In this document: in pieces, positions 1 to 64,000 of the stretch
Layout of the letters: each line of letters starts with the position of its first letter
How positions within the stretch are numbered: the first letter of the stretch is position 1
DNA from: an uncultured Acidobacteriota bacterium
GTDB taxonomy: Bacteria > Acidobacteriota > Vicinamibacteria > Vicinamibacterales > 2-12-FULL-66-21
Direction: 5' to 3'
Assembly (NCBI GenBank): GCA_963817635.1
Contig: CAWFPR010000027.1
Location: 26,274 to 90,273 of the forward strand
Length of the DNA stretch: 64,000 bases
Program-made: the position numbers and the translations under genes
Notes under the pieces: model-generated
Told to the model about the DNA's origin: nothing
Database searches by the model: none
What the model saw: only the letters and a program-made list of their open reading frames with translations

Positions 1-42
1 CGCGCGCTAATGCCACGCACATCAGCACGGCGCCCGCGCGTC

Positions 43-1242
43 TCAAGGCCTTACCTCGTCGTGCAGGCGCTTTAGCAGTTCATCGAAGGACTGTAGCTGC
101 GTCAGCAGATAGGACGACCACGGATCAACTGGCCGCTTGGGAAGGTCGAGCGAGACGCTCGCCTGGACGACGGCTATTGCCTCCTCGGTTCGGCCGGCGT
201 CCATCAACACCTTCGCAAGTGCCACGCGAGCGGCTTGTGCCGAAGGGTACTGCGCGATGGCGGCCCTCAGACAAGCTTCGGCTTCCCCTGGCCGCCCGTG
301 ACGACTGTGGATATCTGCCAGAAATAGGTTGGCGAGGTAGGTTACGTTCGGGGGAGCGCCGCCTGCCAGAATCGAACCATACACTTGCGCCGACTCGTCA
401 TCGCGCCCGGGAGAACGGACGTGCGCGAGGCGCAGTCTGGCTTCAGTCGATCCCGGGTCGACCGTCACCGCGAGCCGATAGAATTTCTCCGCCGTTCTCA
501 AGTCGTCGCGTTGCGCGCGTATCCCGGTTGGCACCTCGAACGGATGATCTACCGCAACTCTGGATCTACTCTGTGCGACCGCACCGCGCTCCAACATGAG
601 CGCAGCGTCCTTCGGATAGAGGCTCAAGCCGCTGTCTAGAATTGTCTCTGCCGATGACAGGTCCGCATTCGCGTGCAGAAACATACCGGTCGCCAGAAAC
701 CAGGATCGGAGGAAAGGCGTCGGCGCGGGATGCTTAACCGCCAGAGCATTGATCAGATGCAGCGCGAGTTCAAGGTGGCGACTCTCCCTGGCACTGTCGT
801 TCGTCGCCAGAGCAAAGGCGCAGTCCGTGTGGAGCATGATCGCCGCGAACAGATCCGCTGGCCGCGCACTGGCGTGTCGCGGCGGGTTATCAGCCCCACC
901 GCGAAGCCAGTAGCGTTCCTGCGCCTCAATGTCGTCGAGCGACGCGTTCGCCAGCCGCGCGACAGCATCGGTCCTTTGGACTGAGCGATATTGCGCCAGA
1001 ATATCTTGATAGGGGACGCTCTGGTACGACTGGGCAGCCACGTGAACGGCTATCGCAATCAGCCAGATGCGCGCGGCCACCGTGACACCGATCGAGAGCG
1101 CAGAGGATTGGCGACGCGGCGTTCGCCGCACGATCCCAAGCACGGATGCACGCCTAGCCTCGACCATGCGCTCCACTTGGTGGACTTCTTCGCCCTCACG
1201 CAACGTGGCAGAAAGCTGAGAATTATACCCGAAGTCGCGCAT
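43..1242 (-). CDS. TPR-like repeat protein with one N-terminal TM segment
   Basis: 399-aa ORF; hydrophobic segment ALSIGVTVAARIWLIAIAVHVAA; Ala/Leu-rich helical-repeat composition (TPR-like); may be co-transcribed downstream of the Cys-rich gene. Confidence 0.5.
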   Translation of the reverse strand: MRDFGYNSQLSATLREGEEVHQVERMVEARRASVLGIVRRTPRRQSSALSIGVTVAARIWLIAIAVHVAAQSYQSVPYQDILAQYRSVQRTDAVARLANASLDDIEAQERYWLRGGADNPPRHASARPADLFAAIMLHTDCAFALATNDSARESRHLELALHLINALAVKHPAPTPFLRSWFLATGMFLHANADLSSAETILDSGLSLYPKDAALMLERGAVAQSRSRVAVDHPFEVPTGIRAQRDDLRTAEKFYRLAVTVDPGSTEARLRLAHVRSPGRDDESAQVYGSILAGGAPPNVTYLANLFLADIHSRHGRPGEAEACLRAAIAQYPSAQAARVALAKVLMDAGRTEEAIAVVQASVSLDLPKRPVDPWSSYLLTQLQSFDELLKRLHDEVRP

Positions 1243-1370
1243 TCCGCAGCTTCGGTCTCAATCATCGCTGCGCGCGTGACGGGTGAAGGCGGCTCGTCGA
1301 CCGGCCGCCCATCAGTTCAGAGAACCGCCCGCGCTTCCGCAAACCTGCTTGGCATGCCTACCATGGACAA

Positions 1371-1757
1371 TCAAAACGGACAAATGCCGGAACCGAACGT
1401 TGCCCAGTTCAATATGTGATAGGTCGTGTAGGACGGATACTGCGTGCCGTGGTCCGCGTCCCAAGAATAGCACGGTCCAGCGGGCGTTATCTCGCAGTCT
1501 CGGCAGCTCGTGAAGCAGTCATATACTTCTGGGTCTGAGTCGCACTCTGAGTAACAGCCCGACAGCGCATCATCAACCGCGTAGTTGTGAGTCTGCGCGT
1601 CGCATGCGGCCTTGCACCCCGCCTCCGCGGCGTTGCACTCTTGACAGCAACGATACGCGCCCGCCTGCAACACGACGCCGCCGCTGCTCACGGCGATGAA
1701 TCCGAACGTCATCGAGGCCATGAGGATTCCCAACAATCGAAGCGCTCTTCTGGTCAT
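1371..1757 (-). CDS. small secreted cysteine-rich protein (12 Cys in ~100 mature residues)
   Basis: N-terminal signal peptide MTRRALRLLGILMASMTFGFIAVSS; paired Cys motifs RCCQEC, GCKAAC, GCYSEC, DCFTSC; 28 nt downstream of the TlpA-like gene on the same strand. Confidence 0.55.
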   Translation of the reverse strand: MTRRALRLLGILMASMTFGFIAVSSGGVVLQAGAYRCCQECNAAEAGCKAACDAQTHNYAVDDALSGCYSECDSDPEVYDCFTSCRDCEITPAGPCYSWDADHGTQYPSYTTYHILNWATFGSGICPF

Positions 1758-1785
1758 GACATCGTCCTCCCTCTACTAAACAGTG

Positions 1786-2430
1786 TTAATGAGGTCCCTC
1801 GAGTTCTGTACGGAGAGGCACGGTCACCAGACCTGGAAGGTGGACGTTAAAGAAGTTCTCAACGTCGGCTGCGGTCTTGCTGGCAAACGCGCCGGACCAG
1901 GACTTAACGATCTTGCCATCCGCCGATATGACGAACGTGTGAGGCGTCGCACTAAGGCCATACTGTCTGGTGGTCTGAAGAGACGGGTGAACATACACGT
2001 CGAAGCCAAGATTCATATTCTGAAATGCTTCCGGCGCCGCATCACCTAGCGACACTGCCACAAAGCGATGCGACTCCTTCATAGCCGCAGCCACTGTTCT
2101 GATATTGGCGACGTTTCTCTGGCACCAAACGCAGGAGGGACTAATGATGTAGAGGACCGTTGGTCTGCGTTGGTCGGTGGTCGAAATCGTCGTCTCATTG
2201 CCGTCCAGCGTCTTGACGCTGAGCGCCGGAGCGTCGGCCCCGATGGCGACCAACTCAGGCCTCCCCCTCGAGGGAGCCGGTCTGATTGCGGACTGAGCCA
2301 GGAAGACGTTCGCGCTCAACGACATGCACAGCAGCACTGACAGCACAGCGTCGGGTTTTGAGGCTTTGTCCGTTGACGCATCGGCCAGGGCCGTGAAAGC
2401 AAAGCGTCTGACTCTCGACGTGATCGCCAT
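1786..2430 (-). CDS. TlpA/ResA-like periplasmic thiol:disulfide oxidoreductase (thioredoxin fold)
   Basis: CxxC active site (SCVWCQRN) in a thioredoxin-like context; N-terminal hydrophobic anchor; start moved from 2541 to an internal Met at 2430, which is preceded by GGAGGTGAAG. Confidence 0.75.
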   Translation of the reverse strand: MAITSRVRRFAFTALADASTDKASKPDAVLSVLLCMSLSANVFLAQSAIRPAPSRGRPELVAIGADAPALSVKTLDGNETTISTTDQRRPTVLYIISPSCVWCQRNVANIRTVAAAMKESHRFVAVSLGDAAPEAFQNMNLGFDVYVHPSLQTTRQYGLSATPHTFVISADGKIVKSWSGAFASKTAADVENFFNVHLPGLVTVPLRTELEGPH

Positions 2431-2797
2431 CTTCACCTCCCTTCTGGTAGCTTTTCCCAAGGCACTGGCTGATTCCGCCGCCGATCTCCGATAACTGGTT
2501 TGATGGTGGAAGCAGCGGAGGTGATCGTGGTCACAAATCACCCGGCCCGCAAGCTCTGATCCTTACCAGTACCTGAGACACTCGTCGGTCGCTACTGGCA
2601 CAAGGCCGTGGCCTGCTTTGTGGGACATCAATCTTCATTCGCGATCAGCCACTTGAAGCCGTCGCACATCAGACGAAGCCGTCCAGCCAAAGGTGCGCTG
2701 CATCATAACCCCGCCTGTCCGATCCATTCCATCGACCAGCTCCGTATCCTGTATTCCGAGTCGATGACCGGATTTCGACCTCAGCCGTGAAATATAA

Positions 2798-3360
2798 TTA
2801 CGCTCGACCAGAAAGCGGCCTGAAGTAGCGTGAGAGACGCTTCAGCAGTCGATCCTTGAAGCGCTTGATTTCCCGCCGCCGGTCCTGAGGAGGCAGATGC
2901 GCGACGCCAAGCGCCTCGGCGATCGCGTCGTCGCCGGCCGCGTCGAGCCATCGGTCCATCGCTCGACGCTCTCTCGAGTCGATGACGACGGCCGACAGCA
3001 GCAGCCCACAGACATATGTCGGACCTGCCGGTTGGGATCTGAGGGGGGAGTACTGCGGCTTGCTCAGTGGCGTATCGCCTCTCGCGGCCCTTCCGCGCGG
3101 ACTCGCGCGCGCATGCGGTCCGCGAGATTCCGCCGGGCGATCAGGTATACGTAATCGATCAGGGAACTGCGCGACGCGTCGAACCGCGCCGGGTTCGCCC
3201 CGTACTCCAGGCAGGCGTCCGTCGCTGCGTCGACGGTGAAGTCTGACGGGGCGCGGGGAAACGCGCGCGCGAGCCGTTGGGGAAGCGCCTTCAGGAAGAC
3301 GAGATCGAGGCAATCGAGCGCACCCGGGTGCCCCGCCAGAACGCGTGCGTGCAATCGCAA
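2798..3360 (-). pseudogene. ECF-type sigma-70 family gene, frameshifted
   Basis: sigma-70 region-2-like segment (FDASRSSLIDYVYLIARRNLADRMRAR) in ORF 3064..3360; C-terminal HTH-like segment (DDAIAEALGV...RRREIKRFKDRLLKRL) in the overlapping ORF 2798..3313, a different frame; total length ~187 aa matches an ECF sigma. Confidence 0.4.
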
Positions 3361-3758
3361 AGGATCGTCGGCGGGGACGGCGGGGTCGTCAGGCTCTCCG
3401 CGAGCGCGAGCATGTCGTCGAGGGTCAGCGGCTGGTCCGCGTAGGCCATCGCGCCAAGCGCGATCGCCTAATCTGGGTCGAACTCGATGCGAAACGCCGT
3501 CATCACGGCGGTCGGCACGACGATGGCCTGCGCGCGCATCCAGCGCAGCACGTCATAGCCCGTCATGTCGCCCAGTTTCAAATCGAGAATCAGACCGTGC
3601 GGCCTGATGCCGCTCGAAAGCGCCGCCATAGCCGCGTTTCCGGAAGCCGCGAGGTTCACGCCGTACCCGGCGTGCCGCAGAGCGGCATCATAAACTTCTC
3701 GCGTCCCCTGGTCATCATCGACGACAAGCACTCGCCTCACTTCGCCCTCCCGGGGCAC
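3361..3758 (-). pseudogene. response-regulator receiver domain interrupted by an in-frame TAG
   Basis: VLVVDDDQGTREV...GLILDLKLGDMTGYDVL...VVPTAVMTAF receiver motifs; amber codon at 3469-3471; the same frame continues with AIALGAMAYADQPLTLDDMLALAESL, i.e. the ...GADDYL.KPF..EL.. helix-5 region with Lys replaced by Gln. Confidence 0.55.
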
Positions 3759-4059
3759 GGGAACATCCCGCCGGGCGCTCGGACAGCCCGCGGAGCGAGC
3801 CCCTACACTGTAAACGTCGGCAACGGCCCGGAACCGAACAGGCGCAGCGGAGAGAAGAGCGTGTGGTCCTCGTCGGTGCCGCCCTGGTGGCGGCTGGCCA
3901 CGAACTCAAACGCGACGTGCCAGACCTCGATCCCAAGCGAGACGTTCTGGCGCTTCACCTGTGAATTCTTTCCCGACGAAGGACGCGTAGAGGCTTTCGT
4001 AGAGCTCCTGACATCGGTCCGGTGCAGTTCGACGTCGCCGCGGATAGTGGCGGCGTTCA

Positions 4060-4290
4060 GTGACTGGGAGCAAACTGCCGGCGCGCTTCGACGATCCCGA
4101 AAGCATCCATCAGCCGCCGCTAGTCGTCAGTGGCATTCAGGACGAGATGATTCCGATCTCGAACTCATGTCAGCTCTCCGAGAACCTGCCTAGCGCAGTA
4201 CTCTTTTGCGGACCAGGGTGCTGCACACGATCGCGCTTCCAGTTTCACAAAATTTTTTACCCGGCGGGCGGCGGCATTTCTGCCGGCGAC
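4060..4290 (+). pseudogene. possible C-terminal remnant of an alpha/beta-hydrolase
   Basis: PPLVVSGIQDEMIPISNSCQLSENLPSAVLFCGPGC resembles the P.LvihGe.D.miP......L....P.a.lvvlpgcGH end of alpha/beta hydrolases; no intact upstream body; lies in an ORF-poor segment. Confidence 0.25.
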
Positions 4291-5281
4291 ATCGCCGTTC
4301 GCACCCTTACTGAATAGCGTTGCGGCAGGACAGGTAACGTGTCGACGCGCTCGTTCGCCCGTCTGTCCTGGAGCCTTGATGTCGCCGGGAGCTCCGGCAG
4401 ACAGACCAGCCACGCGCCTGGATTGGTGCTGACGGGTACTGAGGAACAATCGGTAAGTGAGCAACGAGATTGTGATAGGCCTGTGATATGTCAGAGCCGA
4501 AACACTGAAGTACGTCGAGGTTTACTGATGCACACCGAGTGATAGTCCTGGAAGGTTAAGTCGCTGATCGCGTGTGCGTTAACGCGCCTCGGAGTGGCTT
4601 GGTGTTGCTGGCCCGCTCGGCTTTCCAAGCGTGCTCCCTCAAACCCGCAAAAGGACCCTGCTTGACCCGGCGACCTCATCCGCGTCAATGACGGACGGTT
4701 CCCTCGGACACAATCCGAACCTACGGACGTACCTGCGGATGACCGCGCTTAACTTAAGCAGGTAGGTACTCCGCGTAATAATTTACGCGATATGCGCAAG
4801 TCCGCCGCGCTCGCCGCTCTGTTTCCCACGATTCGGGGCGATGTGCTAGTCGCCACGCGGACGCAGCCGGAGAAGTGGTGGTATCTCTCGGAACTGGCGG
4901 CGTTTCTTCACACGACGCCGTCAAGCCTGCAACGGGAAATGGCGGCTACCATGGCTTGGATCGCGACGCCAGTCCTGATTCAAGCGGTGGTGTAACAGCC
5001 GGGTAACAGCTGCGACGCCATCTCACGCCTCGATGCGTACCGGTACCCCAGCCTGTGCTGCGGCTCGTTTGTAGACGACACTGACTCGCACGACCTTCCC
5101 CGCGAGACCGCACCAGTTTGAAAGCATAGGATTGCAGCGTCGATGTCCGCCGTCGCTCCGGCAATTGCCGACCCAAGGGAGCGCGCCGGGTGGGTCAAGA
5201 CCGCGCAGCGCCGGAGGGGAGTCTTGACGCGCCCCAAGCGCTCCCAGAAAATTAGCGGCCGGAGCGACGGGATCGTCCCTG

Positions 5282-5782
5282 TTACTCGCCCTTGAAAACC
5301 GCGCGCGTCAGCGCGATCGGACTCGCACCGTCCAACGGCAAGATCGGCGTCCGCGCGAGAAATCGCATCAGCTCCTCAGGCGACTCGGGTTCGGCCCGGT
5401 TGGCGTTGACTTGCTGCGCCATGAAAGCAAAGTCGTTCATGGTCCCGAGCAGGCTGCGGTTGCGCGTCCGGCCGAAGGCCACTTCTGACATCCGCGTGCG
5501 TTCATTGGCGATGGCCGCGGCGGCGACGCCGACGATGGACAGCCTCTCGCACACGGCGTCCGGAAACACCGTGCTCAAGCGCTTCGAGTCGGTGATCGGA
5601 AGGACGACCGAAAGTCGAGACCGCTCGCTGATGAATAGCAGGTGCTGACGTCGGCCGATCCGGAGGATGTTGCCGTACCAGTCGCCGAGCCGCGTCGTGG
5701 ACTCGACGGCGGGCAGGTTGGCGGCCTGTTTCAGGCGGACGAGCAGCTTCTGTGTGCACCGGAGTACGAGCATCGGTGGCAC
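5282..5782 (-). CDS. conserved hypothetical protein
   Basis: 166-aa ORF with non-repetitive composition (GDWYGNILRIGRRQHLLFISE...); no recognisable motif. Confidence 0.4.
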   Translation of the reverse strand: MPPMLVLRCTQKLLVRLKQAANLPAVESTTRLGDWYGNILRIGRRQHLLFISERSRLSVVLPITDSKRLSTVFPDAVCERLSIVGVAAAAIANERTRMSEVAFGRTRNRSLLGTMNDFAFMAQQVNANRAEPESPEELMRFLARTPILPLDGASPIALTRAVFKGE

Positions 5783-6230
5783 CTACGTTACGACATCGTG
5801 CGCGCGGGCGATCATCACGACGTTGCGCGCCGGGTACCGGACCAGATCTCGGGTGCGCAATCGAGTGAGAAGCCGGCCACAATCTCGGCGCGCGTCCGGG
5901 CCGCTGCCTGCAGACAACCAACGGCTGACAGACGGGCGTGAGCGACCCCGCCCGCAGGGGGCCGAATAGAGCCAGACCGGGGTCGCTCACGCCCTCACCC
6001 GCCCTCACCCACTCCTTCTTTCTTCTCTTGTGTGCGGCCCGGCCTGCACAACGCGGCGGCCTCTCTGGTGCCGACATCGCGCAATTGCTCGCTGTTCTGG
6101 CCGTTGTTGCGCCGCTGCCAAGCCATTTGGCGCGTCTGCATCGACGTCGTGGTGTGGTGGCCATCATCTGGAATTGGGGGCTGATGACGCGAAGCGCTGT
6201 CGGCTCCCCGTTCGGCTCCCCCGTTGGTCC

Positions 6231-7046
6231 TCAGTGGTCCTCACCCTTCCACGCATCGCCGGGCAGAAGGGTGACCAGAGGCTGTGAAATGAGTGCCTCT
6301 GCGGCGATTGGATCCCACGCTTCGCCGGTCGCGAGAAGTGGGCTGAGGTCGGCCAGGAACGCCCCGTCGCGCATCTTCAATGCGAGGTTCTGTTCGACCT
6401 GCGCGCGGGTGATCGGGTGGCCGTCGCGGACCATGTATTCGAGGAACGCCGAGACGATGCGCTGAGGGTTCACTGGCAGGCGCGTGAGGGCGATCCCGAG
6501 GTCGAACAGGTCCCGCACCTGCTTGCGCTGGTAGAGCGCGCGGAGCTGGTGCCGAGCAGTTCATCGAGCGCGTAGGTCTGGACATCGCACGCGCCCTCGA
6601 ACCACCTCGAGGCGACCTTGAACGGAGCCTTCCGGAGGCCGTAGAGCGCGAAGTGCTCGCGGGTGTTGGTCTCGACCTTGAGGCGCATCGGCACGGGCGA
6701 CGCGCCCTCCGCCGTGTAGCGGAAATAGAACGTGATCCGCCCCTCGCCCTGCTTCCACGTCGGCTTGCCGAGCCAGGCTCCAGCACGGCCCTCAACGCGT
6801 TCATCATCGGCCCGGCAGGTTGGGCCGCCGTCTGCACGAGATCGATGTCTTCCGAGTACCGCGCGGGCGGGCGGAGCTGCAGCTTGGAGAGCGCCGTGCC
6901 GCCTCGCAGAGCCAGTGAATCGGCAGCGCCGGATGCCTGAAGATCTCCACCAGCGCACGACTAATCACCAGGTCCTGCTCGACCTGTGCATCGTCAATCC
7001 AGGGCGCCTCGGTACGCCACTCGGTGATGTAGTCGAACGGGATCAC
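6231..7046 (-). pseudogene. abiEii: AbiEii/DUF1814 nucleotidyltransferase toxin (type IV TA), at least 3 frameshifts
   Basis: N-terminal QVEQDLVISRALVEIFRHPALP in frame A; middle WLGKPTWKQGEGRITFYFRY...MRLKVETNTREHF in frame B; signature EKLRALYQRKQVRDLFDLGIAL obtained only by shifting frame near 6545; ATGA overlap with the upstream AbiEi gene. Confidence 0.7.
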
Positions 7047-7846
7047 AGGTCGGGCTCCACGCTCGCGTTGACGATGATCTTCCAGCCCTTGTCACGGGTC
7101 CCAGAGTTGCTCCTGGCGCCTGCCAGGAGGACCGCGGACTTGTGCGCGTGGGCCTGAACCCAGGCCTTGAGCGAGGCGGCTTTCTCGGCCGCATCGACGC
7201 GCTCCAACAGGTAGCCAAGACGCTGCGACCAGGCCGGCGGCGCAGTGTCGGCGACGGCCACCAGCTTGTCTGCGTCGAGCCGTTCCGCAAGCTCGCCGAG
7301 CACAGTGGCGACCTGGTTCAATCCACCGGCTCGATGAGGGTAGCCGACGAGGTCCAGGGCGGTCGCCTCGGGGGTGGAGATAATGAGGCTTCCGCGCGGA
7401 GTGTTGACGCTCTCGACCGGTATATCGCGGAGTCGCTTGCGAACGATGAAGGCGACGCGCACACGGCTGCAGGATAGCGGTCGACGAGCCCGCTCGAGGC
7501 AGACTTGGAACTCCTGAGGGCGCTGGTGCGCGGCGCCGTGGTACTGCGCGGCGGTGAGCACGCCGGCGTAATAAGGAAGGCTCAGGCGCTCCATCAGCGA
7601 GGGGATGAACTGCTCGGCGGGAAGGCAGCCAAGGGCGTGATATTCGGGCGGCACGACGACGTAGTAGCCGCGTGCCGGCGAGGAGACGAGCCCCTGCTGG
7701 GACAGTCGGTGGAGGGCCACCTTGGCCGCCTCCGCGGACACGCCGAGAGCGTCCCGGGCGTCGGCGGAATTGAAGAAGTATCGTCCCGACCGGGCAAGGC
7801 CCTCGACGTATTGCCGAGCATTCCCGGCTAATCTTTCCATATGCAT
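7043..7846 (-). CDS. abiEi: AbiEi-family antitoxin/transcriptional regulator (wHTH plus C-terminal domain)
   Basis: 268 aa starting MHMERLAGNARQYVEGLARSGRYFFNSADARDALGVSAEAAKVALHRLSQQGLV (AbiEi_4-like wHTH); shares a 4-nt stop/start overlap with the toxin; palindromes immediately upstream. Confidence 0.8.
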   Translation of the reverse strand: MHMERLAGNARQYVEGLARSGRYFFNSADARDALGVSAEAAKVALHRLSQQGLVSSPARGYYVVVPPEYHALGCLPAEQFIPSLMERLSLPYYAGVLTAAQYHGAAHQRPQEFQVCLERARRPLSCSRVRVAFIVRKRLRDIPVESVNTPRGSLIISTPEATALDLVGYPHRAGGLNQVATVLGELAERLDADKLVAVADTAPPAWSQRLGYLLERVDAAEKAASLKAWVQAHAHKSAVLLAGARSNSGTRDKGWKIIVNASVEPDL

Positions 7847-7880
7847 AAAGTAACAGTATTCGTTACTTTGCGCAAACGAA
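7847..7880 (-). promoter_or_regulatory. AT-rich inverted repeats upstream of abiEi (candidate autoregulatory operator)
   Basis: AAAGTAAC-n7-GTTACTTT at 7847-7869 and overlapping TTTGCGCAAA at 7867-7876, in a locally AT-rich stretch directly 5' of the AbiEi start. Confidence 0.4.
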
Positions 7881-7928
7881 ATGTCTATGCTCAACAGAAG
7901 GACAACAGACGGACGCAGATGCACACGT

Positions 7929-8918
7929 CTACGCCACCCCCACCAGCGGCGCCAGGTGGCTGTAGGCATGCGGCAACACCAGCGGTTCGATGACGCCAGC
8001 CTCACGGAACAGGGCGTCGCCGACCCGCGCCGCGACGGTCGGGAACATGTCGTCGCCGTGCGCGACCCAGAGCGGGTAGAGCGCGGAAAACCCGAGGCCG
8101 GAGAACCGTCGCAGTCTCGCCCGGTGTGCGCGCTCGTCTTCGTCTGACACCGCGTCCGGGTTGCCGCCGGCTCGCCGGGTTTCGAAGTACCAGCGAAGGT
8201 CGTCGCCGAACTGTCCGTCGAATCGCCAGCGCAGGCCCCGTCGCGCCTCGTCAACAACACGCATCCCGTAGGCGGCCATGTGGGCAGGGATGACGACGCG
8301 GAGCGTCCAGGTCGGCAGAGCGGCGAGGAACGGGAGGTGCCGCTCAAGGAAAGTCCGCAACTCGCGGCTGGCGTCCTGCGTGAGCAGGCAAACCACAATC
8401 CACCGCCCATCGGGATGGATGCCGATCGGCGCCTGGTCCGGAAAGTACCGCACCGGCGCATAGCTCCCCTGCGGCGTCGTCATCTGCGGCAGCGCGTCCG
8501 TCGTGAGGGCCGTGAACGCCGAGACGTGCGTCATCTTCTCCTCGGATGTCGCCAGCCACACGAGGTCCGGCTCCCGCAGGATGACGTCGAGCAGCATGAT
8601 GCGTTCGAGCGCGCGTGGCACGGTCGGCGGGCGCCGCAGGCGTGACTCGGGATCGCCGACGGCCTCATACAGCTCCCGATGGCGCACATGGTAGATGCGC
8701 GCCCGTTTGCGCGCGCAGTCGTAGGTCGAGACCCACCCGAGGCGTTCGAGCTTGGTGAAGAACTTTCGCGTGGTGTGGCCGAAGACGACGCCTGCGAACG
8801 CGGCGTATTGGCGCATGACGCAGACGCCGGAGTGACGCGCGACCAGCACGAGAAAGCGCGCCTGCCGCTCGGTGAATCCGCGCGAGACGATGGTGCCGAC
8901 GGCTTGATCGAGATTCAT
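7929..8918 (-). CDS. hypothetical protein, possible replication-relaxation (Replic_Relax)-like wHTH protein
   Basis: 329 aa; AGGAG 8 nt upstream of the ATG; N-terminal RQARFLVLVARHSGVCVMRQY... wHTH-like segment followed by ALERIMLLDVIL; ATGA overlap with the upstream 383-aa gene. Confidence 0.5.
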   Translation of the reverse strand: MNLDQAVGTIVSRGFTERQARFLVLVARHSGVCVMRQYAAFAGVVFGHTTRKFFTKLERLGWVSTYDCARKRARIYHVRHRELYEAVGDPESRLRRPPTVPRALERIMLLDVILREPDLVWLATSEEKMTHVSAFTALTTDALPQMTTPQGSYAPVRYFPDQAPIGIHPDGRWIVVCLLTQDASRELRTFLERHLPFLAALPTWTLRVVIPAHMAAYGMRVVDEARRGLRWRFDGQFGDDLRWYFETRRAGGNPDAVSDEDERAHRARLRRFSGLGFSALYPLWVAHGDDMFPTVAARVGDALFREAGVIEPLVLPHAYSHLAPLVGVA

Positions 8919-10066
8919 CGCAACAACTCCTCTGCAAGACGCGGATCGGGAGCGCGGCCACCTCGCGTGCCCGTGCTGGCGGTGAAGGCGTAGCCACCAC
9001 TGCCGCGCCGGCTGCCACCGCCCCCGGCTCCACGTGAGCCGACGACGCGCATGCCGGCGGCGCTGTGGCGACTGAATCCGGATGACGCTTTGCCGGAGGC
9101 GTGGGCGCCGCGGTAGTTGAGCGTCTCCACCTCGAGGTCACGCGTGTGCTCGCGGCCGTCGCGGTCCTCGTAGACGATGCGCGCGTCGGGAAACTGGACG
9201 TGACCGTCCTTCTCGGGAAGGTCGTGGTCCATCGCCCAGCGCGCGATCTCGTCGGGTGCACGATCGGGACGGCCGTCGCTGTCGGGCTTGCCGCGGTTGT
9301 GCTCCTGGAGGAACTGTTGGTACGCGCGTTTCAGCTCGGTGTCGAGCATCACGCGATGAATAACCGCGCCATCCGCGCGCAGCCGGTCGGCCTCGCGTTC
9401 GTAGGCCTGGTAGACCTGCGCGTCGTGCAGCAGCTCGCGCGGGCGTTGAAGGCCGGCGTAGAAGTGCTGATCGCGCTCGTGGCGGTTGCGTTCGAGGACG
9501 TCGCGGCCGCGCTCGGTGAGGACGACGAGCGCACGGCCGTCGCGGACCGGAATGGTTCGCACGAGCTTCTGTTCACGCAGGTGCCGGAGCTCGCCGCTGC
9601 GGGGGTCGAAGGCGTGGCCCCGGCTGTCCCGGAGGTCGCCGGCGTGCACGACGCGGAACGCGCCGGTCGTCGCCAGCGCCCGCGCTTCCGAGCCGCGCAA
9701 GAGGACGCTGTGCTCGCGGAACCACACGCGTTCGCGGTCCGGGCCGCGCGGCAGGTCGAGGTCACGCGTGAACACCTCCCGCGGGTCGCGCGGGTCACGT
9801 TCGAGCGGATCGGACGAGGCGCCTCGACTGCCCTGGTGCAGCTCACGTCCTGATGCCTCTCGTCGAACATCGTCGCGGCGGTCGTCGTCGCGCGGGTCAT
9901 CACTCCAGCGAGGATCGCAGTCCATGGACACCCCTTCGATTGGATGGGGCGGAACTGACGTGCCGCCCGACGCACGCGTGCACAGAACGGCCGCGAAGCG
10001 CCGCGCACGGCCGCATGTGGCCCGTTTCGACGGCGCTTCGCCGACAAGCGCCTTGATTTGCATCAT
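8915..10066 (-). CDS. hypothetical DNA-binding protein (wHTH; Replic_Relax-like), Gly-rich C-terminus
   Basis: 383-aa ORF; Asp/Arg-rich N-terminus, wHTH-like LLRGSEARALATTGAFRVVHAGDL...RALVVLTERGRDVL, Gly-rich tail; function assignment is tentative. Confidence 0.45.
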   Translation of the reverse strand: MMQIKALVGEAPSKRATCGRARRFAAVLCTRASGGTSVPPHPIEGVSMDCDPRWSDDPRDDDRRDDVRREASGRELHQGSRGASSDPLERDPRDPREVFTRDLDLPRGPDRERVWFREHSVLLRGSEARALATTGAFRVVHAGDLRDSRGHAFDPRSGELRHLREQKLVRTIPVRDGRALVVLTERGRDVLERNRHERDQHFYAGLQRPRELLHDAQVYQAYEREADRLRADGAVIHRVMLDTELKRAYQQFLQEHNRGKPDSDGRPDRAPDEIARWAMDHDLPEKDGHVQFPDARIVYEDRDGREHTRDLEVETLNYRGAHASGKASSGFSRHSAAGMRVVGSRGAGGGGSRRGSGGYAFTASTGTRGGRAPDPRLAEELLR

Positions 10067-10081
10067 TTAGCGGCGATTCGT

Positions 10082-10101
10082 GTGGGCCCAAATTTGGGCC
10101 C
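10082..10101. promoter_or_regulatory. perfect 20-bp palindrome TGGGCCCAAATTTGGGCCCA
   Basis: seen directly in sequence, 16 nt upstream of the 383-aa gene start; candidate operator. Confidence 0.45.
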
Positions 10102-10213
10102 AGTCCGGTGCAGAAAGCGGCGATTTGGGGCGAACGACGGCCACGCACGCCGGCGGGGAGCCGACGCGGTAAGTGGCTGTTGGTGTTAGGTTTGTGGAGA
10201 TTCTTGAGAGAAA

Positions 10214-10289
10214 TGGTCGGGGCGACTGGATTCGAACCAGCGACCCCCTGCGCCCAAGGCAGGTGCGCTACCAGGCTGCGCTACGCCCC
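10214..10289 (-). tRNA. tRNA-Pro (anticodon TGG), CCA encoded
   Basis: reverse complement reads GGGGCGTAGCGCAGCCTGGTAGCGCACCTGCCTTGGGCGCAGGGGGTCGCTGGTTCGAATCCAGTCGCCCCGACCA; cloverleaf with anticodon loop CTTGGGC, T-loop GGTTCGAATCC, 7-bp acceptor stem. Confidence 0.9.
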
Positions 10290-10419
10290 GACTGCCCGCA
10301 TTATCCCACATCCCCTCTGCAGCGGTCGCCATCGGCTCTGGCCGAGGAGGAAACGCGGTCCCCGCGCCACCCGCCCCGGACAGAGAAACAGCCCCCGTTG
10401 CGGCTATGATGCCGTGTCC

Positions 10420-11758
10420 ATGCTCCACCAGCTCGGTTCCCTGCCGCGACGGCTCCGCTGGGCGCTGCAACGCTGGAACGCGCCGGCCGACCGCGCCTTC
10501 CACGACGCGCTCTTCGCCAGCCAGCGCTACGACCCGTTCACCTTCGCCTACCCCGGCTACGTCACGATCCGCCGCTTCGCGGATCTCGCCGAAGCGAGGC
10601 TGGGCAACGCGCGGCGAGCGGTCGATCTCGGCTGCGGCCCCGGCGAAATCACCTGCGAGATCGCCCGGCGCCGGCCGGACATCCAGATCACCGGCATCGA
10701 TCACAGCAGCGCCGCCATCGCGCGCGCCAGGGAGCACGCGGCGCGGCTCGAGCTGCCAAACGTCACGTTCGAAGCAGCCGACATCGCCGGCTGGCAACCG
10801 GCCTCACCCGCCGACCTGGTGATGATGTTCGACGCCTTCCACCACGTCCTCGACCCGGCCGCGTTCGTGCGCCACCTGAAGGCGGACCGCTTCTTCCTGA
10901 TCGAACCTGGCGGCGACTGGCTCGGCGGCTGGGCGCGCACGATCGATCTCGACTGGATCCCGAACGCGCTGGACGTGATCCGCGCCCGCATCGCCTGGCA
11001 ACTGGGCGCCACGCCAGCGAGAGTCGCCGGCACGGGGCCAGTGACCGAAGCGACAGCCCGAAACGCCCACGGCGGCGAGCCCGTCGAGCACCGCTATACG
11101 CTCGACGATCTGAAGCAGCTTCTTCGAGGGCTTCGGCCTCGACGCGCGCGGCACGATCGCCGGCGTCGAGGACTATCCGCCGGACCCGTACGGCACCCTG
11201 CCGCTGCGCGAGCCGTTCGGACGGATCTGCTACGACACGCTGGTCGCCATCGAAGACGCTGCTCGTCGCCGAGAATCTCGACCTCCACGCGAAACACTGG
11301 GCGATCTACGCCGAACGCGGCGCGCCCCACACGCTGCGGACGCCGCGAGCGATCGACCCGAACGACTCGGCGCCCCCCGCCCGCCTCCAGGGCGCGTGCG
11401 ACGTCGAATACCTCTCCTACGACGGCGCCGCGAGCGCACCGCCAGGCGCCGCGCTCCTCGTGGGCGTCACCTTCCGCAACCGGAGCTGGCGCACCTGGAA
11501 CAGCGCCGATCCCGCAGGCCCGGTGCTGCTCTCCTATCACTGGCTGGATCGCCGCGGCGCCATCGTCGTGGACGACGGGCTGCGGACGCCGATGCCGCAC
11601 GCGGTTGGGCCGGGGAAACCTGCACGATGTCCTGCAGCATCCGGACGCCCGATCGGCCCGGCGCCTACAGACTGGCGATGGATCTCGTGGAAGAAGGCGT
11701 GACGTGGTTCAGCCGCGCCGGCGCGCCGGTGCTCAGCGTGGACGTCGAGGTCGGTTGA
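10420..11758 (+). pseudogene. class I SAM-dependent methyltransferase with C-terminal beta-rich domain, about 3 frameshifts
   Basis: motif I VDLGCGPGEIT and HSSAAIARAREHAARLELPNVTFEAADIA; the C-terminal portion (LLVGVTFRNRSWRTWNSADPAGPVLLSYHWLD...RLAMDLVEEGVTWFS...SVDVEV) is readable only by switching frames three times between 11125 and 11620. Confidence 0.55.
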
Positions 11759-11831
11759 GGCCGCGGCCGACGCAGGCGCGAGTTCGACGGGCACACCTAC
11801 GCGTGCACGCTCGAATTCAACGCCGCGCCGC

Positions 11832-12876
<1,045 letters not shown>

Positions 12877-12930
12877 GATTTGTCCAGTCCGATCGCGGGG
12901 CGCAGACTGCTAAGATTACCCGATTTCGCG

Positions 12931-13272
12931 ATGCGGTCATCCACAACAATCCGAAAAGTCCTCTTTATCTGCCAGTTCAACCGCTGCCGGAGCGCGACGG
13001 CGGAGCGCCTGTACTGCAAGCGGCCCGATCTCGACGTGCGCTCGGCCGGGACGAGCGACGATGCACTCGTGCGGGTGACCCGGCGGATGCTGGACTGGGC
13101 CGACGTGATCTTCACGATGGATCCGGAACAGCAGCGCGCCCTCTCGCGGATGTTCCCCGCGCACCCGTCCCTGGCGGGGTTGATCTGCCTCGACATTCCG
13201 GACGAATACGGGTTTCTCGATCCGGAACTGGTGCGGCTGCTGGAGGAGCGGGTGCCGCCCCACCTCGTGTAG
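12931..13272 (+). CDS. low-molecular-weight protein-tyrosine-phosphatase / ArsC-like family protein
   Basis: P-loop VLFICQFNRCRSATAE (C-X5-R); ~113 aa; an alternative GTG start exists at 12871. Confidence 0.7.
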   Translation: MRSSTTIRKVLFICQFNRCRSATAERLYCKRPDLDVRSAGTSDDALVRVTRRMLDWADVIFTMDPEQQRALSRMFPAHPSLAGLICLDIPDEYGFLDPELVRLLEERVPPHLV

Positions 13273-13437
13273 GGGCCGCTGGCCGCGCTCCGCTCCGGGT
13301 CCGCGGTCCGCTGTCCGCTGTCCGCTGTCCGGTGTCCGCTGAAACAAACTGCGCTCCCGGCCGCTCAAATCTCCCGTGAACCGGATGATGACGTGGCTCG
13401 TATGTGTACGAAGTTATTCGTAGATTAGGGGGGCCCG

Positions 13438-15888
13438 ATGTTCGAAAGCTGGCTGCAGGATGCGCGCTACTCGTTGCGTCTGCTCCGGAAGAGCCCGATG
13501 TTCACCGCCACCGCGACGCTGTCGCTGGCAATCGGCATAGGGGCAAACGCCACGATCTTCTCGATCGCGAGCGCGCTCCTGCTCCGGCCTCTCCCGGGCC
13601 TCGCCGAGCCGGATCGCCTCGTGGACATCGGCCGAACCGACACCTCCACCCGCTTCGACACGACGTCCTACCCGAACTACAAGGACATCCGCAGCCGGAT
13701 GACGACGGTCCAGGACCTCTATGCCTACGAGATTGAACCGACGCCGATGAGCCTTTCGGAAAACGGCAACGCGGAACGAATCTACGGCGGCGTCGTCTCG
13801 GCCAACTACTTCACGGCGCTCGGCATGCGCCCGGAACTCGGGCGTCTCCTCCGCGACGAGGACGACGCGGTCGTGGGCGGGAGCCCGGTCGCCGTGATCA
13901 GTCACGCGCTCTGGCAGCGCCGTTTCGCCGGCGATCCCGCCATCGTCGGCCGCTCCATCACTCTCAACGGGAGCGCCTTCACCGTCGTCGGCGTCACCCC
14001 GCCGGGCTTCCAGGGCTCGACGGTGATGCGGCACGAACTCTGGGTGCCGATCTCGATGCTGACCCAGGCGATTCCGCGCATGCGACAGACGATGTTCACG
14101 TCGAGGGGCGCGTCGTGGCTGTTCATGGGCGGGCGATTGAAACCGGGTGTGACGGTCGCGCAGGCGAACGCGGAAGCGCATGCGATCGGCGCCGCCCTGG
14201 CCGAAGAGTTTCCGCGCGAGAACCAGGGCAAGTCGCTGACCGTCGCGGCGGCGGCGGCCGTGCCGGGACAGGTGTCGATCATCGCCGGATTCCTCGGACT
14301 GCTGATGACCATCGTCGGGCTCGTACTGCTCATCGCCTGCGTGAACGTCGCGGGGATGCTGCTCGCGCGTGCCGCCGGACGGCGTCGCGAAATCGCCGTG
14401 CGACTGGCGATTGGCGCCGGCCGCCGCCGGCTGATCCGTCAACTGATGACGGAAACGGCCGTCCTCTTCGCGGGCGGCTGCGCGATCGGTCTCCTCCTGA
14501 ACGTGTGGCTGACGAAGCTGGTGCTGCTGCCCATTCCGCAGCTGCCGGTGCCGATTGCGCTCGACATCACGATGGACTGGAGGGTGGTCAGCTTCGCGCT
14601 GGCCGTTTCGTTCGTTGCGGCGCTCCTGTCAGGCCTCGCGCCCGCGCTGCAGGCCTCGGGCGCCGACCTGGTGCCGGCGCTGAAGGCCGATGGGCTCGAC
14701 GGCGGACGGTCGCGGCTGCGCCTGCGCAACGTGTTCGTCGTCGGCCAGGTGGCGATGTCGCTCGTGCTCATCGTTGCCGCGGGCCTGTTCCTGCGCGCGC
14801 TGCACCGCGCCTCGACGGTCGATCCGGGATTCGACCAGGCCAGCGTGGACGTCGTCTCGCTCGACCTGTCGCTCGGGGGGTACAGCGGCGCGAACGGCAA
14901 CACGCTCGTCCGCGATCTGATCGCCCGGACGTCGCAGTTGCCGGGCGTCCAGGCGGCGAGCGCGACGGTGGACCTGCCGCTCGACGGCGGCAGGATGGGT
15001 CTCGGGGGCTACCGCGTGGCCGGCGTCACGCCGCCGAACGGACGCAAGTGGTTCGGCGCGGACTGGAATGTCGTCGCACCCGGATTCTTCGCGACCCTGC
15101 GCCTTCCGCTCGCGCGCGGCCGCGAGTTCACAGAATCCGACACGCCGGACTCGCTCCCGGTGGCGATCGTCAACGAGGCGCTGGCGCGACAGTTCTGGCC
15201 CGACGGCGACGCGCTCGGACGGCAGCTCGAAGTCGAAGGCGACAGCGAGCCGCGGCACCTGACGATCGTCGGCGTGTCCACCGACGCGCGGCTCGTTTCC
15301 CTCTCGGGCGACGCCGAGCCGTACATCTACGTGCCCCTCGCGCAGTACCCGATGAGCAAGGTGCACCTCGTCGTCCGCACGAGCGGCGCCAGCAGCCTCC
15401 CCGCGGTTCGCGGGCTCGTGCGGGAGATGGCCCCGACCCTTCCGGTGATCCAGGCGATGCCGCTGTCCGAGATCACGGCGATCGGCCTCGTGCCGCAGCG
15501 CATCGCCGCCACCGTCGCCGGCAGCCTCGGCATCGTCGGACTGCTGCTTGCCGCGATCGGCATCTACGGGGTCACGTCGTACGCGGTCAGCCGGCGGACG
15601 CGCGAAATCGGGATCCGTATCGCGCTTGGCGCCAATACCTCAACCGTGCTCTCGCTGATTCTCCGCCAGGGCCTGGTGCTCGCGGCGATCGGCGTGGCGA
15701 TTGGCGTCGCGATGGCGGCTGCCGGATCGCAGGTCCTTGGCAGCCTGCTCTTCGGGATCCCGGGACTCGATCCGGTGACCTTCGGCGCGGCGTGCGTGCT
15801 GTTTGCCGCGGTCACGCTCGTCGCGACCTACATCCCGGCGCGGCGCGCCACGAACGTGGACCCGATGATTGCGCTTCGGGATCAGTAG
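13438..15888 (+). CDS. MacB/FtsX-family ABC permease with duplicated permease halves (Acidobacteria 'ADOP' type)
   Basis: 816 aa intact ORF; N-terminal MFESWLQDARYSLRLLRKSPMFTATATLSLAIGIGANATIF; two FtsX 4-TM modules separated by large periplasmic domains; no adjacent ATPase gene. Confidence 0.85.
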   Translation: MFESWLQDARYSLRLLRKSPMFTATATLSLAIGIGANATIFSIASALLLRPLPGLAEPDRLVDIGRTDTSTRFDTTSYPNYKDIRSRMTTVQDLYAYEIEPTPMSLSENGNAERIYGGVVSANYFTALGMRPELGRLLRDEDDAVVGGSPVAVISHALWQRRFAGDPAIVGRSITLNGSAFTVVGVTPPGFQGSTVMRHELWVPISMLTQAIPRMRQTMFTSRGASWLFMGGRLKPGVTVAQANAEAHAIGAALAEEFPRENQGKSLTVAAAAAVPGQVSIIAGFLGLLMTIVGLVLLIACVNVAGMLLARAAGRRREIAVRLAIGAGRRRLIRQLMTETAVLFAGGCAIGLLLNVWLTKLVLLPIPQLPVPIALDITMDWRVVSFALAVSFVAALLSGLAPALQASGADLVPALKADGLDGGRSRLRLRNVFVVGQVAMSLVLIVAAGLFLRALHRASTVDPGFDQASVDVVSLDLSLGGYSGANGNTLVRDLIARTSQLPGVQAASATVDLPLDGGRMGLGGYRVAGVTPPNGRKWFGADWNVVAPGFFATLRLPLARGREFTESDTPDSLPVAIVNEALARQFWPDGDALGRQLEVEGDSEPRHLTIVGVSTDARLVSLSGDAEPYIYVPLAQYPMSKVHLVVRTSGASSLPAVRGLVREMAPTLPVIQAMPLSEITAIGLVPQRIAATVAGSLGIVGLLLAAIGIYGVTSYAVSRRTREIGIRIALGANTSTVLSLILRQGLVLAAIGVAIGVAMAAAGSQVLGSLLFGIPGLDPVTFGAACVLFAAVTLVATYIPARRATNVDPMIALRDQ

Positions 15889-15911
15889 TCGGCGGGCCGT
15901 ATACTGACTTC

Positions 15912-17918
15912 GTGAAGTCCGCGTCCGGCATTCTCCTCTGCGTCGTGTGCACCGCGTGCGGCGGCGGGCGATCGTCTGAGCCCCCGCCGGTTCCGGCTCC
16001 ATCGGCCAGGAACCTCGTCATCATCACGATCGACACGCTCCGCGCCGATCGCGTCGGCGCGTACGGCTACCGGGCGGCGCGCACACCAGCCATCGATGCG
16101 CTGGCGCGCGACGGGATGCGTTTCACCCACGCCTATGCCACCGCGCCGATCACGCTGACCTCCCACGCCAGCCTGATGACCGGGCGCTACCCGGCAGGCC
16201 ACGGCGCGCGGCACAACGGCATGCGGCTGGACCTCTCGACGCCGACGCTGGCTGATGCGCTTTCGCGCGCGGGCTTCGCGACCGGTGGCTTCGTCGGCGC
16301 TTTTCCGCTGGATCGCCGGTTCGGGCTGATCAAGGGCTTCCAGACCTACGGCGATCGCATGCCGCGCGGCGCTCCGGGACACGCCATCAACGAGCGTCCC
16401 GGCCGCCTGGTGGTGGACGAAGCGCTCGCCTGGCTGGCGGCCAATCGCGCCGGGCGGTTCTTCCTGTGGGTCCACCTGTTCGAACCGCATGCCCCATACG
16501 GCAATCCCGCGGATCCGGTCGAGGCCCGCCGGCCCGCGCAGGCGCGATATGACGACGAGGTGTCGGAAGCGGACCGGCAGGTGGCCCGCGTCATCGAAGC
16601 GCTCGGCGCCGACCGCGCCTCGACGCTCGTCGTCTTTGCCGCCGATCACGGAGAGGCCTTCGGCGAGCATGGCGAGATTGGCCACAGCGTCTTCGTCTAC
16701 GACACGACGCTCCATGTGCCGCTCGTGTTCAGCGGCCCCGGGATTCCGGCGGGTCGTACCAGCGACGAGCGGGTGGATCTGATCGACGTCGCGCCAACGG
16801 TGATGCGTGCGCTTGCCGTCACGCCGTTCGACACGGACGGCGTCGATCTGGAGCCGGTGATTTCCGGCGGCGCGCTGCCGGCGCGCGATCTGTATGCGGA
16901 GTCGTTCGCGCCCCTGCTCGATTTCGGGTGGAGCCCGCTGCGCAGCCTCCGGTCCGGTTCCTGGAAGTACATCGCGGCTCCCTCACCTGAGCTGTTCGAC
17001 CTGGCGAGGGATCCAGCCGAGACCACCAACGTCCTCGAGGCGCACAAGGCCGAGGCCGCGGCGCTCGGTGAACGCGTGCAGCGGTTTTCAGGGACCGAGC
17101 TGACCAGGCGTGCGGCGAACGACCCGGAGGCGCTCGCGCGGCTCCAGGCGCTGGGATACGCGTCGGGCTCGAAGGTGGTGACGGACAGCACGCGGCCGGA
17201 TCCGAAGGATCGTCGCGCACTGGCGGCGCGCATCGCGCGGGTCGCGTCGGGCGAACTGCAGGGCCGCGCGCTCGAGCGGGAGCTGCGCGCCATCCTCGCC
17301 GAAGACCCGGCCAACCCCCAGGCGCACCTGCGGCTCGGCTACGTGCTGGTCGACTCGGACCGCTGCGCCGAAGCCGCCGGCCACTTCAGACAGGCGATCG
17401 CCGAGCACCTGCCGTCGGTGGACGCTCATCTCGGGCTCGCCGGCTGCGATGCGGCGGCGCACCGGTTCGACGCCGCGGCCGCGACGCTGCGCCAGGCGGA
17501 GCAGATCGAGCCCGACAACCCTGTCGTCATCGCGAACCTCGGACTCGTGCTCTCGGATGCGGGCCATCCCGATCAGGCGGTCGCGCCGCTGCGCCGCGCG
17601 CTCACGCTCGATCCCGATCTGCACCAGGCGCGCTTCGCGCTCGCGCTCGCGCTCGCGCGCACTGACCATCGCGCCGATGCGTCCGAGACCGCGCGCGAAC
17701 TCCTCCGGCGCCTGCCGCCCGATGCCCCGCAGCGCGCGGAAGTCGAGCGGCTCCTGAGCCGCCCTGCGATAGCGCGCCGCCGTTCGTACCCAATCCATCA
17801 CTCGCCTCCGCGCGATCCAATTCGACGTACGCCGCCCGGGGACAGCGGCGCGATCCCGGCTCCTCGTCCTCGCCGCCTGTCGAATCGTCACACGACCGGC
17901 TGGTGCTCCTTTTGCTGA
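15912..17918 (+). CDS. sulfatase-like (alkaline-phosphatase superfamily) hydrolase/transferase fused to C-terminal TPR repeats
   Basis: LVIITIDTLRADRVGAYGY, GRFFLWVHLFEPHAPY, DHGEAFGEHGE motifs; lipoprotein-like signal; TPR region 17250-17760; the long upstream ORF extension 14115-15911 is antisense overlap with the permease and was not called; canonical C/S-x-P-x-R absent (APITLTSHAS). Confidence 0.8.
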   Translation: MKSASGILLCVVCTACGGGRSSEPPPVPAPSARNLVIITIDTLRADRVGAYGYRAARTPAIDALARDGMRFTHAYATAPITLTSHASLMTGRYPAGHGARHNGMRLDLSTPTLADALSRAGFATGGFVGAFPLDRRFGLIKGFQTYGDRMPRGAPGHAINERPGRLVVDEALAWLAANRAGRFFLWVHLFEPHAPYGNPADPVEARRPAQARYDDEVSEADRQVARVIEALGADRASTLVVFAADHGEAFGEHGEIGHSVFVYDTTLHVPLVFSGPGIPAGRTSDERVDLIDVAPTVMRALAVTPFDTDGVDLEPVISGGALPARDLYAESFAPLLDFGWSPLRSLRSGSWKYIAAPSPELFDLARDPAETTNVLEAHKAEAAALGERVQRFSGTELTRRAANDPEALARLQALGYASGSKVVTDSTRPDPKDRRALAARIARVASGELQGRALERELRAILAEDPANPQAHLRLGYVLVDSDRCAEAAGHFRQAIAEHLPSVDAHLGLAGCDAAAHRFDAAAATLRQAEQIEPDNPVVIANLGLVLSDAGHPDQAVAPLRRALTLDPDLHQARFALALALARTDHRADASETARELLRRLPPDAPQRAEVERLLSRPAIARRRSYPIHHSPPRDPIRRTPPGDSGAIPAPRPRRLSNRHTTGWCSFC

Positions 17919-17980
17919 ACCGGCGGGTCACGCGATTCGCGACGCGAATCGCCTGTCCTTTCATCAGGAGGCAGCAGAGC

Positions 17981-20921
17981 ATGAGAAGGTTCATCGTTGC
18001 GATGGTCGTCGCCGGCGTCGCCGCGCTCGCGGGACATCCCGCCTTCGCGCAGCAGACCACCGGCAGCATCACCGGACGCGTCATCGACCCGCAGGGCGCA
18101 GCCATCCCCGGTGTGACGGTGACGGCGAAGAACACGCAGACGGGCTTCGTGCGGACCGACGTGAGCGACACCGAAGGCGTCTACCGGCTCAACGCGCTGC
18201 CGGTCGGCAGCTACGACGTCGTCGCCGAGCTTCAGGGCTTCAGCAGGATTGAGCACAAGGGCCTCACGCTCAATGTCGGGCAGACGCTCGACATCGGCCT
18301 GTCCATGAAGGTCGCGAACATGGAGGAGACCGTCACGGTCACCGGCGAGTCGCCGCTCATCGAGACCCGCTCGTCGTCGGTAGGCGGCGTGGTGGATGTC
18401 GGCCGGATCGAGAACCTGCCGCTCAACGGCCGGCAGTTCGCGAACCTCGCGGCCACCATCCCGGGGGTGGGACTCGGCTTCCACTCGGATCCGACCAAGA
18501 GCTCGCAGTTCTCGCCGCAGGTGAACGGCGGCAACGGCCGCAACGTCAACTACCAGATCGACGGCGGCGACAACAACGACGATACCGTCGGCGGACTGCT
18601 TCAGAACTTCCCTCTCGAGGCCATCCAGGAATTCAATTTCATCACCCAGCGCTTCAAGGCGGAGTACGGCCGGAGCAACGGCGGCGTGATGAACATCGTG
18701 ACCAAGAGCGGCACGAACCAGGTACAGCGGCAGTGCATTCTCGCTCGTGCGCGACAAGTCGCTCAACGCGCGCACGCACTCGGAGGAAGCCGCCGGGGCG
18801 CCGAAGGCGGACTACCGGCGCTACCAGCTCGGCGGATCGTTCGGCGGCCCGATCGTCCGGGACCGGTCGTTCTACTTCGGCGCCTTCGAGCACACGCAGC
18901 AGGACACCAACCAGCAGGTCGATACGCTCGGGCTCTTCCCGTCACAGGACGGCGTCTACAAGACGCCGATCCGCGAGACGCTCGTCAACGTCAAGCAGAC
19001 GACGACGATCAATGCGGCGCAGTACCTGTCGGTGCGCTACGGCCGGAACACGAACACCCAGCCGTACGGCGGCGGCGCCTGCAGGTTCGCGCCGAGCTCC
19101 TGGAGCACGAGCGAGAACACGTTCAACTCGATCAACGTGAACCACAACTGGGTGCTGGGCGGCTCCCGGCTGAACGAGTTCATCTTCCAGTATGCGAACT
19201 TCGCGAACTCGATCGGTCTCAGCAGCTCGGATCCCTACGAACTGTTCCCCAATACCGTGGCGATCGGCGCCAACCCGAACACGCCGCAGGCGACCGAGCA
19301 GACCAAGTGGCAGTTCCGCGACGACTTCTCGTGGAGCGTGACCGGCATGGGCGGACTCGGCCACGACATGAAGGCTGGCGCGAACTTCATCAATGAGCCG
19401 CACCTCTACGCGACGTTCAACAGCGGCGTGGACGACTACCAGTACACCCACCTGACCGACGACAGGGGCGGTCCGATCCAGACCATCACGCGCAACGGGG
19501 GCGTCGGGTCGGTGAACATCCCGTTCAAGCAGTACGCCGCCTACATCCAGGACGACTGGCGGATGTCCGATCGCCTGACGCTGAACCTCGGTCTGCGCTA
19601 CGACCTGGTGACCGGCGTGCAGATCGACCAGTCGCAGAACCCGAACTTCGTGGCGCTGCAGGCTGCCGGCAGCGCCGGACGCTTCGCGGGGATCCCCGGC
19701 ATGGAGGACTTCGGGAAGGCCCCGAAAGACGATCGCAACAACCTCCAGCCGCGCGTCGGCTTCGCGTGGGACATCAAGGGCACCGGCCAGGACGTGGTCC
19801 GCGGCGGCTGGGGCGTCTACCAGGACTTCGGCTACACCAACGCCAACGTGCTCTTCCCCGCCATCGACGCCAGCGGCCAGGGCCACGGCGCGATCTTCTC
19901 GGTGAACAGCCCGGGCGGCATCCTGAAGTCCGACGGCACGTTCTTCAACGTCGGCGATCCGATCTCGACCATCGAGAGCCAGAACGAGGCGGATCCGACC
20001 CGCCTGCCGCTCTTCGGCCAGGTGCTGTCGCCGCGGCTCCAGCAGCCCTACACGCGGCAGACGAACATCGGCTGGGCGCATCAGCTCGGGGCCTCCACCG
20101 CGATCACGGCCGACTACGTGCACATCGACGGCCGCGACCTCAATACGCGCTTCCGCTACAACTACCTGGATCCGGCGACGGGCCTGCGCCGGCTGGCGGG
20201 GCTCGACATCCGGCCGAATACGCAGGCGTTCCGCGCGGCGATCAGCGGCGCGACGAGCTCCTACGACGCGCTGATACTCGGGGCGCGGCGCCGGCTGTCT
20301 CACGGACTGGACTTCACCGTGTCGTACACGCTGGCGCAGGCAAAGAGCGACATCGGTGCGGCGTCGGATGAACTCGACGCCAACTACATCCAGGACGTCA
20401 CGCAGCCGTTCGCCGACGTGCAGAACGGACCGTCTGGACGCACCGACGCCCGCCACCGCGTCACGGCGAGCGCCGTGATTCGCGCGCCGTGGGGGGTCCA
20501 GGTGTCGCCGTTCTTCCTGTTCCGATCGGCGCTGCCGATCTTCACCTTCGAAGGGGTGGACCTGAATCACGACGGCAACAACAACGACCTGACGGCCAAG
20601 GCCTACGAGTACGACGGCCTGGGCAACGCGCCGAAGGAGATTGGCACCTGCACGACGGTCAACTGCAGCCGGGGCGCGAGCTTCGCGCAGCTGAACCTGC
20701 GGGTCTCGAAATCGTTCCCGATCGTCGGCCGCGCGCGCGTCGAGGCCATCGGCGAGATCTTCAACGTGACGAACGCGCTCAACCCGGCGTTCCCGCTGAC
20801 CTCGCAGCGGCTTGCCGGCGGCGTGCAGCGCGCGGCGTTCGTGCAGCCGACGGCGTTTGCCGGCGACTTCCGGCAGCCCGAGCAGCGCGTCGGCCAGATC
20901 GGATTCCGGTTCTCGTTCTGA
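17981..20921 (+). CDS. TonB-dependent receptor-like outer-membrane protein with N-terminal carboxypeptidase-regulatory-like domain (copy 1), one frameshift near 18740
   Basis: AGGAGG 10 nt upstream; signal MRRFIVAMVVAGVAALAGHPAFAQQ; TGSITGRVIDPQGAAIPGVTVTAKN...GVYRLNALPVGSYDV; plug/barrel motifs; C-terminal RVGQIGFRFSF; ORFs 17903..19396 and 18747..20921 join. Confidence 0.8.
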
Positions 20922-21202
20922 CGGTCGCGTCCGGCATCTGCATCGTTCGATAGGAGAGGCGACGGGATGGTCCCATTCGTCCGGGACCATCCCGTCCCGC
21001 CACTTGTCCCTCGTGTTTTTCTGGATGTTCGCGTCCGGCGCAAACGGGATATTGGATTCGGCGCTCACCCGTCCATCACGCCGTCCGTCACTCTCCCTTC
21101 CAATCCAACGGCTTGATCGATCGTGACGAGCTGTGCCACGGCTGGCGCGCGTGTTGCTGTCGCGTGGGCTCCGAACACTCACTCTTAGGAGGCACGGCAA
21201 GA

Positions 21203-24156
21203 ATGAAGAGAATCATCGTCACGGCCCTGGTGCTGTTGTGCGCGGCCGCGAAGGCCAACGCGCAGCAGACCGGCACGATCAACGGGCGCATCGTCGACGC
21301 GCAGGGAGCCGCGGTTCCCGGCGTGACGGTCACCGCCACGAGCACCTCGACGGGATTTGCCCGCACGGTGGTCTCGGACGGCGAGGGCATCTACCGGCTG
21401 AACGGCCTGCCGGTCGGCGCCTACGACCTGCACGCCGAGATCTCCGGCTTCGCGCCGTGGGAGCGGAAGCGCGTCACGGTGAACGTGGCGCAGACGACCG
21501 ATCTGAACATCGATTTGCAGCTCGCCGGGATGACCGAAGCGGTGAGCGTGACGGCCGAGGCCCCGCTCGTGAAGACGACCGATTCGTCGGTGGGTGGGGT
21601 CGTGGACGTCACCAAGATCGAAAGCCTGCCGCTCAACGGCCGGCAGTTCGCGAACCTGGCGATGACGATTCCCGGCGTCGGCCTCGGCTTCCACTCCGAC
21701 CCGACGAAGAGCACGCAGTACTCGCCGCAGATTGCCGGAGGCAACGGCCGCAACGTCAACTACCAGATCGACGGCGGCGACAACAACGACGATACGGTCG
21801 GCGGGCTGCTGCAGCTCTTTCCGCTCGAAGCGATCCAGGAGTTCAACTTCGTCACCCAGCGCTACAAGGCCGAATACGGCCGCAGCAACGGCGGCGTGAT
21901 GAACATCGTGACCAAGAGCGGGACGAACAACCTGAAAGGCAGCTGGTTCACGTCGATGCGCGACAAGAGCCTCAACGCGCGCACGATGACCGAGAAGATC
22001 AACAACGTCGCAAAGCAGGACTACCGCCGCTACCAGTACGGCGGGTCGCTCGGCGGCCCGATCGTGCAGAACAGGGCGCACTACTTCGCCGCCTTCGAGC
22101 GCACGCAGCAGGACACCAAACAGGCGGTCAGCACGCTCGGGCTCTTCCCGGAGCGAGGACGGGGTCTTCAACACGCCGAACCGCGAGAACCTGTTCACCG
22201 GCAAAGTCTCGACCAACCTCAACGCCTCGCAGTACCTGTCGGTCCGCTACGGCCGAAACACGAATTCGCAGGTGTACGGCGCTGCGACCCGTTCGGTGCC
22301 GGCCAACTGGGGCGACAGCGTGAACACGTTCAACTCGTTCAACCTGAACCACAACTGGGTGCTCGGCGGCGGCTCGCTGAACGAGTTCGTGTTCCAGTAC
22401 GCCGACTTCGACAACCACGTCGCGGCCCGCACGGGCGATCCGCGCCAGGTGTTCCCGAACAGCGTGATCATCGGCTACAACGCGAACACGCCGCAGTCGA
22501 CCATCCAGCACAAGTTCCAGTTCCGCGATGACTTCACCTGGCACGTGACCGGAATGGGCGGGCTCGGTCACGACTTCAAGGCCGGCGCGAACTTCATCAA
22601 CGAGCCGAAGCTGTACGTGACGTTCGCCTCCGGCAGCACCGACTACGCCTACACGCATCTGACCAACGACATCAACGGTCCGATTCAGACGATCACGCGC
22701 AGCAAGCCGGGTTCGTCGGCCAACCTGCCGCTGAAGCAGTACGGCGCCTACGTCCAGGACGACTGGCGCGCCACCGATCGCCTGACGATCAACCTCGGCG
22801 TCCGCTACGACCTGGTCACCGGCGTGCTGCTGGACCAGTCGAAGATTCCGAACTACGTGGCGCTCACGGCGGCCGCGGCCGCCGGCCGGTTCGATGGCGT
22901 GCCGGGCTTCGACGAGTTCGGCAAGAAGGCGCAGGAAGACAAGAACAACATCCAGCCGCGCGTCGGTGCGGTGTGGGACATTCACGGCAACGGCAAGGAC
23001 GTGGTCCGCGCCGGATGGGGCATCTACTACGACTTCGGCTTCACGAATGCCAACATCCTGTTCCCGGGCCTCAGCGTTCAGGGCGGCGCCGGCACGATTT
23101 TCACCGCGACGAATACGGCCGGGATCAAGCAACCCGGACGGCAGCTTCTTCACGGTCGGCCAGCCGATCGCGAACATCGCGAGCCAGAACGAAGTCAACC
23201 CGGACGGGCCGTTCTACAGCTCGAACGTCGCGGCGCCGCAGATCCGGCAGCCCTGGACGACGCAGGCGTCGGTGGGCTGGTCGCATGAGTTCGATTCGAC
23301 GACCGTGATCGACGTCGACTTCGTCAGCACCCGCGGCCACGACCTCGGCGTGCGCTGGCCGCTCAATACGCGCGTGAACGGCGGCGCCCGCCGCTACGCC
23401 GATCTCGGGCTGAATCCCGCCAACCCCACGATGAACCTGAGCGTCGGCGAAAGCCGGTTCGACGGCCTGAACCTCGGCGTGCGCCGTCGGCTGAACCACG
23501 GCATCCAGCTCAACGCGTGGTACTCGCTCTCGCGCGCGGATGGACTTGGCGGGCTCGGGGTGGACGAGTTGACCACCAACCTCGTGCAGGACGCCACGCA
23601 GCCGTTCGCGGACGTGCAGTGGGGACCGGCGGCCCGCACGGATGCGCGCCACAAGGTCACGGTGAGCGCCGTCATCCAGGCGCCGTGGGGGCTGTCAATC
23701 TCGCCGATCTTCCGGTACCGCTCCGCGCTGCCGATGCACATCTGGTACGGCTACGACGCGAACCAGGACGGCGTGAGCAACGACATCTACACGACCGCGT
23801 ACCGGTTCACGGGAGTCGATGACCAGGGCAATCCCTCGTTCAAGGAGATGGGCGCCTGCGAAAACGTGAACTGCGGACGCGGCGCGGCGCTGTCGCAGAT
23901 GAACCTGCGGGTGTCGAAGCTGTTCCGGCTGCCGGGCACGATGGCGATTGAAGCGTTCGGCGAGGTCTTCAACCTCTTCAACGCGATCAACCCCGCGTTC
24001 AACGTCGGCGCGTCCTCGTCGTCGCCCGCGTTCTTCACCGGAACGCTGGCGAATCACACGGAGAACACGGTGTTCATGCGGCCCAACGCGTATGCCGGAG
24101 ATGCCGGCCAGCCCGAACAGCGCGTCGGACAGGTGGGCTTCCGCTTCGTGTTCTAA
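21203..24156 (+). CDS. TonB-dependent receptor-like protein (copy 2), at least 3 frameshifts
   Basis: AGGAGG upstream; MKRIIVTALVLLCAAAKANAQQTGTINGRIVDAQG...; paralogous to copy 1 throughout; frame changes near 22150, 22270 and 23130; ends QRVGQVGFRFVF. Confidence 0.8.
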
Positions 24157-24206
24157 AGAGGCTTGGGGCTTGGGGCTTGGGGCTTGGGGGCGTCAGCCTC
24201 CAGGCC
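24157..24206. repeat. GGCTTGG-heptad repeat element (half copy) directly after the copy-2 stop
   Basis: AGAGGCTTGGGGCTTGGGGCTTGGGGCTTGGGGGCGTCAGCCTCCAGGCC; the same element follows the copy-3 stop (27494-27540). Confidence 0.6.
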
Positions 24207-24296
24207 ACAAGCTTCCGTCAGCCCGGGCAGCGCGTCGGCCAGGTCGGATTCCGATTCTCGTTCTTTCGATCGCGTCCGGCATCTCTATCGTTCGAT
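24207..24296 (+). other. orphan duplicate of a TBDR gene 3' end (recombination scar)
   Basis: CAGCCCGGGCAGCGCGTCGGCCAGGTCGGATTCCGATTCTCGTTCTTTCGATCGCGTCCGGCATCTCTATCGTTCGATAGG closely matches the last ~60 nt of copy 1 plus its downstream TCGCGTCCGGCATCT..ATCGTTCGATAGG motif, but lies in the copy-2/copy-3 spacer. Confidence 0.6.
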
Positions 24297-24542
24297 AGGC
24301 ACGTGGGGTGGTCCCCGACGTCTGGGACCATCCCACGTGACGAAAGTCCCAGCGCTTCCGTTGGATGTTCCCATCGGGCGAACACAATAAATTGGATCGC
24401 CCCATCGCGATCTGGCCCACCGTCCGTGCCTCCCGCTCGAATCCAACGGCATATTCGGCGGTGACGAGTGGTGACGCGGATGGCGCGCCTGTTGCTGACC
24501 AGTCGGCCCCGTTGCCGACACTTTCAGGGAGGCACGCCAGGA

Positions 24543-27493
24543 ATGAAGACAATCACTGTCACAGCCCTCGTGTTGCTCTGCGCCCTGGCCGGCACGGCCA
24601 GCGCCCAGCAGTCGGGCATCACGGGCCGCGTCGTGGACGCACAGGGAGCCGCGGTTCCCGGCGTCACGGTCACCGCGACCCAGTCCGCCACGGGCTTCGT
24701 GCGCACCGTGGTCTCCGATCGCGAAGGTATCTACCGGCTCAACGGCATGCCGGTCGGCTCCTACGACCTGACGGCGGAGATCGCCGGATTCGCCACGTGG
24801 GAGCGCAAGGGGATCATCGTCAACGTGGCCCAGACGACGGACCTGAACATCGACCTGAAGCTTGCCGGCATGACCGAGGCGGTCCAGGTCACGGGTGAAT
24901 CGCCGCTGATCAAGACCACCGATTCGTCGGTCGGCGGGGTGGTGGACGTCGGGAAGATCGAGAGCCTGCCGCTGAACGGGCGTCAGTTCGCGAACCTCGC
25001 GATGACGATCCCGGGCGTCGGGCTCGGCTTCCACTCCGACCCGACCAAGAGCACGCAGTACTCGCCGCAGATTGCGGGCGGCAACGGCCGCAACGTCAAC
25101 TACCAGATCGACGGCGGCGACAACAACGACGATACGGTCGGCGGCCTGCTGCAGCTCTTCCCGCTCGAAGCGATCCAGGAGTTCAACTTCGTCACCCAGC
25201 GCTACAAGGCCGAGTACGGCCGCAGCAACGGCGGCGTGATGAACATCGTGACCAAGAGCGGGACGAACACCCTGAAGGGCAGCTGGTTCACGCTGTTCCG
25301 CGACAAGACCCTCAACGCCCGCACCGAGACCGAGAAGCTGACCGACGTGCCGAAGCAGGACTATCGCCGGTACCAGTTCGGCGGCTCGTTCGGCGGCCCG
25401 ATCCTCCGGGACAAGGCCCACTTCTTCGGGGCCTTCGAACGCACGCAGCAGGACACGCTGCAGTCGGTGGACACCAAGGGGCTGTTCCCCGACCAGGACG
25501 GGGTCTACACGACGCCGTATCGCGAGAACCTGGTGACCGTGAAGGGCACGGCCAGCCTGAACGCCTCGCAGTATCTGTCGGTCCGCTACGGCCGCAACAC
25601 CAACAGCCAGCCGTACGGCGTGGACCCGTCGACTCCGCCGAGCGGCTGGGGGAAGAGCTCCAACACGTTCAACTCGATCAACGCCAACCACAACTGGGTG
25701 CTGGGCGGAGCGAAGCTGAACGAGTTCATTTTCCAGTTCGCGGAGTTCGCCAATGCGATTACGGCCAACAGCCTCGACCCGCAGGTCAGTTTCCCGAACG
25801 GCGTGAGCATCGGGCAGAACACCAATACGCCGCAGCAGACGCAGCAGAAGAAGTGGCAGTTCCGCGATGACTTCACCTGGAGCGCAGCGGGGCTGGGCGG
25901 CCTGAGCCACGGGTTCAAGGCCGGCGTCAACTTCATCAACGAGCCGCGCCTGTTCATCACGTTCAACACGGGGACGGGCGACTACGCGTACTCGCTGTTG
26001 ACCAACGCGCTGAACGGCCTGGTCACCGACGTCACGCGCAACGGCGGCGCGGCCGAGTCCAACATCCCCACGAAGCAGTTCGCCGCCTACGTCCAGGACG
26101 ACTGGAAGGTCAGCAACCGGCTGACGCTGAACCTCGGGTTCCGCTACGACCTGCTCACGGGGTTTGCGATCGATCAGACGAAGAACCCGAACTTCGTGAT
26201 CGCTGCAGGCTGCCGCGGCCGCGGGCCGCTTCGCGGGCCAGCCGGCTTTCCAGGACTTCGGCAAGAGTCCCAAGGAGGATCGCAACAACTGGCAGCCCCG
26301 CGTCGGCGCGGTGTGTACGACTTGAGCGGCGACGGCAGGGACGTCATCCGCGCCGGCTGGGGCCGGTACTACGACGTCGGCTACACGAACGCCAACATCC
26401 TGTTCGCGGCGATCAACGCGACGGGCATCGGCGCCGGCCAGGTGTTCAACGTCCACAACATGAACGGCATCCTGAAGGCGGACGGCAGCCGTTCCACGTC
26501 GGTGATCCGGTCAGCAGCATCCAGTCGCAGAACGAGGCCGGCGGCGCCCTCCCGCTGAACTCGCACATCGCGTCGCCCCGCATCAGGCAGCCCTACTCGG
26601 ACGCAGACGACGATCGGGTGGTCGCACCAGCTCGACGCCGCGACGGTGATCGACGTGGACTACACCCATTCGGCGGGGCACGACCTCGGCTGGCGCAGCC
26701 AGTTGAACCAGCGCGACCACGGCTCCGCTCGCGTCAGTTCGCCGACCTGCCCTCAGCCCGGCGAAATTCACCTCGACATCAGCGACGGCAGGAGCCGGTT
26801 ATGACGGCGCTGAACTTCGGGCGTGCGCCGGCGTATGTCGAACGGCGTGTCGTTCACGGCGTGGTACTCGCTGTCGCGCGGCGAAGGCCACGGCGGGCAA
26901 CGGGTCGGACGAGCTGACATCCAGAACGTGCAGGACCACCTGGATCCGTCTCGCCGACGTGCAGTATCGGTCCCTCGGCCGAACCGATGCGCGCCACAAG
27001 CGCGACGATCTCGCGGCGTATGGAACGCGCCCTGGGCATCACCGTGTCTCCGGTGTTCCGCTTCGATCGGCGCTGCCGGTGGGGATCGGGAAGGAATCGA
27101 CCTGAATAGCAATGGCGTCAACAACGACATCGACACGGAGGCGTTCGACTATGACGGCCTGAACAGTGACGGCACGGTCAAGCTCAAGGATCGCGGCGCG
27201 TGCACGACGATCAACTGCGGACGCGGCGCGTCGCAGTCCACCTATCAACCTGCGCGTGTCGAAGAGCGTCACCTGTCGCGGCACGACGTGGATCGAGGCG
27301 TTCGCCGAGGTGTTCAACCTGTTCAACGTGAAGAACCCCAATTCAGCGTGGGTGTGGCCTCGTCGCCCGGTTACCTGGGCATGTGGCCAGCTCACGGAGA
27401 ATCCGGACTTCCTGCGTCCGACGGAGCTACTCCGGCGACTGCCAGAACCCGGAGCAGCGCGTCGGCCAGATCGGGTTCCGCTTCGTGTTCTAA
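24543..27493 (+). pseudogene. TonB-dependent receptor-like protein (copy 3); 3' third heavily decayed
   Basis: AGGGAGG upstream; MKTITVTALVLLCALAGTASAQQSGITGRVVDAQG...; intact to ~26200, then two shifts near 26205-26310; after 26490 the reading frame changes roughly every 50-150 nt, yet still ends with QRVGQIGFRFVF-TAA. Confidence 0.75.
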
Positions 27494-27497
27494 AGAG

Positions 27498-27620
27498 GCT
27501 TGGGGCTTCGGGCTTGGGGCTTGGGGGCGTCAGCCTCCGGGCCTCAGGCCGGCTCTGAGCCCAACCTAGCCCAAGCCTGACCCTGAGCCCCCAAGCCAGA
27601 AGCCTGAAGCCTCAAGCCCC
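27498..27620. repeat. long imperfect hairpin built from GGCTTGG / CCAAGCC heptads (REP-like; probable bidirectional terminator)
   Basis: fills the 126-nt spacer between convergent stops; left arm GGCTTGGGGCTTCGGGCTTGGGGCTTGGGGG, right arm CCCCCAAGCCAGAAGCCTGAAGCCTCAAGCCCC. Confidence 0.6.
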
Positions 27621-29692
27621 TACCGCAGGCCCGCGAGCAGCGTCGCGGCCGCCTTCCGTTCTTTCGTGGCGCTCGCGGGAGCCGTGTCGAGCACGTGCTG
27701 ATAGGTGTCGGCGGCGCGCCCGCGGTCGCCGCTCTCCTGGTAGGCAATCCCCAGATTCAACTGCGCCTCGTACAGATGCGGATCGCTGGCGACCGCCTGT
27801 TCGAGGAATTCGATCGCATCGTCCGGGCGCTTGCGCTGGACCAGCACGACGCCGAGGCCGTTGTTTGCATCCGCAAACGAAGTGTCGATTTGAAGCGCGC
27901 GGCGGTAGGCCTCCTCGGCGCGATCCAGGTCGCCAAGGTCACGGCGCGCATTGCCCAGGTTCGTCCAGAACGACGCATTGGACGGATCCTCGGCTGCCGC
28001 GCGTTCGAACGCGTCGGCCGCGCCGGCGGCATCGCCTGATTCGGCGCGCAGCAGACCCAGGCCGTTCAGCGCGGCGGCGTTCGTTCCGTCGATCGCCAGC
28101 GCGGCCTGTTCGGCGCGCAGCGCCTCCCGCGGATCTCCCGCGGTGCGCGCCGCCACCGCCAGATCGTGATAAAGCGACGGGTCCGCCGGCCAGCGCGCGA
28201 CCGCCTCGCGGTAGACCTTCACGGCGGCGCGCGCCGACCCGGTGTCCTTCAGGGCCCGCGCGTACGTCGACAGGAAGACGCGCGCCGCCGGATGGGCGGC
28301 GGCGAGCGCCTTCAGGCGCGGCAGTGCGGCCGCCGCCCGCCCGGCGTTGACGTCGGCCAGCGCCTCCTCGAAGCTCGTCCAGGCCGCGATGTGACGTGCG
28401 GGATTCGGCGCCGCGCCAGCATCGGCGACGGGCTGCGCGCCCCCACCGACGTAGCCGAGCGCCCGCAATCGCTCGGCGGCCTCCGGGGACATCTCCGGAT
28501 CCGCGCGCGGCCCTTTCGCCTCGGACAGCTCGCGCGCCCTCCCCGTCATCGCCTCGACGGTCGCGCGGCGCGCGGCGGCCAGGTTGTGCTGTTCGCCGGG
28601 ATCGGCGGCGACGTCGTACAGTTCGGACTCCGACGACAGAATCAGCTTCCATCGATCGGCGGCGAGGACGGTCAGGGCGTGCCAGCCCGCGACGCGAGGG
28701 TATTCCGTCTCCGCGTACACCTCCTCCGGCTCGTGCGACAGCAGGTGCAGGCCGGCGCTCATGCCGGCGGGCGCGGCGACGCCGTTGAGCGCGACGAGCG
28801 CGCCGGCGAGCGCGGCGAGCGAGACGTTGTCGTCGAAGGTGCCGGCCACGACACCCGGCCCATGGAGAATCAGCGGCACACGCAGCGTGGAATCGTAGGC
28901 GAGGATTCCGTGCGCCTGCTCGCCGTGCTCGCCGAGCCCTTCGCCATGGTCGCCGGCCACGGCAATCACGGTGTCGTCGAAGACCCCACGGTCCCGAAGC
29001 GCCGCCAGCAGCCGGCCGACCTGCGCGTCGGCATAGGCGACTTCTCCGTCGTACGCATTTCCGCCCGCCCTGGCCAGGAACTCCGGCGGCGGATCGTACG
29101 GCGCGTGGGGATCGTAGAGGTGGACCCAGAGAAAGAACGGACCAGCCGGCAACCTGCGCAGCCAGTCGAGCGCGGCATCGACGACCTCCCCGCCCCGCCG
29201 CTCCGCCTCGAGCGCGGCGCCGCGATCCGGATCGCGGTGCACGCGGTCGTCGTACACGTCGAAGCCGTCGTCCAGTCCGAAGATATGATTCAGCACGTAG
29301 GCGCCGACGAAGGCGCCGGTGTGGTATCCCGCGCCGCGGAGCACGCTCGCGAGCGTCGGCGGGCCCGGCTCGAACGTCAGGCCGTTGTCGTGGACCCCGT
29401 GCACCGGCGGCAGCGTGCCGGTCATGATGGTGGTGTGCGACGGCAGCGTGAGGGGGACCGCGGTCCGCGCGTGCGTGAACCTGGCGCCGCCGTCAGCGGC
29501 GAGCGCGTCGAGCGCCGGCGTCAGTCCGCGTCCGAGCCGGTCGGCGCGCAGCGTATCGATCGTGATGAGGACGACGCTGTGGCGGGACGGACTGGCGGAC
29601 CGGGCGCCGCGCGGCGTGCGTTCGCGCGTCCAGAGAAGTATCCCGGCCGCACAAAGGCCGCCGACGATCACCACGGCCACGAGTCGTCTCAT
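27620..29692 (-). CDS. sulfatase-like hydrolase/transferase fused to C-terminal TPR repeats (paralog of 15912..17918)
   Basis: 690 aa intact; signal/TM MRRLVAVVIVGGLCAAGILLW; VVLITIDTLRADRLG, GPFFLWVHLYDPHAPY, GDHGEGLGEHGE; TPR region in the C-terminal 300 aa. Confidence 0.8.
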   Translation of the reverse strand: MRRLVAVVIVGGLCAAGILLWTRERTPRGARSASPSRHSVVLITIDTLRADRLGRGLTPALDALAADGGARFTHARTAVPLTLPSHTTIMTGTLPPVHGVHDNGLTFEPGPPTLASVLRGAGYHTGAFVGAYVLNHIFGLDDGFDVYDDRVHRDPDRGAALEAERRGGEVVDAALDWLRRLPAGPFFLWVHLYDPHAPYDPPPEFLARAGGNAYDGEVAYADAQVGRLLAALRDRGVFDDTVIAVAGDHGEGLGEHGEQAHGILAYDSTLRVPLILHGPGVVAGTFDDNVSLAALAGALVALNGVAAPAGMSAGLHLLSHEPEEVYAETEYPRVAGWHALTVLAADRWKLILSSESELYDVAADPGEQHNLAAARRATVEAMTGRARELSEAKGPRADPEMSPEAAERLRALGYVGGGAQPVADAGAAPNPARHIAAWTSFEEALADVNAGRAAAALPRLKALAAAHPAARVFLSTYARALKDTGSARAAVKVYREAVARWPADPSLYHDLAVAARTAGDPREALRAEQAALAIDGTNAAALNGLGLLRAESGDAAGAADAFERAAAEDPSNASFWTNLGNARRDLGDLDRAEEAYRRALQIDTSFADANNGLGVVLVQRKRPDDAIEFLEQAVASDPHLYEAQLNLGIAYQESGDRGRAADTYQHVLDTAPASATKERKAAATLLAGLR

Positions 29693-29766
29693 CTTCGACG
29701 ATTATGGCATTCTTGGGGGACGAGGCGATTCTGACGCGGAGCCAATCCGCGGGACCAGGGGCCGAC

Positions 29767-30444
29767 ATGACTTCACCGTTCACATCCGACACGCTCCGCT
29801 TCCTCCGCGCGCTCAAGCGCAACAACCGTCGCGAGTGGTTCCAGCCGCGCAAGGAGCAGTACGACGCGCACGTCCGCGGACCGATGCTCGCGCTCATCGA
29901 TCGACTGGCGGCCGATTTCCGGCGGTTCGCGCCCGAGATGGTCGCGTCGCCGAAGACGTCGATGTACCGTATCTACCGCGACACGCGCTTCAGCGACGAC
30001 AAGACGCCGTACAAGACGCAGGCGGCCGCGTCGTTCCGCTGGCGCGGCCTCGACAAGGGGCGCGGCGCGGGCCTGTATCTCGAGATTGGCCCCGCGTGGA
30101 CGTGGTTCGGCGGCGGCTTCTATGCGCCAGACCCTCAGGACCTCGTGCGAATCCGCGAACACATCGCGCGGACGTATCCCGAGATCGACCGCACGGTACG
30201 AACGTCCGCCTTCACACGCGCGTTAGGCGCGCTCGACGGCGAGATGCTGACGCGCGTGCCGCGCGGGTACCCGAAGGACCATCCCGCCTCGGCCTACCTG
30301 AAACACCGGAATTTCCTCGCCGGACGCGAGTTCCCGCCGGCATTCGCGACGAGCGCGGAGTTCTATCCCACGCTGGTGAAGACCTTCAAGGCCTGCATGC
30401 CGCTGGTGAGATTCCTGAACGCGCCGCTCGACCCGTCCCGCTGA
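29767..30444 (+). CDS. DUF2461 (TIGR02453) family protein
   Basis: MYRIYRDTRFSDDKTPYKT and FLRALKRNNRREWF signatures; start placed at an internal Met (ORF begins 29704). Confidence 0.75.
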   Translation: MTSPFTSDTLRFLRALKRNNRREWFQPRKEQYDAHVRGPMLALIDRLAADFRRFAPEMVASPKTSMYRIYRDTRFSDDKTPYKTQAAASFRWRGLDKGRGAGLYLEIGPAWTWFGGGFYAPDPQDLVRIREHIARTYPEIDRTVRTSAFTRALGALDGEMLTRVPRGYPKDHPASAYLKHRNFLAGREFPPAFATSAEFYPTLVKTFKACMPLVRFLNAPLDPSR

Positions 30445-30529
30445 GACCAACCGCGGTCGACGGAGAGCGGACCGCGAAGCCCGGCGAGCGCTTTGTGCTA
30501 AAGTGTGCCTGCTTCAATCAAACGTAGGC

Positions 30530-31069
30530 ATGGGCATCCTTCCCCCGCTCACTGCGTTCACGGTCTTCCTCGCCATCGCGTGCGTTGGCTTCCTGTTCCT
30601 GCTGATTTCGCTCGTCTTCGGCGGGATCTTCGACCATCTCGAGTGGGGCGCCGATTCGGGCTTCGATCACGGCGGCCCCGGCTTCTTCAGTGGACGCGTC
30701 ATCGCCGTCTTCATCACGTCCTTCGGTTCCTTCGGGGCCATTGCGACCCACTACGGCATATCGCCGTTCCCGGCCTCGGGGATCGGATTCGGCGGCGGCG
30801 TGTTCTTCGGTGGCCTGATCTACCTGTTTGCGCGCTTCCTGTACGGCCAGCAGGCCAGTTCGGAAGTGCGGGTCGGCGATCTCGTCGGCCAGTCGGCGCG
30901 CGTCGTTGTGGCGATCCCGGCCTCCGGGATTGGGCAAATCCGCTGCCGAATCGGCGAGGAGCTCGTGGACAAAATCGCCCGCACCCGCGACGGCGAAGCG
31001 GTGCCCGAACACGCCACGGTCGTCATCGACGAGATCCTTGGTGAAACCGTCATCGTCAAGCGCAACTGA
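30530..31069 (+). CDS. NfeD-like membrane protein (short YuaF/YqiJ type, C-terminal OB-fold)
   Basis: two or three TM helices followed by RVGDLVGQSARVVVAIP...GQIRCRIGEELVDKIARTRDG (NfeD beta-barrel); immediately upstream of a flotillin gene. Confidence 0.7.
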   Translation: MGILPPLTAFTVFLAIACVGFLFLLISLVFGGIFDHLEWGADSGFDHGGPGFFSGRVIAVFITSFGSFGAIATHYGISPFPASGIGFGGGVFFGGLIYLFARFLYGQQASSEVRVGDLVGQSARVVVAIPASGIGQIRCRIGEELVDKIARTRDGEAVPEHATVVIDEILGETVIVKRN

Positions 31070-31205
31070 CGACTGCACGCATCCACGAGTGCCCGATCAT
31101 GGATCGCACGAATCGCGCGAATGTTCTGGAACGCAGGCCCTCTTAGCGATGGATCATCGGGTGTTCGGCGTGCGCTGACACTCTTTCTGCAAAGCCAGGT
31201 TCCCC

Positions 31206-32795
31206 ATGGTTGACAATCTGCAGGTTTCCGCCGTCATTGTCCTCAGCCTCATCGCGGTGCTCGGGTTCTTTGCCGCCGGCTGGCTGTTCAGCCGCAACTA
31301 CCTCAAGGTTTCGCCGAACGCGGTCGCGGTGCTCAGCGGGCGCAAGCGCAAGCTGCCGGACGGTCGCGTGGTCGGCTACCGGATGGTGCGCGGCGGCGCG
31401 GCCCTCCGGATCCCGCTGCTCGAAAAAGTCGAGTACCTGCACCTCAACGTAATGACCATCCCGCTCGAGATCAAGCGGGCCTACACGTTGAAGGGCGTCC
31501 CGGTCTCGGTCAAGGCCGTCGCGAACGTCAAGATCCGCGGCGACGACACGTCGCTCCAGGCCGCGGCCGAGCGGTTCCTCGGCATGACGCCCACCACGAT
31601 CCAGCAGGTCATCTTCCAGACCCTCGAGGGGCACCTGCGGTCGATCCTCGGCACGCTGACGGTCGAGGAGGTGAACAGCGATCGCCAGAGCTTCGCGCAG
31701 AAGCTGACCAGTGAAGCGACCGTCGACCTGGAGAAGATGGGCATCGGCGTGGACGTCCTCACGATCCAGGAAATCAGCGACGAAGAGGATTACCTCAACG
31801 CGCTCGGCAAGCGCCGGACCGCAGAGGTGAAGCGCGACGCGACGATCGGCGAGGCCGAGGCGCATCGCGACGCGAAGATCAAGTCGGCGCTCGCCCTGCA
31901 GGAAGGGGAACAGGCGAAGTTCAAGGCCGACGCGGAGATCTCGCAGGCCTCGCGCGACTTCATGATCCGCCAGGCGCAGTACCAGGCCGAGATCGAAACG
32001 CAGAAGGCACGCGCCGAGCAGGCAGGGCCGCTGTCGCAGGCGACCGCGCGGCAGGCGGTCGTCGCCGAGGAAGTGAAGGTCGAACAGCGGCGCACGCAGG
32101 AGCTGATCTCGGTGCAGGAGCAGGAGGTGCTCCGCAAGCAGAAGGAGCTCGAAGCCACGGTCATCAAGCCGGCGGAAGCCGACCGGCAGGCCGCTGTGGT
32201 ACGCGCCGAAGCCGCGAAGCAGTCGGCCATCCTCGAAGCCGAGGGCCGGCGCTCGGCGGTGATCGCCATCGCAGAAGCCGAACAGGAGAAGCTGCGGAAG
32301 GAAGGCGTCGGCCGCGCCGCCGCAGTCGAGGCGGAGGGCCGGGCGGAAGCGGCGAAGATCGAGGCGATCGGACTGGCGCAGGCCAAGGCGATCGAAGCGC
32401 AGGGCGTCGCCGAAGCCGCCGCGATCCTGCGGAAGGCGGAAGCCTGGAAAGAGTTCAACGACGCGGCGCGCCTCCAGACTATCCTCGAGAAGCTGCCCGC
32501 CATCCTCCAGGCCTCGACCGGCGTCTTCGGGGCCGTCGCCGCGCCGCTCGGCAACATCGACAAGCTGGTGGTGCTCGACCAGGGTAACGGCGCGGACGGG
32601 ACGAGCGCCCTGGGGCGGCTGGCAAAGACGAGCCCGTCGATTGTGTTCAACCTGCTGCAGCAGCTCGAAGCGCTGGGATTGAACCTGCCGTCGGTGCTGC
32701 AGCAGCTTGGCGTGCAGGTGCCGGCCGCGGCGACGGACACAACAGTCCCGACCGTGACGGCAACACACGCACCGCCGCCGCCGCGTGCGAGCTGA
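31206..32795 (+). CDS. flotillin / SPFH (band-7) domain protein, YqiK/FloA-like
   Basis: 529 aa intact; N-terminal TM; SPFH core (LEIKRAYTLKGVPVSVKAVANVKI...); long EA-rich coiled coil (AEAEQEKLRKEGVGRAAAVEAEGRAEAAKIEA...). Confidence 0.85.
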   Translation: MVDNLQVSAVIVLSLIAVLGFFAAGWLFSRNYLKVSPNAVAVLSGRKRKLPDGRVVGYRMVRGGAALRIPLLEKVEYLHLNVMTIPLEIKRAYTLKGVPVSVKAVANVKIRGDDTSLQAAAERFLGMTPTTIQQVIFQTLEGHLRSILGTLTVEEVNSDRQSFAQKLTSEATVDLEKMGIGVDVLTIQEISDEEDYLNALGKRRTAEVKRDATIGEAEAHRDAKIKSALALQEGEQAKFKADAEISQASRDFMIRQAQYQAEIETQKARAEQAGPLSQATARQAVVAEEVKVEQRRTQELISVQEQEVLRKQKELEATVIKPAEADRQAAVVRAEAAKQSAILEAEGRRSAVIAIAEAEQEKLRKEGVGRAAAVEAEGRAEAAKIEAIGLAQAKAIEAQGVAEAAAILRKAEAWKEFNDAARLQTILEKLPAILQASTGVFGAVAAPLGNIDKLVVLDQGNGADGTSALGRLAKTSPSIVFNLLQQLEALGLNLPSVLQQLGVQVPAAATDTTVPTVTATHAPPPPRAS

Positions 32796-32820
32796 CGACA
32801 GGGGCCTGGACGCTGGAGGC

Positions 32821-33909
32821 ATGCAACGGCCTGATTCGGGCATTCCCGTGATCCGTGCAACGCCGGCGCGGCCGAGCGGCCCCGGCGCGGCGGCCGTGTG
32901 CCTGTCGGCAATCGTGGCGTTCGGAGCCCTTGCCGCCGCGCCGTACGCGCGCCGGCAGGCGCCCGCCGATCCGCACGAGTTGCTGCGCGAGGCCGCCGGC
33001 TTCTCGAAGGGCGATCTCGCACGGCTCGATCGCGGAGAACCAATCGCGCGCGCGCTCGACACGGAGCGCCGCGAAGTCGCCATCGCCGGGGCCGTCCGTA
33101 TTCGCGCGCCGCGCGAACGGCTGCTCGCCCGCTATCGCGACATCTCGCACCTGAAGTCGAGCAGTCTCGTGCTCCAGATCGGCCGGATCGGCGCGTCGCC
33201 GCGCCCGGAGGATTTCCAGCCACTCGATTTCGAGGCCTACGACCTGGACACGATTCGCGCGTGCGAGCCGGGCAGCTGCGGTGTGCGCCTGTCCACCGCG
33301 CAACTGGCGAGATTCCGGCAGGACGTGAACTGGCAGGCGGCCGACTGGCGCCAGCAGGCCGGCGCGCTCTGGCGACGCCTGCTGGCCGACTACACCTCCG
33401 ACTACCTGTCACGCGGCGCATTGGCGGATTACCGCAACAAGGAGGAACCGCTCAACGTCGCCGACGAGTTCACCGTGCTCTTCGATCAGTCGCGGAGCCT
33501 CGCCACCGCCGCGCCGGATTTCTTCGCCTATCTCCAGCAATTCCCCGGCGTGCGCCTGGCCGGTGTGGAGACGGTCCTGTACTGGAGCAAGGACGATTTC
33601 GGCATCCGTCCGGTCACGAGCATTACGCATCTGTCCCTGTACAACCCGCCAGCCGCCTCACGCGATCCCGTCGCCATCGGCACGCGCCAGATCTACGCGA
33701 CCCACTACTTCGACGCCGGCCTGGGCCTGACGCTTGCATTCGACGACGGCGCGTCCGGGTTTTACATGGTGTGCATCAACCGCGCACGTACGCGATCGCT
33801 CGCCAGCTTCAGCCGCTTCATCGTCCGGGGTATCGTCGTCCGCCGCAGCCGCGAGGCGGTGGAGCGCATGCTCAGCGCGACGAAGCGCGATCTCGAGCGA
33901 CCGCAATAG
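32821..33909 (+). CDS. secreted hypothetical protein
   Basis: signal peptide AAAVCLSAIVAFGALAAAPYA; ~360 aa non-repetitive ORF; no motif recognised. Confidence 0.5.
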   Translation: MQRPDSGIPVIRATPARPSGPGAAAVCLSAIVAFGALAAAPYARRQAPADPHELLREAAGFSKGDLARLDRGEPIARALDTERREVAIAGAVRIRAPRERLLARYRDISHLKSSSLVLQIGRIGASPRPEDFQPLDFEAYDLDTIRACEPGSCGVRLSTAQLARFRQDVNWQAADWRQQAGALWRRLLADYTSDYLSRGALADYRNKEEPLNVADEFTVLFDQSRSLATAAPDFFAYLQQFPGVRLAGVETVLYWSKDDFGIRPVTSITHLSLYNPPAASRDPVAIGTRQIYATHYFDAGLGLTLAFDDGASGFYMVCINRARTRSLASFSRFIVRGIVVRRSREAVERMLSATKRDLERPQ

Positions 33910-33922
33910 AGGGACCGGTCCA

Positions 33923-35812
33923 ATGGCCTCGATATCCGTTCGGCTGACCGTGGCGCTCGGCGCTGCCGCGACAGTCGCGTTCGCCGCCAGCGCTCAACAG
34001 GCGACACCACAGTTCCGGAGTGGCGTTGACCTGGTCACGCTCGATCTGTCCGCGATGGGACCCGACGGCACGCCGATCCGCGACCTGCGCGCCGACGAGA
34101 TCCGGATCACGGTCGGCGGGCGGCCGCGGACGCTGCGGATGTTCGAATTCGTGGAGCTCGCGCCGCCGCGGCCAGCACCGAAGGCGAACGCACGCGGGCA
34201 GGGCCGGCCGCCGGCCGCGGCGGTGCCCGCTGGAGCGGGGCGCAACGTCTACGTCGTCGTCCTCCACGAACACATCCGTCCGGGCAACGAGCGCGTGGCG
34301 ATGGAAGGCGTCCGCCGCATCGTCGATCAACTGGAACCGCGCGATCGCGTGGCCCTGGTCACGCTGCCGTTCGGCCGCGTCGAGGTGGAACTGACCGCCG
34401 ATCACGAACGCGTCCAGTCCCGCCTGCACCAGATCGTGGGCCGCGCGCCCTACGACCAGCCGGTCGCCACCGGCGCGCACACGACATCGGAAGCCATCGA
34501 CCTGCTCGAGTTCCTGAAGAGCCTCGTCCCGCTCGACGGGCCGAAGACCGTGCTGCTGATCTCCGAAGGCTTCCAGGGCTCCGGCGGCCCGTTCGATGCG
34601 AATCAGCCGCCGAAGGACGGTGAGCTGATGCTGGTGGGTCAACCCGGCGACATTGCGACGGCGCCGCTGCTGCTCGACCGCCCCGAGACGACAACCGGTG
34701 CGCCGCTGCTGAACACCGTCGTGGGCCTCCAGGGAGAGATCGGGGATCTTCGCACGGCCGCGATAGCCGCGCGCGCTCAGTTCTACGTGATCCAGCCGCA
34801 CAGCCTGCCGATCGACGCGACCTTCAAGGCGAAGGGATTCGACACGATCGAAAACTACGGGACGCAGGCCGACCAGACCCGATCGCTCGCGACCCTGGCC
34901 CTCACCGTCGGCGGCCGCTTCCTGCAGCTGTCGGGCAGATCCGACGGCGTGTTCGACCGGATCGTTCGCGAGACGTCCGGCTACTATTCCATCGCCTTCG
35001 AGGCCGATCAGGAGGACCGCGGCGGCAAGGTGCGGAGCGTGGAAGTGGCCACGACGCGCAAAGGAGCGACGCTGCGCGCGCGCCGCACGTTCGTCGATCC
35101 GCGGCTCAACCTGCCTTCGCCCGCCAGAAAGGCGAGCGTGCTGGCCCTGCTGCGCGAGGCTCCGGCCGCCGGCGGCCTGCCCGTGCGCGTTGGCGCGATG
35201 GTGACGCGCGCCGATGGCGGGAAGGTGAAGGTGATGGCGGCGGTCGAGTCGCTGGGGTCGACGGTGAAGGAGGCGGGGTTCGCGTTGATGGACGCGACGA
35301 ACGCGGTGGTGGTGTCGTGGCCGGCGGAGATGTCCGGCCAGCCGGGACCGATCGTAAGCGCACAGATCGTTCCCGCGGGCCGGTATCGCCTTCGCGCCGC
35401 CGCGATCGACGAGGCCGGCGCGGGCGGATCCGTCGACTACGAGTTCGACGGGACGCTGACCACCCTGGGGCCGCTCGCGGCCTCGTCGCTGATGACCGGC
35501 GTCGTGGAAGGCACCGCGTTCCGGCCGCGACTGGCATTCACGCCTGGCGACGATCTCGTACCCTACTGCGAACTCTACGGAACGGCCGCGGACGTGGACG
35601 TTCGGCTCGAGCTCGTGCCGGCCGAGGGAGGACCACCGGTCGCGACGGGTACGGCAGCGATCGCCGAGACGCGCAGCGCCGATCGTCGCCTCGTCAACGG
35701 CGCGCTGCCGCTCGGGAGCGTGGCGCCTGGTGAGTACGTCGTGCGGGCAGCCGTGTGGATCGGCGGAACGTCCGCCGGCACACTGACCGCGCGCGTCACG
35801 ATCGTGCCGTAG
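33923..35812 (+). CDS. VWA-domain protein of the 'VWFA-related Acidobacterial domain' (TIGR03436) type
   Basis: signal MASISVRLTVALGAAATVAFAASAQQ; SGVDLVTLDLSAMGPDGTPIRDLRADEIRITVGG; VVLHEHI...DRVALVTLPFG; typical architecture of this Acidobacteria-enriched family. Confidence 0.7.
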   Translation: MASISVRLTVALGAAATVAFAASAQQATPQFRSGVDLVTLDLSAMGPDGTPIRDLRADEIRITVGGRPRTLRMFEFVELAPPRPAPKANARGQGRPPAAAVPAGAGRNVYVVVLHEHIRPGNERVAMEGVRRIVDQLEPRDRVALVTLPFGRVEVELTADHERVQSRLHQIVGRAPYDQPVATGAHTTSEAIDLLEFLKSLVPLDGPKTVLLISEGFQGSGGPFDANQPPKDGELMLVGQPGDIATAPLLLDRPETTTGAPLLNTVVGLQGEIGDLRTAAIAARAQFYVIQPHSLPIDATFKAKGFDTIENYGTQADQTRSLATLALTVGGRFLQLSGRSDGVFDRIVRETSGYYSIAFEADQEDRGGKVRSVEVATTRKGATLRARRTFVDPRLNLPSPARKASVLALLREAPAAGGLPVRVGAMVTRADGGKVKVMAAVESLGSTVKEAGFALMDATNAVVVSWPAEMSGQPGPIVSAQIVPAGRYRLRAAAIDEAGAGGSVDYEFDGTLTTLGPLAASSLMTGVVEGTAFRPRLAFTPGDDLVPYCELYGTAADVDVRLELVPAEGGPPVATGTAAIAETRSADRRLVNGALPLGSVAPGEYVVRAAVWIGGTSAGTLTARVTIVP

Positions 35813-35815
35813 CGA

Positions 35816-36730
35816 TCAGCACACCCCGACGCCGTCGAACGCGCGGCGGCGCGACGGCGCCTGGCGCGCCCAGGGAGACGGGTCGGCCGCCGTGGCCGCA
35901 ACCTCCAGGCTGAATTCCACGTCCCGCATCGAGGGAAAGCGTTCGCTGGCAGCGCCGGCCAGACATCGCCGGACGACTCGCTCCAGATTCTCGCCAATCT
36001 CGCCCCGGTACGCGCGCAGCGAGCGCGGCTGACCTGCCAGGATGGTCTTCAGCGTCTCGATAGTCGTCGGTCCGCCGAACGGCGTCGCGCCGGAGAGCAT
36101 CTCGTAAATCATCACGCCGAGGCTGAAGATGTCGGAGCGCTCGTCGGCGTCCTCGCCTCGCACCTGCTCCGGCGACAGATAGGCCACATCTCGCAGGACC
36201 GCACGTCCCGCGTTGCCGCGGCCGTCGGCCTGCAACAGCTCGAGCGCCTCGAACCAGCACCGGGCCAGGCCGAAATCGAGGATCTTCACGCAGTCATCGC
36301 GTGTGATGAAGATGTTCTCGGGCTTCAGGTCGCGATGCGCGACGCCCGCTTCGTGCGCGGCCGCCAGGCCGCCGGCCATCTGGCGCGCATAGTCGAGCGC
36401 AGTGGGCACCGGCAGTGGCCCCTGGCGGAGCCGGGCCCCGAGCGTCGAGCCATGGAGCAATTCCGACGCAACATACGGGATGCCCTGTTGGCAGCCGACG
36501 TCGAAGACTCTGGCGATGTTCGGGTGGCTGAGCACGGCCCCAAGGCCGGCATCCCTCCGAAAACGGGCCAGTTGCGAGCCATGGGCCGTCAGGTCGGTTG
36601 ACATGACCTTCAGGGCAACGAAGCGGTTGAGCTCCACGTCGAACGCCCGATAGACTTCGCCGTTCTCACCCCGCCCGAGCCAACTGTCAATTCTGTAAGT
36701 TCCGAGCGTGATACCGGCTTGCAGCGTCAT
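35816..36730 (-). CDS. Ser/Thr protein kinase (catalytic domain only, ~305 aa)
   Basis: GRGENGEVYRA...VALKVM; HRDLKPENIF; KILDFGLAR; SPEQ; start placed at internal ATG 36730; divergent from the ECF sigma gene. Confidence 0.8.
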   Translation of the reverse strand: MTLQAGITLGTYRIDSWLGRGENGEVYRAFDVELNRFVALKVMSTDLTAHGSQLARFRRDAGLGAVLSHPNIARVFDVGCQQGIPYVASELLHGSTLGARLRQGPLPVPTALDYARQMAGGLAAAHEAGVAHRDLKPENIFITRDDCVKILDFGLARCWFEALELLQADGRGNAGRAVLRDVAYLSPEQVRGEDADERSDIFSLGVMIYEMLSGATPFGGPTTIETLKTILAGQPRSLRAYRGEIGENLERVVRRCLAGAASERFPSMRDVEFSLEVAATAADPSPWARQAPSRRRAFDGVGVC

Positions 36731-36993
36731 ATCCGTGATGTTCACCAGGCAAATCCCCATGAACAGGTTAACGACGCGGAATCGTGAGGCGAACAAGGCT
36801 CCGCTTGTTCTCTTGGCCCCGCGCCGGCGTTATCAATACGAGGGGTGAATTGCCAGCAGTGCAACAGGATCGCGCGAGCCGGGTGGGAGCCACCGTGGCG
36901 CTCGCGAGCCGCAACATGTTGCTTCAATCCGGGGGGCGGAACCCGTATGATACGGCGTACCGAGCCTCCATGCCTTGGGCTCGCCCATCGGCC

Positions 36994-37614
36994 ATGGACC
37001 ACCCTCGCCCCGGCAAAGACGCCAGCGTCAGTCCACCTTCGTCCCAGGAGGCCGGGCTGGACTCGACCGTCGAGCTTGTCCGGCAGGCCCGGTCGGGCAG
37101 CCGTGAGGCGCTCGACCGGTTGTTTTCCCGCTGCATGCCCGCGCTGCGCCGATGGGCCAGCGGCCGCCTTCCCCGCTGGAACCGCGATCTGCTGGACACC
37201 GACGACCTCGTTCAGGAGACCGTCATCCGCACAGTCAAACGGTTCGACTCGTTCGAACCCCGGCACGAAGGCGCGCTCCAGGCCTACCTGCGTGAAGCCG
37301 TGATGAACCGGATTCGCGACGAAATCCGTCGAAGCGGACGGGCACCTGCCTTGAGCGAACTGGACGAGAACCAGGCCGACGCCGGCGCGTCGCCGCTCGA
37401 TGAGGCCATCGGCGTCGAGGCTGTCGAGCGCTACGAGGCCGCGCTGGCGCGGTTGCGCCCGGAAGAGCGCGAGGCGGTCGTCGCGAAGATCGAGATGGAC
37501 GGCACCTACGAAACCGTCGCGCAGGTGCTCGGCAAACGGTCGCCGGATGCCGCGCGGATGGCGGTCGGACGCGCCCTGCTGCGACTGGCTGAGGAGATGA
37601 ACCGTGGCCTTTGA
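36994..37614 (+). CDS. ECF sigma factor of the TIGR02999 (Acidobacteria/Planctomycetes kinase-associated) type
   Basis: DSTVELVRQARSGSREALDRLFSRCMPALRRWASGRL...DLVQETVIRTVKRFDSFEPRHEGALQAYLREAVMNRIRDEIRR (regions 2.1-2.4); C-terminal region 4 (ERYEAALARLRPEEREAVVAKIEMDGTYETVAQVLGKRSPDAARMAVGRALLRL); start choice among 36916/36970/36994 uncertain. Confidence 0.75.
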   Translation: MDHPRPGKDASVSPPSSQEAGLDSTVELVRQARSGSREALDRLFSRCMPALRRWASGRLPRWNRDLLDTDDLVQETVIRTVKRFDSFEPRHEGALQAYLREAVMNRIRDEIRRSGRAPALSELDENQADAGASPLDEAIGVEAVERYEAALARLRPEEREAVVAKIEMDGTYETVAQVLGKRSPDAARMAVGRALLRLAEEMNRGL

Positions 37615-40163
37615 CCGCGCCGCCCTCGAGGCGCTCGCGGAATCAATCGGCGACGCCGCGCCGATCGAGTGGGCCTCGGTCGAAGCCCAGGCGAACGAAG
37701 ATCAGCGTGGCGTAATCCGTCAGCTCCGCGTGCTGGAAAGCCTCGCTCATCTCCATCGCACGCTCCCGCCCGTACCCGCCGGGCTGCCTGTCTCCCCGAC
37801 GTCGGCGCGATCGCGGTCGGCCCCCGCCATCGGGAAATGGGGGAACCTGTCGCTGCTCGAGCGGCTCGGCGGCGGCACATCCGGCGACGTGTACCGTGCG
37901 CGGGACAGCCAGCTCGAGCGCGACGTGGCGCTGAAGCTGCTGCGCGCCGACGCACCCGACCCATCGCGGCTCGTGTCCGAAGGGCGTCTGCTCGCGCGGA
38001 TCCACCACGAGAACGTCGTGGCGGTGCACGGCGTGGACACGCACGATGACCGCGTCGGCCTCTGGATGCAGCTCGTCCGTGGCCCCACGCTCGAAGAGGT
38101 GGTGACGACGCAGGGTGTGCTGTCTGCGCGAGAGGCGGCCCTCGTCGGCATCGACCTGTGCCGCGCCCTCGCCGCCGTTCACGCCGCCGGGCTGGTGCAC
38201 CGCGACGTCAAGGCCCAGAACGTGGTCCGCGAGGAGGGCGGCCGCATCGTCCTCATGGACCTTGGCACAGGCCGCGACCTGGCCCGCGGCGAAAACGCCG
38301 CCGGGCTCGCCGGCACACCGCTCTACCTGGCCCCGGAGATCTTCACGGGCGCGGCAGCCAGCGTGCAGAGCGACATCTACAGCCTCGGCGTGCTGCTCTA
38401 TCACCTGGTGACGGGTGAGTATCCGGCCCGACCGGCCACATTCGAGCAGCTCGAACAGGCGCACGCCGACGCACGCGCTCGTGCCTCTGCGCGATCGGCG
38501 GGCGGACCTGCCGACCGCCTTCGTCACCGCCGTCGAGCGGGCGCTCTCTCCCGACCTCGCGCGACGCTATCAGAGCGCTGGTGAATTCGAAGCCGCCCTG
38601 GTGCACGCGCTCGACCCGCCGGCCGCACACGGCCGCCGCGCCATCTTCTGGTCGGCCGTCGCGCTCGCCGCGGTCGTACTGGTGGTCGCCGGGGTTGTCG
38701 CGTGGCGCGGCGCCCGATCCTCCGCCGGCACGACGGGCGCGTCCATTCGCACGATCGCGGTGCTGCCGCTGCGAAACGACTCGGGAGATGCCGCGCAGGA
38801 GTATTTCGCCGACGGCATGACTGACGAGATCATCACCATGCTCGGGCGCCTCGACGGCGTCAACGTGATCTCGCGGACCTCGTCCGGGCAGTTCAAGGGC
38901 CTTCAGTCCCAGGGGGCGAGGAACACCCTGCCGGAAATCGCCCGTACGCTCCGGGCCGACGCGATCGTCGAAGGGTCGATCATGCTGACGCCTTCCGCCG
39001 TTCCCGGCAACCGGAAGGTGCGCATCAGCGCACGCCTCATCGCCGCCGGCACCGATGCGCAGCTCTGGAATGAGACGTTCGAGTCGATCGGGAGCGACAT
39101 CGTTGCGCTCGAGGGACAGGTGGCGCGCGCCATCGCGGAGGGCGTGCGCCTGAAACTCTCGCCGCAGCAACAGAGCGCGCTCTCCGCCGGGCAGCAGCGG
39201 CCGATCGACTTCGAGGCCTTCAACCTCAACCTGCAGGGGCGCGCGGCGTGGAACGTGCGCACGAAGGCAAGCGTGGAACGCAGCCTCGACTACTTCCAGC
39301 AGGCCATCGCGCGCGATCCGAGGTACGCCGCGCCGCACGCGGGCCTGGCCGACGCCTACCACCTGCTCGGATCCTATGGCTGGATGCCGTATGCCGCCGC
39401 CTACGCGAGGGCCGCGGAAGAGGCCGCGCGCGCAATCTCGCTCGACGACACGGTGGCCGAGGCCCACGTGTCGATGGGCCAGATCCACGATTCCCGCTTC
39501 GAATGGGACGCCGCCGAGACCAGTTACCGCCGCGCGATCCAGCTCAATCCCGGCAGCACGACGGGCCACCATTGGTACGGGCTGCTGCTCTCGAAACGGG
39601 GAGCCTTTCCGGAGGCGACGGCTGAAGTCGAGCGGGCGAGGGCGCTCGACCCGCTGTCGCCGCTGCTGCCGACCCAGCTCGCATCGTTCCAGTTCCAGCA
39701 ACATAACTACGATCAGGCCATCGTGCAACTCGAGCGCGTGGTGCAGACACAGCCGGACTTTGCACGGGCTCACTTCATGCTGGCCCAGGCGTACGCGAAG
39801 GCGAGGCGTTTCGACGAGGCGCAGGCAGAGGCAAACCGCACGTCGGCGCTCGGGATGGACGCCGCGGAAGTGGGCGCGCTCATCGGCTGCGTGTCCGGCG
39901 CGTCGGGCCGGACCGCAGAGGCGCTGGCTCTCGCGGACCAGGTGATCGCGGGCTATCGCGATCGGCAAGAAGGCGGCCCGATGGATGCCGCCGTCATCTA
40001 CGCGGTGTGCAACCAGCCGGATCGCGCGTTCGAGTGGCTCGAGCGCGCCCTGCAGGACCGGGATCCGAACATCGGCTACCTCAAGGTCGACCCCTGGTTC
40101 GACCCTCTCCGCGCCGATCCGAGGTTCGACGCCCTCCTTGCGAGGCTGGGCCTGACAAGGTAA
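37604..40163 (+). CDS. Ser/Thr kinase with TM segment, TolB-N-like domain and C-terminal TPR repeats; one frameshift near 38450
   Basis: GTG start overlaps the sigma stop (translational coupling); kinase motifs HRDVKAQNVV, LMDLGTG, APE; TM AIFWSAVALAAVVLVVAGVV; IAVLPLRNDSGDAAQEYFADGMTDEIITML; TPR region to 40160; ORFs 37604..38584 and 38415..40163 join. Confidence 0.75.
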
Positions 40164-40231
40164 GGTAGCGTCGCGCAAGCTCTGCAGGAGGGCTCGCGAC
40201 AACACCCGTCAGAACCCGGAGGAGAGAGAGG

Positions 40232-64000: not shown

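What the first reader, a model, noticed from the sequence alone, without database searches (positions are those of the whole stretch)
17981..27493. Tandem triplication of TBDR-like genes with their ~280-nt leaders, and progressive decay of the third copy
Three ~980-aa paralogs sit head-to-tail. Each leader contains a conserved 11-bp-stem hairpin (GGGATGGTCCC-n8-GGGACCATCCC at 20964-20993; a near-identical copy at 24305-24334), a conserved motif CCAACGGC...GTGACGAG...TGGCGCGC.TGTTGCTG, and an AGGAGGCACG..AAGAATG ribosome-binding/start context. Copy 1 has 1 frame lesion, copy 2 has 3, and copy 3 has many. Conserved structured leaders suggest a shared cis-regulatory RNA (attenuator or sRNA target) for this receptor family.
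Basis: seen in the sequence. Interest (0 to 1): 0.6.

Follow-up and report, generated by a model that had tools for sequence, protein, structure and literature searches.

The report
Receptor gene trio with sigma-54-type promoters
Three neighbouring outer-membrane receptor genes of a soil Acidobacterium share upstream sequence because each carries the same kind of DNA promoter (sigma-54 type, with upstream regulator boxes) and a terminator hairpin left by the gene in front, not a regulatory RNA leader, and most of the apparent gene damage looks like assembly error.

Summary
Three ~980-aa Oar-like TonB-dependent-receptor-like genes lie head to tail (17981-20921, 21203-24156, 24543-27493). Two of the three upstream regions are homologous (67.5% identity) and carry the hairpin at the stated coordinates.

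The motif TGGCGCGC.TGTTGCTG is a sigma-54-type -24/-12 promoter (TGG-N8-TTGCT). It occurs only three times in the window, once before each copy. It sits about 79 nt before the start codon in 31 of 80 related genome loci and 20 of 49 metagenome loci. CCAACGGC and GTGACGAG belong to two DNA boxes (TTGGAT/ATCCAA and TCGTC[AC]C). Both are enriched 14-17 fold upstream of homologues, in either orientation and at fixed distances from the promoter.

The hairpin lies 40 nt after the stop codon of copy 1 and about 165 nt upstream of the next promoter. An orthologue has the same hairpin followed by UUUU. Another relative has a different canonical terminator there. It is best read as the terminator of the upstream gene.

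Copies 1 and 2 are orthologues of an intact tandem pair in relatives. Copy 3 is a mosaic. Frameshifts also hit housekeeping ahcY and the flanking sulfatase gene, dN/dS is about 0.2 throughout, and no stop codons appear, so "progressive decay" is probably assembly error.

The parts
15942..17773 (+). Sulfatase-TPR gene, the conserved upstream partner of the receptor genes. An extra base near 17760 makes the raw ORF run on to 17918.
   Evidence: Pfam Sulfatase + TPR. It is 79% identical to the L084 orthologue with one +1 frameshift at residue 618 of 620. The C-terminal motif PQRxEVxRL is found upstream of the receptor gene in 46 of 78 genome loci.
17791..17821 (+). ATCCAT / ATCCAAT boxes (TTGGAT-family boxes) about 85-110 nt upstream of the copy-1 promoter. 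Candidate activator-binding site.
   Evidence: Coordinates. Family-wide enrichment and position.
17885..17891 (+). TCGTCAC box, 10 nt upstream of the -24 element of copy 1.
   Evidence: The TCGTC[AC]C box peaks at -20..-1 from the TGG across loci.
17901..17916 (+). Sigma-54-type -24/-12 promoter of copy 1 (TGGTGCTCCTTTTGCT).
   Evidence: One of only 3 matches to TGG-N8-TTGCW in 64 kb on both strands. Same position as in homologues.
17932..17952 (+). 5' UTR hairpin of copy 1 (GCGATTCG-CGACG-CGAATCGC) followed by a pyrimidine/U-rich stretch and the ribosome-binding site AGGAGG (17966-17971).
   Evidence: Flagged as terminator-like. Fold -15.3 kcal/mol, z -2.5. Analogous hairpins that are not conserved in sequence occur in many orthologous UTRs.
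17981..20921 (+). Copy 1 (type A), an Oar-like TonB-dependent-receptor-like gene, 979 aa after removing one extra C near 18719-18729.
   Evidence: 86-87% identical to intact 978-aa orthologues. dN/dS 0.20.
20961..20996 (+). 14-bp hairpin 40 nt after the copy-1 stop codon. Proposed terminator or 3'-end stabiliser of copy 1.
   Evidence: The L084 orthologue has the hairpin plus UUUU and folds only on the + strand. 4 compensatory pairs in 3 sequences.
21021..21129 (+).
   Evidence: Enrichment and positions.
21143..21158 (+). Sigma-54-type -24/-12 promoter of copy 2 (TGGCGCGCGTGTTGCT). The ribosome-binding site AGGAGG is at 21187-21192.
   Evidence: Conserved in the L084 orthologous intergenic region as TGGCCCGGCTGTTGCT.
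21203..24156 (+). Copy 2 (type B), 983 aa after removing extra bases near 22151-22155 and 23130-23133.
   Evidence: 84% identical to the intact second gene of L084. dN/dS 0.22.
24157..24215 (+). GGCTTGGGG x4 tandem repeat with a degenerate complementary arm. Hairpin directly after the copy-2 stop codon.
   Evidence: I2, D18; -48.6 kcal/mol, z -3.4.
24212..24264 (+). Relic of the last ~17 codons of a type-A (copy-1-like) gene, marking the left end of the copied segment.
   Evidence: 90% identity over the 88-nt block 24212-24299 versus 20867-20954 (D15). Alignment.
24300..24339 (+). Second copy of the hairpin (16 bp with one G.U pair), carried along with the relic.
24361..24467 (+). Regulator boxes of copy 3: TTGGAT 24361-24366 and 24392-24397, ATCCAA 24441-24446, GTGACGA 24461-24467.
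24481..24496 (+). Sigma-54-type -24/-12 promoter of copy 3 (TGGCGCGCCTGTTGCT). The ribosome-binding site GGGAGG is at 24527-24532.
24543..27493 (+). Copy 3, a mosaic. Codons 1-275 are type-B-like (79-94% to copy 2). The rest is a different paralogue type (72-85% to P0121, by segment). It carries 19-22 one- or two-base indels, all within 26199-27430.
   Evidence: dN/dS in the tail is 0.25 and there are no in-frame stops.
27494..27621 (.). Long GGCTTGGGG-repeat hairpin between copy 3 and the convergent sulfatase-TPR gene (27623-29692, minus strand). Probable bidirectional terminator.
   Evidence: I1; -86.7 kcal/mol, z -4.7. Pfam for the convergent gene.

Best explanation
The region is a conserved Vicinamibacterales (Acidobacteriota) gene slot. 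It runs from a sulfatase-TPR gene, through one to three Oar-like TonB-dependent-receptor-like genes, to a convergent sulfatase-TPR gene. Here the slot holds three paralogues.

Each paralogue appears to be its own transcription unit. An upstream cluster of TTGGAT/ATCCAA boxes lies about 85-140 nt before the promoter and is probably the site for a dimeric activator. A TCGTC[AC]C box lies just upstream of the promoter. A sigma-54-type -24/-12 promoter (TGG-N8-TTGCT) follows, then a short 5' UTR of about 35-55 nt with a strong ribosome-binding site.

The 'leader hairpin' is the terminator or 3'-end hairpin of the gene in front (copy 1). It appears a second time because a segment of about 1.2 kb was copied or converted onto the front of a third, more divergent paralogue. 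That segment comprised the last ~55 nt of the type-A gene, the intergenic region and the first ~825 nt of the type-B gene.

The frameshifts in copies 1 and 2, and most likely the cluster in the tail of copy 3, are consensus errors of the assembly rather than gene decay.

Shown: the motif statistics, positions and cross-genome conservation; hairpin conservation and strand asymmetry; the mosaic structure; the frameshift distribution and dN/dS. Inferred: sigma-54 dependence, the activator role of the boxes, termination at the hairpin, and the error origin of the indels.
For: Promoter:
- TGG-N8-TTGCW occurs 3 times in 64 kb on both strands. All three sit 60-80 nt before the three start codons, including copy 1, whose upstream region is otherwise not alignable.
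- The strict motif lies at -130..-40 in 31 of 80 species-representative genome loci and in 20 of 49 independent metagenome loci.
- It is present in 42 of 88 loci overall. The median TGG-to-ATG distance is 79 nt (IQR 76-84), and the consensus is TGGTGCGcCnnTTGCT.
- The background rate is about 3e-5 per nt even with these sites included.
- Many loci that lack the strict motif have GGCAC-N5-TTGC variants.
- No sigma-70-like promoter was found in 17500-27800.

Boxes:
- TTGGAT occurs 78 times against 5.6 expected, in 50 of 85 upstream regions. TTCGTCCC occurs 38 times against 2.2 expected.
- TTGGAT boxes peak at -120..-81 from the TGG and ATCCAA boxes at -140..-81; 14 of 17 CCAA-N4-TTGG palindromes fall in the -120..-101 bin.
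- TCGTC[AC]C peaks at -20..-1 and at +20..+39, in both orientations.

Sigma-54 machinery: all three Acidobacteria genomes surveyed in PMC3372290 encode RpoN. An NtrC-type activator (GESGTGKE...ESELFGH...GAFTDA) is encoded next to locus L042.

Hairpin:
- It lies 40 nt after the stop codon.
- The orthologous L084 hairpin keeps pairing through 4 double changes and G.U pairs (95.7% of cells paired).
- The L084 hairpin is followed by UUUU. On the minus strand the hairpin does not form in the predicted fold, which is weaker and not significant (-40.7 versus -30.2 kcal/mol; z -2.69 versus -0.71).
- L085 has a different GC hairpin plus a T-run at the same place.
- The hairpin sequence was found in only 1 of the 83 loci held at that point.

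History: L084 and L085 carry intact A+B tandem pairs. Identities are c1-A 86%, c2-B 84% and c3-c2 65% overall, but 79-94% in codons 1-275.

Errors:
- ahcY, 92% identical to an intact orthologue, has two +1 frameshifts. The sulfatase-TPR gene has one.
- dN/dS is 0.20, 0.22 and 0.23 for the three copies. It is 0.25 in the copy-3 tail against 0.185 just before it.
- There are no in-frame stops after correction.
Against: - No transcription start or rpoN dependence has been measured. The source genome's rpoN and the cognate activator are not in the window (one search found no activator signature).
- Position 4-5 of the -24 element is usually TG rather than the canonical CA.
- Only about 40-50% of homologous loci carry the strict motif. 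Some subfamilies clearly use sigma-70-like promoters instead (TTGACA...TGAAAT).
- In the window the hairpin has no adjacent U-tract. In the first intergenic region the T-run starts 25 nt downstream.
- The indel density in the tail of copy 3 (15-17 per kb) is 30-50 times the window background (0.3-0.7 per kb). An error model must explain this by an unverified local assembly problem.
- Nanopore-derived relatives in the same collection rarely show frameshifts in this gene (1 of 26 loci).
Confidence: 0.68

Rival explanations
1. The ~280-nt regions are transcribed leaders that fold into a conserved regulatory RNA (attenuator, riboswitch-like element or sRNA target) shared by this receptor family. 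The 11-bp hairpin is its core.
For: The hairpin is a real, strongly stable structure with compensatory changes. The 5' UTR of copy 1 and many orthologous UTRs carry a small hairpin followed by a U-rich tract that resembles an attenuator (mean z -0.88, 20% of UTRs with z < -2). Read-through from the upstream gene would place the hairpin in a transcript.
Against: No Rfam match at gathering or permissive thresholds. The hairpin lies about 165 nt upstream of the predicted promoter and directly after a stop codon. Among the loci searched its sequence occurs only in L068, and in variant form in the L084 orthologue. In L085 it is replaced by an unrelated canonical terminator. The other 'leader motifs' occur in both orientations and as palindromes, which fits protein-DNA recognition. 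The predicted 5' UTRs of copies 2 and 3 are unstructured.
Confidence: 0.1
2. The frame lesions are genuine. The array is decaying after duplication. Copy 3 is a true pseudogene, and copies 1 and 2 were inactivated recently.
For: The frameshifts are present in the sequence as given, and not at long homopolymers. The tail of copy 3 carries 19-22 indels in 1.25 kb, 30-50 times the window background. Redundant paralogues are plausible targets for loss. Related long-read assemblies rarely show frameshifts in this gene.
Against: Housekeeping ahcY (92% identical to an intact orthologue) and the sulfatase-TPR gene carry the same kind of +1 insertions at a similar density to copies 1 and 2. dN/dS is 0.20-0.25 everywhere, including the tail of copy 3. 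There are no nonsense codons in the corrected frames. All indels are 1-2 nt, with no larger deletions. About 20 indels would normally be accompanied by many more substitutions and several stop codons.
Confidence: 0.22
3. The GGGATGGTCCC-N8-GGGACCATCCC element acts at the DNA level, as a palindromic operator or enhancer for the regulator of the downstream gene, rather than as an RNA hairpin.
For: In the first intergenic region it is a perfect palindrome. It lies at a constant ~160 nt upstream of the -24 element in IG1, IG2 and L084. It contains GGTCCC/GGGAC, which resembles the TCGTCCC box. Locus L068 has TGGTCCC-N3-GGGACCA upstream of its receptor gene.
Against: In L084 and IG2 the arms pair only through G.U, which would be mismatches in a DNA palindrome, and the L084 structure is lost on the opposite strand. 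Loop length and sequence vary. The element is absent from nearly all other loci that carry the promoter and TTGGAT boxes. The constant distance is explained by homology of these three regions.
Confidence: 0.12
4. TGG-N8-TTGCT is not a sigma-54 promoter. It would instead be the binding site of another factor, such as a repressor operator or an unusual alternative sigma factor, with transcription starting elsewhere.
For: The -24 region consensus TGGTGC departs from canonical TGGCAC. No rpoN or activator gene is in the window. TCGTC[AC]C boxes bracket the element and could themselves be the key signal.
Against: Invariant GG and GC 10 nt apart with the flanking T and TT is the defining sigma-54 pattern. 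Variants in other loci move towards the canonical GGCAC-N5-TTGC. A positioned palindrome about 110 nt upstream fits the enhancer geometry of such promoters. No sigma-70-like promoter is found in the region. Acidobacteria encode RpoN.
Confidence: 0.15

Closest known systems
Sigma-54 (RpoN)-dependent promoters with upstream enhancer sites for AAA+ activators (for example glnAp2/NtrC, Pu/XylR)
   Same: A bipartite -24 GG / -12 GC element with fixed spacing (TGG-N8-TTGCT). A positioned palindromic box about 110 nt upstream. No -35/-10 promoter. A short 5' UTR.
   Different: The -24 consensus is TGGTGC rather than TGGCAC. The box sequences (ATCCAA-N4-TTGGAT and TCGTC[AC]C flanking the promoter) are not ones I can assign to a known activator. 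The regulated genes are Oar-like outer-membrane receptors. Nothing is experimentally verified.
Oar of Myxococcus xanthus (a TonB-dependent transporter with an N-terminal carboxypeptidase-regulatory-like domain; PMC6434023)
   Same: The domain plan: signal peptide, CarboxypepD_reg domain, then a large beta-barrel ending in an aromatic residue. PMC6434023 was returned by the literature search on TonB-dependent transporters and the carboxypeptidase regulatory-like domain.
   Different: No direct sequence comparison with Oar was made here. The plug domain is only weakly detectable. Substrate and direction of transport are unknown.
Intrinsic (factor-independent) terminators and 3'-end stabilising hairpins
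   Same: A GC-rich perfect stem of 14-16 bp, 40 nt after a stop codon, with structure conserved through compensatory changes. A U-tract follows in the L084 orthologue, and a canonical terminator sits at the same place in L085.
   Different: In the window itself no U-tract follows directly. The second copy (24300-24339) follows a gene relic rather than a live gene.
Leader RNAs of TonB-dependent receptor genes (for example the cobalamin riboswitch before btuB)
   Same: A conserved sequence upstream of a receptor gene.
   Different: No Rfam match. The conserved blocks lie upstream of the predicted transcription start and occur in both orientations. No conserved fold exists in the UTRs of copies 2 and 3.

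Membership tests
Sigma-54-dependent promoter | -24 GG and -12 GC dinucleotides exactly 10 nt apart within TGGNNN-N5-TTGCW | tested here: met
   17901-17916, 21143-21158 and 24481-24496 are the only three matches in the window. The consensus from 42 sites is TGGTGCGcCnnTTGCT.
Sigma-54-dependent promoter | Conserved position upstream of orthologous genes in other genomes, far above chance | tested here: met
   31 of 80 genome loci and 20 of 49 metagenome loci. Median distance 79 nt to the ATG. Background about 3e-5 per nt.
Sigma-54-dependent promoter | Upstream activator site roughly 80-150 bp from the promoter | tested here: inconclusive
   TTGGAT/ATCCAA boxes and the CCAA-N4-TTGG palindrome peak at -140..-80 from the TGG. 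The binding protein is unknown. In copies 2 and 3 the boxes are separate half-sites.
Sigma-54-dependent promoter | The organism encodes RpoN and AAA+ activators | tested here: inconclusive
   Neither is in the window. An NtrC-type activator lies next to locus L042. All three Acidobacteria genomes surveyed in PMC3372290 have RpoN.
Sigma-54-dependent promoter | Transcription start about 12 nt after the GC, and dependence on rpoN and an activator | not testable with these tools
   This needs 5'-end mapping and genetics.
Intrinsic terminator | Stable GC-rich stem-loop shortly after the stop codon of the upstream gene | tested here: met
   20961-20996 lies 40 nt after the stop codon (-37 kcal/mol, z -3.8). 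The copy at 24300-24339 gives -42 kcal/mol.
Intrinsic terminator | U-tract directly 3' of the stem | tested here: inconclusive
   Absent in the window (the T-run starts 25 nt downstream in IG1 and there is none in IG2). Present in the L084 orthologue (UUUU) and in the replacement terminator of L085.
Intrinsic terminator | Structure conserved at the RNA level on the coding strand | tested here: met
   95.7% of cells paired, 4 pairs changed on both sides, and G.U pairs. The L084 hairpin forms only in the + strand fold (-40.7 kcal/mol, z -2.69; the minus-strand fold is -30.2 kcal/mol, z -0.71, without it). Only 3 sequences were available.
Cis-regulatory leader RNA (riboswitch or attenuator) | Match to a described RNA family | tested here: not met
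   Rfam at gathering threshold finds only a tRNA elsewhere. At E<=1 it finds only a spurious miRNA hit on the 27.5-kb hairpin.
Cis-regulatory leader RNA (riboswitch or attenuator) | The conserved structure lies inside the 5' UTR of the regulated gene | tested here: not met
   The hairpin is about 165 nt upstream of the predicted -24 element. The predicted UTRs of copies 2 and 3 have z +0.48 and -0.17. Only copy 1 has a UTR hairpin (17932-17952, z -2.5).
TonB-dependent receptor (Oar-like) | Outer-membrane beta-barrel domain and C-terminal aromatic residue | tested here: met
   PF25183 at E 1.6e-79 and PF00593 at 1.8e-6. The proteins end in GFRFSF or GFRFVF.
TonB-dependent receptor (Oar-like) | Plug domain and TonB box | tested here: inconclusive
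   The Plug domain was detected only weakly, in the fourth paralogue (E 9e-4). Residues 102-246 match the PqqU plug region at E 0.0012. The TonB box was not examined.
Pseudogene | Relaxed selection (dN/dS towards 1) and nonsense codons accompanying the frameshifts | tested here: not met
   dN/dS is 0.20, 0.22 and 0.23, and 0.25 in the copy-3 tail. There are zero in-frame stops after frame correction.
Pseudogene | Lesions specific to the gene rather than spread over neighbouring essential genes | tested here: inconclusive
   Not specific for copies 1 and 2: ahcY has 2 and the sulfatase-TPR gene has 1. The tail of copy 3 is 30-50 times denser than background.

The most novel reading that the evidence does not exclude
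Much of the order Vicinamibacterales, an abundant and largely uncultured group of soil bacteria, may place its expanded family of Oar-like outer-membrane receptors under one sigma-54 regulon, often paired with a sulfatase-TPR gene. The regulon would have a previously undescribed architecture: an ATCCAA-N4-TTGGAT enhancer palindrome about 110 nt upstream, TCGTC[AC]C boxes bracketing the -24/-12 element, and a 5'-terminal UTR hairpin. That would give a sequence handle for predicting when these dominant surface proteins are expressed.
Probability: 0.5. Interest if true: 0.5.

Novelty: new member of a known kind. Interest (0 to 1): 0.3.

Why it matters
The finding as written would have been misleading. 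It described a family-specific leader RNA and a textbook series of decaying duplicates. The conserved upstream blocks are in fact promoter and regulator sites, the hairpin is a terminator inherited with a gene relic, and the 'decay' is most likely assembly error.

A modest but useful result remains. A well-positioned sigma-54-type promoter with two new companion DNA boxes recurs upstream of a large receptor family across a dominant soil lineage whose gene regulation is almost unknown. This can be tested directly in the few cultivated Vicinamibacteria. It can also be used to predict co-regulated genes in metagenome-assembled genomes.

Tried and rejected
- Rfam scans at gathering and permissive thresholds found no RNA family in the upstream regions.
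- The sigma-70 promoter scan found none in 17500-27800.
- A search for activator signatures (GAFTGA, ESELFGH, Walker A) in all six frames of the window and 83 loci found only one real activator, next to L042. The L059 hit was spurious because that frame is full of stops. My first Pfam attempt on these used the wrong frames.
- Looking up the window's own contig through its 724-aa ORF product failed, and the cluster look-up gave no accession. The sequencing platform of the source therefore remains an inference.
- I tested whether long-read MAGs in general carry frameshifts in this gene. They do not (1 of 26 loci), so 'Nanopore error' cannot simply be assumed. The error argument rests on ahcY, dN/dS and the absence of stop codons.
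- The composition-based frame segmentation was too noisy to count frameshifts, so I replaced it with protein-guided frameshift-aware alignment.
- A literature search for sigma-54 control of TonB-dependent receptors in Acidobacteria found nothing relevant.
- I considered programmed frameshifting and rejected it. The sites share no slippery motif and also occur in unrelated genes.
- I considered ECF-sigma (FecI-type) control. The spacing of the two promoter elements does not fit, and the only ECF sigma gene in the window (36784-37611) is 9 kb away.

Full report
**What is there.** The window has about 67% G+C. The closest named protein hits are from Vicinamibacterales (Acidobacteriota) metagenome-assembled genomes. 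The 724-aa ORF at 18747-20921 is itself in the protein database at 100% identity, on a 194,684-bp contig from NCBI/ENA (P0022).

Three paralogous genes lie head to tail, with start codons at 17981, 21203 and 24543 and stops ending at 20921, 24156 and 27493. Each has a signal peptide, a CarboxypepD_reg domain and a large OMP_b-brl_4/TonB_dep_Rec barrel ending in GFRF(S/V)F. The only solved-structure match is a weak hit of the plug region to PqqU, and no NCBIfam model reaches its cut-off. 'TBDR-like' is therefore apt. The domain plan is that of Myxococcus Oar (PMC6434023, found).

The array is flanked by a sulfatase-TPR gene upstream (15942-17773) and a convergent sulfatase-TPR gene downstream (27623-29692, minus strand).

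**Checking the observation.**
- The hairpins exist at the stated coordinates. They extend to 14 bp (20961-20996) and 16 bp (24300-24339), with z-scores of -3.8 and -4.4 against shuffles.
- The two internal intergenic regions align at 67.5% identity (185 of 274). Third codon positions in the adjacent coding sequence of copies 2 and 3 are 72% identical. Overall, then, the 'leaders' are as diverged as silent sites, with islands of conservation.
- The region before copy 1 does not align, apart from a TGG-N8-TTGCT element and the ribosome-binding site.
- The second intergenic region is longer (386 nt). It starts with a GGCTTGGGG x4 hairpin, followed by a relic of the last ~17 codons of a copy-1-like gene. 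That relic is 90% identical over the 88-nt block 24212-24299 versus 20867-20954.
- Frame lesions were counted by protein-guided, frameshift-aware alignment. Copy 1 has one extra C near 18719-18729. Copy 2 has two extra bases (about 22151 and 23133), not three. Copy 3 has 19-22 one- or two-base indels, all between 26199 and 27430.

**What the conserved motifs are.** TGGCGCGC.TGTTGCTG fits the sigma-54 -24/-12 promoter pattern (TGG-N8-TTGCW). That pattern occurs three times in the whole 64-kb window on both strands, against 1.6 expected by chance. All three are 60-80 nt before the three start codons.

I collected 80 loci from species-representative genomes and 80 from metagenomes, plus contigs carrying the closest intact homologues.
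- The strict motif lies at -130..-40 from the start codon in 31 of 80 genome loci and in 20 of 49 usable metagenome loci.
- Across 42 sites the median distance from TGG to ATG is 79 nt (IQR 76-84). The consensus is TGGTGCGcCnnTTGCT, with a variable spacer of fixed length.
- The overall rate in about 1.5 Mb of locus sequence (both strands) is about 3e-5 per nt, and most of those hits are these same sites.
- Many loci without the strict motif have GGCAC-N5-TTGC variants. A more distant subfamily uses clear TTGACA...TGAAAT promoters instead.
- No sigma-70-like promoter is found anywhere in 17500-27800.

K-mer enrichment in the 300 nt upstream of these genes singles out two further motifs. TTGGAT/ATCCAA occurs 78 times against 5.6 expected, in 50 of 85 regions. 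TTCGTCCC/GGGACGAA occurs 38 times against 2.2 expected.

Relative to the TGG of the promoter, TTGGAT boxes peak at -120..-81 and ATCCAA boxes at -140..-81. In 14 of 17 cases the CCAA-N4-TTGG palindrome falls in the -120..-101 bin. TCGTC[AC]C peaks at -20..-1, with a second peak at +20..+39, in either orientation.

Palindromic boxes, orientation independence and a bipartite element with a fixed spacer are hallmarks of protein-DNA recognition, not of RNA structure.

All three Acidobacteria genomes surveyed in PMC3372290 encode RpoN. One related locus (L042) has an NtrC-type activator gene nearby. No activator or rpoN gene is in the window.

**What the hairpin is.** It starts 40 nt after the stop codon of copy 1 and lies about 165 nt upstream of the next promoter.
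- The exact TGGTCCC...GGGACCA pattern was found in only one (L068) of the 83 loci held at that point, again just after an upstream stop codon. Its orthologue in L084, fetched afterwards, has a variant sequence.
- L084 is the closest relative with context, and it carries an intact tandem pair of these genes. Its intergenic region is orthologous and has the hairpin as GCGGGGTGGCCCC / GGGGTCATCCCGC, followed directly by TTTT.
- Across the three available sequences, 95.7% of cells pair. Four pairs changed on both sides, and there are G.U pairs.
- The L084 structure forms only in the + strand fold (-40.7 kcal/mol, z -2.69). The minus-strand fold is weaker and not significant (-30.2 kcal/mol, z -0.71) and lacks the hairpin.
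- In L085, another intact tandem pair, the same place holds an unrelated GGCGCC-TCAC-GGCGCC hairpin followed by CTCTTTTTC, a canonical terminator.

The hairpin is therefore best read as the terminator or 3'-end hairpin of the upstream gene. Its second copy at 24300-24339 came along with the gene relic.

The predicted 5' UTRs of copies 2 and 3 are short (about 35 nt) and unstructured (z +0.48 and -0.17). Rfam finds nothing. Only copy 1 has a UTR hairpin (17932-17952). Similar hairpins that are not conserved in sequence, each followed by a U-rich tract, are common in orthologous UTRs (mean z -0.88; 20% with z < -2).

**History of the array.** Copy 1 is 86% identical to the first gene of L084, and copy 2 is 84% identical to the second. 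The A+B pair thus predates the split of these lineages.

Copy 3 is only 65% identical to copy 2 overall, but the similarity is uneven. In codons 1-275 it is as close to copy 2 and to L084-B (79-96%) as those two are to each other. From codon 276 on it is no closer to them than to any other paralogue (52-71%). Its best match there is a different receptor type (P0121/P0122; 73% over the body in the search, 72-85% by segment). In other genomes that type sits alone behind a sulfatase-TPR gene.

So a segment of about 1.2 kb was copied or converted onto the front of a third paralogue. The segment comprised the last ~55 nt of A, the intergenic region and the first ~825 nt of B. That explains why the two 'leaders' resemble each other. 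The cross-genome data explain which parts of them are kept.

**Are the genes decaying?** Frameshifts are not confined to the array.
- ahcY is 92% identical to an intact orthologue, yet it is split over three frames by two +1 insertions (42515 and 41749).
- The upstream sulfatase-TPR gene has a +1 insertion three codons before its stop, so its raw ORF runs on to 17918 over the copy-1 promoter.
- A fourth, distant receptor paralogue (52543-55501) is also split.
- The density in well-aligned neighbouring genes is 0.3-0.5 per kb. Copies 1 and 2 have 0.34 and 0.68 per kb.
- dN/dS against intact orthologues is 0.20, 0.22 and 0.23 for the three copies. In the indel-riddled tail of copy 3 it is 0.25, against 0.185 just upstream.
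- No in-frame stop codon appears after frame correction, and all indels are 1-2 nt.

This pattern fits consensus errors better than neutral decay.

Two cautions apply. The tail of copy 3 is 30-50 times denser in indels than the rest of the window. Related long-read assemblies rarely show frameshifts in this gene (1 of 26 loci). Without reads I cannot exclude a very recent real inactivation of copy 3, and I give that about 0.2-0.25.

**Verdict.** The sequence features are real. The triplication is an old pair plus a mosaic third gene. The shared upstream blocks are a sigma-54-type promoter with companion DNA boxes that are conserved across the order. The hairpin is a terminator. The decay series is probably an artefact.

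This is a new instance of known kinds of elements. The box motifs and the order-wide association with Oar-like receptors appear to be undescribed in the searched literature. That association is the only part that merits follow-up.

Noticed in passing
window 41428-42905 (minus strand): The S-adenosylhomocysteine hydrolase gene (ahcY), 92% identical to an intact orthologue, is broken by two single-base insertions (near 42515 and 41749). This points to assembly-wide indel errors.
   Followed up: yes
window 17760; raw ORF 14115-17918: An extra base three codons before the stop of the sulfatase-TPR gene makes the raw ORF read through the copy-1 promoter region. The true stop is at 17771-17773.
   Followed up: yes
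window 24157-24215 and 27494-27621; also L001 770-860, L071, L080, L042, L098 upstream regions: Intergenic hairpins are built from short tandem repeats (GGCTTGGGG here; GGCTCTAGG, GATCCCC and CCGGACCC types elsewhere) paired with their inverted complement. This seems a common style of gene-end structure in this order.
   Followed up: partly
window 17932-17952 and orthologous 5' UTRs (for example L005, L015, L029, L025): A small GC hairpin near the predicted 5' end of the mRNA is followed by a U/pyrimidine-rich tract before the ribosome-binding site. It is conserved in form but not in sequence (mean z -0.88; 20% of UTRs with z < -2). It could be an mRNA stabiliser or an attenuator.
   Followed up: partly
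L086 about 9900-9960, L087 about 3270-3320, L048, L032: Direct repeats of TCGTC[AC]C bracket the -24/-12 element. One ends about 8 nt before the TGG and one starts about 8 nt after TTGCT. This looks like an operator pair for an unknown factor.
   Followed up: partly
window 52280-55501: A fourth, distant receptor paralogue (24-26% identical) is also split by a frameshift near 55000. Its upstream region has TTGGAT (52432) and GGTACC (52447) but no -24/-12 match.
   Followed up: partly
L088, L091, L093, L094, L097, L100, L118 (metagenome relatives of copy 2): In this subgroup the TGG-N8-TTGC element lies about 240 nt before the start codon. It is followed by a conserved GGGACGA...GGTAGACC...TTGCCGTAGAAT block. 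This suggests a long leader or a second, sigma-70-like promoter.
   Followed up: no
L042 1-1100 (minus strand): An NtrC-type response regulator with a sigma-54 activator domain, preceded by a probable histidine kinase, lies about 2 kb from a receptor gene that has the promoter motif.
   Followed up: partly
window 37604-40160: A Ser/Thr protein kinase domain is truncated at profile position 204 of 263, and the gene continues as TPR repeats in another frame. This is probably another frameshifted gene. An ECF sigma factor gene is adjacent at 36784-37611.
   Followed up: no
window 7046-8461 (minus strand) and 10217-10290 (minus strand): An AbiEi-type antitoxin gene lies about 1.8 kb from a tRNA gene. 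This may be the edge of a mobile or defence island.
   Followed up: no
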